Source of the DNA: a virus
Virus genome (UHGV): UHGV-0189653
DNA length: 51,563 nucleotides
Direction: 5' to 3' (one strand)
Shown here: positions 1 through 51,563 of the stretch, one piece after another
Position numbering within the stretch: the first letter of the stretch is position 1
Layout: the number at the start of each line of letters is the position of its first letter
The notes under the pieces: model-generated
Told to the model about the DNA's origin: nothing
What the model saw: the letters and a program-made list of their open reading frames with translations, nothing else
The model's database searches: none
Translations under genes and position numbers: made by a program

Positions 1-396
1 ATGATCACTTACGTGACCTGTGATGACGTTGATAATGCGTTTGGGAACGCCTGGACGAGTGAGAACGCTAAAAATAAAGCTGTTTTAATGGCTAATGCCT
101 GGCTTAATGGCTTCAACCTGAAAATTAACCCATCCCGTATTCCGGAAGAGGTAAAACTTGCGGGAGCATATGCAGCCAGAATTGCCTCATTCGGTAAGTT
201 GTTTCAGCAGAAAAATGATTCTGGCGTTGTTATCAGTAAAGCCGTGTCGGCTGACGGGGTCAGTGTATCGAAATCATTTTCTGAGTTGCCAGCAAACAGC
301 ACTGCATTGCTTGAACCCGATTTACAGCTTGCGATAGCACTGCTGAAACCGTACGGACTTAGTCGCTCACAAGTCAGGGTTGTGAGGGGGGGATAA
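1..396 (+). CDS. head-tail connector/adaptor protein (HK97 gp6-like class)
   Basis: 131-aa ORF, first of four small genes immediately upstream of the major tail gene; family assignment from N-terminal sequence and module position only. Confidence 0.45.
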   Translation: MITYVTCDDVDNAFGNAWTSENAKNKAVLMANAWLNGFNLKINPSRIPEEVKLAGAYAARIASFGKLFQQKNDSGVVISKAVSADGVSVSKSFSELPANSTALLEPDLQLAIALLKPYGLSRSQVRVVRGG

Positions 397-779
397 TGGG
401 GCTTCGTGAAGAGATTCAGTCAGAGGTTGCCGCTGCTTTTGATGAGGATTTAGCGGACGCCGTGAGTGATTTTTCTGGTTCTTACGTTACGCACCGGCAC
501 TGGGATCCTGTGACGGAAACTGGCGGCGAATCCACCGCAATCTATACCGGGCGAGGCGTGTTGACACGTTATAAGCTGGGCAGAATTGATGGGATTAATA
601 TTTTGCATGGTGACCTTAAATTAACCGCTCTGGTATGCGAGGTTACGGATAAACCAGCTGTCGACCATATTATTGAGATTTATGATCCTGTATCAAGGCA
701 GTTACAACGATACGAGGTAATTACAGCAAGTGTAGATCCTTCCGCATCAGTTTACTCTATCCAGTTAAGGAGAGCGTAA
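396..779 (+). CDS. head-tail joining / head closure protein
   Basis: 127-aa ORF; start overlaps previous stop (TAATG at 393-397); position in head-tail joining block. Confidence 0.4.
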   Translation: MGLREEIQSEVAAAFDEDLADAVSDFSGSYVTHRHWDPVTETGGESTAIYTGRGVLTRYKLGRIDGINILHGDLKLTALVCEVTDKPAVDHIIEIYDPVSRQLQRYEVITASVDPSASVYSIQLRRA

Positions 780-1160
780 ATGGCAAAGGCATGGGATATA
801 GAACCGTCAATATTTGCCGGGATGATTGAGGAAAATGTAGGGCTGAAGATTCGCTACATCGCTATGCAGATTCTTACTGCTATTGATATTGCTGCTCCGG
901 TTGATACCGGACGTTTCAGAAATAACAACCTGGTGTCGTTACAGCATCCCGATTTTGGTATATCTGATAACGTGGATCCGAACGGTACGATTGCTGTTCA
1001 GCGTGGGATCGGGGTTATTTCGAAAGCTGCAAATTACGGGGTTATTTATATCCAGAATAACCTTCCTTATGCAGAGGCTCTTGAAAACGGTCATTCACAA
1101 CAAGCGCCAACTGGCGTGTATGCCAACGCTTTTCATGGTGTTTTACAGGCTTACAAATGA
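780..1160 (+). CDS. tail-component protein (HK97 gp10-like class)
   Basis: 126-aa ORF abutting neighbours with no gap; typical size and position for neck/tail completion protein. Confidence 0.4.
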   Translation: MAKAWDIEPSIFAGMIEENVGLKIRYIAMQILTAIDIAAPVDTGRFRNNNLVSLQHPDFGISDNVDPNGTIAVQRGIGVISKAANYGVIYIQNNLPYAEALENGHSQQAPTGVYANAFHGVLQAYK

Positions 1161-1549
1161 AGTTTACTGAAATCAGAAATACGGTTATTTCCAGAATGAC
1201 GGCACAGACGATTATTGATGGAAAAGACGTATTGTATCCGAACGGGCCAACGTTCGATCCTTCCGGTAAGTTAATCTGGGCGCGGTTAAGTAATATTCCC
1301 GGGCAGGCTGGAGTTAATGAAATTGGCGCGGGGCCGGTTGTTTATCGCACGGGGATAATCATTATTCAGTTATTTGTCCCCGCAGGTTCTGGTTCAAAAC
1401 TCATTACTGAGACAGCCGATAATTTGCGGGAACTGTTTGAGTTTCAGGATGACGATCGTCTCAGTTACCAGGCTGTTTCCTCAATAGCCGTCGGCGAAAA
1501 GAATGGCTGGTTCCAGCTTAATCTTCAAATTCCATATCGCGCGCTCTAG
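1157..1549 (+). CDS. tail terminator / tail tube-head joining protein (gpU-like role)
   Basis: 130-aa ORF directly preceding major tail protein gene; 4-nt overlap with upstream gene. Confidence 0.4.
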   Translation: MKFTEIRNTVISRMTAQTIIDGKDVLYPNGPTFDPSGKLIWARLSNIPGQAGVNEIGAGPVVYRTGIIIIQLFVPAGSGSKLITETADNLRELFEFQDDDRLSYQAVSSIAVGEKNGWFQLNLQIPYRAL

Positions 1550-1575
1550 CGCAATTAATGACATAGGAGGCTCCT

Positions 1576-2538
1576 GTGAGTTCAGGTGCAAAGGTTATCT
1601 CGGCATTTATCCGGGAGACGGTTGCAGGCACTACGCCAGCAAGTGGTGACTGGAGTTTATTAAAACGCACAAGCTGGGGAGTAAAACCCACCCAGAATAA
1701 AGGCGAAAATAATGAGATTGGTGGCTCCCGGATGGCTCAGGGGGCGACGCCTGGCACTGTGGATGTCGGCGGTGATGTTGGTACCAAATTTCGCTGGGGT
1801 CAACATGATGATTTTCTTGCATCCTGTTTCGGCGCGGAATGGTCAGGCGATTCTCTGACAATGGGGAATGAGCGAATAACATTTTCTCTGGCGACCTATG
1901 CGTCCGATGTCGGAATTGCCTCTGTCGTCAGAGGAGCGCAGGTTGGCTCATGGAAAATGCAGATCCCTAACGACGGCGATATTACAGCGACCGTAACCTT
2001 TGCCGGACTGGACTGGGAATCAAAGGCCGATGATACGAATTTTATCAAAGGCGAACCTGTGGATAGTGCAGGAAAGCTACGTTATTCGTTTAAGGAGGTT
2101 TCAGCAGTAAGCCTGAATGGTGTTGCCGGAGGTAACGGTTTTTGTATCGACAGTTTTGATATTCAGTTCGATAACAAACTCCAGACACAGCGTTGTATCG
2201 GGACTGGCTCGCCTTATGCAGGAGCAAATATTCCGACTACTTTTACACCGTCCGGTACGGTGACGCTTTCATGGTCTAAAGCCGCGTGGGAAATCTGGAG
2301 TAAAACACTGACTGGAGAAACAGTTCCGTTCAGCTTCACGCTTTCGAATGGAGAGGGGGCATACACTTTCAGTTTCCCGAAGGTTCAGGTGTCAGGTGAA
2401 TGGCCTGATGGGGGTAATAGCGACATTATCCAGGTTCAATTGAGCATTACCGCAGCAGATGAAGCACCTACGATAACCAGAAAAAAAAATTCCCCGGCTG
2501 CCGTGATCGCAAAAGCCAGTGCTGAGGCGATTAGTTGA
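1576..2538 (+). CDS. major tail (tube) protein with probable C-terminal Ig-like extension
   Basis: 320-aa ORF with RBS AGGAGG upstream, located immediately before the G/GT chaperone pair; Thr/Ser-rich beta-type C-terminal domain. Confidence 0.65.
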   Translation: MSSGAKVISAFIRETVAGTTPASGDWSLLKRTSWGVKPTQNKGENNEIGGSRMAQGATPGTVDVGGDVGTKFRWGQHDDFLASCFGAEWSGDSLTMGNERITFSLATYASDVGIASVVRGAQVGSWKMQIPNDGDITATVTFAGLDWESKADDTNFIKGEPVDSAGKLRYSFKEVSAVSLNGVAGGNGFCIDSFDIQFDNKLQTQRCIGTGSPYAGANIPTTFTPSGTVTLSWSKAAWEIWSKTLTGETVPFSFTLSNGEGAYTFSFPKVQVSGEWPDGGNSDIIQVQLSITAADEAPTITRKKNSPAAVIAKASAEAIS

Positions 2539-2586
2539 TTTTCCGTTATTCCTCCTGTGGTACTGCCCTACAGGGGGACGCATTGA

Positions 2587-3048
2587 ATGAGGTTATGGAT
2601 GTTTATTCTTAATCAGAAAATTATCATTGGTGGAGAACGCTGGTTTACGCCAATGAAGGACTTAAAACCTGTAGACGGGTTAAAACTGTTGGTGGCAAGC
2701 AGCGATAACGATCAGTATCGCTCCCGTAATGCATTAATCCGTCGCCACATTGAGAAAATGGATGCCAGTTTGCACGTCGGAACGAAGGAGTTTGATATTT
2801 CAAAGGTTTCCGAGGTGGATTCTGTTGATGATTTACTCATTGATAATGCCGCTCGTTATCTGCTGAAAGACTGGAAAGGGGTTGGTGAACTGGTTAATGG
2901 TGTTGAGGTTGCACTGGAATATACGGCAGAACGAGGGATCGCGCTGCTCAAGCAGAATCCAGAGTTGTACTGGCAGATCCTTGCAGAAGCAGCCAGCATC
3001 GCCCAGGGTAAAGAGCAGCAGAAGCAGGATACGATAAAAAAGCCATAG
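2587..3048 (+). CDS. G: tail assembly chaperone (gpG analogue)
   Basis: 153-aa ORF between major tail and tape measure genes, ending just after slippery heptamer A AAA AAG (3036-3042); start codon uncertain (ATG 2587, 2599 or 2653). Confidence 0.6.
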   Translation: MRLWMFILNQKIIIGGERWFTPMKDLKPVDGLKLLVASSDNDQYRSRNALIRRHIEKMDASLHVGTKEFDISKVSEVDSVDDLLIDNAARYLLKDWKGVGELVNGVEVALEYTAERGIALLKQNPELYWQILAEAASIAQGKEQQKQDTIKKP

Positions 3049-3356
3049 CTGCCCAGCGGTGGTTATCGGAGTTCGGGGGAGAAAGGGGGGAAAAGGCAAG
3101 ATGGAAGCGAGAAAAACTCAGGTTGCCACCGATACCGGAACCAGAAATAGACCCGGTGCTTAAGGAGTTGTTGTACGCCTATTCGGTAATATCCCGTGCC
3201 CGACGTTATGCTGGAATGGCTGGGGTGCCTTTGCCTTTATCTCTGACAGAGATAAATGAATATTTAGCCACTCATCCGGTATTGATTGAGCGCGATGAAT
3301 TTGAAGCAGTGATCTTTGCACTGGATGACCAGTATTTTCAGGAGCAGTGTGTGTAG
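2587..3356 (+). CDS. G-T: tail assembly chaperone G-T fusion made by programmed -1 ribosomal frameshift
   Basis: Slippery site A AAA AAG at 3036-3042 in the G frame; the -1 frame is open from 3036 through the ORF ending at 3356 (I translated 3036-3123 and found no stop); conserved arrangement in lambda-like tail modules. Confidence 0.6.
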
Positions 3357-3479
3357 TTGTTAATTACGTACACTCTGTTACAGAGATGTGATGGTGTCTT
3401 TAATTAAATCGATGATGCTCCTGGAGAAAAGCATTGCGTGGCCTCGTAATCGCTATATCTACTATTATGTCGCCTGAAA

Positions 3480-3499
3480 CCCACTTCGGTGGGCTTTTT
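3480..3499 (+). terminator. short GC hairpin with UUCG tetraloop plus T-tract between G/T and tape measure gene
   Basis: cccac-ttcg-gtggg followed by cttttt immediately upstream of tape measure RBS. Confidence 0.4.
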
Positions 3500-3519
3500 G
3501 TTGTCTGGAGTTTTAATAA

Positions 3520-6500
3520 ATGGCAGAGCAAACCTCGCGTCTCGCAATAATTATTGATAGCACTGGAGCAAAAAATAATGCTGACAATCTGACCTCCTCA
3601 TTAGTCAAAATGACGCAGGCCGGGGAAACTGCTGCAAATAGCGCAGGGAAAGTGACTAAGGCAACAGAAGATGAGAAGAACGCGCTCGCAAAATTAAAAG
3701 CAGCTATTGATCCAGTTGGTGCCGCAATTGATACTGTCGGTCGACGCTATTCTGAATTAAAGAAATTTTTCGATAAAGGGCTTATTGATAAAGAAGAATA
3801 TGAATTTCTTGTCCGTAAACTTAATGAAACCACAGAGGAATTGAGCGGGGTTGCGCAAGCGCAGAGAGAAGCCGAGAAGGCCGGAAAACTTGCTGCCGCC
3901 CAGCAGGAATCGCAGGCTCAGGCCTTTCAAAGAATGCTGGACAAGATCGACCCTCTGGTTGCGGCGCTAAGAAATCTTGAACAACAGCAGGATGAACTTA
4001 ATGCTGCGTTTGCATCCGGGAAAATAAATGGTTCTCAGTTTGAGAATTATAGCCGAAAAATACAGGAAACACGGCGAGAGCTTACCGGAGAGGCTCAGGC
4101 AGAGCGAGAAGCAGCAAAAGCGCATGATGAACAGGTTGCTGCTTTGCAACGTCTGATTGCTCAACTTGACCCTGTCGGAACTGCTTTTAATCGTCTGGTA
4201 GAACAACAGAAACAGCTCAATGAAGCAAAAGCTAAGGGGATGCTCTCTCCTGAAATGTATGAGGAACTTTCTGGAAAACTTCGTGCTATGCGGAGTGAGC
4301 TTGAGGTTACTCAATCTCAATTAAGCAAAACCGGAATGTCGGCAAAACAAACGGCTTTTGCTATGCGCATGTTGCCTGCACAAATGACGGATATTGTTGT
4401 TGGGTTGTCCACTGGTCAGTCGCCTTTTATGGTGTTAATGCAGCAGGGCGGCCAGCTAAAAGATATGTTCGGTGGGATTGGCCCGGCGATCAAAGGTGTT
4501 GGTTCTTATGTGCTGGGATTAATTAATCCTTTTACCCTGGCCGCAGCAGCCGTTGGCGTCTTAGGGCTGGCTTACTATAAAGGCTCTCAGGAGCAGGACG
4601 AATTTAATAAATCTCTTATTCTTACCGGAAATCAGTTGGGGACAACCAGCGGGCAATTGGCCGATATAGCTCAACGTGCCGGGAATGCGGCTGATTCGAC
4701 AACTGGCGCTGCGGCGGCAGTATTAAACCAGCTTGTGCGTTCGGGAAAGGTAGCGAGCAGTTCGCTGGAGCAAGTGACGACAGCGATAGTAAAAACGAGC
4801 GAAGTAACAGGAATATCAACCGAACAACTGGTTAATGACTTCAATGAAATTGCAAAGGATCCTGTCAGTGCCATATCAAAACTTAATGATCAGTACCATT
4901 TTCTGACAATTGCGACTTATAACCAGATTAAGGCGCTACAGGATGAAGGGAACCAGCAGGAGGCCGCCCGCATTGCGACAGAAGCATACTCATCCTCAAT
5001 GATCCAGCGCACCAACCAGATTAAAGAAAATCTTGGTTATCTTGAGACTGCATGGAAAGCTGTCGCAGACTCCGCAAAATGGGCATGGGATTCCATGCTG
5101 GATATTGGCCGTGAGGCCTCCCTTGATCAAAAAATCTCAGATGTTCTCCGTCAAATTGATGAAATAGAAAAAAATACCCGACCCGGAGTTTTCGGGTTAG
5201 GTGGCATTGGAGATGGCGGAGCTCAAAATAAAAGGCTGGCACGATTAAAGCAGCAATTGGGCGTACTTCAAGCAGAAAAAATTGCTCAGGACGTACTAAA
5301 TTCATCAATAAACGATTACAACAAGCGACAACAGGAAGGAATTGAACTCAGACAGAGAGCAGATGCCTTTTCAAAACAATATCAGACCCGGGAGCAGCAG
5401 AGAGCTAGTGAACTTGCAAAACTGGAAAAACTAAAGAGTCAGTATTCAAAGGAAGAATATAATAATCTTATCGCTCAAATAAATGAGCGTTATAAAGATC
5501 CAAAGCAACCAAAGGCGAAAGGTTATTCGGATGATGCTGCCCAACGAATGATTGATCATCTGAATCAACAGAATGCGTTACTAAGTTCACAAACTGAATT
5601 AACCGTTAAATTAAGTTCCTCTGAACAGGAACTGGTTAAGTGGCGTCAGCAGATTGCCGACCTGGAGTCACGACCGTCATCGAAATTAACCAAGGATCAG
5701 AAATCGCTTCTCTTACACCGGGAAGAAATAACCGCGTTGATGGAGAAAAATGTTGCGATTGAAAAAAATAACAGGCTAATCAAGGAATCCGCCGAAATAG
5801 CTGCATGGCGTGATTCATTGCAGGCTTCGATTGATAATCGTCAACAGGGGTATGATATTCAGATTGCTGGTTATGGGGTTGGCGATAAAAATCAGCAACG
5901 CCAGCAGGAATTACTGCGGATTGAACGTGAATATAACAATCAGCGTCTGCAACTTGAACGTGACTATGCAGATAAATCCCGTGGGATGTCAAATCATGTT
6001 TTTCAGGAGAAAATGCAGGCTCTGAATGATGCTCTGGAACGAGAAAAAGAAATTGTCAGACAGAAAAACGAGCAGCTCGATATTCAGGCAGGAGACTGGG
6101 TTAGTGGTGCCTCCCAGGGATTCAATAACTGGCTGGATGACACTAAGGATATCAGTGAGCAGATAAAATCAACCACGACTCAGATGTTTGATGGAATGAC
6201 CGATGCGCTGGGTGATTTTGTCACGACAGGCAAGGCAAATTTTCGTTCTTTCGCTACTTCCGTGATTTCGGATCTTAGTCGAATAGCATTAAAGGCTTCA
6301 ATTACTCGGATTTTCGACAGCATTAGTAACAGTTCTTCGGGGGGGATTTTAGGAACTATCGGGAGTGCTATTAGTAAATTTATTCCGAATGCAAAGGGCG
6401 GTGTTTATGAGTCTCCGTCATTGAACACGTATTCGAACGGTATTTATGATTCCCCGCAATTTTTTGCTTTTGCAAAAGGGGCTGGTGTTTTTGGTGAGGC

Positions 6501-6753
6501 TGGTCCGGAAGCCATTATGCCATTAACACGAACTTCCGATGGTTCTCTTGGTGTCAGAGCTATTAATAGTAAAAGTGGTAATGGAGGCGGAGATATTACC
6601 TATGCCCCTGTATACCAAATCACTATTCAAAATGACGGCCAGAATGGAGAGATTGGCCCTCAGGCAATAAAAGCACTTATGGGGATGGTTGATCAGCGGG
6701 TGCAGGGCAATCTGTTAAATATGCGACGTGATGGGGGAATGTTAAGTGGCTAA
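3520..6753 (+). CDS. H: tail tape measure protein
   Basis: 1077-aa ORF, coiled-coil rich N-terminal half, hydrophobic central segment, position between G/T and M. Confidence 0.9.
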
Positions 6754-7084
6754 TACGGAAGAATTTCACTGGTTACCAGAGGATGGAATGAAAACAGAAA
6801 ATAAACCATCGATAAAAACTGTAAGATTTGGCGATGGTTATGAGCAACGAAGTCCAAATGGACTTAATCATTCTCTGCGCGTTTTCACCTGTGATTTCAA
6901 AGTTGAGGCGAATGAACGTGATTCATTTGAAAAATTTTTAGCCCGGCATGAAGGCTATAAATCTTTTTTTTGGCGCCCGCCTGGTATTAACAGAAAAATC
7001 AGAGTGGTGTGTCGAACGTGGTCAGCGACAGAACATATCACCTATACCGATTTTTCGTGTCAGTTTGACGAAGTGGTGATCTGA
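6746..7084 (+). CDS. M: minor tail protein M
   Basis: 112-aa ORF ([14 protein letters not shown]...) matching lambda gpM in size, sequence and order. Confidence 0.85.
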
Positions 7085-7782
7085 TGCAGGACATACAACA
7101 GGAAACGCTGAATGAATGCATTCGTGCGGAGCAGTCGGCCAGCGTGGTGCTCTGGGAAATCGACCTGACCGAGGTAGGCGGGGATCGCTACTTTTTCTGC
7201 AATGAGCAGAACGAGAAAGGAGAGTCTGTCACCTGGCAGAGTCGGCAGTATCAGGCCTATCCCATTCAGGGGAGTGGATTTGAGATGAACGGCAAAGGTG
7301 CCAGTGCAAGGCCAACGCTGAAAGTCTCTAATCTGCACGGCATGGTCACCGGGATGGCGGAAGACCTGCAGAGTCTGGTCGGCGGAACGGTGGTCAGGCG
7401 TAAGGTTTACGCCCGTTTTCTGGATGCGGTGAACTTCGTCAACGGAAACAGTGACGCCGATCCGGAGCAGGAGGTGATCAGCCGCTGGCGTATTGAGCAG
7501 TGCAGCGAACTGAGCGCGGTCAGTGCCTCCTTTGTACTGTCCACGCCGACGGAAACGGACGGCGCTGTTTTTCCGGGGCGCATCATGCTTGCTAATACCT
7601 GCACCTGGACCTATCGCGGTGATGAGTGCGGTTATCACGGTCCGGCGGTCGCGGATGAATATGACCAGCCGACATCCGAAATCACGAAGGATAAATGCAG
7701 CAAATGCCTGAGTGGCTGTAAGTTCCGCAATAATGTCGGCAACTTTGGCGGCTTCCTTTCCATTAACAAACTTTCGCAGTAA
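7084..7782 (+). CDS. L: minor tail protein L
   Basis: 232-aa ORF with C-terminal cysteine cluster (CTWTYRGDECGYHGP ... CSKCLSGC) typical of lambda gpL. Confidence 0.85.
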   Translation: MQDIQQETLNECIRAEQSASVVLWEIDLTEVGGDRYFFCNEQNEKGESVTWQSRQYQAYPIQGSGFEMNGKGASARPTLKVSNLHGMVTGMAEDLQSLVGGTVVRRKVYARFLDAVNFVNGNSDADPEQEVISRWRIEQCSELSAVSASFVLSTPTETDGAVFPGRIMLANTCTWTYRGDECGYHGPAVADEYDQPTSEITKDKCSKCLSGCKFRNNVGNFGGFLSINKLSQ

Positions 7783-7787
7783 ATCCC

Positions 7788-8531
7788 ATGACAGAGACAG
7801 AATCAGCGATTCTGGCGCACGCCCGGCGATGTGCGCCAGCGGAGTCGTGCGGCTTCGTGGTGAGAACGCCGGAAGGGGAAAGATATTTTCCCTGCGTGAA
7901 TATCTCCGGTGAGCCGGAGGCGTATTTCCGGATGGCTCCGGAGGACTGGCTGAGTGCAGAAATGCAGGGAGAGATTGTGGCGCTGGTCCACAGCCACCCC
8001 GGTGGTCTGCCCTGGCTGAGTGAGGCCGACCGGCGGCTGCAGGTGCAGAGTGATTTGCCGTGGTGGCTGGTCTGCCGGGGGGCGATTCATAAATTCCTCT
8101 GTGTGCCGCATCTCACCGGGCGGCGCTTTGAGCACGGGGTGACGGACTGTTACACGCTGTTCCGGGACGCTTACCATCTGGCGGGAATTGAGATGCCGGA
8201 TTTTCATCGCGGGGATGACTGGTGGCGTCACGGCCAGAATCTCTATCTTGACAATATGGAGGCAACGGGTTTTTACCGTGTCCCACTGACAGAGGCGCAG
8301 CCTGGCGACGTGCTGCTGTGCTGTTTTGGTTCATCGGTGCCGAATCATGCCGCCATTTACTGTGGCGACGGCGAGCTGCTGCACCATATTCCTGAACAAC
8401 TGAGTAAACGAGAGAGGTACACCGACAAATGGCAGCGACGCACACACTCCCTCTGGCGTCACCGGGCATGGCACGCATCTGCCTTTACGGGGATTTGCAA
8501 CGATTTGGCCGCCGCATCGACCTTCGTGTGA
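7788..8531 (+). CDS. K: tail assembly protein K (MPN/JAB + NlpC/P60 domains)
   Basis: 247-aa ORF with HSHP metalloprotease-type motif (ALVHSHPGG) and C-terminal cysteine peptidase-like region; lambda gpK-like. Confidence 0.85.
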   Translation: MTETESAILAHARRCAPAESCGFVVRTPEGERYFPCVNISGEPEAYFRMAPEDWLSAEMQGEIVALVHSHPGGLPWLSEADRRLQVQSDLPWWLVCRGAIHKFLCVPHLTGRRFEHGVTDCYTLFRDAYHLAGIEMPDFHRGDDWWRHGQNLYLDNMEATGFYRVPLTEAQPGDVLLCCFGSSVPNHAAIYCGDGELLHHIPEQLSKRERYTDKWQRRTHSLWRHRAWHASAFTGICNDLAAASTFV

Positions 8532-9076
8532 AAACGGGGGCTGAAGCCATCCGGGCACTGGTCACACAGCTCCCGGCGTTTCGTCAGAAACTGAATGAGG
8601 GCTGGTATCAGGTGCGCATTGCCGGGCGTGATGCAGGCGAAAACGAATTATCAGCCCGTCTTAATGAGCCGTTGAAAAATGGTGCCGTGATCCACATCGT
8701 TCCGCGTCTTGCGGGAGCAAAAAGTGGCGGTGTGTTTCAGGCGGTGCTGGGTGCGGCGCTGATTGCAGTGGCGTGGTGGAACCCTGCAGGCTGGCTGGGA
8801 GCTGCGGCTTTATCGGGCATGTATGCTGCGGGGGCCAGTATGATCCTTGGCGGTGTGGCGCAGATGCTGGCACCGAAAGCCAGAACTCCCCGTACACAGA
8901 CAACGGATAACGGTAAGCAGAACACCTATTTCTCCTCACTGGATAACATGGTTGCCCAGGGCAATGTTCTGCCTGTTCTGTACGGTGAAATGCGCGTGGG
9001 GTCGCGGGTGGCTTCTCAGGAGATCAGCACGGCAGACGAAGGGGACGGTGGTCAGGTTGTGGTGATTGGTCGCTGA
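8429..9076 (+). CDS. I: tail tip assembly protein I
   Basis: 215-aa ORF (MAATHTLPLASPGMARICLYGDLQRFGRR ... GGQVVVIGR) closely resembling lambda gpI; overlaps end of K. Confidence 0.8.
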   Translation: MAATHTLPLASPGMARICLYGDLQRFGRRIDLRVKTGAEAIRALVTQLPAFRQKLNEGWYQVRIAGRDAGENELSARLNEPLKNGAVIHIVPRLAGAKSGGVFQAVLGAALIAVAWWNPAGWLGAAALSGMYAAGASMILGGVAQMLAPKARTPRTQTTDNGKQNTYFSSLDNMVAQGNVLPVLYGEMRVGSRVASQEISTADEGDGGQVVVIGR

Positions 9077-9136
9077 GGCAAAATGTTTTATGTGAAACCG
9101 CCTCCGGGCGGTTTTGTCGTTTATGGAGCGTGAGGA

Positions 9137-12100
9137 ATGGGTAAAGGCAGCAGTAAGGGGCATACCCCGCGCGAAGCGAAGGACAACCTGAAATCCACGC
9201 AGCTGCTGAGTGTGATTGATGCCATCAGCGAAGGGCCGGTTGAAGGTCCGGTGGATGGATTAAAAAGCGTGCTGCTGAACAGTACGCCGGTGCTGGACAG
9301 TGAGGGGAATACCAATATATCCGGCGTCACGGTGGTGTTCCGGGCAGGTGAGCAGGAGCAGTCACCGCCGGAGGGGTTTGAATCCTCCGGCTCCGAGACG
9401 GTGCTGGGTACGGAAGTGAAATATGACACGCCGATCACCCGCACCATTACGTCTGCAAACATCGACCGTCTGCGCTTTACCTTCGGTGTGCAGGCACTGG
9501 TGGAAACCACCTCAAAGGGGGACAGGAATCCGTCGGAAGTTCGCCTGCTGGTTCAGATACAACGTAACGGTGGCTGGGTGACGGAAAAAGACATCACCAT
9601 TAAGGGCAAAACCACCTCGCAGTATCTGGCCTCGGTAGTGGTGGATAATCTGCCGCCGCGCCCGTTCAACATCCGGATGCGCAGGATGACGCCGGACAGC
9701 ACCACAGACCAGCTGCAGAACAAAACGCTCTGGTCGTCATACACCGAAATCATCGATGTGAAACAGTGCTACCCGAACACGGCACTGGTCGGCGTACAGG
9801 TGGATTCGGAGCAGTTCGGCAGCCAGCAGGTGAGCCGTAATTATCATCTTCGCGGGCGTATTCTGCAGGTGCCGTCGAACTATAACCCGCAGACGCGGCA
9901 ATACAGCGGTATCTGGGACGGAACGTTTAAGCCAGCATACAGCAACAACATGGCCTGGTGTCTGTGGGATATGCTGACCCACCCGCGCTACGGCATGGGT
10001 AAACGTCTTGGTGCGGCAGATGTGGATAAATGGGCGCTGTATGTCATCGGCCAGTGTTGCGACCAGTCGGTGCCGGACGGTTTTGGCGGCACGGAGCCGC
10101 GCATCGCCTGTAATGCGTACCTGACCACACAGCGAAAGGCGTGGGATGTGCTCAGTGATTTCTGCTCGGCGATGCGCTGTATGCCGGTATGGAACGGGCA
10201 GACGCTGACGTTCGTGCAGGACCGACCGTCGGATAAGGTGTGGACCTATAACCGCAGTAATGTGGTGATGCCGGATGATGGCGCGCCGTTCCGCTACAGC
10301 TTCAGCGCCCTGAAGGACCGCCATAATGCCGTTGAGGTGAACTGGATTGACCCGGACAACGGCTGGGAGACGGCAACAGAGCTTGTGGAGGACACGCAGG
10401 CCATTGCCCGTTACGGTCGTAACGTCACGAAGATGGATGCCTTTGGCTGTACCAGCCGGGGGCAGGCACACCGCGCCGGGCTGTGGCTGATTAAAACAGA
10501 ACTGCTGGAAACGCAGACCGTGGACTTCAGCGTGGGTGCCGAAGGGCTTCGCCATGTACCGGGCGATGTCATTGAAATCTGCGATGATGACTATGCCGGT
10601 ATCAGCATCGGCGGGCGCGTGCTGGCGGTAAACAGCCAGACACGGACGCTGACGCTCGACCGTGAAATCACGCTGCCATCCTCCGGTACCACGCTGATAA
10701 GCCTGGTTGACGGAAGTGGCAATCCGGTCAGCGTGGAGGTCCAGTCCGTCACCGACGGCGTGAAGGTAAAAGTGAGCCGTGTTCCTGACGGCGTTGCCGG
10801 ATACAGCGTATGGGGGCTGAAGCTGCCGACGCTGCGCCAGCGCCTGTTCCGCTGCGTGAGTATCCGTGAGAACGACGACGGCACGTATGCCATCACCGCC
10901 GTGCAGCATGTACCGGAAAAAGAAGCCATCGTGGATAACGGGGCGCACTTTGACGGCGAACAGAGTGGCACGGTGAACGGTGTCACGCCGCCAGCGGTGC
11001 AGCACCTGACCGCAGAAGTCACTGCAGACAGCGGGGAATATCAGGTGCTGGCGCGATGGGACACACCGAAGGTGGTGAAGGGTGTGAGCTTCCTGCTCCG
11101 TCTGACCGTAACAGCGGACGACGGCAGTGAGCGGCTGGTCAGCACGGCCCGGACGACGGAAACCACATACCGCTTCACGCAACTGGCGCTGGGGCGGTAC
11201 ACGCTGACAGTCCGGGCGGTAAATGCGTGGGGACAGCAGGGCGATCCGGCGTCGGTATCGTTCCGGATTGCCGCCCCGGCAGCGCCGTCGCGGATTGAGC
11301 TGACGCCGGGCTATTTTCAGATAACCGCCACGCCGCATCTTACCGTTTATGACCCGACGGTACAGTTTGAGTTCTGGTTTTCGGAAAAACGGATTGCTGG
11401 TATCAAGCAGGTTGAAACCACAGCGCGCTATCTTGGCACGGCGCTGTACTGGATAGCCGCCAGTATCAATATCAGGCCGGGCCATGATTATTATTTTTAC
11501 GTTCGCAGTGTGAACACCGTTGGCAAATCGGCATTCGTGGAGGCTGTTGGTCAGCCGAGTGATGATGCATCCGGTTATCTGGATTTTTTCAAAGGCGAGA
11601 TAGGGAAAACCCATCTGGCTCAGGAGCTGTGGACGCAGATTGATAACGGTCAGCTTGCGCCTGACCTGGCTGAAATCAGGACGTCCATTACGGATGTCAG
11701 CAATGAAATCACGCAGACCGTCAATAAGAAACTGGAAGACCAGAGTGCGGCAATTCAGCAGATACAGAAGGTTCAGGTTGATACAAATAATAACCTGAAC
11801 AGCATGTGGGCTGTGAAGCTGCAGCAGATGCAGGACGGACGCCTTTATATCGCGGGTATTGGTGCCGGTATTGAGAACACCCCTGACGGCATGCAGAGTC
11901 AGGTGCTGCTGGCGGCGGACAGGATTGCGATGGTTAATCCTGCGAATGGCAACACAAAACCGATGTTTGTTGGTCAGGGCGATCAGATATTCATGAACGA
12001 CGTGTTCCTGAAACGCCTGACGGCCCCCACCATTACCAGCGGTGGAAATCCACCGGCATTTTCCCTGACACCGGACGGAAAGCTGACTGCTAAAAATGCG

Positions 12101-12619
12101 GATATCAGTGGCAGTGTGAATGCGAACTCCGGGACGCTCAACAACGTCACGATTAATGAGAACTGTCAGATTAAGGGGAAACTGTCAGCCAATCAGATTG
12201 AAGGCGATATTGTCAAAACGGTCAGCAAGTCTTTCCCCCGCACGAACAGTTATGCCAGTGGCACCATCACGGTAAGAATCAGTGATGATCAGAAATTTGA
12301 CCGGCAGGTCATGATACCGCCAGTGTTATTCCGCGGTGGTAAGCATGAGAATTTCAACAGTAATAACCAACAGTCATACTGGTATTCAACCTGCCGGTTA
12401 AGAGTGACCCGCAATGGTCAGGAGATTTTTAATCAGTCCACGACGGATGCTCAGGGCGTATTTTCCTCCGTTATAGATATGCCTGCCGGACAGGGGACGC
12501 TGACACTGACATTCACCGTATCTTCATCAGGAGCGAATAACTGGACACCAACAACCAGTATCAGCGATCTGCTGGTTGTGGTGATGAAAAAATCCACAGC
12601 AGGTATCAGTATCAGCTGA
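9137..12619 (+). CDS. J: host specificity protein J (central tail fibre / tip attachment protein)
   Basis: 1160-aa ORF, N-terminus [24 protein letters not shown] as in lambda J; follows I. Confidence 0.9.
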
Positions 12620-12637
12620 ATTTTATAACCCAGAACG

Positions 12638-12662
12638 GGCGTCAGAAATGACGCCTTTTTTA
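12638..12662 (+). terminator. intrinsic terminator after J
   Basis: ggcgtca-gaaa-tgacgcc hairpin followed by T6. Confidence 0.6.
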
Positions 12663-12685
12663 TTGCAGAAAAGCGAGAGGTAATT

Positions 12686-13285
12686 ATGCGTAAAGTTTGT
12701 GCAGCAATTTTGTCCGCAGCCATCTGTCTGGCCGTATCCGGTGCGCCTGCATGGGCGTCTGAACATCAGTCCACGCTGAGCGCGGGGTATCTTCATGCCC
12801 GGACGAACGTTCCCGGCAGCGATGATCTGAACGGGATTAACGTGAAATACCGTTATGAGTTTACGGACACACTGGGGATGGTGACGTCATTCAGCTATGC
12901 AGGAGACAAGAATCGCCAGCTGACCCATTACAGCGATACCCGCTGGCATGAAGATTCCGTGCGTAACCGCTGGTTCAGCGTGATGGCGGGGCCGTCTGTG
13001 CGCGTGAATGAATGGTTCAGCGCGTATGCGATGGCGGGTGTGGCTTACAGCCGTGTGTCGACTTTCTCCGGGGATTATCTTCGCGTAACTGACAACAAGG
13101 GGAAAACGCACGATGTGCTGACCGGAAGTGATGACGGTCGCCACAGCAACACGTCTCTGGCGTGGGGAGCTGGCGTGCAGTTTAACCCGAACGAATCCGT
13201 GGCCATTGATATTGCTTATGAAGGTTCCGGCAGTGGCGACTGGCGCACTGACGGTTTCATCGTGGGTGTCGGTTATAAGTTCTGA
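12686..13285 (+). CDS. lom: Lom outer membrane protein (Ail/Lom/OmpX family beta-barrel)
   Basis: 199-aa ORF with signal peptide and C-terminal GYKF; matches lambda Lom; flanked by terminators. Confidence 0.9.
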   Translation: MRKVCAAILSAAICLAVSGAPAWASEHQSTLSAGYLHARTNVPGSDDLNGINVKYRYEFTDTLGMVTSFSYAGDKNRQLTHYSDTRWHEDSVRNRWFSVMAGPSVRVNEWFSAYAMAGVAYSRVSTFSGDYLRVTDNKGKTHDVLTGSDDGRHSNTSLAWGAGVQFNPNESVAIDIAYEGSGSGDWRTDGFIVGVGYKF

Positions 13286-13311
13286 TTAGCCAGGTAACAC
13301 AGTGTTATGAC

Positions 13312-13339
13312 AGCCCGCCGGTTCAGGCGGGCTTTTTTG
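13312..13339 (+). terminator. intrinsic terminator after lom
   Basis: agcccgcc-ggttca-ggcgggct hairpin followed by T6. Confidence 0.6.
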
Positions 13340-13343
13340 TGGG

Positions 13344-16300
13344 GTGAATATGGCAGTAAAGATTTCAGGTGTACTGAAAGACGGCACAGGAAAACCGGTA
13401 CAGAACTGCACAATCCAGCTGAAAGCAAAACGTAACAGCACCACGGTGGTGGTGAACACGCTGGCCTCAGAAAATCCGGATGAAGCCGGGCGTTACAGCA
13501 TGGACGTTGAGTACGGTCAGTACAGCGTTATTCTGTTGGTGGAAGGATTCCCGCCGTCACATGCCGGGACCATCACCGTGTATGAAGATTCTCAACCCGG
13601 TACGCTGAATGATTTTCTCGGTGCCATGACGGAGGATGATGCCCGTCCGGAGGCACTGCGCCGTTTTGAACTGATGGTGGAAGAGGTGGCGCGTAACGCG
13701 TCCGCGGTGGCACAGAACACGGCAGCCGCGAAGAAGTCAGCCAGTGATGCCAGCACATCAGCCCGTGAGGCGGCAACCCATGCGGCTGATGCTGCGGACT
13801 CAGCACGCGCAGCCAGCACGTCAGCCGGACAGGCCGCGTCGTCGGCTCAGTCAGCGTCTTCCAGCGCAGGAACGGCATCAACAAAGGCCACTGAAGCATC
13901 AAAAAGTGCTGCCGCTGCAGAGTCCTCAAAAAGCGCGGCGGCCACCAGTGCCGGTGCGGCGAAAACGTCAGAAACGAATGCTTCAGCGTCACAACAATCA
14001 GCAGCCACATCTGCATCCACCGCGACCACGAAGGCATCAGAAGCTGCGACCTCGGCCCGGGATGCGGCGGCCTCAAAAGAGGCGGCAAAATCATCAGAAA
14101 CGAGCGCAGCCTCGAGCGCCGGCAGTGCAGCTTCCTCGGCAACGGCGGCAGGAAATTCCGCGAAGGCCGCAAAAACGTCTGAGACGAATGCGGATAACAG
14201 CGCACAGGCGGCAGCAGACTCACAAACTGCATCGGCAAACTCCGCGACATCAGCCAAAAAATCAGAAACCAACGCGAAAAATAGTGAGGCAGCAGCAAAG
14301 GTCAGCGAAACCAACGCTAAAGCGTCAGAGAACAAGGCGAAAGAATATCTCGACAAGGTCGGGGGACTCGTCAGCCCGATGACGCAATACGATTGGCCCG
14401 TTGTTACTGGTAGTGAGTCTTTTTACATAAAGATCGCGAAACTTTCCGATCCTGGAAGCAACAATTGCCATGTAACGCTAATGGTTACTAATGCCGGTAA
14501 CTACGGCTCCCCTTACGGAAACATTGACTTTATCGAGATCTCGGCGCGCGGTCTGCCTTCTTTGCTTAGTGCGGATAATGTTTCTCGTCATCTGAGTATA
14601 CGCCGCTTAGGGTCAACCGGGCTGACCGATAACAACCAGATGCGTTACGGCCTGGTTAAAGGTGACGGCTTTATTGAGGTTTGGGCATTCCAGGGTGCGT
14701 TTATTAACGACGCAAAGGTTGCGGTGCTGGCGCAGACAACACTAAACACAGAATTATACATTCCAGACGGATTTGTTAAGCAAACCGCCGCGCCTTCTGG
14801 ATATATTGAAGGCAACGTTGTAAGGATTTACGACCAGGTAAACAAGCCGACTAAAGCAGATTTGGGTCTTTCTAATGCTATGCTTACAGGCGCTTTCGGT
14901 CTTGGCGGTAGCGGGATATCAACAAACGGCAAGATGAGCGATGTAGAGATCTTAAAAGCTCTGCGTGACAAAGGTGGTCATTTCTGGCGCGGTGATAAGC
15001 CGACCGGAAGCACGGCGACCATTTATAGCCACGGTTCTGGTATATTCTCGCGGTGCGGCGATACGTGGTCAGCGATCAATATCGACTACTCAACCGCGAA
15101 GATTAAGATCTATGCCGGCAACGATGCCCGGCTTAACAACGGGACTTTTAGCGTCAATGAGCTATACGGAACCAAAAACAAGCCGTCGAAATCGGATGTT
15201 GGACTCGGCAACGTAACTAACGATGCGCAGGTGAAAAAATCCGGCGATGTTATGTCAGGTGATCTTGATATATTGAAAGAAACGCCGTCTATCAGGCTAA
15301 AATCAGCAAAAGGAACCGCTCATCTGTGGTTCATGAACAACGACGGCGAGCGCGGCGTTGTTTGGGCGCCTGTAAATACTGATACGCTTGGCGAAGTTCG
15401 CATCAGGGCTAAAAACGCAAAAGGTGAATCAAGTGGTGATTTTGTTGTTCGCCACGACGGGAGGGTTGATGCCCGCGATCTAAAAGTAACGTACAAAATC
15501 AGTGGAGCCACCGCAGAGCTTGCAAACACATCAACTGACGTGGCTAATACTACGTTAAAAATCAGCGGATCACAGCATACGCCTTTAGTTTTAACTCGCA
15601 GTGGAGAAATTAAAAACTTATCCATTGGGTTTAAGGTTGATGATGTTGAACAAAAATATCTCGGCGTATACGGTGACGGTAATTTGTATTTCGGTAATTC
15701 CTCTGACCACTCAAAAAACAGCAGAGTAATTACACAAGCAATACTCGATAGCGGGGTAACGGTAGGCGGTAAAACAACATTTTCTGACCTTGCCACATTT
15801 AACGCTGGCATATCTGGCGCAATCGAACCTGAAAGCATTTCTGAAGTGACCGTTGATCTTAATGATCTGACCATTAAAGGCACAGATAAAGGATCGGTTA
15901 AATACTATCAGTGCAGAACTGCCGGAGGTGGTGCGAATATTACCAATAAGCCTGACGGCGTAGGCGGTAACTTTTTGCTTCGTGTAGAGTCGATTCGTAA
16001 GATTAGGGATTCAGATTATGCGAACATGCAAACGCTGATTGGCAGCGACACAAAACGTATATACGTTCGCTTTGTTGTTAATGGAAACTGGACAGCGTGG
16101 AGTCAGGTTGTTGTTTCCGGATGGAATCAGGATGTAACCGTCAGGTCGTTAACCTCGACGACTCCATCAAAATTAGGTGGCGGGCGTGTTGACGTGCTTG
16201 GAAGTACGTCAGATTACAACAGCATGAATTGTGCTGTGCGTGGTGTTGATAACACTGGAACCAATTCGGCGTGGTCGGTAGGTACATCAGAAAGCACAGG

Positions 16301-17108
16301 CAAAATGTTGTTCCTGAAAAACCACAGAAGCAGCGCTCAAGTGCTGTTAAATGGCGATGATGGCGCGGTTCAACTCAAAACAGGTGCTGTTAACGGGGCT
16401 ACAGCGCAGGCGCTCACTATCAACAGGAATGAGGTTAACTCAACCGTTGATTTAACCCTTACAAAGCAATCAGGGACTGGTAATCGTTTTGTTTTACAGA
16501 ACTCAGGTAATGCAGAACTACCGTTTTCTGTCAGGGTGTGGGGTTCCAGTACTCGTCAAAACGTTTTTGAGGTTGGAACGTCTGCTGCGTATCTGTTTTA
16601 TGCGCAAAAAACAACAGACGGGCAAAACCTTACTGTAAACGGAAGTGTTAACTGCACCACACTGAATCAGTCATCAGACCGCAGACTGAAAGAAAATATC
16701 GAGATTATCGATAACGCGACTGACGCAATCCGCAAAATTAATGGATACACGTACACGCTCAAGGAGAATGGGGCACATTGCGCCGGGGTTATAGCCCAGG
16801 AAGTTGAAGAGGCCATCCCGGAGGCCGTTGGTTCATTCATCCATTACGGTGAAGAGTTGCAAGGCCCGACCGTTGACGGCAACGAGCTACGCGAAGAAAC
16901 GCGCTATCTTAATGTTGACTACGCCGCCGTGACGGGTTTACTTGTTCAGGTCGCCCGTGAAACAGATGATCGCGTTACCGCGCTGGAAGAGGAAAACACA
17001 ACGCTACGTGAAAATCTGGCAACAGCAGACACCCGGATCAGCACTCTGGAAAATCAGGTAAGCGAACTGGTTGCACTTGTCCGGCAGTTAACAGGAAGCG
17101 AACATTGA
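13344..17108 (+). CDS. stf: side tail fibre protein with C-terminal peptidase S74-type intramolecular chaperone domain
   Basis: 1254-aa ORF; lambda Stf-like N-terminus (MAVKISGVLKDGTGKPVQNCTIQL); Ala/Ser-rich SETNA repeats; C-terminal SDRRLKENI motif (16671-16700) plus coiled coil, the signature of self-cleaving chaperone domains. Confidence 0.85.
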   Translation: MNMAVKISGVLKDGTGKPVQNCTIQLKAKRNSTTVVVNTLASENPDEAGRYSMDVEYGQYSVILLVEGFPPSHAGTITVYEDSQPGTLNDFLGAMTEDDARPEALRRFELMVEEVARNASAVAQNTAAAKKSASDASTSAREAATHAADAADSARAASTSAGQAASSAQSASSSAGTASTKATEASKSAAAAESSKSAAATSAGAAKTSETNASASQQSAATSASTATTKASEAATSARDAAASKEAAKSSETSAASSAGSAASSATAAGNSAKAAKTSETNADNSAQAAADSQTASANSATSAKKSETNAKNSEAAAKVSETNAKASENKAKEYLDKVGGLVSPMTQYDWPVVTGSESFYIKIAKLSDPGSNNCHVTLMVTNAGNYGSPYGNIDFIEISARGLPSLLSADNVSRHLSIRRLGSTGLTDNNQMRYGLVKGDGFIEVWAFQGAFINDAKVAVLAQTTLNTELYIPDGFVKQTAAPSGYIEGNVVRIYDQVNKPTKADLGLSNAMLTGAFGLGGSGISTNGKMSDVEILKALRDKGGHFWRGDKPTGSTATIYSHGSGIFSRCGDTWSAINIDYSTAKIKIYAGNDARLNNGTFSVNELYGTKNKPSKSDVGLGNVTNDAQVKKSGDVMSGDLDILKETPSIRLKSAKGTAHLWFMNNDGERGVVWAPVNTDTLGEVRIRAKNAKGESSGDFVVRHDGRVDARDLKVTYKISGATAELANTSTDVANTTLKISGSQHTPLVLTRSGEIKNLSIGFKVDDVEQKYLGVYGDGNLYFGNSSDHSKNSRVITQAILDSGVTVGGKTTFSDLATFNAGISGAIEPESISEVTVDLNDLTIKGTDKGSVKYYQCRTAGGGANITNKPDGVGGNFLLRVESIRKIRDSDYANMQTLIGSDTKRIYVRFVVNGNWTAWSQVVVSGWNQDVTVRSLTSTTPSKLGGGRVDVLGSTSDYNSMNCAVRGVDNTGTNSAWSVGTSESTGKMLFLKNHRSSAQVLLNGDDGAVQLKTGAVNGATAQALTINRNEVNSTVDLTLTKQSGTGNRFVLQNSGNAELPFSVRVWGSSTRQNVFEVGTSAAYLFYAQKTTDGQNLTVNGSVNCTTLNQSSDRRLKENIEIIDNATDAIRKINGYTYTLKENGAHCAGVIAQEVEEAIPEAVGSFIHYGEELQGPTVDGNELREETRYLNVDYAAVTGLLVQVARETDDRVTALEEENTTLRENLATADTRISTLENQVSELVALVRQLTGSEH
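13700..14340 (+). repeat. Ala/Ser-rich low-complexity coding repeats within stf (SETNA-type)
   Basis: Reiterated KTSETNA / KSSETSA / KVSETNAKA units visible in the translation; causes spurious ORFs in other frames. Confidence 0.6.
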
Positions 17109-17291
17109 TATCCTTCAAGCTCTGAAGGAGGCTGTTCCCGGTACGTTCAGACTGTTGTTGAGCTGGAAATCGCAACGGAGGAAGAGAAAGCGTTACTGGC
17201 CGCATGGAAAAAGTATCGGGTGTTGCTGAACCGTGTTGATACATCAACTGCACCTGATATTGAATGGCCTGCTGTCCCTGTTATGGAGTAA
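17109..17291 (+). pseudogene. tfa: 3-prime remnant of a tail fibre assembly (tfa) gene
   Basis: Directly after the stf stop, in frame and without a start codon, the sequence encodes ...[43 protein letters not shown], the conserved C-terminal tail of Tfa proteins. Confidence 0.5.
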
Positions 17292-17504
17292 TCGTTTTGT
17301 GATATACCGCAGACACGTTGTATGCAGGAACGTGCTGCGGCTGGCTGATGCACTTTCGAGAGTGCATGTATTGAATTATTTCCAGCTATTATCGATTTTA
17401 CGTATTTTTTGCATGAGAGAATTTGTACCTCCTCCCAACAACGACCTTCCATGACTTTCCGGACTTTTGTGGGCCAGCGGACGATGCTGTCCTCGGATGT
17501 TGTG

Positions 17505-18362
17505 CTAATTGGGTGATGACAAATCCTGTCTATGAGCGTTTCCCTTTGTGCGTGCGTTGAAGCTGATAACGGTAAACGTCATGATGAACACAACCGCGAA
17601 TAAGACGACAATCGTCGGAGCTGGTGCGCTGTCGATAAAAAAGGACAGCCAGACACCAGTCATTGAGACTATTACCGATATGCCAGTCGCCAGTAGGAGC
17701 GCAATATGAAAGCGTTGTGTCAGGAGTACCGCAATGGCGCCAGGCGCAATGAGCAGAGAAATGGAGAGAATGATACCTACTGCTTTCAGCGTTGCCACAA
17801 TGGTCAGGGAAACCATGCACAGCAGCCCATAATGCAGCCATCTCGTATGCAAACCGCTTACCTGCGCCTGTTGATAATCAAAGCTGAACAGCAAAAAATC
17901 CCGCCATTTTACGCTAATAACAAGTGTAACCAGCCCGGCAATAATCACCGTCTGGATTATATCGCCGATGGTTACCCCGAGCATGTTGCCGAAAAGAATA
18001 TGGTCAAGATGTACGTCTGGTTTGACTGCAATATACAAGATCAGACCTGCGGCAAACATGCCAGAAAAAACAATCCCCATCACTGTATCTTGCTTGATTC
18101 GGCTGTTGTCTTTCAGGTATCCCGTCGCCACCGCGCAGAATACTCCGGCGATAAATGCCCCTGTAGCCAGAGGTAACCCCAGAATCCAGGCAAGCACGAT
18201 GCCAGGAAAAACCGCATGACTCATCGCGTCACCCATCAGTGCCCAACCTTTCAGGACCAGAAAGACCGACAGCAGCGCACAGGGTATGGAAACTACCAGT
18301 GAAATCAGCAGTGCGTGACTCATAAAGGTAAACTGCAGTGGCTCCAGTAATAATGCCATCAT
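17505..18362 (-). CDS. sitD: Mn/Fe ABC transporter permease SitD
   Basis: 285-aa polytopic membrane protein, ABC-3 family, last gene of a four-gene minus-strand operon with overlapping junctions. Confidence 0.85.
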   Translation of the reverse strand: MMALLLEPLQFTFMSHALLISLVVSIPCALLSVFLVLKGWALMGDAMSHAVFPGIVLAWILGLPLATGAFIAGVFCAVATGYLKDNSRIKQDTVMGIVFSGMFAAGLILYIAVKPDVHLDHILFGNMLGVTIGDIIQTVIIAGLVTLVISVKWRDFLLFSFDYQQAQVSGLHTRWLHYGLLCMVSLTIVATLKAVGIILSISLLIAPGAIAVLLTQRFHIALLLATGISVIVSMTGVWLSFFIDSAPAPTIVVLFAVVFIMTFTVISFNARTKGNAHRQDLSSPN

Positions 18363-19216
18363 GAGCGATCCTCCAGCGCTTTATGCGCACGCCGACGATT
18401 TGCCAAAAGCCCATGGGTGGGCGCAAATACAAATGCTAAAAGAAACAGCAGTGTCTGCGCTACCACGATGATTCCACCTGTCGCGCCGTCCAGAAAGTAA
18501 CTGACCCACGCGCCGAGGAAACTGGTTACACTGCCAATAGTTACAGCAATTATGAGCAGGCGGGGAAAACGATCGGTTAACAACCATGCTGTTGCACCGG
18601 GAGTCACCACCAGACAGATCACCAGAAAGGCACCAACCGTTTGCAGCGCCGCAACGGTCGAAACCGACAGCAGGGTGAAGAAGAGGATTTTTAATCTGCC
18701 CGGATGCAATCCAATAGCACGGGCGTGATTCTCGTCGAAAAAGGTCACCATAAGATCTTTCCATTTGAAAAAAAGCACGATGATCGAGAGAATGCCAATG
18801 ATAGTGAGTTGCAGGATATCCGCCGGATCGATTGCCAGAATATTGCCCAATACGATGGTCTGAATGTTCACGGATGTCGGGTTCAATGACACCATAAACA
18901 GCCCCAGGCCAAAAAAGGAGGAGAAGATCAGGCCGATGATGGCATCTTCTTTTAAGCGAGTGCGTTGGTTAAGAAACAGCATGCTGCCCGCTGCCAGTCC
19001 GCCGGAAAAGAAGGCTCCCAGAGAAAACGGAAGCCCCAGCATATATGCTCCCGCAACACCCGGGACAATAGAGTGCGACAGCGCATCGCCAATCAGCGAC
19101 CAGCCTTTTAGCATCAGATAGCATGACAGGAAAGCGCAGAGACCGCCAACCATCGCCGAGACCCACATCGCATTGAGCATATATTCATAGCTGAAGGGTT
19201 CCAGTAGCACGTTCAT
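18359..19216 (-). CDS. sitC: Mn/Fe ABC transporter permease SitC
   Basis: 285-aa ABC-3 permease paralogue; 4-nt overlap with sitD and sitB. Confidence 0.85.
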
Positions 19217-20040
19217 CTTGCTTCCCTCTGCACCGCTGACGGTCGATGTGCCACAAAAGGGCGTTCATCGTCAGTAATAATGCTTTCTTCCGAGCCGTTA
19301 AGTGTGACATGGCGCAGTACGCCGCTAAAAGCCAGCTCCAGGTTCTCGGCTGTAAAAGTGGTGTCTGTCGGCCCGCTTGCCAGGACGGTGTTTTTGACCA
19401 TGACCGTATAATCGCAAAATGTCGTGACTGAGCCGAGATTGTGCGTTGAGACAAGCATCGTCTTGCCTTCCGCGCGTAACTCCCTCAACAGGCTGATGAT
19501 TTTCGCTTCGGTTTTCACATCAACGCCGGTAAAAGGTTCATCCAGCAGGATCACATCACCCTGCTGTGCAATCGCTCTCGCCAGAAAGACGCGTTTCTTT
19601 TGTCCACCGGAAAGCTCGCCGATTTGTCGATGGCGAAAATCCACCATATCGACACGTTCCAGCGCATCGGTGACAATCTGACGATCCCTCTTTTTGGCTA
19701 TACGCAACATACCCATGTGCCCATAGCGGCCCATCATCACCACATCTTCCACTAGTACAGGAAATGACCAGTCAACCTCTTCTGACTGAGGGACGTAGGC
19801 AACCAGGTTTTTCTGTAGCGCCTGTCGCGTGGGAATACCCAGAACAGATATCTTTCCGCTGGTCAGACGCACAAATCCCATAATCGCTTTAAACAACGTC
19901 GATTTTCCGGAACCGTTTACCCCAACCAGAGCGGCAATAGATCCACTTGGTACTGTGAAGGATGCATCGCGCAGTGCTGTGTGCCCGTTACGCCAGGTGA
20001 CAGTAACATCATTAACGACAATGCCCGCAGATTGCATCAT
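19213..20040 (-). CDS. sitB: Mn/Fe ABC transporter ATP-binding protein SitB
   Basis: 275-aa ORF with Walker [13 protein letters not shown] signature LSGGQ and Walker B ILLDEP. Confidence 0.9.
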
Positions 20041-20954
20041 TATTTCTCCCTTTTCCCGGCTTTAATTCCCTGTACCAGCGTACTGGTAGTAACCTTCAGA
20101 AGGTCGATATACGTAGGTACCGGGCCGTTTTCTGTGCTCAGGGAATCGACATAGAGTACACCGCCGTAGTGCGCGCCGGTTTCACGCGCAACCTGACGCG
20201 CTGGTTTATCGGAAATCGTACTCTCGCTAAAGACTGCCGGGATATGATTTTTCTTCACCATATCAACAACCTTACGTACCTGCTGCGGCGTGCCTTGTTG
20301 ATCGGCATTAATCGGCCACAGATAAAGCTCTTTTAGCCCCAAATCGCGTGCGAGATAAGAAAAAGCCCCTTCACTGGTGGCCATCCATCGCTGATTCTCA
20401 GGGAGTTCAGCAATCTGCTTACGCAGGGGGGCAAGGGTTTGGGTAATCTTGGCTTTATAAGTATCGGCATTACGTTGGTAGGTTTGTGCATTTGCCGGAT
20501 CGTATTTTATCAACGCATCACGAATATTATCGACGTAAATCAGAGCATTATCTGGCGACATCCAGGCATGGGGGTTAGGTTTGCCCTCATAGGGGCCTTC
20601 AGTGATCCCTACTGGCGTCACACCCGAAGAGACAATTACTTCTGGAACCCCATTAAGATGCTGGTAAAAGCGTTGGAACCACAATTCCAGATTCATACCA
20701 TTGGCGAGAATCAGTTGTGCCCCCTGCGCACGTTTAATATCGCCAGGGGTAGGCTGATACTCATGAATTTCTGCACCGGGCTTGGTTATGGATGAGACTT
20801 CTGCAGCATCTCCAGCCACGTTTTTGGCCATATCTGCGATGATGGTAAATGTTGTAATGACCTTGAATTTTTCAGTTGCACTCGCCTGAAATGCGATCGA
20901 GCAGGTGAGGGCGAGGCACCCCAAGAGCATGGTTACTTTTTTTATTGAGTACAT
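20040..20954 (-). CDS. sitA: periplasmic Mn/Fe-binding protein SitA
   Basis: 304-aa ORF with signal peptide ([18 protein letters not shown]), cluster-9 substrate-binding protein; first gene of operon. Confidence 0.9.
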
Positions 20955-20986
20955 AATTTAGTACCTATAGTGAGCAAAATTAGAAC

Positions 20987-21008
20987 AAACATAGCAACGG
21001 CTATGTTT
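20987..21008. promoter_or_regulatory. MntR box upstream of sitA
   Basis: Perfect inverted repeat AAACATAGC-aacg-GCTATGTTT, matching the MntR operator consensus as I recall it. Confidence 0.6.
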
Positions 21009-21031
21009 TATAGCATAAGCAATACAAAATG

Positions 21032-21050
21032 AAAATGATTATCATTAGCA
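21032..21050. promoter_or_regulatory. Fur box-like site upstream of sitA
   Basis: gaAAATGATtATCATTAgC matches ~15/19 of Fur consensus GATAATGATAATCATTATC. Confidence 0.5.
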
Positions 21051-21159
21051 ATTTTAGATCCGAACCGGGATTAGGTTGTTTCCTGCTGGCGACGTGGTAC
21101 TGAGGAAAAAAGTAGGGCACCTATTAGGCTTTGAAATGACTTGATGAGGAAAATTGTTG

Positions 21160-21410
21160 ATGGCAAAAATGGGGCAAAGCGCTGCAAAAGGGGCAAAAAA
21201 GGGGCAAAAAAAGAGTGGGTTATCGTAGCTTATTGTTGTCGCTGATGATATTTAACACATTGAAAAATAAGTAAAATACTTATGAGTCAGAGAGTTGTGA
21301 TTTTTGCCCTTACTTGTTCAGGTTGTATTGTTCTTTCTTTGTAATTTGTTGATTTTCTTGCATTATTTCAGTTCTCTGGTACTAAATGGGGCAAATTGGG
21401 GGCAAACTTT
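21160..21410. other. attP: phage attachment site region (attP-like) with integrase arm-type repeats
   Basis: Direct repeats of (T/G)GGGCAAA at 21162-21210 (four to five copies), inverted copy TTTTGCCC at 21302-21309, two more direct copies at 21387-21407 abutting the int 3-prime end; core not delimited. Confidence 0.5.
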
Positions 21411-21414
21411 GCAA

Positions 21415-22650
21415 CTATGATAACCGCGCATTCAACATGGCTATCTGTTCGTCGTTCATGTCATCAATCCACATACCGTAAATTTCATACACCATCTGCG
21501 CAGTTTCATGCCCCATTTGGCTGGCTATAAATGCCGGGTTCGCTCCTGCCGTCAACAGCCAGCAGGCAAAAGTATGCCGCGTATGGTACGGATTACGGCG
21601 GCGAATACCAGCACGTTTTACTGCTGCATTCCACCTTGCCCCCAAACTGCTTACCGAGTAATAAGGTTTTTGTTTTCCGTTACACACCCTGGGCATGAAA
21701 ACAAAATGCAGTTTTTGCTTTTCGGTTCTGCCGTACTCCCGATGATAAAAGGTGATTTCGCTTTTGCGATGATGCCCGGTCAGTTTGTATTGCTCCTTCA
21801 GTGCTTCAAGAGCAGGCTGCAGTAGTGTTACTGTCCGGATCCCGGCATTTGTTTTTGGGGGACCGAACATATCAAGTATCGTCAGGTTTCTTCTGACATT
21901 CACTATTCCCTTTTCGAGATCCACATCCTCCCACGCCAGAGCTGCCAGTTCCCCGTGACGAAGTCCTGAGTAAACTGCAAATTTCCACATGTTCTGGCTC
22001 TGTCCTTTTTCACTTTCCATTAATGCATTGAATTCTGTTTTAGATAACGGATCAGGCTTTATTCTGTTTCGCTGTAATTTTTTTACTCCTTCAAATGGTT
22101 TGGTTGATATAAATCCCGACTGATACGCAAAACGTAACAGCGAACAGAGCAGGGCGATATAGTTATCAACTGTGCGCACGGTTCTTCCTTTTTTGTTGGA
22201 TCTTGGATTATCCAGGTAAAGCGTTTCTCCATGCAGCAGTTCATTCCGGTAGTTTAAGATATCGCTATAACGAATATGTGATATCAGGGTACTTTCACAA
22301 ATTATTATTCTGAGTGTTTTTAATTGTGATTTCGTTTTCTTCATTGTGTTTGTTGTTAACTCTGTCTCTTTAATTTTTGTCCAGATATCACAAAGCTCTC
22401 CGAACGTTTTTATGACTCTCGTTGTCACCATTTTTGCCCCAGTGCTGGACTGGGGAAAACGTCTTAAATACTCAAATTCACCGGAGTTTATTTCATGAAC
22501 TATCAGCGCTCTTAAATTTCCGGCCTTTTTAATATTACTGTTTGTAATCTCCCAGCCTTTTAATGTTTCCCGACATCGTTTTCCTCGAAACATGAACCAG
22601 ATGCGAATGTATCTACCTCTAATCTCGACACCTGTTGGTAATTTAGACAT
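21415..22650 (-). CDS. intR: tyrosine integrase (Rac IntR-like)
   Basis: 411-aa ORF, N-terminus MSKLPTGVEIRGRYIRIWFMFRGKRCRETL, C-terminal catalytic R..HxxR..Y region; adjacent to att repeats. Confidence 0.95.
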   Translation of the reverse strand: MSKLPTGVEIRGRYIRIWFMFRGKRCRETLKGWEITNSNIKKAGNLRALIVHEINSGEFEYLRRFPQSSTGAKMVTTRVIKTFGELCDIWTKIKETELTTNTMKKTKSQLKTLRIIICESTLISHIRYSDILNYRNELLHGETLYLDNPRSNKKGRTVRTVDNYIALLCSLLRFAYQSGFISTKPFEGVKKLQRNRIKPDPLSKTEFNALMESEKGQSQNMWKFAVYSGLRHGELAALAWEDVDLEKGIVNVRRNLTILDMFGPPKTNAGIRTVTLLQPALEALKEQYKLTGHHRKSEITFYHREYGRTEKQKLHFVFMPRVCNGKQKPYYSVSSLGARWNAAVKRAGIRRRNPYHTRHTFACWLLTAGANPAFIASQMGHETAQMVYEIYGMWIDDMNDEQIAMLNARLS

Positions 22651-22651
22651 A

Positions 22652-22867
22652 TCATGAGTCTTTGATAAACTGATTTATCTTTGGATAGTTGTACCAGATA
22701 ATCCCTCGTTTGCTGTCTGGCTTACCTAAAGGAGATACTCGTTTGAAGTGGAAGCCCTCCACCCAACAGTTCTGGCGGTATGCTTCAATTTGTCTGGCCC
22801 CCAGACCAGTGCGAAGCATCAGGCCGTATTCAACCATCCACTCTTCATTAAAGATTACTTGTGCCAT
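22652..22867 (-). CDS. ydaQ: excisionase-like protein (YdaQ/Xis)
   Basis: 71-aa product [16 protein letters not shown]... immediately upstream of int. Confidence 0.75.
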
Positions 22868-22966
22868 CGCATCACCTCTGGCAGGCGCCAATGTTAGACT
22901 GAAATTGACGCCCGATGTTGATTATTAATAATCAGCTATGAAGTTTTAATTTGAATACAATGCAAT

Positions 22967-23155
22967 TCACGAGGACTGAAGTTTCTCGCAATTAAAATTT
23001 ATCAGTTTTACTTTCTGCTCTCTGGAAACGCCTGCTTCTTTTTTACCTGAGAGCATTTTTTCGCATTCTGATTTCGTTAGTTTAGATTTTGAATATCTTG
23101 TCCAGTTAGTAGGAGTGCCACCTTCCTTTTCAATAGTGGCGGTAATTTTATACAT
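22967..23155 (-). CDS. ydaC: YdaC-like protein, function unknown
   Basis: Start MYKITATIEKEGG overlaps the lar stop (translational coupling); Rac order. Confidence 0.55.
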   Translation of the reverse strand: MYKITATIEKEGGTPTNWTRYSKSKLTKSECEKMLSGKKEAGVSREQKVKLINFNCEKLQSS

Positions 23156-23342
23156 GAACACCTCCGTTATTATTTCCAGTGGTTCGTTTATTCCATCTTT
23201 CGAGTGCTTCTTTTTCACTTCCACCATAACCGGTTCGGGATTCGCATCCGTTACACTTCGCTCGGTAATATCCTGAAATGACTTTCACCGTTACTGATGG
23301 ACAACCACAAAATGGACATGGTTTAACATTGTCATATCTCAT
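23148..23342 (-). CDS. ralR: restriction alleviation protein Lar (RalR, type I TA toxin DNase)
   Basis: 64-aa product MRYDNVKPCPFCGCPSVTVKVISGYYRAKCNGCESRTGYGG... with CxxC...CxxC zinc ribbon. Confidence 0.85.
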   Translation of the reverse strand: MRYDNVKPCPFCGCPSVTVKVISGYYRAKCNGCESRTGYGGSEKEALERWNKRTTGNNNGGVHV

Positions 23343-23398
23343 AATTTTTCTCATAAAAAATATTTCAAGTTGGCGGTGCATTACACCGCCAGGCTGAA

Positions 23399-24208
23399 TT
23401 ATTCCTCTGAATTATCGATTACACTGTATTCCCCGGTTAATACAGAGGAATCTGCAGGATCGATTGTCAGTGGTTCCTTTTCATCCATTGATACTGCACG
23501 CTGGATCTCAATTGATACGGGCAGATATTTGAACAGGCGACGAATAGCCGTTTTCTTTGCCATTTCTTCCCAGTGAGTTACCCACGGCCCGTTATTACCA
23601 GCTTTACTCAGGCTGCGCACCAGCTCAATCTGTTTGCGCGTCATAACTTCAAACTGAGTACCTCCGTCTTTCAGTCTTGCGACAGCATAGACGTGGGTAA
23701 CCGGGGCATCTTCGTTTTCTCCCGGGCGGTGTATTAACTTTTCATCAAGGCCAAATTCGAAGCTAAACTCGTCACCTTCACGGACAACACGGGCTGACAG
23801 GCTGGCGATTTGACCAGAACGGCGAGCCAGATCAATCATGCCGCGATAGCCAATGATTAGCTGAACGTTCTTTTTACCGCTCTTTTCGTTTTTATTACCA
23901 AAAGGCAGTAAATATGCATGACCGAGGGCGCTACCTGGCTCAAGTCCGAGCTGTGAACACTGTACGATCGCACTGACAAAACTCATAGTGTCACAGTTTC
24001 CTAACGCCGGAACTTTACGAATTTCTGTGGTGGCGATACGGATCATACGTTCAACCGTCATATGGCGTGGAAGAGCTGCTGCCAGTTGCTCTTTCATTGA
24101 TGGCTGGTTAATAAAACTAATCACGTCGCTATTTTTAACTGCTGCTGGTGCACGGTTTCCCTGAGTTTTTTGCAGATCGGCTTTTGCGATTGGTGGTTGC
24201 TTAGTCAT
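23399..24208 (-). CDS. recT: recombinase RecT (single-strand annealing protein)
   Basis: 269-aa product starting [16 protein letters not shown]; start overlaps recE stop. Confidence 0.95.
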
Positions 24209-26801
24209 TTGCATATTCCTTAGCCCAGCGGGGCAGTGATAATGTCTTAATAGCTGGCCATTCATCGGTATTCAGGCTGTCAGACAGGGTTCGCAGATTG
24301 CGGTGATATTCCTGTTGACCTGCCAGTTTTGCTTCTTCGCCCATCATGAAAATTTCAACCGGATAACGTCCGCATTCAATAGTTGTGCTGGCAACCAGAA
24401 AAACGAAAGTTGGCTGCACTCCAAACTGTGCTTCATAACCGTCACTGTAGAATGCATCCTGAACGTGATAGCGGTAGTCGTAATAAGCGGTTTTGAATCG
24501 TTGAATATCCGCCGTAGTTTTCACGTCCATGATCCAGTGAAATTCAGGGATAATTTTGTCCGGACGGCACCGACACAAAATTCCTGTTTCAGGATCTTCC
24601 CAGTAAATTGATGATTCAGCGTGTCCGGCGCTTTCAACAAGCCATTGCCCCAGCGGCAAAGCCATAACGCTTTGATACATGAGTTCAATTTTCCGGCCTT
24701 CTTCCGCAGTGATAACCGTTTTTCCTGTGCTTGCGCATTCCATCAGAAACGCTTTCTCTTCTTCTTTTCCGGCGTTTGTACGGCGGTTAAATTCAGGTGC
24801 TACGATAAAGCGGTTACTGAATTCTTCCGGTTCAAGTACCCGGCAGTGGAAAGCAGTTCCTAAATCGAGCGTTTTTGTCTTTGTGGTGTCCACGGGGGCA
24901 TTTTTACGCCACAAATATAGTGCCGGAGTATCAGCAATGTCATCGAGCTGAGACTTACTGATACCGGGACCCGCGTGGTAATTCTCATTCGAAATTCCGT
25001 AATAAATACCTGGCTCTATGTCTTCTACGATTACGGGATCTGCGACTTCGCCAGTTTCATCACTGCAATCGCGATGCGGATCGCTGCCAGCATTCTCATT
25101 GTGCGGATGTTCAGCGCCTTCCATTTCCTCCGGATCATTTTCCTTAGCTTCAACCTGACTCTCTTCATCGAATGTTTCCTGGTATGTTGCGTCGCCCATC
25201 ACCGCACCACAGTCAGGGCAGTTATCCCCGCCAGTCTGGCCGCAGGCATTGCAGGCTATTTCCGGTTCCTGTTGCACTACTGGCTCAGGTTGATTCATAT
25301 CCGGGCTGGTTTTTTCCGTTTCTGGCTGGTTCTGGTACACACAATCGCGAGTCTGGATCCCCTTTACCCATTTCGGATCGTTCGGGTCGCTAATTCCGTC
25401 AACAAATTCACCACGTGATGCAGCAAGCAATTTATCGGCATCGACAGGATTTTTTGATGGAATGTTTTTCCGGGCTTCATGGAGTTCTGCCCGCAGTTCC
25501 TGATATTTCGCATCAACAGAATTTACCTGTGACTGAGCATCCAGCGGCTGCGTGTCCTGATGATGTTCAGTTGCGTCCGGTTCCATTGTTTCAGCCTCTC
25601 CCTGTTCAACTGCCGTTGTTCCAGATGGTTGCGGTTTTTCTTCATCATCCTGTTTTCCTTCTTCTGTTACTCGCTGCGGCATCGGGGCAGAGGAGCGACC
25701 GCAGGCAATATCCACGATTTCCGGATCAGGGTTGGCATGATCGGTTTCAGTCAGTACTTTGTTCAGATATTCAGTGACGTGCGCGGGGATGACCTCGATC
25801 CCAATTGGTGCTTCTTTTACGGACGCAACCACGATGGCGCGGGAATAATCCAGCCCGCCAGGCATGGTGATGAATTTGTCGCGGAAAACAGAAAAGGGCG
25901 GTTTATTTTCAGCGATAATTTCCTCAATGCGTTTAGCGTGTGCCGGATGAAGGTTATAGATGTCCAGATCCATTGAACGGGCCAGTACGCCAGTGGCTAC
26001 GTCGCGCGCCAGTGACGTCAGATCGTGTACGAAACCTTCGCCGCGATCGGTGAGGTTTCCGCCGCCAGCATTAGCACCGGAAGCCGTGCGAGTGATGTGT
26101 GAAACACGATTACCCTTCATCCACTCTTTTGTCAGCAGTCCTCGATCGGTGTAGTCAGCGTTCAGGTATGCTTCGAAAAAAGCAGTTATCAGTCCCAGGT
26201 TTGAATTACCAGGATTAGGGAAAACTTTGTCAGTGTCACGAACCAGTTTGTGGAGTTCGCGAATTTCCAGCGGGTCGAGCAGGCTGGTTTTGTGGGAAAC
26301 AGCCAGGGCAGTAACAGCCGGTAGTTCTTCAGCCCGAGCAATGTGTAATGCCTGGAGTCCGTCGCGTGAAACGTGCGTTACCGGTTTTTCGCTGCCGTGT
26401 TGAGCAAGCCAACGAATGGGCAGTTCCTGGCCAGAAATTGGGAGTAGCATATTCTCCTCAATCTCAGTCATGTCTTCGCCGTTGACGTTGGTATTGCCTT
26501 GATAGTGAGCGTTGTCTGGTGCTGCTCCCGGTTTTAGTTCCCATGTCATGGAGTCTTTGCTGAGTTGATAGCGTTCACTCCAGGTAAAATCGATCTCACC
26601 TTCAGCGGGCAGGTCATTAACGACAGGAAAATTCGTGGCAACAGCTTTAAAATAGCTGCTCAGTTTTTTACCTGACTTAACGATCAGGTAGTCCAGAGTG
26701 GCACAGGTCGATTCAAAATCGTTGCTTGCCCACAGGACGACGTCAGGTTCACCGGATGATTTTTTCGCTTTCCGTAACAGGAAGAGTGGTTTTGTGCTCA
26801 T
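24201..26801 (-). CDS. recE: exodeoxyribonuclease VIII RecE
   Basis: 866-aa [35 protein letters not shown]..., C-terminal nuclease domain. Confidence 0.95.
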
Positions 26802-26902
26802 TGTTTTTTAACCTCAACTCAGATTAAAATTCGTTTTGTTCAGTGAATGATCTTGCCGGATACACACTGTTCATAGCCTGCGCCATACGCAGGCTATTTC
26901 TT

Positions 26903-27178
26903 TCAGATTTCACCTTTTAATTTCATTGCAATTAGAGTTGCCAGAAATTCGGCTTTTTTTTCTGCGGGCAGATTCTTTCCGATATGCACCAGGCACATTT
27001 TTTTGACACCTTCATCAAGTGTTTTTACGTTGCCTGATGGACCATCGATATCAACCACAGTGAATGGGGTTTCTTTATTTTCTGTTTTAATTACGTAGCC
27101 AATGCGCTTTCCTTCCAGATTCACCTCGTGAACAATGTCATCGGTAGTTACAACAGTGGCTTCATAATTGGTAATCAT
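26903..27178 (-). CDS. racC: RacC protein
   Basis: 91-aa product MITNYEATVVTTDDIVHEVNLEGKRIGYVIK... Confidence 0.8.
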   Translation of the reverse strand: MITNYEATVVTTDDIVHEVNLEGKRIGYVIKTENKETPFTVVDIDGPSGNVKTLDEGVKKMCLVHIGKNLPAEKKAEFLATLIAMKLKGEI

Positions 27179-27252
27179 GTTTTTCTCCTTAATTAAGGTT
27201 GAGCGAATACCTGCCATTTCTGGCATAAATTCAGTTTCGAATAGTCAATTAA

Positions 27253-27423
27253 TTAAAGTTCATGTGCCATCTGGTCTTTTTCGGCACAAGATTCACTGCA
27301 ATATTTTCTCGGTTCGTCTTTTGATAAAATCCCGTGCATGAAGTGAAGCATTCTTTCAATAGCTTTGCTTTCTTCAACGTCTTTTTTGCAAAGGTGGTAA
27401 GCACATTTTATTTTCTTAGTCAT
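27253..27423 (-). CDS. ydaE: YdaE, small Cys-rich metal-binding protein
   Basis: 56-aa ORF found by manual translation ([56 protein letters not shown]); below the ORF-track size cut-off. Confidence 0.65.
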   Translation of the reverse strand: MTKKIKCAYHLCKKDVEESKAIERMLHFMHGILSKDEPRKYCSESCAEKDQMAHEL

Positions 27424-27644
27424 CACCATGACTCCGCCTTTACAGGTAAACCATCACGACCGAGGAAGACTTTAATCATGCGGTCAGTAATGCATGTTTT
27501 TGTGGTCAGGTTACGAATATATAGTTTTCGCTTTTTAATATTGTTTGCCGAGGCAATATATGTCCGGCCTTCATGAAGAACATAATCGCCAGGAGTCACA
27601 CACTGACGTGGTATTTCATCAGTTCCGAAGTGATGTGCAATCAT
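27423..27644 (-). CDS. kilR: KilR, FtsZ-targeting cell division inhibitor
   Basis: 73-aa product [38 protein letters not shown]...; stop overlaps ydaE start. Confidence 0.85.
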
Positions 27645-28085
27645 AATTATCTCCATTTTTACAAATGAACTTTGTTGATGCGGTGCCTGGTGCCTCCAGG
27701 TGACTGCAACCAGTTAACAATTACAGTCGGCTTTCCCACCCAAACCAATAAGGACTAACATGACTTTTAACTGTGCCACGTGCGCTTAGCCGCATTCACC
27801 GCATCACAAAATTCACTTTAAAAAGGGCGGACATCAGCCGAACTTCAAGAAAAAAAATGATGCCGCCAGGACTACACACAGCAATGTCGTTATTTACAAC
27901 CGGAGGCGCACTCCCACCATTTAAATTTAACAGACAAGACCGACTCTTTATGGATATCGGAAATGCGCCTTCGTGTTGTGCCCGGTTTTATTTCACCACC
28001 TCCGGGCTTCGGTGGTCTCGGCTATACCCCTACAGCGAGAGCTTGTGTTAACATTTCAATACCCTTACAGTTGAGAGTTATTGAT

Positions 28086-28574
28086 ATGTTGGATGTATTT
28101 ACTCCATTGTTGAAACTTTTTGCTAACGAGCCACTCGAAAGACTTATGTATACGATTATCATTTTTGGTCTCACTCTCTGGCTGATACCGAAAGAGTTTA
28201 CTGTCGCATTCAATGCTTATACTGAAATACCTTGGCTCTTTCAGATTATCGTTTTTGCCTTTTCTTTCGTGGTCGCCATTTCCTTCTCAAGATTGCGAGC
28301 ACATATTCAAAAGCATTATTCATTACTACCAGAGCAACGAGTATTGCTTCGTTTATCTGAGAAAGAAATCGCTGTATTTAAAGATTTCCTTAAAACAGGA
28401 AATCTTATTATCACTTCTCCTTGCCGTAACCCGGTTATGAAAAAATTAGAACGGAAGGGCATCATTCAACATCAGAGTGATAGCGCAAACTGTTCTTATT
28501 ATCTCGTCACCGAAAAATACTCCCATTTTATGAAGTTATTCTGGAACAGCAGGAGTAGACGTTTTAATCGTTAG
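28086..28574 (+). CDS. sieB: superinfection exclusion protein SieB
   Basis: 162-aa membrane protein starting MLDVFTPLLKLFANEPLE with two hydrophobic segments; plus strand opposite the early-left operon. Confidence 0.8.
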   Translation: MLDVFTPLLKLFANEPLERLMYTIIIFGLTLWLIPKEFTVAFNAYTEIPWLFQIIVFAFSFVVAISFSRLRAHIQKHYSLLPEQRVLLRLSEKEIAVFKDFLKTGNLIITSPCRNPVMKKLERKGIIQHQSDSANCSYYLVTEKYSHFMKLFWNSRSRRFNR

Positions 28575-28726
28575 CTTACTGTGTGCTTCTCCAACCATCG
28601 GCGCGCACCAGTTTCGGTTTTAAATGTTTTGCTTTTGGTATACGTCATGGCAGTGAACGTTCCATCCTGGTTGGGGAACACGCCGCACACCAGGGATTCG
28701 TTGTTGCCGAGGTTGATTTTTTGCAT
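28571..28726 (-). CDS. ydaF: YdaF small protein
   Basis: 51-aa ORF by manual translation (MQKINLGNNESLVCGVFPNQDGTFTAMTYTKSKTFKTETGARRWLEKHTVS); convergent 4-nt overlap with sieB. Confidence 0.6.
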   Translation of the reverse strand: MQKINLGNNESLVCGVFPNQDGTFTAMTYTKSKTFKTETGARRWLEKHTVS

Positions 28727-28736
28727 TTTGCGAATC

Positions 28737-28871
28737 TCACATCTTGTTGCTACGTATAGCGACTTCTGCCTGCCAGAGATCCCAGTCGTTGCTGCGTAAA
28801 GCCTGCACAGCCTGGTTGTAAGTGATACCGCAACAATCCATCAAATACTGAACTACTTCGTAATGCACCAT
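28737..28871 (-). CDS. ydaG: YdaG small protein
   Basis: 44-aa ORF by manual translation (MVHYEVVQYLMDCCGITYNQAVQALRSNDWDLWQAEVAIRSNKM); first gene downstream of predicted pL. Confidence 0.6.
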   Translation of the reverse strand: MVHYEVVQYLMDCCGITYNQAVQALRSNDWDLWQAEVAIRSNKM

Positions 28872-29040
28872 CTTATCTCTCCCCTTAACGCCGGGTGGCG
28901 GAACTAACTGCTGCACTGCAAAATTTGAATCCCGCCGTCATGTTCATACGCCTCGGGCTGGCTACTTAACCCCTTACCACTGCCTGGTAACTCGAAGTAT
29001 TGCCCGGCGTTCTGTGGGGCGGGGTGGGTGGTATGCTGGA

Positions 29041-29105
29041 ACTATAGGTAATGCCTAATTGATTGTCAATAGGCTATGCCTAATGTTTTGAGCGTAACCT
29101 AATAG
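29041..29105 (-). promoter_or_regulatory. OL/pL-like leftward early promoter with operator repeats
   Basis: Minus-strand -35 TTGACA (29069-29064), 17-nt spacer, -10 TATAGT (29046-29041); GCCTAAT half-sites at 29053-29059 and 29078-29084, CCTAAT at 29098-29103; 33-bp block 29053-29085 is a near-perfect inverted copy of 29707-29740. Confidence 0.55.
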
Positions 29106-29136
29106 GTGATGGCGACAGCAGAAAGTGATGGGGGGG

Positions 29137-29655
29137 TTAAATAACGGAATCCAGGAGTTTTCCGTCAGACCATATAAGTTTAAGTTCCAGTTTTGTGATG
29201 TTCTGGCTTTTCCGTTCAGATTCTAGAGCTTTCAGATACTTACCCACTTTCATTTCCATCGCTGCTATGTAGGCGCGAACATCGTGGTCAACCCAATCTG
29301 GTTCTGTAGCATTTCCAGATAACAGGAAAGCTACAATCGCTCTTATTTCATCAGAGGCTGCTTGATAAAGGTTGTTTATATCTAAAAGTTCACTTTTTGT
29401 ATCTGAATTGGTGGGGGTTGGTATGGGGTATTCGTTAAGCCCCCAATGCTCTGGACCAACAACATCAGAAAAGAAACGCCATAATTCTGGAAGTTTATCT
29501 TTACTTATAGAGCCTTTCTTAATCCAGTCATAAATTGATGGTGGTTGGACTTTGAAGTGGCGTGCGACCTCCGCCTTTGATTTGACGGATCCCGATGCGA
29601 TTTTTTTGTTAATGGCCTGCTCTATCGCTCGGCCTAAGTCTTTACCACTAAGCAT
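29137..29655 (-). CDS. racR: prophage repressor RacR
   Basis: 172-aa ORF MLSGKDLGRAIEQAINKKIASGSVKSKAEVARHFKVQPPSIYDWIKKG (N-terminal HTH); divergent from ydaS; RBS AGGAGA. Confidence 0.85.
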   Translation of the reverse strand: MLSGKDLGRAIEQAINKKIASGSVKSKAEVARHFKVQPPSIYDWIKKGSISKDKLPELWRFFSDVVGPEHWGLNEYPIPTPTNSDTKSELLDINNLYQAASDEIRAIVAFLLSGNATEPDWVDHDVRAYIAAMEMKVGKYLKALESERKSQNITKLELKLIWSDGKLLDSVI

Positions 29656-29679
29656 TGCTTAATATTCTCCTATGCGCAT

Positions 29680-29752
29680 TACATTAGGCAATCCCTACCC
29701 TTACCGCATTAGGCATAGCCTATTGACAATTGCATTAGGCGTCGCCTAATAT
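29680..29752 (+). promoter_or_regulatory. OR/pR-like rightward promoter with operator repeats
   Basis: CATTAGGC at 29683-29690, 29707-29714, 29733-29740; palindrome ATTAGGCGTCGCCTAAT at 29734-29750; -35 TTGACA at 29723-29728 with TAATAT about 18 nt downstream. Confidence 0.55.
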
Positions 29753-29778
29753 TTCTGTGTGTTTTTGGAGTTCATTCG

Positions 29779-30075
29779 ATGAAAAAAGAGAACTATTCAT
29801 TCAAGCAAGCTTGTGCTGTTGTCGGTGGGCAATCAGCAATGGCTAGGCTTTTAGGTGTATCACCTCCAAGCGTAAATCAATGGATCAAAGGGGTACGTCA
29901 ATTGCCTGCCGAGAGATGTCCAGCAATTGAACGTGCAACAAGAGGTGAGGTTCTGTGCGAAGAACTTCGTCCTGATATTGACTGGTCATATTTACGACGT
30001 TCGGCATGTTGTTCGCAGAATATGTCAGTGAAGCAACTAAATGACAGTAACAAATCCTCATTTGATCATACCTGA
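29779..30075 (+). CDS. ydaS: Cro-like HTH regulator YdaS
   Basis: 98-aa ORF with HTH (QSAMARLLGVSPPSVNQWIKG), divergent from racR. Confidence 0.85.
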   Translation: MKKENYSFKQACAVVGGQSAMARLLGVSPPSVNQWIKGVRQLPAERCPAIERATRGEVLCEELRPDIDWSYLRRSACCSQNMSVKQLNDSNKSSFDHT

Positions 30076-30097
30076 AACATCAAGAGGCAAATGATTC

Positions 30098-30520
30098 ATG
30101 AAAATCAAGCATGAGCACATCGAATCAGTGTTGTTTGCCCTAGCAGCCGAAAAAGGGCAGGCATGGGTAGCCAATGCAATTACTGAAGAATATCTGCGCC
30201 AGGGGGGCGGCGAATTGCCCCTGGTTCCAGGCAAGGACTGGAACAATCAGCAGAATATCTATCACCGTTGGTTGAAAGGTGAAACGAAAACGCAAAGAGA
30301 AAAAATTCAGAAGCTGATCCCAGCAATTCTGGCAATCCTTCCGCGCGAGCTGCGTCACCGACTCTGCATCTTCGATACCCTGGAACGCCGTGCATTACTG
30401 GCGGCGCAGGAAGCGTTAAGTACGGCAATTGATGCGCATGATGATGCAGTCCAAGCCGTTTACCGGAAAGCGCATTTCAGCGGCGGCGGTTCTTCCGACG
30501 ATTCTGTCATTGTTCATTAA
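30098..30520 (+). CDS. ydaT: YdaT (CII-like regulator, toxic when derepressed)
   Basis: 140-aa ORF MKIKHEHIESVLFALAAEKGQAWVANAITEEY...; follows ydaS. Confidence 0.8.
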   Translation: MKIKHEHIESVLFALAAEKGQAWVANAITEEYLRQGGGELPLVPGKDWNNQQNIYHRWLKGETKTQREKIQKLIPAILAILPRELRHRLCIFDTLERRALLAAQEALSTAIDAHDDAVQAVYRKAHFSGGGSSDDSVIVH

Positions 30521-30532
30521 GCAAAAGTTTCC

Positions 30533-31390
30533 ATGCTGTTTGTGCTTATTCTAAGCCACCGGGCAGCATCATACGGGGCAATTATGGCCGCATTACCATA
30601 CATGCAACTGTACATAGCTGATTACCTGGCTGACACCATGCATTTGTCAGCAGAGGAGCATGGTGCGTATTTGTTGCTGATGTTCAATTACTGGCAAACA
30701 GGAAAGCCAATACCTAAAAACAGGCTGGCAAAAATTGCCCGTCTGACTAACGAGCGATGGGCTGATGTTGAACCATCCTTGCAGGAGTTTTTTTGCGATA
30801 ACGGCGAGGAATGGGTGCATCTTCGGATTGAGGAAGATCTGGCATCAGTCAGGGAAAAATTAACCAAAAAATCAGCCGCAGGAAAAGCATCTGTTCAGGC
30901 CAGAAGAAGCAGAAAGGAAGCAGATGTTCAAACAAAACAAGAGAGAAATTTAACAGGTGTTCAAACAGATGTTGAAGTGGTGTTTGAACATGATGTCAAC
31001 ACAAAGGCAACTAATAAAGATACAGATAAAGATCTAAAAACAGATCCCCCCCTAAATCCCCCCCGGGGGAATCGAGGTGTCAAAAAGTTTGACCCTCTGG
31101 ATATTGCTTTGCCGAACTGGATTTCTGTCTCGCTTTGGCGTGAGTGGGTTGAATTTCGCCAGGCATTGCGAAAACCGATTCGAACGGAGCAGGGCGCTAA
31201 CGGGGCGATACGGGAGCTGGAAAAATTCCGCCAGCAGGGTTTTTCACCTGAGCAGGTGATTCGACACAGCATCGCCAATGAATACCAGGGCTTGTTCGCG
31301 CCGAAAGGTGTTCGACCTGAGACGTTACTCCGACAGGTTAACACCGTCTCGTTACCGGATAGTGCGATCCCGCCAGGCTTCAGGGGGTAA
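30533..31390 (+). CDS. ydaU: replication initiation protein YdaU (O-like)
   Basis: 285-aa ORF preceding the DnaC-like gene; alternative in-frame start at 30584; two C7 runs in the coding sequence. Confidence 0.75.
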   Translation: MLFVLILSHRAASYGAIMAALPYMQLYIADYLADTMHLSAEEHGAYLLLMFNYWQTGKPIPKNRLAKIARLTNERWADVEPSLQEFFCDNGEEWVHLRIEEDLASVREKLTKKSAAGKASVQARRSRKEADVQTKQERNLTGVQTDVEVVFEHDVNTKATNKDTDKDLKTDPPLNPPRGNRGVKKFDPLDIALPNWISVSLWREWVEFRQALRKPIRTEQGANGAIRELEKFRQQGFSPEQVIRHSIANEYQGLFAPKGVRPETLLRQVNTVSLPDSAIPPGFRG

Positions 31391-31396
31391 CTGACC

Positions 31397-32143
31397 ATGA
31401 AAAATATTGCGACAGGCGATGTTCTTGAACGTATCCGCAGACTGGCCCCGTCACATGTAACCGCGCCATTCAAGACGGTAGCGGAGTGGCGCGAGTGGCA
31501 ACTTTCCGAAGGCCAGAAACGTTGTGAGGAGATCAACCGTCAGAATCGTCAGTTGCGGGTGGAAAAAATTCTGAATCGCTCTGGCATCCAGCCATTGCAC
31601 CGCAAATGCTCGTTTTCGAATTACCAGGTGCAGAACGAAGGGCAGCGATACGCGTTGAGTCAGGCGAAATCCATCGCTGATGAACTGATGACCGGGTGTA
31701 CAAATTTTGCGTTCAGCGGAAAACCTGGTACCGGGAAGAACCACTTAGCGGCAGCTATCGGGAATCGCCTGCTGAAAGACGGTCAGACAGTGATTGTGGT
31801 TACCGTGGCTGATGTTATGAGTGCCCTGCACGCCAGCTATGACGACGGGCAGTCAGGCGAAAAATTTTTGCGGGAACTGTGCGAAGTGGATCTGCTGGTT
31901 CTTGATGAAATTGGCATTCAGCGCGAGACGAAAAACGAGCAGGTGGTACTGCACCAGATTGTTGATCGCCGGACAGCTTCGATGCGCAGCGTGGGGATGC
32001 TGACAAACCTGAACTATGAGGCCATGAAAACATTGCTCGGCGAGCGGATTATGGATCGCATGACCATGAACGGCGGGCGATGGGTGAATTTTAACTGGGA
32101 GAGCTGGCGTCCGAATGTCGTCCAGCTAGGAATTGCGAAGTAA
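31397..32143 (+). CDS. ydaV: DnaC-like helicase loader ATPase YdaV
   Basis: 248-aa ORF with Walker [17 protein letters not shown] and Walker B LLVLDEIG. Confidence 0.85.
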
Positions 32144-32165
32144 TTTTTACCGGGAGAAAAATTTA

Positions 32166-32927
32166 ATGGAGACTGTTTTTGACGCACTGAAAGCAATGGG
32201 AAAAGCCACATCCATAGAACTTGCTGCTCGACTTGATATCAGTCGTGAAGAAGTGCTGAACGAACTATGGGAACTGAAAAAGGCTGGTTGTGTTGATAAA
32301 AGCGCGTACACCTGGCGTGTGGCTGATAACAACGTTCAGCAGGAACAGCCAGCGCAGGTAGAACTGCCGGAAGAAACCACCACAGCAACAGTAGCGAAAA
32401 TCTCAGAGTGCGATTTAACCGCGACGATTGAACAACGCGGACCACAAACGGCTGATGAGCTGGCTACATTGTTTGGTACCACATCACGCAAAGTGGCTTC
32501 AACGCTGGCAATGGCAATCAGCAAAGGTCGTCTGATTCGCGTAAATCAGGGCGGTAAATTTCGTTACTGCATACCGGGCGATAATTTACCAGCAGAGCCG
32601 AAAGCAGCATCGGTAGCGGAAACTGATGGTAAGGCCTTTCCTCAGACCGCAGGTGTTGCGTTACCAGTACAGGAGGCTGCAACACAGGAAGATATTAAAA
32701 CAGAAACTGTGGCGGACATTGTGCAGTCGCTGCCATCGTTTACTGAAACGCGAGCGGATGACCTGGTTTTACCATCACTGCATATGGCAAACCGCGAACT
32801 GCGTCGGGCGAAAAATCATGTCCAGAAGTGGGAGTGTGTCTGCGCCGCGCTGCGTGAGTTGAACAAGCACAGGGATATTGTACGACAGATTACTGATTCT
32901 TCCCGCCATGTTGCATCGGAAAAGTGA
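32166..32927 (+). CDS. YdaW-like protein with N-terminal winged-helix-like domain
   Basis: 253-aa ORF from ATG 32166 ([30 protein letters not shown]); acidic/Q-rich linker. Confidence 0.5.
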
Positions 32928-32942
32928 TTGCCGGAGGCACCT

Positions 32943-33365
32943 ATGGCAAAAGTATTTACACCAGAAGAGCGGGAAAAAATTAAAGGGCAGGTTGTTGAAC
33001 TTGTACGTCTGAGCGGTCGCGAGACGTTACGGCAACTGGAAGCCAAGACAGGTGCGACAAGATATCTGATGAGTGTTCTCGCCAGTGAGCTGGTTGCCAG
33101 TGGCGATGTATACAACTCTGGTTACGGGTTATTCCCGTCTGAACAGGCGCGTAAAGACTGGCAAAACGCCCGCAAAAAACTATCGAGGGCAAAGGTGAAG
33201 AAACCTGCTGTAGTTGATCCGGACCTTATCTGGTCATTACCAGACGGAGAAATACGCCGCTATGACAGGCGTCTGAATATAATCTGTCGCGAGTGCCGGA
33301 AGAGCGAAGTCATGCAGCGTGTACTGGCGTTCTATCAGGGTAATTTTCAGGATGTGCTGTTGTGA
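32943..33365 (+). CDS. hypothetical phage protein
   Basis: 140-aa ORF from ATG 32943 with RBS GGAGG at 32933-32937. Confidence 0.5.
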   Translation: MAKVFTPEEREKIKGQVVELVRLSGRETLRQLEAKTGATRYLMSVLASELVASGDVYNSGYGLFPSEQARKDWQNARKKLSRAKVKKPAVVDPDLIWSLPDGEIRRYDRRLNIICRECRKSEVMQRVLAFYQGNFQDVLL

Positions 33366-33526
33366 GCCAAATTAACAATCAGGGAACTGCGTGAACTGAA
33401 AGAGAAATCATAATCCAAATCTGAATAATTAAATTTAGCACTGTAAATAAAATTTAATCCTTAACCGGAGGGGGGGGCTGCACCCTCAAAATATTAGGAG
33501 GCGGCCCGAAAGGGCGGTAATGAAAA

Positions 33527-34030
33527 ATGACTGAATTAACCAAAAAGCAATTAATCGAAGAAGCTAAATTAAAAATAGCGATTGAGAAATGCCACCCCAA
33601 TTCAGGGATGGCACGGGTAGAGGGCGAATTATTCAAAATTGCTCTGGCATCGCTGGAAGCAGAGCCAGTTGGTGATTTTTATGAATACAAACCGGATGAC
33701 TGGTATCAGCGTTCGGCTGGAGATAAAGCGCCAAAATGGACGCCACCCTATGCCGTTTTTCCAGCGCCCGTAGTGCCGGAAGAAATGGATTTGCTTACAT
33801 GCCATCTCGATGGTGTAACTGAAACATATGCTGAGGGATGGAACGCTTGTCGCGCTGCCCTGCTTCAGGGCAAAGGGGAGCCCGGGAAACAAGTTCGCGA
33901 ATTGACAATGCTGGTTAAACAATTGGTTAGTCAACTGAAGAAACCGAAACCGGGCTGCAAATTGCCGGATAAAGTGATGGACTACCTGGAGCGAAGCGGA
34001 CTTATAAGCGTGGAGGATGTTTTACGATGA
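33527..34030 (+). CDS. hypothetical phage protein
   Basis: 167-aa ORF with RBS AGGAGG about 25 nt upstream; G8 tract at 33470-33477 in its upstream region. Confidence 0.5.
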   Translation: MTELTKKQLIEEAKLKIAIEKCHPNSGMARVEGELFKIALASLEAEPVGDFYEYKPDDWYQRSAGDKAPKWTPPYAVFPAPVVPEEMDLLTCHLDGVTETYAEGWNACRAALLQGKGEPGKQVRELTMLVKQLVSQLKKPKPGCKLPDKVMDYLERSGLISVEDVLR

Positions 34031-34110
34031 CCTGGCCTGAAGCATTCACAACGGTAGGAATTGCGATGGCGGTGGCGCTGGTGGTGTATTCGATTTGCCG
34101 CTGGGGTTGA
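34027..34110 (+). CDS. 27-aa hydrophobic peptide, translationally coupled
   Basis: ATG overlaps upstream stop (ATGA at 34027-34030); encodes MTWPEAFTTVGIAMAVALVVYSICRWG, a single predicted transmembrane helix. Confidence 0.3.
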   Translation: MTWPEAFTTVGIAMAVALVVYSICRWG

Positions 34111-34150
34111 TAATACTAAATAACCAGCCCTTATGGGGCTGGCTAATCAT

Positions 34151-34924
34151 TTAGAACTGTTCATTGCCATCGAGGTTAGGTAGCATAATTTTTTCAATCA
34201 AGGCGAGAGCCTTTTTGTCCCGGTCAGCGAAGTATTTCGGGGCATATTGCGGCAACCAAATATTGTTAAAATGTTCTTTGAAATCTGCTAAATATTCATT
34301 TGGGTACAGCCTTGCAGGGTATACGCGACCATCGGGATATTCATGGTCATAGGTAGGGAATGTTTTGGGTTCTACGTTTCTATTATCTCTTAACCATTGT
34401 GAAAATACTCTTCCTTGTGAAATGTCAGGAACCATTTTTTCTGGGAGTGTGTACCCTGCTTGTTCAAGAGGTGCAACCAAGTTGAATGTCAGTTCATTAA
34501 GAATAGAAAAGTGCGTGTGAGGAATTCTACTACGATTAACCATGTACCGTTTTAAATGTACAGGCATTTCTGCTGTAGTTCTTTCCCCTGACATCCATTC
34601 ACGAACCCATCTTGAAACCTGGACTGCAAATTTGGGCGATAGCCACTGCGCTAGATTAATAGCGATGTCAGGATGCACCCATGTCCCTTGGTTTTCAGGT
34701 CTTCCACCTTTAAATGATTGAATTAACTCCGATATGGGAATTCCCATATCGCGTGATAATTCGTCAAAAAACTCTTGAGTAGTTTTGAGTCTAGTGTAAT
34801 CAGAGAGCAGTTTGCCCGCAGTTCTACACATTGATGTGGCGTTTATGTAACCATCTTTGGCACGTAAATGTATTATTTCGCCGTCAATTTCACGAGAAAT
34901 CAAAGATAATTGAAAGGATGTCAT
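34151..34924 (-). CDS. KilA-N domain DNA-binding protein
   Basis: 257-aa ORF; N-terminal MTSFQLSLISREIDGEIIHLRAKDGYINATSMCRTAGKLLSDYTRLKTTQEFF is typical of KilA-N/APSES domain. Confidence 0.65.
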   Translation of the reverse strand: MTSFQLSLISREIDGEIIHLRAKDGYINATSMCRTAGKLLSDYTRLKTTQEFFDELSRDMGIPISELIQSFKGGRPENQGTWVHPDIAINLAQWLSPKFAVQVSRWVREWMSGERTTAEMPVHLKRYMVNRSRIPHTHFSILNELTFNLVAPLEQAGYTLPEKMVPDISQGRVFSQWLRDNRNVEPKTFPTYDHEYPDGRVYPARLYPNEYLADFKEHFNNIWLPQYAPKYFADRDKKALALIEKIMLPNLDGNEQF

Positions 34925-35446
34925 TGAAAATTCCTCAAGTTGGAGAGTTCTGGAACATTAAGGCGAGGTGGCAGTAATGCACCATCTGTAATCTTTTGAT
35001 ACTGACGTAATCGGGCCTGATGTGCAACGCCTTGCAAGTATGTAACTCATTGAAAACGATCATTTTTATCTATTGACATCAAATGGCAAACTGTCATTGT
35101 GCGGCTATGGCAAGTGGCAAATGCTTATAAATCATATGGATATAAATAGTACAGAAAGAGTTGTTTTCTCTAGGATATGAGTATACGCCCAATGCTGATT
35201 GGTTGAATTTTGTTCTTGTTTTAAAGGGTAAGAGTTTAAAGTGTTGGCAGTGATGTATTGGATAGTTAGAATTGCTGTGGGTGCTTGAGGCTATCTGCCT
35301 CGGGCATGAACACCAAAGGTAGATAGAGAAAAGCCCCAGTTAACATTACGCGTCCTGCAAGACGTTTAACATTAATCTGAGGCCATATCTATGCGACACA
35401 TAGAGATTAGCCTCTTACGGACCGAAAGGTCAAGGAGAAGCAGGCT

Positions 35447-35572
35447 ATGAAGCAGCAAAAGGCGATGTTAATCGCCCTGATCGTCATCTGTTTAACCGTC
35501 ATAGTGACGGCACTGGTAACGAGGAAAGACCTCTGCGAGGTACGAATCCGAACTGGCAGACGGAGGCTCTGA
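35447..35572 (+). CDS. hok: Hok-family type I toxin (HokD/RelF-like), C-terminally altered
   Basis: ORF MKQQKAMLIALIVICLTVIVTALVTRKDLCEVRIRTG then RRRL*; leader 35270-35446 carries hok-mRNA-like elements (GCTTGAGGCTATCTGCCTC; TTAGCCTCTTAC...AAGGAGAAG) and a short mok-like ORF ending at the hok ATG. Confidence 0.6.
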   Translation: MKQQKAMLIALIVICLTVIVTALVTRKDLCEVRIRTGRRRL

Positions 35573-35654
35573 TTCGTAGACTACTAATCTGAGTAAAAGA
35601 CCCAGCGGGGAAAGAACCACGCCGGGACTAGTTAATAAGATATTTATAGCGTGG

Positions 35655-35996
35655 CTATTCTTTTTTTGCGGTATAGACTTTTTCGCCTGAGAAGTCTGGA
35701 GCTACCCAAAAGTTAATATTAAACTGAGCATCATCGCTTAGTTCAACACGGTGCCAGTATTGTGGTGGGCTTGTTGCAAAAGCGCCAGCATTAATGACTA
35801 CTTTTATCTCCGGTTCAGTAGCATTCTCATCAGCAAAACCATAATATGTTACAGTACCTTCCATCACGCATAACTGTCCAAAAACACCTGCTGCTGTATT
35901 ATGATGTGTTAATAACGCTGAAGGTACGTTCTCTTTTGTGAAGAACGGAGTTGAGCGTTTGATTACCCAGTCTTTAGGAATTCTCTTGTGTGTCAT
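35655..35996 (-). CDS. YeaR-like DUF1971 protein (TehB N-domain-like)
   Basis: 113-aa product from ATG at 35996 with RBS GGGAGG; sequence resembles YeaR as I recall it. Confidence 0.65.
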   Translation of the reverse strand: MTHKRIPKDWVIKRSTPFFTKENVPSALLTHHNTAAGVFGQLCVMEGTVTYYGFADENATEPEIKVVINAGAFATSPPQYWHRVELSDDAQFNINFWVAPDFSGEKVYTAKKE

Positions 35997-36009
35997 AACC
36001 ACCTCCCAT

Positions 36010-36034
36010 AAAACATGCATTATAAATGCACCTT
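36010..36034 (-). promoter_or_regulatory. NsrR-like operator overlapping the promoter of the yeaR-like gene
   Basis: Minus-strand GGTGCATTTATAATGCATGTT: inverted repeat of the ATGCAT core resembling my recollection of the NsrR consensus; contains TATAAT; TTGACA 21 nt upstream. Confidence 0.45.
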
Positions 36035-36863
36035 TTTGAGGGTTATGTCAAGCTGTTATGAAACACATAATTGATATGTTGATTAGAGGAGAAGATAGAA
36101 TCAATATGGTTGTTTTTCGTATAACTATTTGTTTTACTTTTAGTTTGTGCATTCTGTGTGTTAGGAATAACTTATTAAAGTTTAACTAAAAAATCTCGAT
36201 ATAGTCCGCATAGATTACTGTTACTGAATCTTATTGTGTGCATTAGTTGTGTTCTGAAATTTCAATTTAATTACTTATGATATATTTTTAACGATAAATG
36301 TTTTCCGGGTGAAAGACAGTGGGGGATGAGATAAGCAATATATCATTAATCTTGATTATTTCCAGGATGCCTTTACTGTGTATATAAATAAATCATATAC
36401 GCATCAAATAATGTAAAGGCATCCTTTTAGATATATCTTATCAAATGTTAATGATTTGAGTGGGAAACATGATTCCAGAAACTAATCATGCGGCTACTTT
36501 ATAAAAATAATGCCCATATAAAACAGCCAGCGAAAAGGATTACGGATAAAAAAGGAGCGAGATGTGCATAGTTGTTATTTTCCATGTTTAACCACCTTAA
36601 ATAATTGATGATGACGGGATGTGCATCTGTAATGCTTTTGTTGAAATGTTATGATAAAAAAGAACTTTTTCATAACATTAAAATGTAATTTATCTAATCG
36701 TTTTTAATAATAAGTGTTGTATTTCTATCCTTGTATCAGCTATTTGATATGTAGTGTTTGTTCATGTTATGTGGAGCTTTACACCATAGCCAGTTTATTT
36801 ATACTTTATTCGTCAGCCTGAACAACTGGCATCTGCTGCACTGCGCCATCGAGAGATTGAGAA

Positions 36864-37463
36864 ATGGCGCATATACAACTGGTCAAACAAACCTCTTCTG
36901 GACTACTTCTCCCGGCGACGCCGGAGAGTTGCGATTTTTTGCATCAAATCAAAATAGGCGAGTGGATACACGCAGACTTTAAGCGTGTGCGTAACTACGC
37001 ATTCCACAAGCGTTTTTTCAAACTCCTGCAACTGGGATTCGATTACTGGACTCCGGTCGGTGGGGCGATCACGCCTCGCGAACGAAAGCTGGTTTCAGGA
37101 TTCGTTGATTACCTATGTGAATCAGTAGGCCGGGAACATACGCCAGCTCTGAGCGAAGCCGCAGAGCAATATCTGAATACAGTTGCGACACGCAGAACCC
37201 GGGATACGGCATTGCTAAAGTCGTTTGAGGCTTTCCGCGAGTGGGTAACCATTCAGGCCGGATTTTACACCGAGCATCTTTATCCTGATGGTAGCCATGG
37301 GCGTCGGGCGAAATCCATCGCTTTTGCGAATATGGACGAAACCGAGTTTCAGCAGGTTTATAAATCTGTTCTGAATGTGCTGTGGAACTGGATTCTGTTC
37401 CGTAAATTTTCCTCTCCGGAACAAGTCGAAAATGTGACCGCGCAGCTGCTGGAGTTTGCGTAA
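36864..37463 (+). CDS. nin-region phage protein (DUF1367-like)
   Basis: 199-aa ORF upstream of, and coupled to, the YbcO-like gene. Confidence 0.5.
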   Translation: MAHIQLVKQTSSGLLLPATPESCDFLHQIKIGEWIHADFKRVRNYAFHKRFFKLLQLGFDYWTPVGGAITPRERKLVSGFVDYLCESVGREHTPALSEAAEQYLNTVATRRTRDTALLKSFEAFREWVTIQAGFYTEHLYPDGSHGRRAKSIAFANMDETEFQQVYKSVLNVLWNWILFRKFSSPEQVENVTAQLLEFA

Positions 37464-37753
37464 TGGTGGATTTACGTAAAGCGGCGCGGGGGCAGATGTG
37501 CACCGTCAGAATTCCTGGCTACTGCAATCACGATCCGGAAACGTCTGTGCTGGCGCATTACCGACTGGCGGGAACGTGCGGAACAGCGACAAAACCACAC
37601 GATATGCAGGCGGCGATTGCCTGTAGCTCATGCCACGATCTAATCGACGGGCGGGTAAAAACCAGCGATTACACCAAAGAAGAATTACGCCTGATGCATG
37701 CAGAAGGTGTTTTTCGCACACAAGAAATCTGGAGAAAGGAGGGATATTTGTGA
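37463..37753 (+). CDS. YbcO-like DUF1364 protein (Cys/His-rich)
   Basis: 96-aa ORF with CxxxxC...H...CxxC pattern; ATGG overlap with upstream stop. Confidence 0.55.
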   Translation: MVDLRKAARGQMCTVRIPGYCNHDPETSVLAHYRLAGTCGTATKPHDMQAAIACSSCHDLIDGRVKTSDYTKEELRLMHAEGVFRTQEIWRKEGYL

Positions 37754-38292
37754 TTTACCCAACGAATACAGGAAAAAGCGGAGAACACCTTCGTCTCGCC
37801 ACGCTGGAAAGTGTCTGGATTCAGGGCAAACTGCGTATGTGGGGGCGCTGGTCGTATATTGGCGGTGGCAGGTCAGGAAATATGTTCAATCAGTTGTTGG
37901 CATCCAAAAAATTGACGAAAACAGCCATCAATGAAGCCCTGCGCAGAATGAAAAAAGCGGGAATAGAGAAAGCTGAGCTGGAAGCGTTTTTGCGAGAGAT
38001 GATCAACGGCAAGCAAAAGAGCTGGCTGGCGCATTGTACTGATGCAGAGGCGTTATGTATTGATCGAGTCATAAGTGAGGTGCTGGCAGAGCATCCTGGA
38101 TTGATTAGTGTCCTCCGGCAACGGTATGAAGGACGGGGGATGACTAAGCGCAAAATGGCTGAATTGCTAAATGATGCACATCCTGAGTGGTGTTTTAGCA
38201 CATGCGAAAAGCGAATTGCTAATTGGTTGGCTGTTGCTGAGTATGCCCTATATATTCCCATGCGAGAATCATTTGCTCAAAAAATAGCTTGA
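37750..38292 (+). CDS. Q: late gene antiterminator Q-like protein
   Basis: 180-aa product from GTG 37750 (RBS GGAGG at 37736-37740, GTGA overlap with upstream stop); WG-W motif region LRMWGRWSYIGG; position just upstream of hairpin and lysis cassette. Confidence 0.65.
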   Translation: MIYPTNTGKSGEHLRLATLESVWIQGKLRMWGRWSYIGGGRSGNMFNQLLASKKLTKTAINEALRRMKKAGIEKAELEAFLREMINGKQKSWLAHCTDAEALCIDRVISEVLAEHPGLISVLRQRYEGRGMTKRKMAELLNDAHPEWCFSTCEKRIANWLAVAEYALYIPMRESFAQKIA

Positions 38293-38375
38293 TTTTTTAC
38301 GCATAAACTGCTTCAATTCCGGTATGTTTCGCAAAGCTGTATCGCGAGGCGAACCAAGCGCATGAACTTTACCAG

Positions 38376-38402
38376 AACCCGCCATTGAGCGGGTTTTGTT
38401 GT
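38376..38402 (+). terminator. tR-prime-like intrinsic terminator downstream of Q
   Basis: aacccgc-cattga-gcgggtt (7-bp stem) followed by ttgttgttt. Confidence 0.55.
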
Positions 38403-38513
38403 TTCTGGTACTGGTGAACCTGATGTTTCATTTCTGGAGCGCGATTCCTGGCGGAATACCTAGAATCGAGACATTCTGGTAAAATTGTTTTCAGTACAGG
38501 ATGTGGAGGTGAG

Positions 38514-39083
38514 ATGAGAGAACTACCTAAAGATTATTTTTTAGGAGTAGATGATGAGCTCGTCGATTATCTTGAAAAACAAGGGGAAGAGACGATACGA
38601 GAGATTCATCTTTCTAACAAAACCAATGTTGAGAATGGATACAAACTTCTGAACATTCAGATTGTTGGAATTGGTTCATCTTTTTTATTGCTGACACAGA
38701 AAACTAATTTCGATTTTCTCACCGCCGGAATTACCACATTTACATTACTATGGACATGGTGCGCCATTTACTTGGTATGTACTGGTTTATCTGTGAAGGT
38801 TAGGGGCCTGATCAATGCCCCTCCTGATCATCTATATCATGAAAAATATAAGGATATGGAGCCCTCGAGCTTTAAAATATTCGCTGATGCAGGATATTTA
38901 GGACCTGATAAGTTATTGCCGCTTATACGAAGGTATCGCCTTGTTGACTTGAGTGATACAGCAAGAGAGTTACTGTTGGAAAATGAGAAAATCCGCACGA
39001 GTCTCGATAAAGCAAGGATGTATACCATCCTTGCTCCGGTAGCGGCGATGTTTATCTCGGCTGTTTTTTTATATGTTCAATGA
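38514..39083 (+). CDS. hypothetical membrane protein (moron between Q and holin)
   Basis: 189-aa ORF with RBS GGAGGTGAG; three hydrophobic segments; AT-rich codon usage; no family recognised. Confidence 0.5.
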   Translation: MRELPKDYFLGVDDELVDYLEKQGEETIREIHLSNKTNVENGYKLLNIQIVGIGSSFLLLTQKTNFDFLTAGITTFTLLWTWCAIYLVCTGLSVKVRGLINAPPDHLYHEKYKDMEPSSFKIFADAGYLGPDKLLPLIRRYRLVDLSDTARELLLENEKIRTSLDKARMYTILAPVAAMFISAVFLYVQ

Positions 39084-39213
39084 CTGAGTCGGCAGAATCT
39101 CCAACAAAAACACGACGTGTAGCAAAGTCTGTAGTACTTTGTGTTGGAGTTGGTTTTGGTGCCACGGGTTGCTGAGGTTTATTTTCACCTTGTGGTTTGT
39201 TTTTTTCAGACAT
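39052..39213 (-). CDS. small convergent ORF (53 aa), hypothetical
   Basis: Minus-strand ATG at 39213 preceded by AGAGGA; encodes MSEKNKPQGENKPQQPVAPKPTPTQSTTDFATRRVFVGDSADSVIEHIKKQPR; overlaps the 3-prime end of the membrane-protein gene by 32 nt. Confidence 0.3.
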   Translation of the reverse strand: MSEKNKPQGENKPQQPVAPKPTPTQSTTDFATRRVFVGDSADSVIEHIKKQPR

Positions 39214-39307
39214 AAAAATCCTCTTTGTTTGAATTGTTACTTTTGGCGATTTAACGATATCAAACACGAGTATATACCGCCAGAAGCTTAATCTGGCACT
39301 CCATCTG

Positions 39308-39332
39308 GCCCCGGCATGTCCCGGGGCTTTTT
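39308..39332 (+). terminator. intrinsic terminator between moron and holin
   Basis: gccccgg-catgtc-ccggggc perfect 7-bp stem followed by T5. Confidence 0.6.
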
Positions 39333-39430
39333 CGTTGTTAGGCTCTGGAAACATCCTCGACTTCTTGTTAGCAAGCCTGAGAGCCTGAATCTTACACTTA
39401 GCACCATCCGAACTCTCGGAGGTGAGGCTT

Positions 39431-39772
39431 ATGAAAATGCACAATGCCCCTCATTCCTGGCCTGACTTACTGGAACTCTTACAAAGTTGGTGGCGTGGAG
39501 ATACGCCGCTGGGTGCAGTGGTTATGTCAATTATTATGGCTGGTTTGCGCATTGCCTATTTTGGCGGTGGCGGCGGCTGGAAACGAAAAACGCTTGAGAT
39601 TCTGCTTTGTGGTGCTCTGACGCTGACCTTTGCATCCGCGCTTGAGTATGTCGGATGGCCTAAATCACTTTCTGTTGCCATTGGTGGTGGGGTGGGGCTG
39701 ATTGGTGTTGATGCTATTCGTGGTGCGGCAATGAGGGTCATCGGTAACAAGTTCGGTGCCCATAAGGAGTAA
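39431..39772 (+). CDS. S: holin with dual-start motif (MKM)
   Basis: 113-aa membrane protein immediately upstream of endolysin; RBS GGAGG at 39418-39422; Met-Lys-Met start as in lambda S. Confidence 0.75.
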   Translation: MKMHNAPHSWPDLLELLQSWWRGDTPLGAVVMSIIMAGLRIAYFGGGGGWKRKTLEILLCGALTLTFASALEYVGWPKSLSVAIGGGVGLIGVDAIRGAAMRVIGNKFGAHKE

Positions 39773-39775
39773 TTA

Positions 39776-40252
39776 ATGCAGACACTTAATTCCCAGCGTA
39801 AAGCTTTCCTTGATATGGTGGCATGGTCAGAAGGAACAGATAACGGACGGCAGAAAACCAGAAATCACGGTTATGATGTTATTGTCGGTGGCGAACTGTT
39901 CACTGATTACTCCGATCACCCCCGCAAACTTGTCACGCTAAATCCGAAACTCAAATCAACAGCCGCTGGACGTTACCAGCTTCTTTCACGCTGGTGGGAT
40001 GCCTACCGCAAGCAACTTGGCCTGAAAGATTTTTCTCCAGAAAGTCAGGATGCTGTAGCGCTGCAGCAGATTAAAGAGCGTGGCGCTTTGCCGATGATTG
40101 ATCGCGGTGATATCCGTCAGGCTATCGACCGTTGCAGCAATATATGGGCTTCACTGCCGGGCGCTGGTTATGGTCAGTTCGAGCATAAGGCTGACAGTCT
40201 GATTGCAAAATTCAAAGAAGCTGGCGGAACGGTCAGAGAGATTGAGGTATGA
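39776..40252 (+). CDS. R: endolysin R (lytic transglycosylase)
   Basis: 158-aa ORF with [42 protein letters not shown], matching lambda R. Confidence 0.95.
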
Positions 40253-40713
40253 GCAGAGTAACCGCGATTATCTCCGCTCTGGTTATCTGCATCGTCGTCT
40301 GCCTGTCATGGGGTGTTAATCATTACCGTGATAACGCCATCGCCTACAAAGAACAGCGCGACAAAAATGCCAGAGAACTGAAGCTGGCGAACGCGGCAAT
40401 TACTGACATGCAGATGCGTCAGCGTGATGTTGCTGCGCTCGATGCAAAATACACGAAGGAGTTAGCTGATGCGAAAGCTGAAAATGATGCTCTGCGTGAT
40501 GATGTTGCCGCTGGTCGTCGTCGGTTGCACATCAAAGCAGTCTGTCAGTCAGTGCGTGAAGCCACCACCGCCTCCGGCGTGGATAATGCAGCCTCCCCCC
40601 GACTGGCAGACACCGCTGAACGGGATTATTTCACCCTCCGGGAACGACTGGTAATGATGCAGGCCCAACTTGAAGGTGCTCAGCAATACATAACCGAGCA
40701 GTGTTTAAAGTAA
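40249..40713 (+). CDS. Rz: i-spanin Rz
   Basis: 154-aa [24 protein letters not shown]... with N-terminal TM and coiled coil; lambda Rz-like. Confidence 0.9.
40469..40654 (+). CDS. Rz1: o-spanin Rz1 lipoprotein (embedded in Rz, +1 frame)
   Basis: 61-aa ORF with lipobox (LVVVGC) and proline-rich [15 protein letters not shown], matching lambda Rz1. Confidence 0.85.
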
Positions 40714-40850
40714 AATCTTAACTACAATATGATTCATTTTGATGATTGTTTCATAAGGAACAGTGAAGTAAGATCTAAGAGGAGTTAAATTTTATACAGT
40801 ATAATCATAATATTGCAGCAAGGTGGTTATAATTGAAAGAATATTTAGAT

Positions 40851-42308
40851 ATGAATACATCTCATGTAAGAGTTGTTACTCATATGTGTGGGTTCCTGGT
40901 TTGGCTCTATAGTCTTTCAATGTTGCCACCAATGGTTGTAGCATTGTTTTATAAAGAAAAAAGCCTGTTCGTTTTCTTTATAACTTTCGTTATATTTTTT
41001 TGCATTGGTGGCGGAGCGTGGTATACAACTAAGAAATCTGGCATTCAATTACGTACCCGTGATGGGTTTATTATAATTGTAATGTTTTGGATTTTGTTTT
41101 CTGTTATTAGTGCATTCCCTTTATGGATTGACTCAGAACTTAATTTAACGTTCATTGATGCTCTGTTTGAAGGGGTTTCTGGAATAACAACAACAGGAGC
41201 AACTGTAATTGATGATGTTAGTTCATTACCTCGGGCATATTTGTACTATCGGTCACAGTTAAATTTTATAGGTGGTTTAGGAGTTATTGTTCTGGCGGTT
41301 GCTGTATTGCCATTATTGGGTATTGGTGGTGCAAAGCTTTATCAGTCAGAAATGCCGGGGCCATTTAAGGATGACAAACTCACTCCCCGCCTGGCCGATA
41401 CGTCACGGACACTGTGGATAACTTATTCTTTATTAGGTATTGCTTGTATTGTCTGTTATAGACTTGCAGGAATGCCTTTGTTTGATGCTATTTGTCACGG
41501 GATTTCCACAGTTTCGCTTGGTGGTTTCTCAACTCATAGCGAGAGTATCGGATATTTTAATAACTATTTGGTTGAGCTGGTGGCTGGTTCTTTTTCCCTG
41601 CTATCGGCTTTCAACTTCACTCTTTGGTATATTGTTATTAGCAGGAAAACGATAAAACCTTTAATCAGAGATATTGAACTTCGTTTCTTTCTGTTAATAG
41701 CCTTAGGGGTGATCATTGTTACCTCTTTCCAGGTCTGGCATATAGGTATGTATGACTTGCATGGAAGTTTTATTCATTCGTTTTTTCTTGCCAGCTCCAT
41801 GCTCACTGATAATGGTTTAGCTACGCAGGATTATGCAAGTTGGCCCACGCACACGATAGTGTTTTTGCTGTTGTCAAGTTTCTTTGGGGGATGTATAGGT
41901 TCAACTTGTGGTGGAATTAAGTCACTTCGATTTCTTATACTTTTCAAACAAAGCAAACACGAGATAAATCAGCTTTCTCATCCCAGAGCGTTGTTGAGTG
42001 TAAATGTAGGAGGGAAGATAGTTACAGATCGTGTAATGAGGTCTGTATGGAGTTTCTTTTTTCTTTATACTCTCTTCACGGTGTTTTTTATACTGGTGTT
42101 AAATGGTATGGGATATGATTTTCTTACATCATTTGCAACAGTGGCTGCATGTATTAATAATATGGGATTAGGTTTTGGGGCTACTGCATCGTCATTCGGA
42201 GTGCTTAATGACATTGCAAAATGTTTAATGTGCATAGCTATGATTCTTGGTCGCCTTGAAATTTATCCTGTTATTATATTGTTTTCAGGTTTTTTTTGGC
42301 GCTCCTAA
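40851..42308 (+). CDS. trkG: TrkH-family potassium uptake protein TrkG
   Basis: 485-aa polytopic membrane protein from ATG 40851 (MNTSHVRVVTHMCGFLVW...); AT-rich gene and flanks. Confidence 0.85.
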   Translation: MNTSHVRVVTHMCGFLVWLYSLSMLPPMVVALFYKEKSLFVFFITFVIFFCIGGGAWYTTKKSGIQLRTRDGFIIIVMFWILFSVISAFPLWIDSELNLTFIDALFEGVSGITTTGATVIDDVSSLPRAYLYYRSQLNFIGGLGVIVLAVAVLPLLGIGGAKLYQSEMPGPFKDDKLTPRLADTSRTLWITYSLLGIACIVCYRLAGMPLFDAICHGISTVSLGGFSTHSESIGYFNNYLVELVAGSFSLLSAFNFTLWYIVISRKTIKPLIRDIELRFFLLIALGVIIVTSFQVWHIGMYDLHGSFIHSFFLASSMLTDNGLATQDYASWPTHTIVFLLLSSFFGGCIGSTCGGIKSLRFLILFKQSKHEINQLSHPRALLSVNVGGKIVTDRVMRSVWSFFFLYTLFTVFFILVLNGMGYDFLTSFATVAACINNMGLGFGATASSFGVLNDIAKCLMCIAMILGRLEIYPVIILFSGFFWRS

Positions 42309-42445
42309 TATATGGCTGATTTATAATTGTGAGTTTAATATTATGTTGACTCACTCATTGATCCAATACCTAACTTTACCAGCAACACCTCCGTCCCCAG
42401 TAGCACTGGCTGCTGGGGTGCGTTTTATTCATAAAGCAAGGCTGT

Positions 42446-43237
42446 ATGAGCGAGAAATTAAAGATAGTCTATCGCCCATTACAAGAATTGTCACCGTATG
42501 CGCACAACGCCAGGACGCACAGTACTGAGCAGGTGGCACAACTGGTAGAAAGTATTAAGCAATTCGGCTGGACTAATCCGGTGCTGATTGACGAAAAGGG
42601 CGAAATTATTGCGGGTCACGGTCGTGTTATGGCGGCTGAAATGCTCAAAATGGATTCTGTTCCGGTCATTGTTCTGTCTGGCCTGACGGATGAGCAGAAA
42701 AAGGCGTACCGCCTGGCAGATAATCGCCTGCCGATGAATGCTGGCTGGGATGAAGATCTGTTGCGGATGGAGCTGTCGGACCTAATCAATGCTGATTTTG
42801 ATGTCTCCCTGACAGGCTTCATCCCGACAGAAATTGATGAACTGTTGACGGATGTTTTGCCCGGTACAGGAAATGAGGAGGAGCCGTATACGACGAAAAT
42901 TGATACGCCTGTTTATGAGCCGTCGGGCGGTAAACCGGATATCAGTGAACTGTACGACGATACGAAAACTCAGGAGCTGATCAGCCGGATACGTTCGGCG
43001 TCCCTTGAGCCTGATATTGAGAAATTCCTCCTGTGTGCGGCAGAACGTCACACGGTGTTTAATTTCAGCAGAATTGCGGACTATTACGCTCACGCCCCCT
43101 CTGAAATTCAGTGTTTTTTCGAGGAGTCGGCGCTGGTGATCATTGATTATCAGCAGGCTATTGAAAATGGATTTGTCCGGATGACGCAGCGCATGGTGGA
43201 GATCATGCATGGTGGTGAGGAGGAGGAATATGCGTGA
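42446..43237 (+). CDS. ynaK: ParB-like nuclease domain protein (full-length YnaK homologue)
   Basis: 263-aa ORF; N-terminal ParB/Srx-type motif (KGEIIAGHGRVMAA); acidic C-terminus. Confidence 0.7.
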   Translation: MSEKLKIVYRPLQELSPYAHNARTHSTEQVAQLVESIKQFGWTNPVLIDEKGEIIAGHGRVMAAEMLKMDSVPVIVLSGLTDEQKKAYRLADNRLPMNAGWDEDLLRMELSDLINADFDVSLTGFIPTEIDELLTDVLPGTGNEEEPYTTKIDTPVYEPSGGKPDISELYDDTKTQELISRIRSASLEPDIEKFLLCAAERHTVFNFSRIADYYAHAPSEIQCFFEESALVIIDYQQAIENGFVRMTQRMVEIMHGGEEEEYA

Positions 43238-44162
43238 TGATTTTTGCGCCTTTATTCTGACTCACGGGCGACCGGACAAAGTTCTGACTTACCGGACGTT
43301 GCGTCGTGCTGGCTATACCGGGAAAATTTTTATCGTTGTTGATGATGAAGATAAGACACGGCATCAGTACATGGCTGAATTTGGTGAACAGGTGCTGGTG
43401 TTTTCCAAAGCCGATATCGCCAGTCGTTTTGACGAAGCCGATAATTTCTGTGACCGCCGCTCAATTTTTTACGCCCGTAATGCCTGTTTCGACCTGGCAA
43501 AACTGGTCGGGTGTAAATACTTCATTCAGCTCGATGATGATTATCACGAGTTCCAGTTTCGGGTGGATCGCAACTATGACCAGGCCTATTTTCCGATAAG
43601 GAAACTGGATGCGATCCTTTCTGAAATGCTGGCGTACTACGAATCAATACCTGCTCTTTCCATCGCTATGTCGCAGGGCGGGGATTTTCTTGGTGACAAT
43701 GGCGGCCATGCTTCGTGGGTGAAACGCAAGGCAATGAACAGCTTTATCTGTTCGGTTGATCGACCGTTCTCATTCATGGGGCGCATTAACGAGGATGTGA
43801 ATACGTACACGAATCTCGGTCGCTGTGGTGAATTGTTTATGACGATCGGTGCTGTCCAGTTAGGGCAGAAACAGACGCAGAAAAACAGCGGCGGAATGAC
43901 CGAGCTGTATCTGGATTCCGGAACCTACGTTAAAAGTTTTTACTCCGTCATGTATGCGCCGTCGTGCGTAAAAATCTCACTGATGGGTGCCAGCCATAAA
44001 CGCATTCACCATCAGGTCACCTGGAACAACGCTGCAGTAAAAATCCTTCACGAAAAATACAGGAAGAAGACACCCTGCATATCAATGGGGGTGACAAATG
44101 ATTCCGTATTCGAAAGTCGAGTCTCTGGCAGCGTGCCGGATGACTGCACAACAAATCGCTGA
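43230..44162 (+). CDS. putative GT-A-fold glycosyltransferase-like protein (DxD motif)
   Basis: 310-aa product from ATG 43230 (RBS GGAGGAGGA; overlaps ParB-like stop); beta-alpha-beta signature FILTHGRP...IFIVVDDEDK and downstream FIQLDDDY; soluble; inference from motifs only. Confidence 0.4.
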   Translation: MRDDFCAFILTHGRPDKVLTYRTLRRAGYTGKIFIVVDDEDKTRHQYMAEFGEQVLVFSKADIASRFDEADNFCDRRSIFYARNACFDLAKLVGCKYFIQLDDDYHEFQFRVDRNYDQAYFPIRKLDAILSEMLAYYESIPALSIAMSQGGDFLGDNGGHASWVKRKAMNSFICSVDRPFSFMGRINEDVNTYTNLGRCGELFMTIGAVQLGQKQTQKNSGGMTELYLDSGTYVKSFYSVMYAPSCVKISLMGASHKRIHHQVTWNNAAVKILHEKYRKKTPCISMGVTNDSVFESRVSGSVPDDCTTNR

Positions 44163-44349
44163 CGTTCTGGATGTTGATCTGAACCGACTGAAAGAAAATC
44201 GGGAAGCAATGACAGATTTTTATGCGGCCATCCGTAAGGGCAGAGCGAAAGGTGAAGCCGAGTTACGAGCGGCATTGTTTAAGCTTGCCAGAAAAGGGGA
44301 TGCCTTTGCTCTGCGCGAACTACTCAGGGTGGATAAAAATCAGGACTAA
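44098..44349 (+). CDS. small putative DNA-binding protein upstream of terminase
   Basis: 83-aa ORF with RBS GGGG, HTH-like segment (MTAQQIADVLDVDLNRLKENRE), overlaps end of upstream gene. Confidence 0.4.
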   Translation: MIPYSKVESLAACRMTAQQIADVLDVDLNRLKENREAMTDFYAAIRKGRAKGEAELRAALFKLARKGDAFALRELLRVDKNQD

Positions 44350-44352
44350 CTG

Positions 44353-45447
44353 ATGAGCAGACCGGACTGGGGGGCGTTGCAGCAGGAGTATATTGCTGAA
44401 TACACCCGCTCCGGTATATCTCCGGTGGCATGGTGTGAAGCAAGGGGACTGAATTACGCAACAGCCCGTCGTTACATCAAAAAAACTCCGAAAAATGCGC
44501 AGACAGAAATGTGCAAAACTGCGCAAAAAAGTGCGCAGAAAAAATCTGCGCAGACTGCACAAAAGCGGAACGAAAAATCTCAGGAAAAAAAGCCAGTATT
44601 CGATGCGGGCCTGAATGAGGGCGACGCGGAGGAATTTTCGTTCTGTCCCGATGAATTCGGCATTTCTGACCAGCAGGCTAAGTTTGCGATGCTTGTTGCT
44701 CAGGGTAAAAAGCCGACAGAGGCGTACCGACTAGCCGGTTATGAGGGGCAAGGTGCGACAGCTAATAGCAACGCCAGTCGTATGCTTAGAAATGCCAGGG
44801 TTTTTCGCGCTATCAGCTACTTCCGCAATCAGTACCAGAAACGCTATACCGCAGACCTGGATTTACTAGTGAGTCAGTTGATGGCCATTGTCCTGGCCGA
44901 CCCCAATCAGCTTGCACAATTTCGCCGTGTTAACTGCCGTTATTGCTGGGGCGAGAATCATCTCTACCAGTGGCGCGATATAGCAGAATTCGACAAGGCA
45001 GCGGCGCAGGCTTCCAGAGATGGCAAACCCGAACCGGAATATGGAGGCCTCGGCTTTGTTGATAACGCCATACCCAATCCGGACTGCCCGAAGTGCTGCG
45101 GTGAGGGAACGGGACAGCTTTATATGGCTGATACCACTCTGCTTGATGGGGATGCGCGGCAATTATATGCAGGGGCAAAATTCGGAAAATTCGGCGTTGA
45201 GATCCTGCTGGAGGATAAGGCTGCCGCCCGGCGTGAATTGTTGCGTTTGCTTTCTGCTGGCGGGGCTTTATGTGCAGATAAGCGGCTACAGGAACTGGAA
45301 ATTGAACGGCGCAGAATGGAAAACCAGAAGCTGCGCAAAGAGATCGAAACGGTGGAAGATAATGAACATCCCCAGCCTGTGGCGATCAATATTAATGTGG
45401 TTGATGCCAGAGTAAGGAGTGATGAAGATGATCTCTCCGACGCTTAA
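44353..45447 (+). CDS. terS: terminase small subunit (atypically long, with CxxC...CxxC region)
   Basis: 364-aa ORF directly upstream of and overlapping the large terminase; N-terminal HTH (ISPVAWCEARGLNYATARRYIKK), central Terminase_2-like segment, Cys pairs. Confidence 0.6.
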   Translation: MSRPDWGALQQEYIAEYTRSGISPVAWCEARGLNYATARRYIKKTPKNAQTEMCKTAQKSAQKKSAQTAQKRNEKSQEKKPVFDAGLNEGDAEEFSFCPDEFGISDQQAKFAMLVAQGKKPTEAYRLAGYEGQGATANSNASRMLRNARVFRAISYFRNQYQKRYTADLDLLVSQLMAIVLADPNQLAQFRRVNCRYCWGENHLYQWRDIAEFDKAAAQASRDGKPEPEYGGLGFVDNAIPNPDCPKCCGEGTGQLYMADTTLLDGDARQLYAGAKFGKFGVEILLEDKAAARRELLRLLSAGGALCADKRLQELEIERRRMENQKLRKEIETVEDNEHPQPVAININVVDARVRSDEDDLSDA

Positions 45448-46729
45448 TGTGCCTCAGGCGCGATTTCTTTCAATGCCCCATAAATTTAAAGCCTATATTG
45501 CTGGTTTTGGCTCGGGCAAAACATGGGTTGGGTGTGGCGGCATATGCAAGGGGATTTGGGAGCATCCAGGTATAAATCAGGGATATTTTGCGCCAACGTA
45601 TCCCCAAATTCGCGATATTTTTTACCCTACAGTGGAAGAAGTTGCTGCTGACTGGGGATTGAACGTAAAAATTAATGAGGGAAATAAAGAGGTTCACTTT
45701 TATTACGGACGCCAGTATCGGGGAACCACTATCTGCAGATCGATGGAGAAGCCACAAACGATCGTCGGTTTCAAAATTGGTAATGCGTTGGTGGATGAAC
45801 TGGACATTTTGCCGAAGGAAAAAGCCAGAACGGCGTGGCGCAAGATAATTGCACGTATGCGTTATAAGATTGATGGACTTCGCAACGGTATTGACGTTAC
45901 AACCACGCCGGAAGGATTCAAATTTGTCTACGAGCAGTTTGTTAAAGCCGTGCGTGAAAAAACAGAGCTGGCCTCACTGTATGGTCTGGTGCAGGCATCT
46001 ACTTTCGATAATGAAAAGAACCTGCCAGCAGATTACATTCCTTCGCTTCTTGAATCATACCCTCCAGAGCTGATTAAAGCCTATCTTCGAGGACAGTTTA
46101 CTAACCTGACAAGTGGTACTGTTTACCATCAGTTTGACCGGAAACTGAATAATTGCGAAGAAGTGGAGCAGCCAGGGGAGCCGATTTATATTGGGATGGA
46201 TTTTAACGTTGGAAAGATGGCGGGAATCGTCCATGTGCTGCGTTTGGGGCTTCCATGTGCGGTAACTGAAATCATCAATGCCTACGATACGCCGGATATG
46301 ATCCGCATCATTAAAGAACGCTTCTGGCTGTATGATGGGAATGATTACCGGAAAGTGAGGGAAATTTATATTTATCCAGATGCTTCCGGGGATTCCAGAA
46401 AATCAAGTAACGCAAGTACGACGGATATAGCCCAGCTTAAGCAGGCTGGTTTTAACGTTGTGGTGAACAGCTCGAACCCGCCAGTAAAAGATCGCGTTAA
46501 CTCAATGAATGCAATGTTCTGCAATGCCAATGGTGAGCGTCGCTATAAAGTTAATGTGAAGCGTTGCCCGTTATATGCCGAATCTCTGGAGCAACAGGTC
46601 TGGGATGAGAAGGGGGAGCCTGATAAAAAATCTGGCAATGATCACCCGAATGATGCCGGAGGTTATTTCATCGTTAAGCAATTCCCTATTGTCAAACCGA
46701 CCGGAAGAGTCACATCACTTCGGATTTAA
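45419..46729 (+). CDS. terL: terminase large subunit
   Basis: 436-aa ORF with Walker A (AGFGSGKT), nuclease-domain acidic residues; followed by portal. Confidence 0.9.
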   Translation: MMKMISPTLNVPQARFLSMPHKFKAYIAGFGSGKTWVGCGGICKGIWEHPGINQGYFAPTYPQIRDIFYPTVEEVAADWGLNVKINEGNKEVHFYYGRQYRGTTICRSMEKPQTIVGFKIGNALVDELDILPKEKARTAWRKIIARMRYKIDGLRNGIDVTTTPEGFKFVYEQFVKAVREKTELASLYGLVQASTFDNEKNLPADYIPSLLESYPPELIKAYLRGQFTNLTSGTVYHQFDRKLNNCEEVEQPGEPIYIGMDFNVGKMAGIVHVLRLGLPCAVTEIINAYDTPDMIRIIKERFWLYDGNDYRKVREIYIYPDASGDSRKSSNASTTDIAQLKQAGFNVVVNSSNPPVKDRVNSMNAMFCNANGERRYKVNVKRCPLYAESLEQQVWDEKGEPDKKSGNDHPNDAGGYFIVKQFPIVKPTGRVTSLRI

Positions 46730-46731
46730 TT

Positions 46732-48138
46732 ATGGCTGATATATCAACACCCAACCTCGACTATAACGATATGCTGGAGGCGTGGGATATTAACGACGCA
46801 CTGATGGGCGGTACGCTTGAAATGCGCAGGCAGGGGGAAAATTATCTCCCAAAATGGCCTAACGAAGATGAAGACGCTTATAAAAAACGCCTGTCTGTGG
46901 CTACGCTACTTCCTGTGTATGAAGAAAGCATCAAGCAAAATATTGGGCGCATATTTGCAGAGCCGACAGTATTGAGTGAGGAAACGCCGGCAAAAATCAG
47001 GGAATATGCAGAAAATATCGACATGGAGGGGAGCCGACTGGATGTGTGGGCGCAGCAATTTTTCAGCCTCGCATTTCAGTATGGTGTGGCACATGCGCTG
47101 GTGGACTATCCACGAACGGATATGAAAGAGATTCGGACAAAAGCCGATGAAAACGCGGCCGGTGGTCGTCCGTACGTTACGATGCTGAATCCACGCCAGG
47201 TTATTGGATGGAAATCGAAAGTTGAAAAAGGGAAAGTTGTTCTCACTGATTTGCGTATAAAAGAGGTCATCATTATTGATGGTGATGATTTCGGGCAGAA
47301 GAAGGTGGAGCAGATCCGCCATATTATGCCCCGTCGAGTTGAAATTTATCGACGTAGCGAAGGCACTAATGGCGAATCTGTCTGGACGCTTCATGAGTCA
47401 TGGAATACCAGCCGTGATGATATTCCTCTGGTAACACTGTACACGAAGAAAACAGGATTTATGCGTGGTACACCGCCATTGCTTAATCTTGGCTTGCTGA
47501 ATATCAAGCACTGGCAAAGCCAGAGCGAGCAGGACAATATTCTTCATGTTGCCCGCGTTCCATTGCTGGTGGCCTACGGGCTGGACAGGAATGAAGAACT
47601 GACGGTTGGTGCATCCACCGCTACGATTTTTGAGGACAGAACAAAAAATGGCCTCGAATATGTTGAACATAGTGGCGCAGCGATAGAATCTGGCGAAACA
47701 TCACTTGAGAAGCTGGAAAATCAGATGCGTCATGCCGGCGCTAAACTTCTGCGTGCTGAAAATACATCCACCAAATCTGTTGATCAGACTAATGAAGAGC
47801 GAATGCAGGAAAACTCGCCGCTTTATACAATGGCGAACTCCCTCGAAGATGCCCTCGATAATATTCTCCAGATAATGGCGGAATGGATCGGAGAGAGTTG
47901 CGGTGGCAATGTGGATGTGCGCACTGAACTGGATGTATCTGCCCAGGTGTTTGACTCATCCTCCGCGCTGGCTGTTCAGTCATTGCGTCAGGGCGGTGAT
48001 ATACGTCAGATTGATGCGGTTCGGGTGTTGCAGGCGTTGAAATTTATCGATCAGGATTCCCGTCCAGAGGAAGTGATCGATGAATTAAAAAATCAGAGTG
48101 TAATGCTGATGGAAATCAATGATGCAAACCGTGAATGA
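46732..48138 (+). CDS. portal protein
   Basis: 468-aa ORF immediately after the large terminase and before the head morphogenesis gene. Confidence 0.8.
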   Translation: MADISTPNLDYNDMLEAWDINDALMGGTLEMRRQGENYLPKWPNEDEDAYKKRLSVATLLPVYEESIKQNIGRIFAEPTVLSEETPAKIREYAENIDMEGSRLDVWAQQFFSLAFQYGVAHALVDYPRTDMKEIRTKADENAAGGRPYVTMLNPRQVIGWKSKVEKGKVVLTDLRIKEVIIIDGDDFGQKKVEQIRHIMPRRVEIYRRSEGTNGESVWTLHESWNTSRDDIPLVTLYTKKTGFMRGTPPLLNLGLLNIKHWQSQSEQDNILHVARVPLLVAYGLDRNEELTVGASTATIFEDRTKNGLEYVEHSGAAIESGETSLEKLENQMRHAGAKLLRAENTSTKSVDQTNEERMQENSPLYTMANSLEDALDNILQIMAEWIGESCGGNVDVRTELDVSAQVFDSSSALAVQSLRQGGDIRQIDAVRVLQALKFIDQDSRPEEVIDELKNQSVMLMEINDANRE

Positions 48139-49234
48139 ACGGCTGCGTGATGAATCAATTGCTCATGCAGTCTGGATATCCCGCTATAGCACTGGCGTGG
48201 CTGCCAGAATGGTGAAAATACTGAATGACAGCGATGCGGAACTTACTGCTCGCCTGCTGATAGCACTGGACAGCCTCGATCCAGGTAGTTTTACCGTTAA
48301 GCGCCTGGAGTCACTTCTGGCGAGCGTCAGAGAGGTTAACCGCACTGCTATTAACAGCATGTTTACCAGTCTCTCCGGAGAGCTGAACGAGCTGGCAATT
48401 TATGAGGCTGGTTATCAGTTAAGTCTGTTTGATTCTATGCTACCTGATTTTGTTGCTGATGTTCACCCTCTGGTTGGTATCTCTCCTGATGCACTTTATG
48501 CCGCTGCAATGGCGCGACCATTCCAGGGACGACTGCTCAGTGAGTGGGCCTCAGATCTTGAGGCGGATCGGCTCAGACGCATAACAAATACAGTGCGTCA
48601 GGGTTTTTTGCTGGGGGATACCAATGAGCAGATCGCAAGAAAAATTCGGGGACATGTCAGTAAGGGATTTCAGGATGGTGCATTGCAGATGAGCCGGGCT
48701 AATGCGGCCAGCATTGCAAAAACAGCGGTTGGACATCTTGCTGCTACTGCCCGTGAGAGTTTTGCCAGCGCGAATAATGATTTGATTAAGGGTAAGCAAT
48801 GGTTATCAACGCTTGATAATCGTACTACGCCACAATGTCGAATCAGGGATCGCCTCAAATATACGCTGAATAATAAACCTGTAGGTCACAGCGTGCCTTA
48901 TTTGCAGGGGCCGGGAAAAATTCATTTCTGCTGCCGCTCAACGGAAACGTTCATTCTGAAATCAGCGAAGGAACTGGGTATTGATGTTCGCGATATTTCC
49001 CCGGCTGAGCGGGCCAGCATGGATGGCGTGGTGGCCGGAGATACAACCTACAGGGAATGGTTTTTGCGTCAGCCTTACACCAGACAAAAACAGATTGTGG
49101 GGGAAACCCGAGCAAAGCTGATTCGGGATGGTGGTATGTCGCCAGATGAATTTTACACCGATAAAGGCGAATGGCTGACGCTGAAGCAGCTCCGTGAGCG
49201 TGATGCACAGGTATTCAGAAAAGCAGGGATTTAA
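48119..49234 (+). CDS. head morphogenesis protein (Mu F / SPP1 gp7-like minor head protein)
   Basis: 371-aa ORF following portal; central region GKQWLSTLDNRTTPQCRIRDR typical of this class. Confidence 0.75.
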   Translation: MMQTVNERLRDESIAHAVWISRYSTGVAARMVKILNDSDAELTARLLIALDSLDPGSFTVKRLESLLASVREVNRTAINSMFTSLSGELNELAIYEAGYQLSLFDSMLPDFVADVHPLVGISPDALYAAAMARPFQGRLLSEWASDLEADRLRRITNTVRQGFLLGDTNEQIARKIRGHVSKGFQDGALQMSRANAASIAKTAVGHLAATARESFASANNDLIKGKQWLSTLDNRTTPQCRIRDRLKYTLNNKPVGHSVPYLQGPGKIHFCCRSTETFILKSAKELGIDVRDISPAERASMDGVVAGDTTYREWFLRQPYTRQKQIVGETRAKLIRDGGMSPDEFYTDKGEWLTLKQLRERDAQVFRKAGI

Positions 49235-49254
49235 ATAAATCATTTATTACAACA

Positions 49255-49278
49255 GGCTACCTTCGGGTGGCCTTTTTT
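49255..49278 (+). terminator. UUCG-tetraloop hairpin plus T6 between head morphogenesis and scaffold genes
   Basis: ggctacc-ttcg-ggtggcc (7 bp incl. one G-U) followed by TTTTTT. Confidence 0.5.
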
Positions 49279-49338
49279 ATTGCTGCGATCCGGATGGTGA
49301 GCAGCGTAACTGTCGGAAGACTTAAACCAGGTACTAAT

Positions 49339-50103
49339 ATGAAACTGAAAACGGTCGAGATTAACGGAAAACAATACGCAGAAATTGATACTGCTGGCCT
49401 GCCAGTTTATGTGCACGACGATGGTAAAGAAATTGGCTTCGATGCACCGCTGGCGACAAAAAAAATTACAGAGCTTAATGGCGAGGCAAAAAATCATCGC
49501 CTGGCTAAAGAAGCTGCAGAGGAAAAACTGGCTAAGTTTGCCGCTATCGAAGACCCGAAGAAGGCGATCGAGGCACTGGAAATGCTGTCAAAAATCGACC
49601 AGAAAAAGCTGCTCGATGCGGGACAGGTTGACCAGGTTAAGGCAGAAATTACGAAAAATTTTCAGCAGCAATTAGATGAAGAAAAGCAACGCTCTCAGAT
49701 GCTGGAGAAGCAGCTTTACGATTCTATGATTGGCGGTAGTTTTGCGGGTTCAAAATATATTGCCGATAAAATTGCGATCCCGGCAGATTTATTACAAGCC
49801 CGCTTCGGGCAGGCATTCAAAGTGGAAGAAGGGAGGATCGTTGCTTATGACGCTTCCGGCAACAAAATTTATTCCCGCGCGAAGCCTGGCGAACTGGCGC
49901 AGTTTGATGAGGCGCTGGAGTTCCTTGTCGAAAATTACCCTCAGAAAGACTACATCCTGAAAGCCAGTGGCAACAATGGCGGCGGCTCCCGTCCGACACA
50001 GCATGATATTGGTCAGAAAACGATGAAACGCTCTGCTTTTGATGCACTGGATGTTGCAGGTAAGCAAAACGCATTGAAAGACGGTATCACAATCGTTGAT
50101 TAA
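49339..50103 (+). CDS. putative scaffolding protein
   Basis: 254-aa acidic, coiled-coil-rich product from ATG 49339 (MKLKTVEINGKQ), immediately upstream of capsid gene. Confidence 0.55.
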   Translation: MKLKTVEINGKQYAEIDTAGLPVYVHDDGKEIGFDAPLATKKITELNGEAKNHRLAKEAAEEKLAKFAAIEDPKKAIEALEMLSKIDQKKLLDAGQVDQVKAEITKNFQQQLDEEKQRSQMLEKQLYDSMIGGSFAGSKYIADKIAIPADLLQARFGQAFKVEEGRIVAYDASGNKIYSRAKPGELAQFDEALEFLVENYPQKDYILKASGNNGGGSRPTQHDIGQKTMKRSAFDALDVAGKQNALKDGITIVD

Positions 50104-50201
50104 CACATTTGTCAGCTTCCGGATGGGAGCTGGTGTCAGGGCTGGATAGCTCATTACTCCATCTATTCACAATTACGCAAATTTTTAAGGAATATTTAAT
50201 T

Positions 50202-51341
50202 ATGGCTGGAAATACCCTGACCGGGTTGATCCCGACTATTTATACCGCCCTGGATGTTGTATCCCGTGAGCAGGTAGGTTTTATCCCTGCGGTAGCAAAA
50301 AACGCAAAAGCTGACGCCGCAGCAAAAGATCAGACGGTAACCGCGCCAGTTGCGCCTGAGGCGAAAACCGAAGATATCGTACCGGGGCCGTCAGCTCCGA
50401 ATACCGGTGATCAAAATATTGGCACTGTTGATGTAAAAATTACTAAATCCAAAATGGCACCGGTTAAATGGAATGGTGAAGAACAACTGGCTCTTGGCCC
50501 TTCAGGGACTTACAACACCATTCTGGCTGATCAGTTCAAGCAGGCTTTTCGCGCCCTTGCAAACGAGGTTGAGGCTGATCTTGGTGCGTTGTATTTCGGT
50601 GCTTCCCGCGCCGTGGGAACCGCAGGGACAACGCCGTTTGGTGTTAAAGATGATCTTTCTGATGCTGCTCTGGCTCGTCAGGTTCTGGAGGATAACGGCG
50701 CACCGACAACCGATCTGCAGATGGTGCTTGGCTCCACTGCCATTGCTAATTTGCGCGGAAAACAGTCTGTATTGTTTAAAGTGAATGAATCCGGCACTGA
50801 ACAGCTACTGCGTGAGGGCGTGTTGGGGCGTCTGGAGGGATTCAATATTCACAGTTCGGCAGGTGTGAAACGAGCGCCAAAGGTTGCTGCAACTGGTTAT
50901 CTCGTGAATGGAGAGAAAAAAGAAGGCGATGTTCTTATTTCCATTGATACTGGTTCGGGGAGTATTTCTGCAGGTCAGATTGTTACGTTCGCTGGTGATC
51001 CGAATCAGTATGTTGTGGCAGCAGCGACCAGCAATCTGATTACTCTTGCAGCGCCCGGACTGCGTCAGGATCTGGCCGATGATACTGCCATCACAGTTGT
51101 TGGGGCCTTTACTGCAAATATGGCGTTTGATCGCAACGCGTTTCTGCTGGCATCCCGTACTCCGGCAATGCCGGAAGGTGGCGATAATGCTGATGATGTA
51201 ATGAATGTTACGGACCCGATTTCAGGGATTACGTTCCAGATTGCACTGTATCGTCAGTATCGCCAGGTGCGCTATGAAGTTGGACTGGCATGGGGTGTTT
51301 CATCAGTGAAGCCGGCACATGGTTGTCTGATTCTTGGTTAA
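50202..51341 (+). CDS. major capsid protein
   Basis: 379-aa product from ATG 50202 (RBS AAGGA); follows scaffold; followed by strong terminator. Confidence 0.7.
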   Translation: MAGNTLTGLIPTIYTALDVVSREQVGFIPAVAKNAKADAAAKDQTVTAPVAPEAKTEDIVPGPSAPNTGDQNIGTVDVKITKSKMAPVKWNGEEQLALGPSGTYNTILADQFKQAFRALANEVEADLGALYFGASRAVGTAGTTPFGVKDDLSDAALARQVLEDNGAPTTDLQMVLGSTAIANLRGKQSVLFKVNESGTEQLLREGVLGRLEGFNIHSSAGVKRAPKVAATGYLVNGEKKEGDVLISIDTGSGSISAGQIVTFAGDPNQYVVAAATSNLITLAAPGLRQDLADDTAITVVGAFTANMAFDRNAFLLASRTPAMPEGGDNADDVMNVTDPISGITFQIALYRQYRQVRYEVGLAWGVSSVKPAHGCLILG

Positions 51342-51351
51342 ACATTCAAAC

Positions 51352-51371
51352 GGGGCTTCGGCCCCATTTTT
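51352..51371 (+). terminator. intrinsic terminator after major capsid gene
   Basis: ggggc-ttcg-gcccc hairpin followed by ATTTTT. Confidence 0.6.
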
Positions 51372-51383
51372 AATGGGGGGCAT

Positions 51384-51560
51384 ATGGCCGGATTAACTAA
51401 AGAGCAAAGAGCACAGCGTGAAGCCGCACAAAAAACGCAAATTGAGTTAGTGGTTATGGTGACCGATTATCAGATGTTTCCCGGCGCACCAACTATCGCT
51501 AATGTTCATCCTGATGAAGTTGACAACTGGAAGGCTATGGGCTGGAAAACTCAGGAGTAA
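51384..51560 (+). CDS. small head-associated protein (58 aa), hypothetical
   Basis: ORF by manual translation (MAGLTKEQRAQREAAQKTQIELVVMVTDYQMFPGAPTIANVHPDEVDNWKAMGWKTQE); below ORF-track cut-off. Confidence 0.35.
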   Translation: MAGLTKEQRAQREAAQKTQIELVVMVTDYQMFPGAPTIANVHPDEVDNWKAMGWKTQE

Positions 51561-51563
51561 CAC

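What the first reader, a model, noticed from the sequence alone, without database searches (positions are those of the whole stretch)
35230..35572. hok/mok-type type I toxin locus with a truncated Hok C-terminus
The leader has hok-mRNA-like elements and a short mok-like ORF ending at the hok ATG. The Hok reading frame matches HokD for 37 residues and then ends as ...RTGRRRL*; inserting one nucleotide after the Gly codon would restore a roughly 48-aa Hok-like tail. It may be a decaying toxin gene or a functional variant lacking the periplasmic tail; the antisense Sok partner should lie in the leader on the minus strand.
Basis: partly seen in the sequence, partly recalled or inferred. Interest (0 to 1): 0.55.

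Follow-up and report, generated by a model that had tools for sequence, protein, structure and literature searches.

The report
Decayed hok/sok toxin locus in prophage
This is a real hok/sok-type toxin-antitoxin locus in a Rac-like prophage, but its toxin gene has lost its conserved tail and its mRNA has lost a key 3' control element, so it is most likely a worn-out copy of a well-known system.

Summary
At 35244-35572 there is a sigma-70-like promoter, a hok-mRNA leader (Rfam RF01794, 101.5 bits), a 19-codon mok-like ORF whose TGA overlaps the hok ATG, and a 41-aa Hok ORF. The ORF is identical to HokD for 37 residues and then reads RRRL*. A Sok-like antisense RNA with its own promoter is predicted on the minus strand (35397->35329).

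New here:
- The truncation is not one lesion. After codon 37, identity to intact hokD/hokW loci drops from 97-98% to about 60%. There is a 1-nt deletion, a net 2-nt deletion, a GAA->TAA nonsense change and a 3-nt deletion.
- Homology ends near 35617, so the fbi element that pairs with the mRNA 5' end in every intact relative is absent. The 3' stem-loop is weakened.
- A natural 48-aa allele (...QTEALIRRLLI) with the same decayed 3' end exists. The 41-aa form derives from it by loss of one C.

The 41-aa protein is already in RefSeq (WP_001445775.1, "Hok/Gef family protein"). The decayed 3' junction occurs in 104 of 5,426 complete E. coli genomes, and the exact protein in at least 1,000 contigs. 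The best reading is a degenerate, probably non-toxic hok with an apparently intact Sok. Toxicity and transcription were not tested. Interest is low.

The parts
35244..35272 (+). hok/mok mRNA promoter, TTGGCA-17 nt-TAGAAT; transcript start expected at about 35277-35279
   Evidence: The consensus scan scores 10 of 12. The -10 TAGAAT is conserved in all full-length relatives.
35277..35290 (+). tac-like 5' element (GTGGGTGCTTGAGG). In intact relatives it pairs with the 3' fbi element.
   Evidence: In 4 intact relatives the MFE fold pairs the first 14 nt with the last 14 nt of the full-length mRNA. Duplex energies are -26 to -32.5 kcal/mol.
35279..35449 (+). hok mRNA leader, containing the tac/ucb stem, the Sok-target hairpin, the mok region and the hok Shine-Dalgarno sequence
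   Evidence: Rfam RF01794 matches at 101.5 bits, E 6e-23, over the full model. Identity to intact hokD-type loci is 96-97%.
35391..35450 (+). mok-like leader ORF of 19 codons; its TGA stop overlaps the hok ATG (ATGA), and a GAGG Shine-Dalgarno lies 8 nt upstream
   Evidence: Found. The sequence is identical in the intact hokD-type loci L002 and L004.
35329..35397 (-). predicted Sok antisense RNA (69 nt): single-stranded 5' tail, long hairpin and U-tail
   Evidence: Mapped from the sokW misc_RNA annotated in 933W. The fold is -25.8 kcal/mol. Expression was not tested.
35404..35433 (-). predicted Sok promoter, TTGACC (35433-35428)-18 nt-TAATCT (35409-35404)
   Evidence: Read from the sequence. 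It is identical to the intact hokD-type loci. Its -10 corresponds to the element mutated in the sokW promoter-less construct, as inferred from the primers in PMC8621323. It falls below the threshold of the consensus scanner.
35447..35572 (+). truncated hok ORF, 41 aa (RefSeq WP_001445775.1); residues 1-37 equal HokD, then RRRL*
35554..35558 (+). frameshift site: ACT GGC-AGA here against ACC GGC CAG in intact hokD; one C of the CC run is lost
   Evidence: L013 carries the intermediate ACT GGC CAG.
35558..35596 (+). decayed remainder of the ancestral hok coding region: net 2-nt deletion plus substitutions, GAA->TAA at 35585-35587, a 3-nt deletion, and the ancestral TAA stop at 35594-35596
   Evidence: Alignment and frame translations. 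Identity here is 55-71% against 96-98% upstream.
35597..35629 (+). remnant of the 3' stem-loop that caps the processed hok mRNA in intact loci; here it is interrupted and weaker
   Evidence: -13.0 kcal/mol here against -14.6 to -23.1 in relatives.
35617..35660 (.). junction. Homology to hok loci ends near 35617 and homology to hok-less DUF1971 modules starts at 35661. The fbi element and the native terminator are missing. A T-run lies at 35661-35667.

Best explanation
[quoted passage not shown] It lies in the early (nin-like) region of a Rac-type lambdoid prophage, between a KilA-N gene and a DUF1971 gene.

What is retained: the 5' two-thirds, comprising the hok promoter, tac element, leader structure, 19-codon mok ORF, Sok promoter, Sok RNA, hok ribosome-binding site and codons 1-37. 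This part is essentially identical to functional relatives. Exchange with other hokD copies probably keeps it so.

What is lost: the 3' third has decayed. The Hok tail went first, giving the 48-aa allele ...QTEALIRRLLI. Loss of one further C then gave the 41-aa ...RTGRRRL. The 3' stem-loop is weakened, and the fbi element and native terminator were replaced at a junction with the DUF1971 module.

Inferred consequences:
1. The mRNA cannot form the closed 5'-3' (tac-fbi) structure that makes full-length hok mRNA a stable, inert reservoir. Any transcript should therefore fold directly into the open, Sok-sensitive form, and no post-segregational reservoir would exist.
2. The peptide keeps the transmembrane helix and Cys30. 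It lacks the conserved periplasmic tail (QTEVAVFTAYEPEE), including the Tyr47 TAC-G codon that TadA recodes to the second cysteine. The net charge of the C-terminal flank changes from -2 to +5. The peptide is therefore most likely non-toxic or strongly attenuated.
3. Sok is probably still made.

Shown here: sequence anatomy, homology, the lesions, the absence of fbi, and the order of the alleles. Inferred only: transcription, loss of toxicity and loss of function.
For: - Family identity: Rfam leader hit at 101.5 bits; Pfam HOK_GEF at 59.1 bits, covering only positions 1-34 of 42.
- Sharp identity break at codon 37/38, from 96-98% to 55-71%, with deletions of 1, 2 and 3 nt and a nonsense change.
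- Loss of fbi: all four intact relatives fold with the first 14 nt paired to the last 14 nt, with duplexes of -26 to -32.5 kcal/mol. The window has only -12.9 before the T-run. A -23.9 match inside the DUF1971 coding sequence is at chance level, being reached by 13% of random 160-nt windows. It is equally present in DUF1971 copies that have no hok.
- 3' stem-loop: -13.0 against -14.6 to -23.1 kcal/mol. In plasmid R1, breaking this stem removes the processed mRNA and the toxicity (PMC9841398).
- C-terminus needed for toxicity in relatives: R1 Hok M46I, Y48N, a C-terminal FLAG tag and stop-codon read-through all abolish toxicity (PMC9841398). Replacing the Gef/HokC C-terminus with PhoA gives a non-toxic protein (cited in PMC8509063). 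TadA Tyr-to-Cys recoding at codon 46 of hokC/D/E and an essential C29-C46 disulfide in HokB are described in bioRxiv 10.1101/2025.08.07.668861.
- Allele order: L012 differs from the window across 35230-35700 only by T35554C and one extra C. L013 is the intermediate.
- Further decay: IMG/VR contig L019 lacks 35371-35462.
- Sok promoter and RNA region: the promoter is identical to intact loci and the Sok RNA region differs by one base.
- No intact progenitor of the 3' part was found in E. coli genomes, plasmids or phages.
Against: - Toxicity of the 41-aa peptide was not tested. Many type I toxins are little more than a transmembrane helix, so a helix-only Hok could still harm membranes.
- Alanine changes at single conserved Hok residues, including E41 and E49, do not abolish R1 Hok toxicity. 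The tail requirement is therefore not residue-specific.
- Codons 1-37, the ribosome-binding site and both promoters are perfectly preserved.
- The 41-aa allele is widespread (at least 1,000 contigs), occurs in different prophage contexts and is carried by sequenced phage genomes. This is compatible with retention under selection as well as with hitch-hiking.
- The MFE fold of a transcript extended to 35715 does pair the 5' end with 35694-35708.
Confidence: 0.75

Rival explanations
1. The locus is a functional short toxin. The 41-aa peptide (transmembrane helix plus a basic tail) is still membrane-active and still controlled by Sok. The locus would then work as a simplified hok/sok module, for example assisting lysis on prophage induction as hokW-sokW does.
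For: - The promoter, leader, mok ORF, hok Shine-Dalgarno and ATG, codons 1-37 and Sok are all intact.
- The allele is common and mobile among prophages.
- The HokC transmembrane region contributes to toxicity (PMC8509063).
- hokW-sokW aids phage release (PMC8621323).
Against: - Toxicity in R1 Hok and Gef depends on the C-terminus.
- The second cysteine (editing) site is lost.
- The C-terminal flank becomes +5, which runs against export of that end (the positive-inside rule is established knowledge).
- Several lesions lie downstream of the first stop, and the fbi element is absent. Both fit relaxed constraint.
- A copy with a 92-nt deletion exists.
Confidence: 0.13
2. The locus is a toxin-dead module kept as a Sok donor. 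The prophage would retain the leader and Sok promoter because Sok neutralises hokD-type mRNAs from other prophages or plasmids in the same cell, acting as an anti-addiction or cross-immunity function.
For: - The Sok promoter is identical to that of intact hokD-type loci, and the Sok RNA region differs from them by one base.
- The 5' part stays at 96-98% identity while the 3' part decays.
- Genomes that carry the locus have a median of 2 and up to 9 hok-like places.
Against: - The high identity of the 5' part is equally explained by recombination with other hokD copies. L011 and L013 carry different leader or promoter variants on the same decayed 3' end.
- One copy has lost the Sok promoter.
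- No expression or cross-protection data exist.
- The 5' tail of Sok differs from the hokW target.
Confidence: 0.1
3. The frameshift is a sequencing or assembly artefact in a run of C/G, and the real gene is intact hokD.
For: The final lesion is a 1-nt loss in a short GGCC run.
Against: - An identical sequence occurs in 104 complete genomes from many laboratories and platforms, in 3 phage records and in 7 IMG/VR contigs.
- Restoring the base still gives a non-Hok tail, and the other lesions and the missing fbi remain.
Confidence: 0.01

Closest known systems
hokD (relF) of E. coli, in its full-locus form in lambdoid prophages (for example strains DA61218 and B1.H1.39; RefSeq WP_000813254.1)
   Same: - The Hok N-terminal 37 residues are identical.
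- The leader, the 19-codon mok ORF, the Sok promoter and the Sok region are 96-98% identical.
- Both lie in the early region of a prophage.
   Different: - The intact loci encode 51 aa ending QTEVAVFTAYEPEE.
- They have a strong 3' stem-loop.
- They carry an fbi element that pairs with the 5' end, followed by a terminator.
- All of these are decayed or absent in the window.
- The K-12 copy has the opposite defect: an intact ORF and 3' end, but no leader or Sok, because relBE lies upstream.
[quoted passage not shown]
   Same: - It is a prophage-borne hok/sok locus.
- The leader is about 90% identical.
- What remains of the window's tail (TTCGTAGACTAC) is the hokW-type codon string FVDY.
- Its Sok annotation was used to place Sok in the window.
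   Different: - HokW is 51 aa and toxic.
- Its mok frame is fused in frame with hok because of a 1-nt difference.
- The target of the Sok 5' tail differs.
- Its fbi element is present.
hok/sok (parB) of plasmid R1, the reference system
   Same: - The architecture is the same: promoter, tac, ucb, mok with 19 codons before the hok start, antisense Sok and a Hok/Gef peptide.
   Different: - In R1, mok continues into hok, whereas here it stops at the hok ATG.
- R1 has tac-fbi end pairing and a protective 3' stem, both needed for regulated killing.
- The window lacks fbi and the Hok tail.
Inactivated chromosomal hok loci of E. coli K-12, and the 'degenerated' Hok sequences filtered out of the 2026 Hok survey
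   Same: - Decayed hok copies are common. The survey removed coding sequences shorter than 40 aa (5.1% of unique sequences) or with internal stops (2.6%) as degenerate (bioRxiv 10.1101/2025.08.07.668861).
- The protein collection holds many HokD variants whose C-termini have been replaced.
   Different: - This allele is 41 aa, just above the survey's length cut-off.
- RefSeq annotates it as a normal protein, not as a pseudogene.
- No paper in the searched library mentions it.

Membership tests
[quoted passage not shown] | The toxin ORF matches the Hok/Gef peptide family (Pfam PF01848) | tested here: met
   E 3.2e-16 and 59.1 bits against a cut-off of 22. Only profile positions 1-34 of 42 are covered.
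[quoted passage not shown] | Complete Hok peptide (about 50 aa) with the conserved periplasmic tail (E41 and Y/C48 of the family logo) | tested here: not met
   The ORF ends at residue 41 with RRRL. The tail codons are frameshifted, carry a nonsense change and contain deletions. Logo positions are from bioRxiv 10.1101/2025.08.07.668861.
[quoted passage not shown] | Structured hok mRNA leader (tac/ucb stem and Sok-target hairpin) | tested here: met
   Rfam RF01794 matches at 101.5 bits against a gathering score of 59, over the full model. The hit is on the hok-mRNA strand, so it marks the leader or Sok-target region rather than the direction of Sok.
[quoted passage not shown] | mok leader ORF translationally coupled to hok | tested here: met
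   A 19-codon ORF at 35391-35450 with a GAGG Shine-Dalgarno; its TGA overlaps the hok ATG. The layout is the same in intact hokD-type loci. It differs from R1, where mok runs into hok. Coupling itself was not tested.
[quoted passage not shown] | cis-encoded antisense Sok RNA with its own promoter and terminator hairpin | tested here: met
   Homology to the annotated sokW; a 69-nt RNA at 35397->35329 with tail, hairpin and U-run; promoter TTGACC-18 nt-TAATCT identical to intact loci. Transcription cannot be tested with these tools.
[quoted passage not shown] | 5'-3' end pairing (tac-fbi) that keeps the full-length mRNA inert | tested here: not met
   It is present in 4 of 4 intact relatives. 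It is absent in the window: -12.9 kcal/mol before the T-run, and the only longer match is at chance level and not specific to hok-linked copies.
[quoted passage not shown] | Stable 3' stem-loop that protects the processed, active mRNA | tested here: inconclusive
   An interrupted hairpin remains, at -13.0 kcal/mol against -14.6 to -23.1 in relatives. Its importance in R1 comes from PMC9841398.
[quoted passage not shown] | The peptide kills or depolarises the cell when Sok is absent | not testable with these tools
   Only indirect literature evidence that the C-terminus is required in R1 Hok and Gef.
HokD (NCBIfam Hok subfamily NF007279) | Score above the curated cut-off | tested here: inconclusive
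   34.8 bits against a cut-off of 73. Genuine 51-aa HokD also scores below it (48.5), so the test does not discriminate.

The most novel reading that the evidence does not exclude
The toxin-dead locus is not junk but a retained function. One possibility is that it acts as a Sok 'antidote donor' that protects the lysogen or phage from hokD-type killing by co-resident or incoming elements. The other is that the 41-aa peptide, a transmembrane helix with a strongly basic tail, has acquired a new, milder membrane role such as tuning lysis timing.
Probability: 0.12. Interest if true: 0.45.

Novelty: already known. Interest (0 to 1): 0.15.

Why it matters
The practical value lies in annotation. RefSeq names this 41-aa product a plain "Hok/Gef family protein", and at 41 aa it sits just above the 40-aa filter of the latest Hok survey. 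It can therefore be counted as an active toxin when it most likely is not.

It is also a clean natural example of how a hok locus decays from the 3' end. The tail, the 3' stem and the fbi element are lost, while the 5' part, including Sok, stays nearly identical to functional copies.

If the peptide or the orphan Sok turned out to be functional, the locus would be a handy natural truncation for two questions. One is which part of Hok kills. The other is whether type I antitoxins give cross-immunity between prophages.

Tried and rejected
1. A replacement fbi. RNAduplex and the MFE fold found a pairing of -23.9 kcal/mol between the 5' end and 35684-35709, inside the DUF1971 coding sequence. I rejected it because 13% of random 160-nt windows do as well. 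The same complementarity (-23.5) also exists in DUF1971 copies that have no hok next to them.
2. An intact progenitor of the 3' segment. None was found in 5,426 E. coli genomes, plasmids, phages or the GTDB species representatives (no exact match). The nearest match is hokW at 83% over about 55-70 nt.
3. A hok remnant next to hok-less DUF1971 modules. There is none; homology starts at 35661.
4. An intrinsic terminator for hok. The scanner finds none. Only a weak ATAGC/GCTAT hairpin followed by a T7 run is present (z -0.6).
5. Positions of the premature-stop suppressors in R1 Hok. The supplement of PMC9841398 is not held.
6. Contigs for the 37-aa 'partial HokD' (P0123).
7. A literature search for the accession or the tail motif returned no papers.
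8. My first assumption that the window equals strain 7/2 was wrong for the left part. Only 21314-29033, 30092-30518 and 31133 onward match.

Full report
**Observation.** The ORF at 35447..35572 (+) encodes MKQQKAMLIALIVICLTVIVTALVTRKDLCEVRIRTGRRRL, 41 aa. Residues 1-37 are identical to K-12 HokD, and codons 1-37 differ from K-12 hokD by one synonymous base. Pfam HOK_GEF matches at E 3.2e-16 but covers only profile positions 1-34 of 42, whereas 51-aa HokD covers 1-42. The leader at 35279-35449 matches Rfam RF01794 over the full model at 101.5 bits, E 6e-23, and it is the only such hit in the window. That hit lies on the hok-mRNA strand and ends at the hok AUG, so it marks the leader and Sok-target region. 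A sigma-70-like promoter, TTGGCA-17-TAGAAT, lies at 35244-35272. A 19-codon mok-like ORF at 35391-35450 ends with a TGA that overlaps the hok ATG.

**Context.** The locus sits in a Rac-type lambdoid prophage. Going from left to right the prophage carries intR, xisR, ralR, recET, kilR and sieB, then replication genes, a KilA-N gene, hok, a DUF1971 gene, DUF1367/DUF1364/DUF1133 genes, holin and lysis genes, trkG and terminase. This comes from the annotation of an identical segment in E. coli strain 7/2. Only window 21314-29033, 30092-30518 and 31133 onward match that strain. RefSeq already annotates the ORF as WP_001445775.1, "Hok/Gef family protein".

**Comparison with relatives.** I aligned the window with four intact full-length hokD-type or hokW loci, with phage Rac-SA53 hok, and with K-12 hokD.
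- Up to codon 37, identity is 96-98% to the hokD-type loci. After codon 37 it falls abruptly to 55-71%.
- The lesions are:
  - loss of one C at 35557/35558 (ACC GGC CAG in relatives, ACT GGC AGA here);
  - a net 2-nt deletion with substitutions in GGTCGCTGTC;
  - GAA->TAA at 35585-35587 in the ancestral frame;
  - a 3-nt deletion before the ancestral stop at 35594-35596;
  - a 2-nt deletion in the 3' stem-loop.
- What can still be read of the old tail (F V D Y) is of the hokW type.
- Homology to hok loci stops near 35617. Homology to DUF1971 modules that have no hok begins at 35661.

**mRNA 3' control elements.** In the R1 reference system, full-length hok mRNA is kept inert by pairing of its 5' tac element with the 3' fbi element. 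Slow 3' processing then releases the translatable, Sok-binding form, and a terminal stem-loop protects that form (PMC9841398).
- In all four intact relatives, the MFE fold of the full-length RNA pairs the first 14 nt with the last 14 nt. The tac-to-3'UTR duplexes are -26 to -32.5 kcal/mol.
- The window has no such partner: -12.9 kcal/mol before the T-run at 35661-35667.
- A -23.9 match at 35684-35709 is at chance level. It is equally present in hok-less DUF1971 genes, so I do not count it as a replacement fbi.
- The 3' stem-loop is interrupted, at -13.0 against -14.6 to -23.1 kcal/mol.

**Sok.** The sokW RNA annotated in 933W maps through the alignment to a 69-nt RNA on the minus strand, 35397->35329. 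It has a single-stranded 5' tail, a long hairpin and a U-tail (-25.8 kcal/mol). Upstream lies TTGACC-18 nt-TAATCT (35433-35404). This promoter is identical to that of the intact hokD-type loci. Its -10 corresponds to the element mutated in the sokW promoter-less construct, as inferred from the primers. The antitoxin side therefore looks intact, although expression is untested.

**Distribution and allele history.**
- The decayed 3' junction is present, at 99% identity or more, in 104 of 5,426 complete E. coli genomes. The next-best matches are hokW at 83%.
- It is also in three sequenced Escherichia phage records and in 7 IMG/VR contigs.
- It is absent from the GTDB species-representative genomes.
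- The exact 41-aa protein is recorded on at least 1,000 contigs.
- It occurs with different upstream neighbours (KilA-N, a YobI-type NTPase, others), so the hok-DUF1971 unit moves between prophages.
- A rare 48-aa allele...RTGQTEALIRRLLI (P0002, 3 contigs), sits in the same context.
  - L012 differs from the window across 35230-35700 only by T35554C plus one extra C.
  - L013 has ACT GGC CAG, the direct intermediate.
  - The tail had therefore already decayed before the last C was lost.
  - The 48-aa tail is not Hok-like; Pfam stops at profile position 35 of 42.
- L011 and L013 carry different leader or promoter variants on the same 3' end. This shows recombination of the 5' part with other hokD copies, and it explains the sharp identity boundary.
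- One viral contig (L019) has a further 92-nt deletion (35371-35462) that removes the mok start, the Sok promoter and the hok start.

**Is the peptide still toxic?** This was not tested here.
- Evidence that it is not:
  - R1 Hok loses toxicity with M46I, Y48N, a C-terminal FLAG tag or stop-codon read-through.
  - Replacing the Gef/HokC C-terminus with PhoA gives a non-toxic protein.
  - The TAC-G Tyr codon near the C-terminus of hokC/D/E is recoded to Cys by TadA, and the corresponding C29-C46 disulfide is essential in HokB. In the window that codon lies beyond the stop and is followed by TAA.
  - The net charge of the C-terminal flank changes from -2 to +5. By the positive-inside rule (established knowledge), this should hinder export of that end.
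- Evidence that it could be: single alanine changes of conserved residues do not kill R1 Hok toxicity, the transmembrane region matters in HokC, and many type I toxins are helix-only.

**Verdict.** This is a genuine but degenerate hok/sok locus. Its 5' regulatory half and its Sok look intact. Its toxin tail, 3' stem and fbi element are decayed or lost.
- My confidence that it belongs to the hok/sok lineage is about 0.98.
- My confidence that it no longer works as a regulated killer module is about 0.75.
- Residual possibilities are a still-active short toxin (about 0.13) or a retained Sok-donor role (about 0.10).

The kind is well known, and decayed hok loci are common. The protein already has a RefSeq accession, although no paper in the searched library mentions this allele. 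Interest is low. The main value is as a caution for annotation and as a natural truncation allele.

Noticed in passing
window 22971-23381: The same prophage carries a second type I toxin-antitoxin pair. RalA sRNA lies at 22971-23149 (+) (Rfam RF02694, 225 bits). Next to it is a RalR/Lar-like ORF at 23148-23381 (-).
   Followed up: partly
window 1-21313: The left 21 kb does not match strain 7/2. Window 14000-21356 matches E. coli genomes at only about 95% identity and carries sitABCD next to tail-fibre genes of another prophage. The host may be a divergent Escherichia lineage, or the prophages may lie in tandem.
   Followed up: partly
window 36021-36863: An 840-nt stretch between the DUF1971 and DUF1367 genes has only 31% G+C (the window as a whole is 48%). 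It has no annotated gene in the matching RefSeq record.
   Followed up: no
proteins P0001, P0003, P0009, P0018, P0113, P0123: Many other HokD variants in the protein collection keep residues 1-36/37 and then have unrelated C-termini. An exactly 37-aa 'partial HokD' is recorded on 637 contigs. Codon 37/38 may be a recurrent breakpoint for deletion or recombination. P0003 looks like a deletion that fuses Q38 to the fbi/terminator region.
   Followed up: partly
L019 (IMGVR_UViG_3300007747_000074), equivalent to window 35371-35462: This copy of the same locus has a 92-nt deletion that removes the mok start, the Sok promoter, the Sok 5' end and the hok Shine-Dalgarno and ATG.
   Followed up: yes
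window 35655-36020 (-): A DUF1971/TehB-like gene converges on hok. About 350 other E. coli genomes carry it at about 95.5% identity with no hok beside it. Its coding sequence contains the T-run that is the only terminator-like feature downstream of hok.
   Followed up: partly
L005 (933W) and L006 (Rac-SA53) compared with window 35420-35430: A 1-nt difference (GAAAGG-CAAGG against GAAAGGTCAAGG) puts mok in frame with hok in the hokW-type loci, which are annotated as 70-71-aa Mok/Hok fusions. In the hokD-type loci, including the window, mok stops at the hok ATG.
   Followed up: partly

Follow-up and report, generated by a model that had tools for sequence, protein, structure and literature searches.

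A temperate Rac-like phage carries a small gene of the DUF1971 family directly behind a palindrome that closely matches the operator of the regulator NsrR. We consider it quite probable that promoter, operator and gene make up a cassette which such a phage captured from an enterobacterial chromosome and which is expressed under the control of the host's NsrR. The DNA analysed, here called the window, is the whole 51,563-nucleotide stretch of the virus genome UHGV-0189653, and all coordinates refer to it. That NsrR controls DUF1971 genes is already known; predictions to this effect date from 2005, and such control has been demonstrated for yeaR and STM1808. What is new here is the vehicle, an inducible Rac-like phage through which a minority of E. 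coli and Shigella strains receives both gene and operator. A search of the open-access literature on DUF1971, NsrR and prophages yielded no published report on this locus.

The coding sequence occupies positions 35655..35996 on the minus strand (342 nt) and encodes 113 amino acids followed by a stop codon; RefSeq annotates the same coding sequence as WP_001445776.1. The initial annotation had named a minus-strand DUF1971 gene at this place, and a comparison with Pfam establishes the family: the protein matches PF09313 (DUF1971) over all of the profile (positions 1-80 of 80) with E = 3e-26 and 91.6 bits, against a cut-off of 23.1. The TehB profile gives only a partial match, which with 48 bits is far below its cut-off of 303 bits. 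We place the start at the ATG at 35996, because a ribosome binding site lies upstream of it and because both the RefSeq entry and the N-termini of the orthologues (MSH or MTH) agree with it. The RefSeq start at a 99.9%-identical locus in E. coli 50579417 (NZ_CP033884) is the equivalent of the same ATG. A longer mechanical open reading frame of 121 codons (35655..36020) was rejected; its ATG falls inside the palindrome. The ribosome binding site, GGGAGGTGG (35999..36007, minus strand), was read from the sequence. It is a strong one, and its GGAGG is kept at the same place in the orthologues.

The closest solved structure is PDB 3DL3, a Vibrio fischeri protein deposited by structural genomics as “tellurite resistance protein B”, which is matched over residues 1-112 with E = 2.6e-59 and about 80% identity (alignment inspected by eye). 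The second structure match is PDB 3BB6, the YeaR protein of E. coli (E = 4.6e-25). From these two matches, the fold of the protein can be taken as known. In an alignment with enterobacterial and Vibrio orthologues the residues H31, H32, C43 and H82 are invariant, and the histidines are present in all 17 sequences compared, the window protein included. When the coding sequence of the window is compared with the H14 prophage allele, pS is 0.094 and pN is 0.004. The gene is thus under strong purifying selection while it is phage-borne, and a pN/pS ratio of 0.04 means that it is in use.

Upstream of this gene lies AAGGTGCATTTATAATGCATGTT, a 23-bp inverted repeat of 11-1-11 architecture (36012..36034, minus strand), which is a predicted NsrR operator. 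Read on the minus strand, the order of elements is CTTGACA-TAACCCTCAAA-AAGGTGCATTTATAATGCATGTT-TTAT-GGGAGGTGG-TT-ATGACACACAAG... The palindrome had at first been placed 15-40 nt upstream of the ribosome binding site; its actual position is 4-26 nt upstream of that site and 16-38 nt upstream of the ATG. A TATAAT hexamer overlaps the repeat as described, right in its middle (36019..36024). The likeness to the NsrR operator had been seen by comparison with the consensus, correctly so, and a scan with a position weight matrix gave a far stronger match than the word “resembling” had conveyed. The matrix is a palindromised log-odds matrix derived from 27 sites (26 of them distinct) of 11-1-11 architecture, identified in E. 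coli CFT073 by ChIP-seq and PatSer (PMC5320621, Table 4). With it, the palindrome is the top site in the window and scores 26.0 bits on the background composition of the window or 26.6 bits on a uniform background, while the second-best site in the 51.5 kb reaches 12.1 bits.

The exact tail probability of such a score is 2e-10 per position with a uniform background and 7e-9 with a background of 70% AT, which corresponds to 1e-5 to 4e-4 expected sites for the window and 1e-3 to 4e-2 for a genome of 5.2 Mb. When the window was resampled 200 times with a first-order Markov model, the mean of the maximum score was 14.4 bits and the highest was 21.7 bits. Known sites, scored by the leave-one-out procedure, reach 30.6 bits (ytfE), 25.1 (hcp), 24.3 (tehA), 22.5 (yeaR), 20.9 (ygbA) and 17.9 bits (hmp). 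Ranked in this way among the 26 CFT073 sites, the box of the window comes second of 27, with only ytfE above it. The palindrome is therefore among the best matches to the NsrR matrix that are to be expected in an E. coli genome.

The promoter and terminator were assigned by inspection, alignment of orthologues and folding. As candidate -35 hexamer of a putative promoter we read TTGACA (36046..36051, minus strand) from the sequence. It matches the conserved CTTTACA of the Kluyvera-type orthologues in the alignment and is invariant in 35 prophage alleles. Two candidate -10 hexamers, also read from the sequence, both lie inside the box of this putative promoter: CATTTA (36023..36028, minus strand), a poor hexamer 17 bp from TTGACA, and the perfect TATAAT (36019..36024, minus strand) at a distance of 21 bp. 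A consensus promoter scan calls nothing at the gene, where no canonical sigma-70 pair with a spacing of 16-18 bp is found, and the promoter of the window is non-canonical. In the orthologues, the hexamer at a distance of 17 bp is TATTTT, CATATT or CATTAT; the Kluyvera-type promoter reads TTTACA-17 bp-TATTTT, where the -10 falls within the left arm of the palindrome, and the Klebsiella type reads TTGACG-17 bp-CATATT. Since either candidate -10 of the window sits in the box, occlusion of RNA polymerase by NsrR would be the natural mechanism at this presumed promoter. On the other side of the gene, 26 nt past the stop codon, a terminator-like hairpin can be drawn (35595..35629, minus strand), with a 7-bp core stem CCCGGCG/CGCUGGG that is followed by UCUUUU. 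The 96-nt stretch that contains it folds with -23.2 kcal/mol (z = -2.3). A consensus terminator scan does not call this hairpin because its loop is longer than 8 nt.

A search of a large protein database gave 468 relatives of the window protein. Orthologues with 77-83% identity occur in Salmonella enterica, Klebsiella, Raoultella, Kluyvera, Citrobacter, Vibrio, Aliivibrio, Photobacterium and Shewanella. To compare operators, one genome per species was taken, which gave 80 loci, and the 250 nt upstream of each orthologue were scanned with the same NsrR matrix. The 55 enterobacterial loci among them stem from more than 15 genera, including Kluyvera, Leclercia, Silvania, Pseudescherichia, Buttiauxella, Enterobacter, Pantoea, Citrobacter, Klebsiella, Raoultella, Salmonella, Yokenella, Phytobacter and Intestinirhabdus. 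An NsrR box of 24-30 bits was found at -38 to -50 in 52 of these 55 loci, and a box of at least 20 bits in 54 of them. Its position is always either -38 to -41 (Kluyvera type) or -48 to -50 (Citrobacter/Klebsiella/Salmonella type). The one exception is Leclercia adecarboxylata, where both arms are kept and the central base is deleted. In the rest of these 6-kb loci the best matrix score is usually 2-14 bits. At the loci from Vibrionaceae, Shewanella, Agarivorans and Neptunomonas, a box was seen in 3 of 25 cases, all three of them Photobacterium, and in Vibrio and Aliivibrio most orthologues have no such box in the 250 nt before the gene.

Synonymous sites are saturated when the window gene is compared with those of other genera (pS 0.79-0.94), and nucleotide identity is 72-73%. 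The box has been kept over this distance and is therefore a clear phylogenetic footprint, conserved across genera. In the alignment of the upstream regions only four islands are conserved, namely an element resembling a Fur box, the -35 (CTTTACA), the NsrR box and the ribosome binding site. The first of these is where the phage copy deviates: the window matches the Fur consensus at 11 of 19 positions, compared to 13-17 of 19 in the Kluyvera-type chromosomal orthologues. With so few matches, Fur co-regulation of the phage copy was rejected, and the missing Fur-like box means that the regulation was not copied intact. The layout of the window, with the box at about -40 and a CTTnACA -35, is nearer to the Kluyvera/Leclercia type than to the Salmonella/Citrobacter type. 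As 52 of the 55 enterobacterial orthologues have the box at an equivalent place, the three elements promoter, operator and gene evidently move as one unit, and the phage probably acquired them jointly. A recent capture from one of the sampled species was rejected on account of the synonymous saturation and the nucleotide identity, which is about 72-73% to every genus tested.

The place of the gene within the family is clearest from a Salmonella gene that is about 80% identical to the window protein and lies in the order fadR-nhaB-dsbB-[gene]-ycgN-ycgM-ycgL. We verified the nhaB-dsbB synteny, and we take this to be the position of STM1808, given that STM1806 is nhaB and STM1807 is dsbB on the LT2 map. 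The S. enterica box at this position, AAGGTGTATATTAAATACACCTT, scores 25.6 bits. STM1808 is reportedly a zinc protein in which H32 and H82 are required for zinc binding and for NO resistance. The window gene shares with it the length of 113 aa, about 80% identity, His32 and His82, an 11-1-11 box directly upstream and the AAGGTG left arm of that box. The two differ in that STM1808 has a fixed place in the chromosome, flanked by dsbB and ycgN, and a box at -50, whereas the window gene resides on an inducible Rac-like phage, has its box at -38 and shows a promoter layout of the Kluyvera/Leclercia type. On these sequence comparisons the window gene is best regarded as the counterpart of Salmonella STM1808, orthologous to it rather than to YeaR or TehB. 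PMC7527575, citing Karlinsey et al. 2012, counts STM1808 among the genes of the NsrR regulon and links it to virulence. “tehB homologs” had been predicted in the NsrR regulons of enterobacteria and of Photobacterium profundum by Rodionov et al. 2005 (PMC1274295).

The label “yeaR-like”, under which the gene was first described, therefore holds at the level of the DUF1971 family and does not hold in the sense of an orthologue, as its product shares no more than 44% identity with E. coli YeaR (over 101 residues). The two genes have in common the family and an NsrR box in the promoter, which in yeaR is AAATGGTATTTAAAATGCAAATT with 22.5 bits as scored above. They differ in their surroundings: yeaR is followed by yoaG and is activated by nitrate via NarL, whereas the prophage gene is monocistronic and has no yoaG. 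The window gene is a paralogue and not an orthologue of yeaR. The box itself is an 11-1-11 palindrome like those of ytfE, hcp, hmp and ygbA, and with the ygbA box (AAGGTGCATTTATA) it has left arm and spacer in common. The boxes of these four genes overlap the -10 region and the start site. Their function is backed by ChIP, EMSA and reporter fusions, whereas the operator of the window is predicted from sequence.

The carrier is an intact Rac-like lambdoid phage with integrase, recET, cI/cro, O/P-like genes, Q, lysis, terminase and tail genes. The DUF1971 gene is found in the neighbourhood of kilR, sieB, ydaF, cI/cro-like genes, ydaT, replication genes, DUF1627, DUF977, a KilA-N gene and hok/sok, and it is flanked by the replication module and the nin module, on the strand opposite to the early-right genes. 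Past the gene comes an 800-bp spacer of 25-33% GC, followed by DUF1367, DUF1364, DUF1133/Q, lysis genes, trkG and the terminase. The DUF1367 gene is annotated in phage ON470614 as the Gifsy-2 protein STM1020/STM2620. The gene order of the K-12 Rac prophage is known to be without the DUF1971 gene. GC content is 37-44% in the cassette, compared to the low values of the adjoining spacer and about 50% for the phage. The anatomy is thus moron-like, with the opposite strand, a candidate -35 and a ribosome binding site of its own, a terminator-like hairpin with a U-tract and a deviating GC content, although promoter and terminator scans call neither signal. As far as location is concerned, the initial description as a prophage moron is supported, for the gene sits between modules of an intact temperate phage; the other elements of that description which can be checked by computation hold as well.

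Three phages, vB_EcoS-666R9 (ON470614), -673R7 and -613R10, contain the cassette at 100% identity in a complete genome that extends from integrase to tail. In a tblastn search, these three were the only ones with a DUF1971 protein among 50,697 phage records. IMG/VR contains 35 contigs of E. coli type with the gene. Of 5426 complete E. coli genomes, 466 (about 9%) have it, 103 at an identity of at least 99%, 355 at 95-99% and eight at 90-95%; the sequences flanking the gene are found in 4802 genomes. The commoner allele, which is that of strain H14 and of Shigella flexneri, differs downstream: homology stops at the stop codon, and a cargo island with transporter and LysR genes replaces hok/sok. 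An STM1808-type gene is chromosomal in Salmonella, Citrobacter, Klebsiella and Kluyvera, while most E. coli and Shigella appear to be without it. In three chromosome-sized E. coli records from a plasmid collection the best match was YeaR, with 43-45% identity, as would be expected if the majority of E. coli had no STM1808 orthologue in the chromosome. The list of NsrR sites in CFT073 (PMC5320621) contains no such site, and therefore CFT073 probably does not have the prophage gene.

Comparison of the 35 prophage alleles revealed that the operator varies considerably. A hot spot of polymorphism is the 50-nt stretch that separates the -35 and the ATG, with 16 segregating sites out of 49, compared to 50 of 495 in the remaining intergenic region (Fisher P = 5e-5); for the box alone the count is 7 of 23 (P = 0.008). 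There are eight operator haplotypes, such as AAGGTG, AACACG and AAGATG...TTTTTAAT. The commonest, AACACGCATTT..., is found in 18 of the 35 contigs and also in H14 and Shigella, and carries a T5->C exchange at a conserved position of the left half-site. This polymorphism may reflect tuning, recombination or relaxed constraint, and it is the main reason why our confidence in a cassette under host NsrR control is not higher.

The variation has to be weighed against the possibility that the box is an inherited relic, i.e. that the NsrR site is no longer selected or effective in E. coli prophages and that the gene is expressed constitutively, is silent, or is transcribed from another point. A relic would account for the operator and 5'UTR being the most polymorphic part of the locus, for the majority haplotype, whose damaged left half-site lowers the score from 26.6 to 20.7 bits, for the poor geometry of -10 and -35, and for the loss of the Fur-like box of the chromosomal relatives. 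Still, all eight haplotypes retain 17.7-28.6 bits, and some of them are closer to the consensus than the allele of the window. The segregating box positions (3, 4, 5, 11, 12, 17 and 21) are mostly of low information, with a mean of 0.53 bit versus 0.87 bit. Even the 20.7 bits of the majority haplotype are at or near the leave-one-out range of the bona fide targets ygbA and hmp, comparable to the former and above the latter, and the selection on the coding sequence shows that the gene is used. On balance we regard a relic as unlikely. It is very improbable that the palindrome serves another binder (a phage repressor, IscR or ArgR, for example) or that it is a chance AT-rich palindrome around the -10. 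Such palindromes are common in promoters, and the overlap with TATAAT would fit this; however, the score statistics exclude chance, as does the fact that the box is conserved from genus to genus outside phages. The operators of phages occur in sets, whereas the matrix scan found no further copy of the palindrome in the window, and the single copy therefore argues against the operator of a phage repressor. To the eye, TGCAT-N5-ATGCA loosely recalls the ARG box TGAAT-N4-ATTCA, but the spacing is different. The sequence is also unlike the type 1 and type 2 motifs of IscR.

A further explanation is compatible with the cassette model and modifies it: NsrR would repress the gene, yet an activator or a further signal would be needed as well, as in yeaR-yoaG, which is said to need NarL. 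Such a requirement could explain the weak core promoter with its lack of a canonical sigma-70 hexamer pair at 16-18 bp. It could also be seen in the block from -100 to -51 (36047..36096), in which only 2 of 50 sites segregate among the 35 alleles and which holds an inverted repeat, TTATG-N5-CATAA. However, the low variation of this block is not significant when compared to the intergenic background (P = 0.21), and a comparison by eye gave no convincing motif for FNR, CRP or NarL near the gene, nor for ArgR or IscR. The block moreover overlaps a doubtful 43-aa open reading frame on the other strand (36058..36189, plus strand). We had considered this divergent frame as the reason for the invariance from -100 to -57 and rejected it; it is probably non-coding because the alleles show premature or extended stops and many non-synonymous changes. 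The need for an activator thus appears rather doubtful, if somewhat less so than a relic.

For the cassette under host NsrR control, the following course of events can be proposed. Without NO, holo-NsrR, an iron-sulfur cluster protein, would be bound to the 11-1-11 palindrome, where it would cover the -10 region and the likely start of transcription and thus block RNA polymerase. NO would nitrosylate the cluster, NsrR would leave the DNA, and the 113-aa DUF1971 protein would be made. By analogy with STM1808, the product may be a small metal-binding cupin-like protein that aids growth under nitrosative stress. From the sequence we infer NsrR binding, use of the promoter, induction by NO and a benefit to the lysogen; the phage thus probably provides its host with a defence gene inducible by NO. 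There are precedents for phage morons that obey a stress regulator of the host, namely stx1, which is controlled by Fur, and sodCI of Gifsy-2, which is controlled by PhoPQ. As in these cases, the gene would be an independent transcription unit on a lambdoid prophage, predicted to be connected to a sensor with which the host perceives the infection environment. It differs from them in its regulator, NsrR, and in its cargo, a DUF1971 gene; the open-access literature we searched contains no NsrR-controlled phage moron.

The prophage locus reveals no new mechanism. If it works as predicted, a temperate phage moves a stress gene together with a ready-made link to a conserved host sensor, and the cargo would be correctly regulated at once when a new strain is lysogenised. 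The NsrR regulon of E. coli and Shigella would thereby gain a mobile member, present in about 9% of complete genomes, that is invisible to studies of K-12 and CFT073. The natural operator variants, which span 17.7-28.6 bits, would then be useful for studies of NsrR affinity, and the gene could bear on the fitness of clinical lineages under host-derived NO. More tentatively, Rac-like phages might supply an NO-inducible resistance factor to lineages of E. coli and Shigella, with lysogens being fitter in the inflamed gut, the urinary tract or macrophages, and the operator polymorphism might be an ongoing tuning of how firmly NsrR represses the gene from one host background to another.

Among the 35 prophage alleles compared (L085-L118 and L121), the 50 nt that separate the -35 hexamer from the ATG of the DUF1971 gene (window 35997..36046), a segment comprising the spacer, the predicted NsrR box and the 5'UTR, form a hot spot of polymorphism. 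Here 16 of 49 sites are segregating, as compared to 50 of 495 in the remaining intergenic region (P = 5e-5). The predicted operator occurs in 8 haplotypes, which score from 17.7 to 28.6 bits against the NsrR matrix.

Further upstream, a spacer of 800 bp (36060..36860, 25-33% GC) separates the DUF1971 promoter from the DUF1367 gene, and a stretch approximately 300-380 nt 5' of the DUF1971 ATG is rich in indels. A 43-aa ORF in this spacer (window 36058..36189, plus strand) is annotated in the deposited phage vB_EcoS-666R9 (ON470614). Since the stop codons vary between its alleles, which also show many non-synonymous differences, this ORF is probably non-coding.

The orthologous locus of Leclercia adecarboxylata (L013) has its NsrR box at -40 from the ATG, but without the central base, which yields an 11-0-11 arrangement (AAGGTGTATTT-AAATGCATGTT) whose score falls to 12 bits; this box is a natural spacing mutant. 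At the loci from Neptunomonas (L056, L064) and Photobacterium (L077), an NsrR-like site of 22-24 bits lies more than 250 nt from the start of the orthologue; in these organisms the gene may belong to a longer operon under NsrR control.

Chromosomal orthologues from Kluyvera, Leclercia, Buttiauxella, Pseudescherichia, Intestinirhabdus and some Photobacterium (L005-L025, L035, L083, L063 and L076) carry a Fur-box-like element, GATAATGAGATTTATTATC, immediately 5' of the -35 hexamer, between roughly -95 and -75 relative to the ATG. It agrees with the Fur consensus at 13-17 of 19 positions and suggests dual control of these orthologues by Fur and NsrR. The element is absent from the phage copy and from the Salmonella/Citrobacter/Klebsiella-type orthologues.

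The Rac-like nature of the window prophage is confirmed by a match to RalA, the sRNA that serves as antitoxin in the ralR/ralA system of Rac (22971..23149, plus strand; Rfam, 225 bits). In the commoner allele, that of E. coli H14 (L002, 9187..15437), a cargo island inside a Rac-like prophage follows 3' of the DUF1971 gene and encodes an MFS transporter, a gamma-glutamylcyclotransferase, a LysR regulator, a DUF2254 protein and a BCCT transporter; the DUF1971 stop codon marks the exact end of homology between H14 and the window. In the window, a hok/sok locus (35279..35572, plus strand) is convergent with the DUF1971 gene and consists of sok (35279..35449, Rfam match) and a hok ORF (35447..35572, C-terminus ...RIRTGRRRL). 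Hok proteins are usually about 50 aa long, and as this ORF encodes only 41 aa, it may contain a frameshift. Transcripts reading through from the predicted NO-regulated promoter would run antisense to hok.

Follow-up and report, generated by a model that had tools for sequence, protein, structure and literature searches.

In the E. coli prophage analysed here (UHGV-0189653; the window is the whole stretch of 51,563 nucleotides), the late-gene regulator Q is separated from the lysis genes by a two-gene cassette. Its genes, one for a 189-aa membrane protein and one, on the opposite strand, for a 53-aa hydrophilic protein, are real and always occur as a pair, and the cassette, extending over approximately 38410-39335, is a classical moron. 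A feature newly described here is a covarying stem-loop (39011-39035) within the coding sequence of the 189-aa protein, which is better paired on the minus strand. We tentatively propose that the cassette is a two-component inner-membrane exclusion or abortive-infection module, the component ratio of which would be shifted by Q-driven read-through, and we consider anti-phage protection of the lysogen its most likely role. The features of the locus are compiled in Table 1.

Table 1. Features of the cassette and its immediate surroundings, in window positions
Feature	Position	Strand	Evidence
Q-like late antiterminator gene (DUF1133), context outside the cassette	37750..38292	+	Pfam, PHROG
Q-module leader with intrinsic terminator (tR'-like), left edge of the cargo site	38293..38405	+	scan, fold
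Putative promoter of the 189-aa gene, extended -10 TGGTAAAAT	38477..38485	+	conservation
189-aa inner-membrane protein gene, three long helices	38514..39083	+	homologues, dN/dS, AlphaFold2, hydropathy, phrog_11870
Conserved stem-loop of 9 bp within the coding sequence of the 189-aa protein	39011..39035	-	covariation, fold
53-aa hydrophilic protein gene	39052..39213	-	co-occurrence, open frame, dN/dS, homologues, AlphaFold2
Candidate promoter of the small gene, TTGATA-N18-TAACAA	39234..39263	-	conserved motif
Small hairpin GCCAGA-N7-TCTGGC, flanked by the 18-nt motif and the cassette terminator	39279..39297		fold, diverged loci
Cassette intrinsic terminator	39307..39333	+	scan, fold, conservation
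Lambda-family holin gene, opening the lysis cassette, context	39431..39772	+	Phage_holin_3_1 1.9e-27 (Pfam), RefSeq annotation

Two convergent protein-coding genes

An earlier reading of this DNA (the initial annotation) had described two overlapping ORFs, the smaller one with a good ribosome-binding site, and all of its stated features were found where it had placed them. Both ORFs are far above chance expectation. The 189-aa frame carries GGAGG 5 nt before its ATG, is represented by 104 homologue clusters across Enterobacterales, almost all of exactly 189 aa, and is under purifying selection (dN/dS ~0.10). The small frame has AGAGG upstream of its start, shares 32 nt (39052-39083) with the 189-aa gene and is represented by 85 homologue clusters with products of 47-53 aa. 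It could be argued that the minus-strand ORF is not translated and that its RNA alone acts as a cis-antisense regulator of the 189-aa gene, as the transcript would be able to pair over its entire length with the 3' part of the message for the 189-aa protein and a conserved RNA hairpin is present. We attach almost no probability to this explanation, because the small-gene frame is open in 70 of 70 cassettes, compared with 0-10 of 70 for the other five frames, because its dN/dS of ~0.23 holds outside the overlap too, and because its indels comprise whole codons while the start codon, the Shine-Dalgarno sequence and a C-terminal peptide motif are conserved. The 53-aa start given in the initial annotation is correct and the public 100-aa annotation is wrong; the longer PGAP start was rejected, being unconserved and running across the terminator.

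The hydropathy profile of the 189-aa protein contains three hydrophobic segments (residues 44-61, 73-94 and 168-189), and its TM1 is Gly/Ser-rich (GIGSS). Structure prediction, which had been suggested as a check, yielded a helical AlphaFold2 model with helices 14-62, 68-92 and 134-188 (pLDDT 80.8), so that the earlier description as a three-helix membrane protein stands. The N-terminal and central parts of the protein are predicted to be cytoplasmic, and neither a signal peptide nor an enzyme domain or known virulence family was found (Pfam, NCBIfam). For the 53-aa protein, the corresponding model (pLDDT 66.7) contains a helix at residues 41-49 only. This protein is Pro/Lys/Gln-rich and mostly disordered, with a basic tail, and is hydrophilic throughout, the maximal Kyte-Doolittle hydropathy over 17 residues being 0.24; its conserved C-terminal motif reads DF(S/A/T)xxRxxVGDSA(D/E).

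The earlier statement that the membrane protein has no recognisable family is borne out for Pfam, NCBIfam and PADLOC, in which neither protein found a match (Pfam and PADLOC searched to E 1), but does not hold for PHROG, where the two proteins fall into families of unknown function (phrog_11870, 6e-108, for the 189-aa protein; phrog_14506, 6e-33, for the 53-aa protein). The Pfam search to E 1 also gave no match of either protein to the RexB, RexA or SieB families. With tblastn against 50,697 phage records, the two proteins retrieved only five and four records, respectively, which belong to four E. coli prophage-derived phages and one other; all of the products are hypothetical proteins, and no sequence similarity to any characterised phage protein was detected. 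No publication on either protein came up in literature searches using accessions, PHROG ids and topics, and a homology search with a broad alignment retrieved no Pfam-annotated relatives. Both proteins are thus far annotated merely as hypothetical, and the small one has been mis-annotated or missed.

Distant similarity became visible in an extended family of the 189-aa protein comprising 101 representatives, 59 members of which underlie the PADLOC match counts. The PADLOC model of the Pycsar effector PycTM was matched by 4 of the 59 (best 1.5e-8) and that of the CBASS '2TM effector' by two members (4e-5), although such matches can be inflated by hydrophobic helices. Two weakly matching relatives were identified individually, P0268 with PycTM (5.5e-4) and P0279 with 2TM (0.0022). 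The 189-aa protein of the window itself has no PycTM match and no adjacent pyrimidine cyclase gene, and no cyclase, CD-NTase or other sensor gene adjoins the cassette in the approximately 95 loci examined.

Regulatory elements and a hairpin on the antisense strand

The gene upstream of the cassette is Q-like, with matches to Pfam DUF1133 (1.4e-107), to Phage_antitermQ (27.4 bits against a cutoff of 26) and to PHROG 753, 'anti-termination protein Q-like' (3.9e-79). It is followed by a leader and a terminator with a stem at 38373-38398 and a T-rich tail (fold -17.5 kcal/mol, z -4.1). The leader occurs in 733 E. coli genomes, mostly directly 3' of DUF1133, and about 500 of these genomes are without the cassette; in these, the match covers query positions 1-113/124 only, which places the end of the homology at 38397-38408. 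We therefore rejected the upstream terminator and leader as parts of the cassette, since they are far commoner than the cassette and track the DUF1133 gene. The initial annotation had described the two genes as bracketed by two terminators. Both sites were found, but the upstream one is the Q-module terminator present in the ~500 cassette-free genomes, so that the bracket consists of tR' and the moron's own terminator. A scan of 2.2 kb returned exactly these two plus-strand sites, a count that is not above chance (1.6 expected), and they are considered real because they are conserved, not because of their number. The cassette terminator consists of a stem at 39307-39328 followed by TTTTT, within a two-hairpin region folding at -25.5 kcal/mol (z -2.9), and 39 of 50 distinct cassettes have a plus-strand terminator, with a different stem sequence, past the small gene in the plus-strand direction. 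An Rfam scan of 36000-41000 (E up to 1) gave no match, and no tRNAs were found in the window.

The extended -10 element TGGTAAAAT upstream of the 189-aa gene, which has no conserved -35 partner, would place transcription initiation near 38492. Of 46 distinct upstream regions, 36 show its consensus, (G/A)(G/A)TAA(A/G)AT, ~30-40 nt ahead of the start codon and usually after cattca; the consensus is kept across loci sharing only 48-60% protein identity, with a terminator preceding each. We infer from this conservation that the element is a promoter; a conserved promoter of its own behind a terminator suggests that the 189-aa gene is built for expression in the lysogen too. The candidate promoter of the small gene holds a conserved 18-nt motif, TGATATCGTTAAATCGCC (39245-39262); 22 of 34 distinct upstream regions carry the motif with no more than two mismatches, its end falling in most cases 28-32 nt ahead of the start codon. 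The -10 of this candidate promoter is weak and the consensus scan gave no call there, and the motif is a candidate for a promoter, an operator or an RNA element. In the small hairpin at 39279-39297, the stem is changed in diverged loci (GCCGC/GCGGC, GCTGC/GCGGC), with no clear strand asymmetry when judged by eye.

The stem-loop at 39011-39035 begins 17 nt past the stop codon of the small gene on the minus strand. Four of its nine pairs show two-sided changes, and 90% of the cells are paired, compared with 31-53% when the partner is slid; the covariation score was reached by none of 500 shuffles. Read in the minus sense, 96.1% of positions are paired and 24 of 31 sequences are perfect, whereas the plus sense reaches 90.0% and 12 of 31. 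The hairpin is selected on the antisense strand of the 189-aa coding sequence and forces rare AGG/AGA arginine codons. Only 2-5 U follow it, so it is not a canonical terminator, and it probably represents the 3' end, a stabiliser or a weak terminator of the small mRNA. If the small mRNA ends there, the overlap of both transcripts would be complete.

A portable pair in prophage late regions

The cassette is present in 223 of 5426 complete E. coli genomes (~4%) and also in prophages of Klebsiella, Citrobacter, Salmonella, Serratia, Yersinia, Proteus and others. A comparison of synteny in other prophages, as had been recommended, showed that it recurs at 89 loci, 74 of them in the Q/lysis region, mostly immediately before the holin gene, and eight between tail-chaperone and tape-measure genes. 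A P2-like context initially considered for one locus (L006) was rejected, as this locus is a Q-holin gap too. At least three unrelated Q families (PF06576/PF06530, PF03589, PF06323) precede the cassette at one locus or another, and the holins that follow it belong to at least five unrelated families. The genes next to it are mostly co-oriented with the 189-aa gene (79 of 88 upstream, 78 of 85 downstream); in the window, the plus strand carries the 189-aa gene together with the Q, holin and endolysin genes on either side of the cassette, and the minus strand carries the small gene. As the initial annotation had noted, the cassette is AT-rich, with a GC content of 0.37-0.44 compared with 0.48-0.52 in the flanks.

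Throughout this range the two genes remain together. The small gene adjoins every full-length 189-aa homologue parsed (89 loci), and the pair is convergent and overlapping in all cases, from 100% down to 42% identity, which upholds the earlier proposal of a two-component module. The divergences of the two proteins are tightly correlated (r = 0.91). Betaproteobacterial relatives located in tail modules likewise consist of a membrane gene, a convergent Pro-rich small ORF and a plus-strand terminator.

The position directly ahead of the holin in most of the 74 loci between Q and the lysis genes, together with the nature of the 189-aa protein as a small multi-helix membrane protein with a Gly/Ser-rich TM1, would fit an accessory lysis function in which the pair tunes the time of holin triggering, in the manner of an antiholin or a holin enhancer, without relation to other phages. 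We consider this improbable: the 189-aa protein has no Pfam match to any holin family, the partner holins span at least five unrelated families, and the eight tail-module loci and the Betaproteobacterial relatives are far from lysis genes. Moreover, the cassette's own terminator separates it from the true holin gene at 39431, its putative promoter is of the lysogen type, and sister prophages in which Q and the lysis genes are the same manage without it.

In such sister prophages, the same site holds other cargo (tRNAs, TerB, a SASA esterase). A sister prophage of O157 (L092) carries the DUF1367-DUF1364-DUF1133 array and leader followed by tRNAs, TerB and the esterase, and another prophage (L093) carries the same array and leader followed by tRNAs and essD, in both cases without the cassette. 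The cassette is hence present or absent between homologous neighbour genes. Its occurrence with several Q families, several holin families and in tail modules, together with its own -10 element, terminator and low GC content, identifies it as a classical moron, which agrees with the original designation as a moron in the Q-holin gap. As the site is a classical one for conversion genes such as stx, as the O157 sister prophage has TerB and the esterase there and as the module appears to have an independent promoter, the cassette might encode a lysogenic-conversion factor serving host physiology (envelope, stress tolerance or colonisation) rather than acting on phages. To this we give little credence, given that signal peptides, enzyme domains and known virulence families are all absent, that the cassette is spread over many Enterobacterales and soil Betaproteobacteria but always in prophages, which points to a phage-centred rather than a host-niche function, and that the elaborate antisense design would be left unexplained.

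Proposed function and comparison with known systems

Our tentative assignment to the exclusion/abortive-infection class, which the initial annotation had suggested next to a conversion factor and which is still the most plausible one, is circumstantial and draws on the location in a prophage hot-spot, the distant similarity to Pycsar and CBASS effectors and an architecture resembling tai/ati of phi80. We envisage that (i) in the lysogen, a -35-independent promoter of its own would drive the 189-aa gene, with the transcript ending at 39307-39333, so that the cassette terminator would stop it past the promoter of the small gene and shield the lysis genes; (ii) the small gene would be transcribed convergently up to the stem-loop within the 189-aa coding sequence, its mRNA being antisense over its whole length to the 3' part of the 189-aa message, which would couple the two expression levels; (iii) both proteins would act jointly at the inner membrane, the 189-aa protein, with its three membrane helices and a predicted cytoplasmic helical bundle, as the effector, disturbing the membrane or preventing entry, and the 53-aa protein as a disordered cytoplasmic partner that would be limiting and regulatory, either an activator/sensor or an inhibitor; (iv) upon induction, Q-antiterminated late transcription, the promoter and terminator of which would lie just upstream of the cargo site, would cross tR', the cassette and the cassette terminator into the lysis genes, raising the 189-aa message and opposing the small gene, and thereby shift the protein ratio. 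We favour the view that this shift would keep the module from harming the lytic growth of the phage itself. Such a ratio logic would resemble the excess of RexB over RexA in lambda or the lowering of tai by Q in phi80. In lambda, extra lytic transcription of the membrane component (pLit/rexB) would change the Rex ratio.

The same arrangement could be read as a toxin-antitoxin pair, in which the 189-aa protein would be a toxic pore or depolariser and the labile 53-aa protein, together with antisense pairing, its antitoxin; host shut-off by an infecting phage or loss of the prophage would stop antitoxin synthesis and free the toxin. The small partner is disordered like many antitoxins, the apparently fully overlapping convergent transcripts suggest that a tight expression ratio matters, and relatives match membrane-disrupting effector models. 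The 189-aa gene is, in addition, disrupted far more often than the small gene in public data (an IS-type junction with 102 member sequences, P0002, and a frameshift with 13 members, P0033, as against 1-7 members each for the disrupted small genes P0187-P0189 and P0109), although a target 3.5 times as large and clonal expansion confound this asymmetry. We nevertheless consider this explanation unlikely, because Q-driven late transcription running through the cassette would increase the toxin and shut off the antitoxin, risking premature membrane collapse in the lytic cycle, and yet the cassette sits in sense orientation within late operons. At one locus (L017) the small gene is frameshifted beside an intact 189-aa gene, although a homopolymer sequencing error is possible there. 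Neither established type fits the pair. Type I systems (hok/sok; ralR/ralA of Rac) share with it convergent or overlapping complementary transcripts, stem-loops in the overlap and a prophage locus, but their small protein is a hydrophobic toxin and their antisense partner is non-coding, whereas here the small protein is hydrophilic and conserved and the large antisense partner is a conserved protein-coding mRNA for a membrane protein. Type II is at odds with the convergent genes, which share no operon and are not co-transcribed, and no match to a known toxin or antitoxin family was found.

The closest architectural parallel concerns phi80. The phi80 lysogen expresses a defence gene that is oriented against the Q-driven late operon, and Q expression lowers the protein of this gene (PMC11364771). 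This 'noncontiguous operon', TaiEcA/AtiEcA, likewise combines an antisense and a sense partner at a prophage moron locus (PMC11364771). In our cassette, too, one gene runs against and its partner runs with the Q-driven late operon, the Q read-through being assumed. One could accordingly imagine a defence with self-immunity of the phi80 Tai/Ati or BstA/aba type, in which the small protein would be the anti-phage factor made by the lysogen and the 189-aa protein, produced in bulk from the late transcript, would neutralise it and permit the phage's own lytic cycle. The strands match phi80 (antisense for defence, sense for counter-defence, Q lowering the defence protein), and the tightly coupled divergences of the two proteins agree as well. 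The chance of this being correct appears slim, however, as a lysogen promoter for the 189-aa gene would be needless for pure counter-defence, a disordered protein of 50 aa would be unusual as a stand-alone defence effector, and neither protein is detectably similar to TaiEcA, AtiEcA or proteins of other characterised phages (tblastn, 50,697 phage records). In phi80, the large antisense gene provides the defence and the small sense gene the antidote, both being soluble (PMC11364771); in the cassette the sizes are reversed, the sense gene has its own putative promoter, and the sense protein is located in the membrane.

Returning to the exclusion or abortive-infection module, a bolder version of it, which we regard as conceivable but doubtful, is that the cassette is the first member of a widespread and ancient class of two-component prophage immunity that has gone unrecognised, consisting of a three-helix effector and a convergent, disordered, Pro-rich peptide of ~50 residues. 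The effector could then, just as doubtfully, be remotely akin to the transmembrane effectors of cyclic-nucleotide defence, with the peptide replacing the nucleotide signal, and, with no greater confidence, the peptide/effector ratio might be set by the overlapping transcripts and flipped by Q, providing self-immunity. If this design is true, its conservation between Enterobacterales and Betaproteobacteria would mean that the module is ancient. Should the cassette be anti-phage, it would represent a membrane-effector system with a peptide partner that is undetected by current defence finders (PADLOC), and it would bear on the host range of therapeutic phages in clinical Enterobacterales. Whatever the function, the locus offers a natural case of two protein-coding genes with apparently fully overlapping convergent mRNAs, of a hairpin under selection on the strand opposite to a coding sequence, and of a unit presumably expressed in the lysogen inside a Q-antiterminated operon.

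Among systems with membrane components, PycTM (Pycsar) and 2TM (CBASS) effectors are similarly short and have an N-terminal cytoplasmic helical part followed by a membrane helical hairpin, to which the 189-aa family adds a third, C-terminal helix and a small protein partner. RexA/RexB of lambda is not homologous to the cassette, and its two genes run in one direction within the immunity region; RexA is a folded protein of 279 aa, as opposed to the disordered peptide of 50 aa here, and RexB has four helices. Nevertheless, Rex also pairs a small polytopic membrane protein with a cytoplasmic partner in a prophage. The superinfection-exclusion moron gp15 of HK97 is a single gene with no counterpart of the convergent overlapping partner or the internal RNA hairpin, but it too is an inner-membrane prophage product, and a subgroup of the family described here occupies the gap of gene 15 between tail-chaperone and tape-measure genes. 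In its general organisation, the cassette corresponds to the lambdoid morons as defined by Hendrix and Juhala, that is, an extra unit of lower GC content between late genes, with a terminator and, as we predict, a promoter of its own.

A portable unit downstream of the Q module

The initial annotation described the interval between the Q-like antiterminator and the holin gene of this E. coli Rac-like lambdoid prophage (trkG starts at 40833) as an AT-rich moron bracketed by two terminators. The 189-aa and 53-aa ORFs, their 32-nt overlap and two terminator-like plus-strand sites (terminator scan, folding) are all present, and the lower GC content was upheld by measurement. The bracketing holds in part: both sites exist, but the first belongs to the Q module and not to the cassette, the two-gene unit at about 38410-39335. 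The finding is real, and its organisation is better than the initial annotation could see.

Table. Features of the Q-holin interval and its surroundings
Feature	Coordinates (strand)	Details
DUF1367 gene	36864-37463	
YbcO/DUF1364 gene	37463-37753	
Q-like antiterminator gene, DUF1133 family	37750-38292	
Candidate late (pR'-type) promoter of DUF1133 Q module	38227-38256	inside Q 3' end; TTGGCT-N18-TATATT, found by scan
Candidate late (pR'-type) promoter of DUF1133 Q module	38289-38317	directly 3' of Q stop codon; TTGATT-N17-TTCAAT, read by eye
Leader and first terminator	38293-38405	outside cassette; leader common to 733 E. coli genomes, usually directly 3' of DUF1133 gene
Extended -10 of 189-aa gene	38477-38485 (+)	consensus cattcaGGTAAAAT, window TGGTAAAAT; ~30-40 nt 5' of start
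Membrane gene, 189 aa	38514-39083 (+)	
Coding-sequence hairpin	39011-39035	codons 167-174 of membrane gene; 9-bp stem, 7-nt loop; nearly all loci
Small gene, 53 aa	39213..39052 (-)	
Lambda-family holin gene	39431-39772	followed by GH24 endolysin, Rz/Rz1

Homology to the leader ends at 38397-38408 in about 500 of the 733 genomes, and other cargo lies beyond it: tRNA-Ile, tRNA-Arg, TerB, DUF3927 and a SASA esterase in an O157:H7 prophage, and two tRNAs and essD in strain ET82. We therefore assign the first terminator to the Q module as its tR'-type terminator, which places the start of the cargo site just 3' of it and rules out the leader and first terminator as parts of the cassette. Where the leader does not adjoin Q, it begins at 38295.

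The same two-gene layout recurs in other prophages. Of 89 loci gathered (9 from reference genomes, 80 from viral contigs), 74 are located in the Q/lysis region, next to Q genes of three unrelated families (DUF1133/PF06530, PF03589, PF06323) and holins of five (lambda S, P21 S, HP1-type, holin_8 with 3_7, LydA). Eight others belong to tail modules, where they are flanked on one side by tail-assembly chaperones (or Rha/KilA-N morons) and on the other by the tape-measure gene; this is the hot spot that holds the gp15 moron in HK97. The orientation is nearly always that of the late genes. On this comparative evidence the cassette is portable, and with sister prophages carrying other cargo after the same leader, its description as a moron stands.

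E. coli LR-46 carries an identical stretch around the cassette, with both ORFs listed as hypothetical proteins in RefSeq; its Rz/Rz1 genes, intact in the window (40249-40713), are split by an IS3 element (L001, 8050-9716), although the two are otherwise identical across the cassette. In some prophages (L002, 4218-4799; L014; L035), an ORF6N-domain gene sits between Q and a second leader/terminator copy preceding the cassette, giving two terminator-bounded cargo units in series in the late region. The Actinobacillus host label of L002 (PP818812.1, 'Actinobacillus phage vB_Apl-pPE4') looks doubtful, given its E. coli-type DUF1367-DUF1364-Q array, hok, TerB and a leader near-identical to those of E. 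coli prophages. In a Serratia prophage (L006, ~3750-3940), a small Ogr/Delta-like zinc-finger ORF (CxxC...CxxC) ends directly 5' of the cassette, replacing the usual terminator.

Two conserved genes and their candidate signals

At each locus whose homologue is full-length, tblastn places the small protein directly downstream of the membrane gene, in convergent orientation. Automatic parsing of 75 distinct cassettes recovered it in 70 as a 47-64 aa ORF that overlaps the membrane gene by 20-35 nt; the small-gene frame is open in all 70, the other five in 0-10. The dN/dS is ~0.10 for the membrane gene and ~0.23 for the small gene, outside the overlap too, and a start codon equivalent to 39213 is kept across loci with its Shine-Dalgarno sequence. 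By these sequence criteria both ORFs are genes and, given the conserved start, the PGAP start at 39354 is wrong. That 100-aa form (WP_001328752.1; extension 39214-39354 (-)) reads through the plus-strand terminator, and the comparative data back the 53-aa form only, also over the 71-aa form of PHROG 14506.

Homologues of the 189-aa protein form 104 clusters, almost all of exactly 189 aa, with identity down to 42%, in Klebsiella, Citrobacter, Salmonella, Serratia, Yersinia, Proteus, Providencia, Morganella and Pantoea; the 85 clusters of the small protein, all hypothetical, match this range. The divergences of the two are tightly correlated (r = 0.91), the peptide evolving ~1.3 times faster. 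The N-terminal half of the peptide is variable and rich in Pro, Lys and Gln; conservation centres on the motif DF(S/A/T)xxRxxVGDSA(D/E), and the tail is basic. Except for a short C-terminal helix, the peptide is predicted to be disordered. An A7 run at 39200-39206 (T7 on the plus strand) spans its codons 3-5; in viral contig L017 the run is one base shorter, frameshifting the small gene beside an intact 189-aa gene, which could reflect slippage, phase variation or sequencing error.

The extended -10 is kept in 36 of 46 distinct upstream regions, always with a terminator 5' of it and with no conserved -35. Beyond the small-gene start follow, in plus-strand order, an 18-nt motif, a small hairpin whose stem sequence varies from locus to locus, and a plus-strand terminator (39 of 50 distinct regions under strict criteria), also with differing stems. 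The motif, TGATATCGTTAAATCGCC on the minus strand, is kept in its sequence (at most two mismatches in 22 of 34 distinct regions) and falls on that strand within a possible TTGATA-N18-TAACAA promoter with a weak -10; it is a candidate promoter, operator or RNA element. In L080 the right flank (hairpin and terminator) is identical to window 39262-39340 while its two genes are only ~58% identical, which puts a recombination joint at or next to this motif.

In the coding-sequence hairpin, both partners are exchanged in four of nine pairs (GC to AU); the share of paired cells is 90%, against 31-53% with the partner slid, and no shuffle reached the covariation score. The stem arginine codon is always AGG or AGA. 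Mismatches on the plus strand are C-A and A-C, becoming G-U on the opposite strand, and pairing is better in the minus sense (96.1% of cells, 24/31 perfect) than in the plus sense (90.0%, 12/31). The hairpin lies 17 nt past the small-gene stop codon, and a short pyrimidine/U stretch follows. We read it as a putative stem-loop at the 3' end of the small mRNA, where it would serve as a stabiliser or weak terminator; the small transcript (~39005 to ~39230) would then be complementary over its whole length to the 3' portion of the 189-aa message, which continues to 39333.

Protein relationships and disruptions

The predicted three-helix membrane topology agrees with three hydrophobic segments and with an AlphaFold2 model (pLDDT 80.8; long helices 14-62, 68-92 and 134-188), in which helices one and three would reach out of the membrane with their soluble parts. 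The positive-inside rule would place the N-terminus and residues 95-170 in the cytoplasm. As initially annotated, no family was recognisable: neither protein matches Pfam, NCBIfam or PADLOC, both belong to PHROGs of unknown function, and fold and PDB searches returned generic helical bundles only. A profile search of 1.84 billion representatives brought up 101 relatives that share this helix pattern and are 160-200 aa long. Among 59 of these scanned with PADLOC, four match PycTM (best 1.5e-8), two a second PycTM model and two the CBASS 2TM effector (4e-5); Pfam matches are marginal. Since the window protein itself has no PADLOC effector match, no cyclase is adjacent at any locus examined and the two individually identified matching relatives are both weak, kinship with nucleotide-activated membrane effectors is a lead, not membership. 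Prophage relatives from Pandoraea, Alcaligenes and Pigmentiphaga, in tail modules, repeat the design, with a small proline-rich ORF that converges on the membrane gene and overlaps it, and a plus-strand terminator beyond; a 42%-identical relative from an AT-rich genome, located before a holin, keeps the VGDS motif.

Among public sequences, disruptions of the membrane gene greatly outnumber those of the peptide gene, an excess confounded by gene length and clonality but suggestive of a cost. In cluster P0002 (102 member sequences) the 189-aa protein breaks off after residue 171, and in P0187 the small protein does so after residue 26; these two separate truncations share a foreign C-terminal peptide, 'DLTQQ', apparently the terminus of an insertion sequence that struck the cassette. 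The P0002 insertion point coincides with the conserved hairpin.

Proposed regulation and role

The comparative data reveal a mobile pair of genes, conserved as a unit with putative signals of its own and sense-oriented within Q-dependent late operons. We propose a hypothetical scheme in which (i) in the lysogen, each gene would be expressed from its own promoter; (ii) the flanking terminators would insulate the unit and silence the lysis genes; (iii) upon induction, Q-modified polymerase would pass both terminators; and (iv) read-through would lift the membrane-protein message and work against the small gene. Phi80 offers an experimental precedent for Q opposing a gene set against the late operon: such a defence gene is lysogen-expressed and its protein drops when Q is supplied (PMC11364771). 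A phage is not expected to poison itself late in its own lytic cycle; our preferred reading is therefore an exclusion or abortive-infection module of two components governed by their ratio, with membrane protein in excess of peptide as the safe state, and a plain toxin-antitoxin pair is the less likely alternative. The class, a moron, is already a known kind, and its role is probably prophage-encoded immunity. In the literature searched we found no description of the protein families, of the peptide partner, of convergent mRNAs with the complete overlap proposed here, or of the hairpin on the antisense strand of a coding sequence. The proposed safe state resembles that of lambda, where RexB is in excess over RexA.

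Follow-up and report, generated by a model that had tools for sequence, protein, structure and literature searches.

Until now, sugars on phage DNA have been associated with hydroxymethyl-pyrimidines supplied by dedicated enzymes. The TAGT family of glycosyltransferases (Pfam PF20691), which includes the T2/T6 beta-glucosyl-HMC-alpha-glucosyltransferase and TET/JBP-associated phage enzymes, is related to the trypanosome base-J glucosyltransferase. The T6 TAGT glucosylates glucosyl-hmC DNA (PMC13390438, PMC13216743), and every biochemically defined DNA acceptor of the family is a hydroxymethyl-pyrimidine or a sugar on one (PMC13390438, PMC13216743, PMC8256090). As cited in PMC8256090 and PMC13229309, Iyer et al. 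2013 first named TAGT and proposed targeting by ParB. In a 2026 survey, solitary TAGTs with no assigned role were counted in 288 of 753 glycosyltransferase-encoding phage genomes (PMC13216743).

ParB-like genes frequently keep company with phage DNA-modification genes. DndB and DpdB are ParB-like accessory proteins of phosphorothioation and 7-deazaguanine DNA-modification systems, and fusions of a ParB-N domain to a methyltransferase occupy, in temperate phages, a pre-terminase slot similar to that of the genes described here. The N6/N4 DNA methyltransferase fusions of prophages, as well as DndB-like proteins, are covered in PMC12704722. Phage thymine dioxygenases acting on double-stranded DNA require ParB-like activators composed of an NTP-binding and a C-terminal domain, with no DNA-binding domain (PMC13229309). 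The T4 alpha-glucosyltransferase, a GT-B enzyme acting on 5hmC, binds the gp45 sliding clamp directly (PMC13216743, also citing Sommer 2004).

Here we place a solitary TAGT and its near-obligate partner, a putative adaptor, in an inducible lambdoid E. coli prophage. The two genes form a near-invariant cassette that is widespread but uncharacterised, no experimental study of the pair having been found in the searchable literature, and they may make a DNA modification of a new kind, in a prophage without the enzymes that usually prepare DNA for such sugars.

The gene pair and its surroundings

The window, meaning the whole stretch of DNA analysed, is 51,563 nt long (virus genome UHGV-0189653). 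In this Rac-like E. coli prophage the pair lies directly 5' of the packaging genes, between the trkG terminator and terS/terL, much as the first-pass annotation had placed it. The relevant features, by position in the window, are as follows.

40833-42308: trkG, upstream of the pair
42395..42428, + strand: intrinsic-terminator-like hairpin and T tract, after trkG and ~20 nt 5' of the adaptor gene
42446..43237, + strand: putative adaptor gene, full-length YnaK, 263 aa (ORF list, Pfam, PHROG, structure matches)
42446..42850, + strand: ParB/Srx-type NTP-binding domain, adaptor residues 1-135 (Pfam ParB_N at residues 23-90, alignments, Foldseek)
42881..43195, + strand: C-terminal adaptor module, residues 146-250 (split HMM)
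43217..43237, + strand: candidate translational-coupling junction, with the Shine-Dalgarno-like run GAGGAGGAGGA, ATG 43230 and adaptor TGA 43235-43237
43230..44162, + strand: predicted glycosyltransferase gene, 310 aa (Pfam TAGT, PHROG, AF2, Foldseek)
44098/44140-44349, + strand: small terS-like ORF, downstream context
44353-45447, + strand: terminase small subunit terS, downstream context
45419-46729, + strand: terminase large subunit terL, downstream context

Both overlapping genes reported earlier, of 263 and 310 aa, are plus-strand ORFs with Pfam and PHROG support. The glycosyltransferase ORF has two possible + strand starts, 43209 (317 aa) and 43230 (310 aa); the ATG at 43230 is the choice of homologues and of PGAP, which names the product 'GREB1-related protein' in E. 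coli. GAGGAGGAGGA precedes this ATG, and the gene overlaps the end of the adaptor gene by 8 nt, with overlaps of mostly 4-20 nt at the same junction in related loci. The glycosyltransferase ends in an E. coli-specific tail of ~22 residues, whose coding sequence runs into the ORF that follows. Upstream, the hairpin at 42395..42428 ranks as the best terminator-like site within 38400-45500 (10-bp stem, seven GC pairs, tail TGCGTTTTAT), and its RNA fold reaches -24 kcal/mol with z=-2.8. We infer that it shields the cassette from the moron trkG, and expression of the pair should then depend on late read-through transcription.

Of 5426 complete E. coli genomes, 1610 have a match to the 2.1-kb segment with the pair, and in 867 of these the match covers at least 80% of the segment; prophages with the pair occur in between about one sixth and one third of sequenced E. 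coli. As had been suspected, Rac of K-12 keeps only a truncated ynaK: in MG1655 the gene is an 87-aa N-terminal fragment fused straight to ydaY, a deletion having taken out the glycosyltransferase gene together with every packaging and head gene. K-12 offers a naturally occurring deletion background, so that a TAGT role without hmC/hmU is directly testable by genetics and nucleoside mass spectrometry.

Properties of the two proteins

Profile and structure searches on the 310-aa protein returned a glycosyltransferase fold of the GT-A type, bearing out the GT-A-like character first read from its motifs. It matches Pfam TAGT PF20691 at 122.1 bits (cut-off 27.5; E=4e-35; residues 15-229 of the 317-aa ORF) and phrog_842 at E=7e-104. 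The FIVVDDED motif lies within KIFIVVDDEDKT (residues 32-43) and the LDDDY motif within IQLDDDY (residues 99-105); the protein carries a nucleotide-sugar motif at D38-D41 and a DxD at D102-D104 (nt 43533-43541), and D38, D41 and D102-D103-D104-Y105 are invariant in family alignments, in which bacterial and archaeal viruses share 48 invariant columns. The AF2 model has pLDDT >90 for residues 1-150 and is poor in its C-terminal third; Foldseek matched it to SpsA, WrtF and glycogenin (E ~1e-4 to 5e-5) and to phage TAGT models (TM 0.7-0.78). A PDB sequence search with the protein gave no homologue, NCBIfam held nothing useful for either member of the pair, and PADLOC returned no defence-system match for the glycosyltransferase. 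Its maximum 19-aa hydropathy of 1.08 (2.62 for the trkG control) indicates no transmembrane segment, in keeping with its earlier description as soluble, and both proteins of the pair are soluble by prediction. On these profile matches and models we assign the 310-aa protein as a soluble, DxD-containing GT-A glycosyltransferase of the TAGT family.

Within that family the protein stands apart. Like the known TAGTs it is predicted to be a soluble GT-A enzyme with a DxD, but it has no companion alpha-/beta-GT, TET/JBP or dCMP/dUMP hydroxymethylase, and it has a conserved extra C-terminal region past the Pfam domain (residues ~223-287, phrog_31222) and a dedicated adaptor gene. Its identity to homologues from Lactobacillus, Nocardia, Vibrio and haloarchaeal viruses is 41-48%; even the closest T-even-type relatives in the phage collection, which are TAGT homologues from T4-like Aeromonas phages, reach no more than 22-24%.

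The first-pass annotation had described the 263-aa protein as a ParB-like nuclease domain protein. The ParB/Srx fold stands, on Pfam and Foldseek evidence, while the nuclease role gained no support, Pfam finding no additional nuclease domain and 'nuclease' being a database name only. The protein matches Pfam ParB_N (PF02195) at 29.3 bits (cut-off 26.3) and phrog_620 at E=1e-90, a PDB sequence search matched Spo0J/ParB structures, and the AF2 pLDDT of the ParB domain is 70-92. Box II AGHGR aligns to Spo0J GERR, with R60 on the second Arg, and D92-N93 of Box III ADN align to Spo0J E-N; R60, D92 and N93 are invariant in the adaptor alignment. The top Foldseek matches are ParB-CDP 6sdk, Noc, M. 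xanthus ParB, PadC, KorB, Srx and SerK, and 6sdk, 7nfu, 7bnk, 6ryk and 8qa9 are among the matched structures. Matches of the domain extend to the N-terminal region of fusions between ParB and methyltransferases (phrog_498, E=9e-51; PADLOC MTase_II, E=1.5e-38), and by sequence its closest relatives are the ParB domains fused to phage DNA methyltransferases; here, however, it belongs to a separate polypeptide, the enzyme would be reached through the C-terminal module, and that enzyme is a putative glycosyltransferase rather than a methyltransferase.

Canonical ParABS features are missing around the adaptor. Pfam finds no HTH DNA-binding domain after the ParB domain (the TIGR00180 score is far under its cut-off), no parA is annotated in the prophage, and a search near the cassette for a parS-like repeat or palindrome array gave none, the sole repeats being AAAAAnnTGCGCAGA units within terS. 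With no HTH, parA or parS, nothing supports a role for the adaptor as either a partition protein or a nuclease.

The rest of the adaptor is given over to its C-terminal module, with the motifs YTxKIDTPVYEP and FLLxAAERHTVFNFxKIADYYAH...SALVIIDY; the family-wide consensus is YTxKIxxPxYEP...AAxRHxVFNFxKIADYYAH over ~105 aa, and Y148, T149, Y157 and P155/P159 are invariant. The module has no Pfam or PADLOC match, is matched by 1189 representatives (50% identity) at E<=1e-3, and has a helical AF2 model of low confidence, too uncertain for fold assignment. In layout the adaptor resembles ParB176, the activator of the dioxygenase 5mYOX176, which likewise combines a ParB-like NTP-binding and a C-terminal domain without a DNA-binding domain, adjoins a post-replicative DNA-modifying enzyme and belongs to a group of ParB genes often found near terminase (PMC13229309). 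The likeness is one of domain layout and of adjacency to the enzyme: 5mYOX176 is an Fe/2OG dioxygenase, whereas the enzyme here is a predicted glycosyltransferase and the ParB domain is dispensable in some lineages.

Pairing and genomic context across viruses

An IMG/VR scan yielded little besides near-identical E. coli prophages, and diversity was taken instead from a GTDB-species scan. Its 79 loci, taken at species level, cover many bacterial phyla as well as one MAG with an archaeal label. A partner gene with the C-terminal module lies directly upstream of the glycosyltransferase in 77 of the 79 (split HMM), the two exceptions being cut by contig ends, and the pair are the sole two genes universal in these neighbourhoods. 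Together with the 8-nt overlap, this adjacency indicates that the two genes are one functional unit. The pair is also present in Lactobacillus phages phi jlb1 and c5, Nocardia phage NTR1 and Vibrio phage pv27, and haloarchaeal virus HHTV-2 carries the same pair. No natural adaptor-glycosyltransferase fusion was found among 150 representatives. Correlated as a gauge of co-evolution, pairwise identities of the two proteins give a Spearman coefficient of 0.09, an uninformative value because the identities saturate. Some relatives have tandem glycosyltransferases, or methyltransferase fusions or neighbours, as in glycan-building hypermodification clusters.

A fusion of the ParB NTP-binding domain with the C-terminal module makes up the partner in 61 of the 79 loci, and the ParB domain is absent in at least eight complete loci; the universal partner of this glycosyltransferase clade is the C-terminal module, not the ParB domain. 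An initial reading of the 'short ParB' partners as ParB-domain-only proteins was reversed by split HMMs, which show them to be C-terminal-module-only.

The two kinds of partner sit in different surroundings. Beside ParB-type partners, the first large gene downstream is a terminase or portal gene in essentially all 46 assessable loci, the terminases belonging to the Terminase_6, Terminase_3, GpA, T7-like and TerL families, and the first genes that follow cos in phage c5 are those of the pair. ParB-less partners sit in replication modules with PolA, a DnaN-like beta clamp, primase-helicase and SNF2 helicase. A Q..LF N-terminal start is present in six of 10 ParB-less partners, against none of 1555 other genes of the same loci; it resembles a clamp-binding motif and is missing from some ParB-less partners, such as that of Vibrio pv27. 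The clamp-tethered T4 alpha-glucosyltransferase offers a precedent, although there the enzyme has a different fold and acts on 5hmC; for the ParB-less adaptors, clamp binding is suggested by the motif.

It had been proposed, with due hedging, that the pair acts on phage DNA around packaging and not on the cell surface. That idea is strengthened because TAGT is a DNA-glycosyltransferase family, because terminase or portal genes lie directly downstream in the ParB-type loci and because a terminator stands between the moron trkG and the cassette; as a statement of function it is still a proposal.

What the pair may modify

These observations fit a model in which the two genes would form one translationally coupled late-operon cassette of an adaptor and a DNA-type glycosyltransferase. 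A metal-dependent (DxD) GT-A enzyme would move a sugar from a nucleotide-sugar donor, the C-terminal module of the adaptor would bind and activate that enzyme, and the ParB-type domain, working as a DNA clamp or switch gated by NTP, would hold it on double-stranded DNA; lineages without that domain appear to rely on the replisome beta clamp. Phage DNA that is newly replicated and still concatemeric could in this way be glycosylated just before or during packaging, the most plausible outcome being that host restriction is blunted. DNA as the acceptor, tethering by the adaptor and the anti-restriction role are steps that we infer, and we give about even chances to this reading, in which the glycosyltransferase is tethered to DNA by the adaptor and that DNA is glycosylated ahead of packaging.

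Several properties of the pair count in favour of this mechanism: a basic glycosyltransferase (pI 8.0; family median 8.8) is matched with an acidic adaptor (pI 4.5), both predicted to be soluble, the pairing is near-obligate, the context is centred on DNA, the ParB domain is of the type found with DNA methyltransferases, a terminator follows trkG, and some relatives have the tandem glycosyltransferases or methyltransferase fusions and neighbours noted above. The ParB-like dioxygenase activators (PMC13229309) and the clamp-bound T4 enzyme (PMC13216743) are experimental precedents. Against tethering, the adaptor is strongly acidic and has no recognisable DNA-binding domain. A clamp mechanism is unproven even in the dioxygenase system, because mutations of the NTP-binding residues did not abolish activation by ParB (PMC13229309).

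The nature of the acceptor is constrained by what the viral genomes lack. The prophage has no TET/JBP, thymidylate-synthase-like or C5-methyltransferase gene, the annotations of the complete phage genomes c5 and phi jlb1 (32-38 kb) list no product of these kinds and no primary alpha-/beta-GT, and none of them is among the recurrent neighbours in the 79 loci, where weak or divergent dioxygenases at single loci are possible. With no source of 5hmC or 5hmU, a DNA acceptor would have to lie in a canonical base or elsewhere in DNA. The acceptor-side half of the glycosyltransferase is ~50% identical across phyla, which argues for a universal acceptor such as DNA and not for a lineage-specific protein. 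On the other side, all known acceptors of the TAGT family are hydroxyls (5hmC, 5hmU, a sugar on hmC, and Ser/Thr in the case of GREB1). To our knowledge, no GT-A enzyme has been seen to glycosylate canonical DNA. We hold only tentatively, and at well under an even chance, that a sugar is placed on DNA without a hydroxymethylated base, for instance on the exocyclic amine of a canonical base or at another DNA position, by an enzyme that the adaptor delivers via a DNA clamp. Beside packaging genes that clamp would be the ParB-type NTP switch of the adaptor itself; in replication modules the beta clamp of the replisome would take its place. If true, this would be a previously unrecorded post-replicative DNA glycosylation in bacterial and at least one haloarchaeal virus. 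Should DNA be the target, the pair would represent both a new DNA modification and a new recruitment route for modifying enzymes, with a bearing on restriction evasion, phage therapy host range and sequencing artefacts.

Of the other explanations, O-glycosylation of a protein survives best, although we consider it unlikely. The acceptor would be the adaptor itself, at YTxKIxxPxYEP and in the manner of glycogenin, or else a packaging or virion protein. GREB1, whose TAGT domain is shared with the E. coli protein, O-GlcNAcylates a protein (PMC7968844); it is, however, a large eukaryotic multidomain protein acting on ER-alpha, with no adaptor and no phage context. Glycogenin, which glucosylates itself on tyrosine, is among the structural matches, and the adaptor, the only other universal component, has the invariant residues Y148, T149, Y157 and P155/P159. 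Protein glycosylation would moreover need no hydroxymethylated base, and structural genes adjoin the cassette. But the packaging and virion proteins encoded downstream come from unrelated families and so offer no conserved acceptor, ParB-less versions sit in replication and not structural modules, a ParB NTP-binding domain or a clamp-binding-like peptide is ill-suited to simple self-glycosylation, and the ParB domain is of the type that accompanies DNA methyltransferases. If a protein does prove to be the target, the pair would be the first counterpart, in a virus of prokaryotes, of protein glycosylation by GREB1.

A soluble small-molecule target, for instance a signalling nucleotide of an immune system or else a nucleotide sugar, glycosylated or consumed so as to counter host defence or remodel late metabolism, strikes us as improbable. 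The ParB/Srx domain would here be a nucleotide-binding or phosphotransfer unit. The ParB/Srx fold does include the ATP-/CTP-dependent kinases SerK and Srx, both among the Foldseek matches, a universal metabolite would account for the very high conservation of the glycosyltransferase, and no DNA-binding domain was detected in the adaptor. Yet a ParB domain that is dispensable in at least eight complete loci lies outside the chemistry, the terminase and replisome neighbours and the clamp-motif-like N-termini point to DNA, and neither PADLOC nor any other family match is suggestive of signalling.

Still less probable is classical TAGT chemistry on 5hmC, 5hmU or glucosyl-hmC DNA supplied from elsewhere, be it by superinfecting T-even-like phages, which the enzyme would then exclude or sabotage, or by a dioxygenase acting in trans. 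It would agree with the hydroxymethyl-pyrimidine basis of every biochemically defined DNA acceptor of the family (PMC13390438, PMC13216743, PMC8256090), and Pyle et al. raise the possibility of prophage glycosyltransferases modifying invading genomes (bioRxiv 10.1101/2023.12.21.572611). However, the cassette lies in a late operon behind a terminator and not in a lysogen-expressed moron slot, the pair is kept across many host phyla and in lytic-type replication modules, complete phage genomes c5 and phi jlb1 have no annotated dioxygenase or ThyA-like gene, and the clade is only distantly related to the TAGT homologues of T4-like Aeromonas phages (~22-24% identity).

Finally, it is scarcely credible that the two genes have unrelated functions, as a ParB-like partition protein or terminase-assisting nuclease beside a surface-glycan glycosyltransferase for lysogenic conversion: database names ('ParB-like partition nuclease', 'chromosome partitioning protein') and the frequent seroconversion by prophage glycosyltransferases speak for it, but partition, nuclease and seroconversion roles were rejected given the missing HTH, parA and parS, the integration of Rac (which makes a partition system needless), the lack of Gtr features (no transmembrane segment and no gtrA/gtrB-like genes annotated in the prophage), an optional ParB domain beside a C-terminal module that is not optional, and the overlap and adjacency that mark one functional unit.

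Returning to the preferred reading, in which an adaptor would bring the glycosyltransferase to phage DNA, the C-terminal module would explain why ParB-like genes so often accompany phage DNA-modification genes. DndB and DpdB are, like the adaptor, ParB/Srx-fold NTP-binding proteins accessory to a DNA-modifying enzyme, from which it differs in partner enzyme, chemistry and C-terminal region, and some adaptors of this family carry DndB-like DGHQR motifs.

The gene pair and its prophage

A Rac-type prophage, located at ttcA and carrying intR, recET, racR, and ydaS-V, makes up the window, and the two ORFs described in the first-pass annotation are located where it had placed them, between trkG and the packaging genes. 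The features of this region are as follows.

40833-42308: trkG, upstream of the pair, low GC (0.33-0.41)
42395-42418: terminator-like hairpin followed by a T tract, 3' of trkG, the best such site in the region
42446-43237: adaptor ORF (ParB-like protein, full-length YnaK), 263 aa
From ATG 43209 (317 aa) or ATG 43230 (310 aa): glycosyltransferase (GT) ORF
Downstream of the pair: a small terS-like ORF, terS, and terL

The ATG at 43230, preceded by GAGGAGGAGGA, is the GT start in homologues and in the PGAP annotation, and its 8-nt overlap with the end of the adaptor gene (TGA, 43235-43237) is a classic translational-coupling arrangement. trkG is a clear moron; GC content in its flanks is about 0.5. 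The small ORF (44098-44349; 83 aa from ATG 44098, 69 aa from the PGAP start) overlaps the 22-residue GT tail that is specific to E. coli, and its product aligns with the central part of a PHROG for terminase small subunits (phrog_309, E=8e-23). This arrangement probably reflects a mosaic joint or a split terS. Within terS (44478-44554), AAAAAnnTGCGCAGA recurs as three to four direct repeats at intervals of 15-36 nt, giving TerS a repeated K-x-AQK peptide, and the palindromic TGCGCA cores of these repeats might be pac-related.

The 2.1-kb segment containing the pair matches 1610 of 5426 complete E. coli genomes, nearly full length in 867, and is also found in a lambda-like prophage of ETEC H10407. 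K-12 does retain only a truncated YnaK, an 87-aa stub joined to ydaY. In at least one strain, E. coli N31, whose prophage (L002; L-numbers denote homologous loci outside the window) is otherwise 99.8% identical, PGAP calls ynaK a C-terminally incomplete pseudogene (L002:24133-24390) beside an intact GT gene, suggesting that the adaptor may be decaying independently in some lineages. Genes for head-tail connectors of 131, 127, 126, and 130 aa and then for the tail tube open the window (1-2538), and at its other end (50109-51563) the major capsid gene (50109-51341) is followed by a small ORF. Gene order across the window end to position 1 is identical to that in the H10407 prophage. The whole window appears to be a single complete prophage or phage of ~51.5 kb in circularly permuted form. 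Its cargo includes sitABCD (four ORFs, 17147-20954, minus strand), an iron/manganese ABC transporter and known ExPEC fitness factor, with the side tail fibre gene on one side and the integrase gene on the other; many E. coli have sit loci next to prophages that match it at 99.5% identity.

A glycosyltransferase and its partner module

Motif-based assignment of the 310-aa protein as a soluble GT-A glycosyltransferase was borne out: it matches Pfam TAGT (TET-associated glycosyltransferase, PF20691; E=4e-35) and phrog_842 (E=7e-104), and its FIVVDDED and LDDDY motifs cover the invariant family aspartates D38, D41, and D102-D104. The AF2 model, confident over residues 1-150 and weak beyond about residue 217, resembles the GT-A enzymes SpsA, WrtF, and glycogenin in the PDB as well as phage TAGT models (TM 0.7-0.78), and none of the solved structures is a sequence homologue. 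The protein, which PGAP names 'GREB1-related protein', is soluble and mildly basic (pI 8.0; family median 8.8). Its family is very large, with at least 8000 90%-identity clusters at E<=1e-5, and homologous proteins 40-47% identical to the GT are found in Lactobacillus phages phi jlb1, c5, and LL-Ku, Nocardia phage NTR1, 191-kb Vibrio phages, and haloarchaeal virus HHTV-2.

The adaptor is likewise ParB/Srx-like, as first described. It is very acidic (pI 4.5), carries a ParB_N domain without an HTH, and keeps the Box II arginine (AGHGR, R60) and Box III Asp-Asn (D92-N93); its model resembles ParB-CDP, Noc, PadC, KorB, Srx, and SerK. The closest ParB domains are those fused to phage DNA methyltransferases (phrog_498, E=9e-51; PADLOC MTase_II, E=1.5e-38).

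A scan of one genome per GTDB species yielded 79 loci spanning Bacteroidota, Firmicutes, Proteobacteria, Planctomycetota, Saccharibacteria, Spirochaetes, and Verrucomicrobia, plus one MAG labelled archaeal. An ORF matching the partner HMM sits immediately upstream of the GT and overlaps its start in 77 loci, the remaining two being cut by a contig end, and annotated phage and virus homologues of the GT also have a 'ParB-like' gene directly upstream. When all neighbours were clustered, only adaptor and GT were universal. The partner HMM was divided into one profile for the ParB domain (residues 1-135) and another for the C-terminal module (residues 146-250). The two parts were found fused in 61 of the 79 loci and as separate ORFs in one, while the module stood alone in 15, at least 8 of them complete with upstream sequence; the partner in the Vibrio phage likewise consists of the module alone (E=3e-45). 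The module, with motifs YTxKIxxPxYEP and FLxxAAxRHxVFNFxKIADYYAH...SALVIIDF..AIE.G, has no Pfam family. Its 1189 representatives at 50% identity are almost always the C-terminus of 240-310-aa proteins, and the N-termini of module-bearing proteins are ParB/Srx-type domains of several flavours, including a DndB-like DGHQR type. The universal GT partner is the C-terminal module and not the ParB domain. The original finding is real, and its interpretation is supported and sharpened.

Some loci carry tandem GTs, a GT-methyltransferase fusion, or a separate methyltransferase, a pattern that resembles glycan-building hypermodification clusters. A module-only locus with two tandem module-GT pairs (L150:8460-10906), an additional divergent TAGT upstream (L119:2970-5117), a ParB gene with two TAGTs and an HNH gene upstream (L007:1357-3938), and a fusion of TAGT with a SAM methyltransferase (L147:3581-5275, within L147:2614-6161), all from other organisms, suggest multi-step glycan building. 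A 242-aa family without a Pfam match (cluster 5; L107:1559-2287 and 10 related loci) lies upstream of the cassette at varying distance in 11 of the 79 loci.

Packaging and replication contexts

At least 3 kb of downstream sequence was available for 51 loci with ParB-type partners, 46 of which have a large gene within four genes. The first such gene is essentially always a terminase or portal, of unrelated families (Terminase_6N 17, Terminase_3 14, T7-like 7, GpA 5, Terminase_2 5, TerL_ATPase 2, portals 4; counts overlap because some proteins match more than one family), and phage c5, a cos phage, has the pair as its first genes following cos. Module-only partners instead sit within replication modules: the pair has PolA upstream and a gene for a DnaN-like beta clamp downstream of it at L119, L121, L150, and L154, is bordered by primase-helicase or SNF2 helicase genes at L114 and L155, and in Vibrio phages lies between primase, exonuclease, and helicase genes.

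Six of 10 complete module-only partners begin with a Q..LF sequence (such as MKQTNLFG, MKQSELFT, MKKQTLLFE, MIQKTLFG, or MQMELFG), against 0 among the 1555 other genes of those loci. The sequence resembles the bacterial beta-clamp-binding motif (QL[SD]LF), whose core is Q..LF. The partners are related to one another, with a median identity of 54%, and thus represent one conserved feature rather than six independent events; Q..LF is missing in some module-only partners. The adaptors that carry it, which have phage PolA, DnaN, and primase genes as neighbours, are:

L114:2748-3146
L121:9607-10011
L130:71-469
L135:19-420
L137:4899-5294
L155:4311-4721

The target of the glycosyltransferase

TAGT members include the T2/T6 enzyme that adds a second glucose to glucosyl-hmC (PMC13390438, PMC13216743) and the glycosyltransferases of TET clusters (PMC8256090; bioRxiv 10.1101/2023.12.21.572611). 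T4 alpha-GT binds the gp45 clamp (PMC13216743), and phage thymine dioxygenases acting on dsDNA have been shown experimentally to require ParB-like activators, which have NTP-binding and C-terminal domains without a DNA-binding domain (PMC13229309). Later papers trace to Iyer et al. 2013 the proposal that, during packaging, ParB guides modification enzymes (PMC13229309, PMC8256090). Glycosyltransferases are not mentioned in a survey of ParB-CTPase fusions that includes prophage methyltransferases (PMC12704722), and our literature search found no experimental work on a ParB-TAGT pair or YnaK.

On the best-supported reading, the cassette produces, late in infection, a DNA glycosyltransferase coupled to an adaptor. 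The C-terminal module would bind the GT and the N-terminal part would connect it to DNA; the link would be a ParB-type NTP switch where the cassette lies near packaging genes, as in Rac, and the replisome clamp in replication-module versions. We propose that DNA would in this way be modified before packaging. Its strongest arguments are the family to which the enzyme belongs, the very strong conservation across phyla of the GT's acceptor-side half, the DNA-centred settings of the cassette, a ParB domain of the methyltransferase type, and the two experimental precedents; taken overall, we consider DNA as the target an even call. Chemistry is the main weak point: the DNA of this phage is without any known TAGT acceptor, meaning that either the cassette performs new chemistry on canonical DNA, a tentative possibility, or the acceptor is not DNA. 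A protein acceptor seems unlikely, though among proteins the invariant Tyr/Thr motif of the adaptor itself would be the most appealing candidate, and GREB1, a eukaryotic TAGT relative, glycosylates a protein (PMC7968844); a small-molecule acceptor is quite improbable. We give very little weight to hydroxymethyl DNA supplied in trans. The PGAP table of the window prophage, with Pfam searches of the remaining unknowns, contains no TET/JBP dioxygenase, thymidylate-synthase-like hydroxymethylase, or C5-methyltransferase; the complete genomes of c5 (31.8 kb) and phi jlb1 (38.3 kb), whose unassigned non-tail ORFs are small, have no annotated hydroxymethyl-acceptor enzyme; and no such family recurs among neighbours of the 79 loci, with C5-methyltransferases in only nine, at variable distance. 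Unrelated partition, nuclease, or surface roles are barely credible; neither parA, in the prophage annotation, nor parS, sought as repeats near the cassette, was found.

Solitary TAGTs of unknown role have been reported in 288 of 753 phage genomes (PMC13216743). Although its families are known, the cassette is a variant not yet characterised, pairing a solitary TAGT with an adaptor module that is obligatory and had not been described before, and its presence in a genetically tractable E. coli prophage makes the role of a solitary TAGT directly testable.
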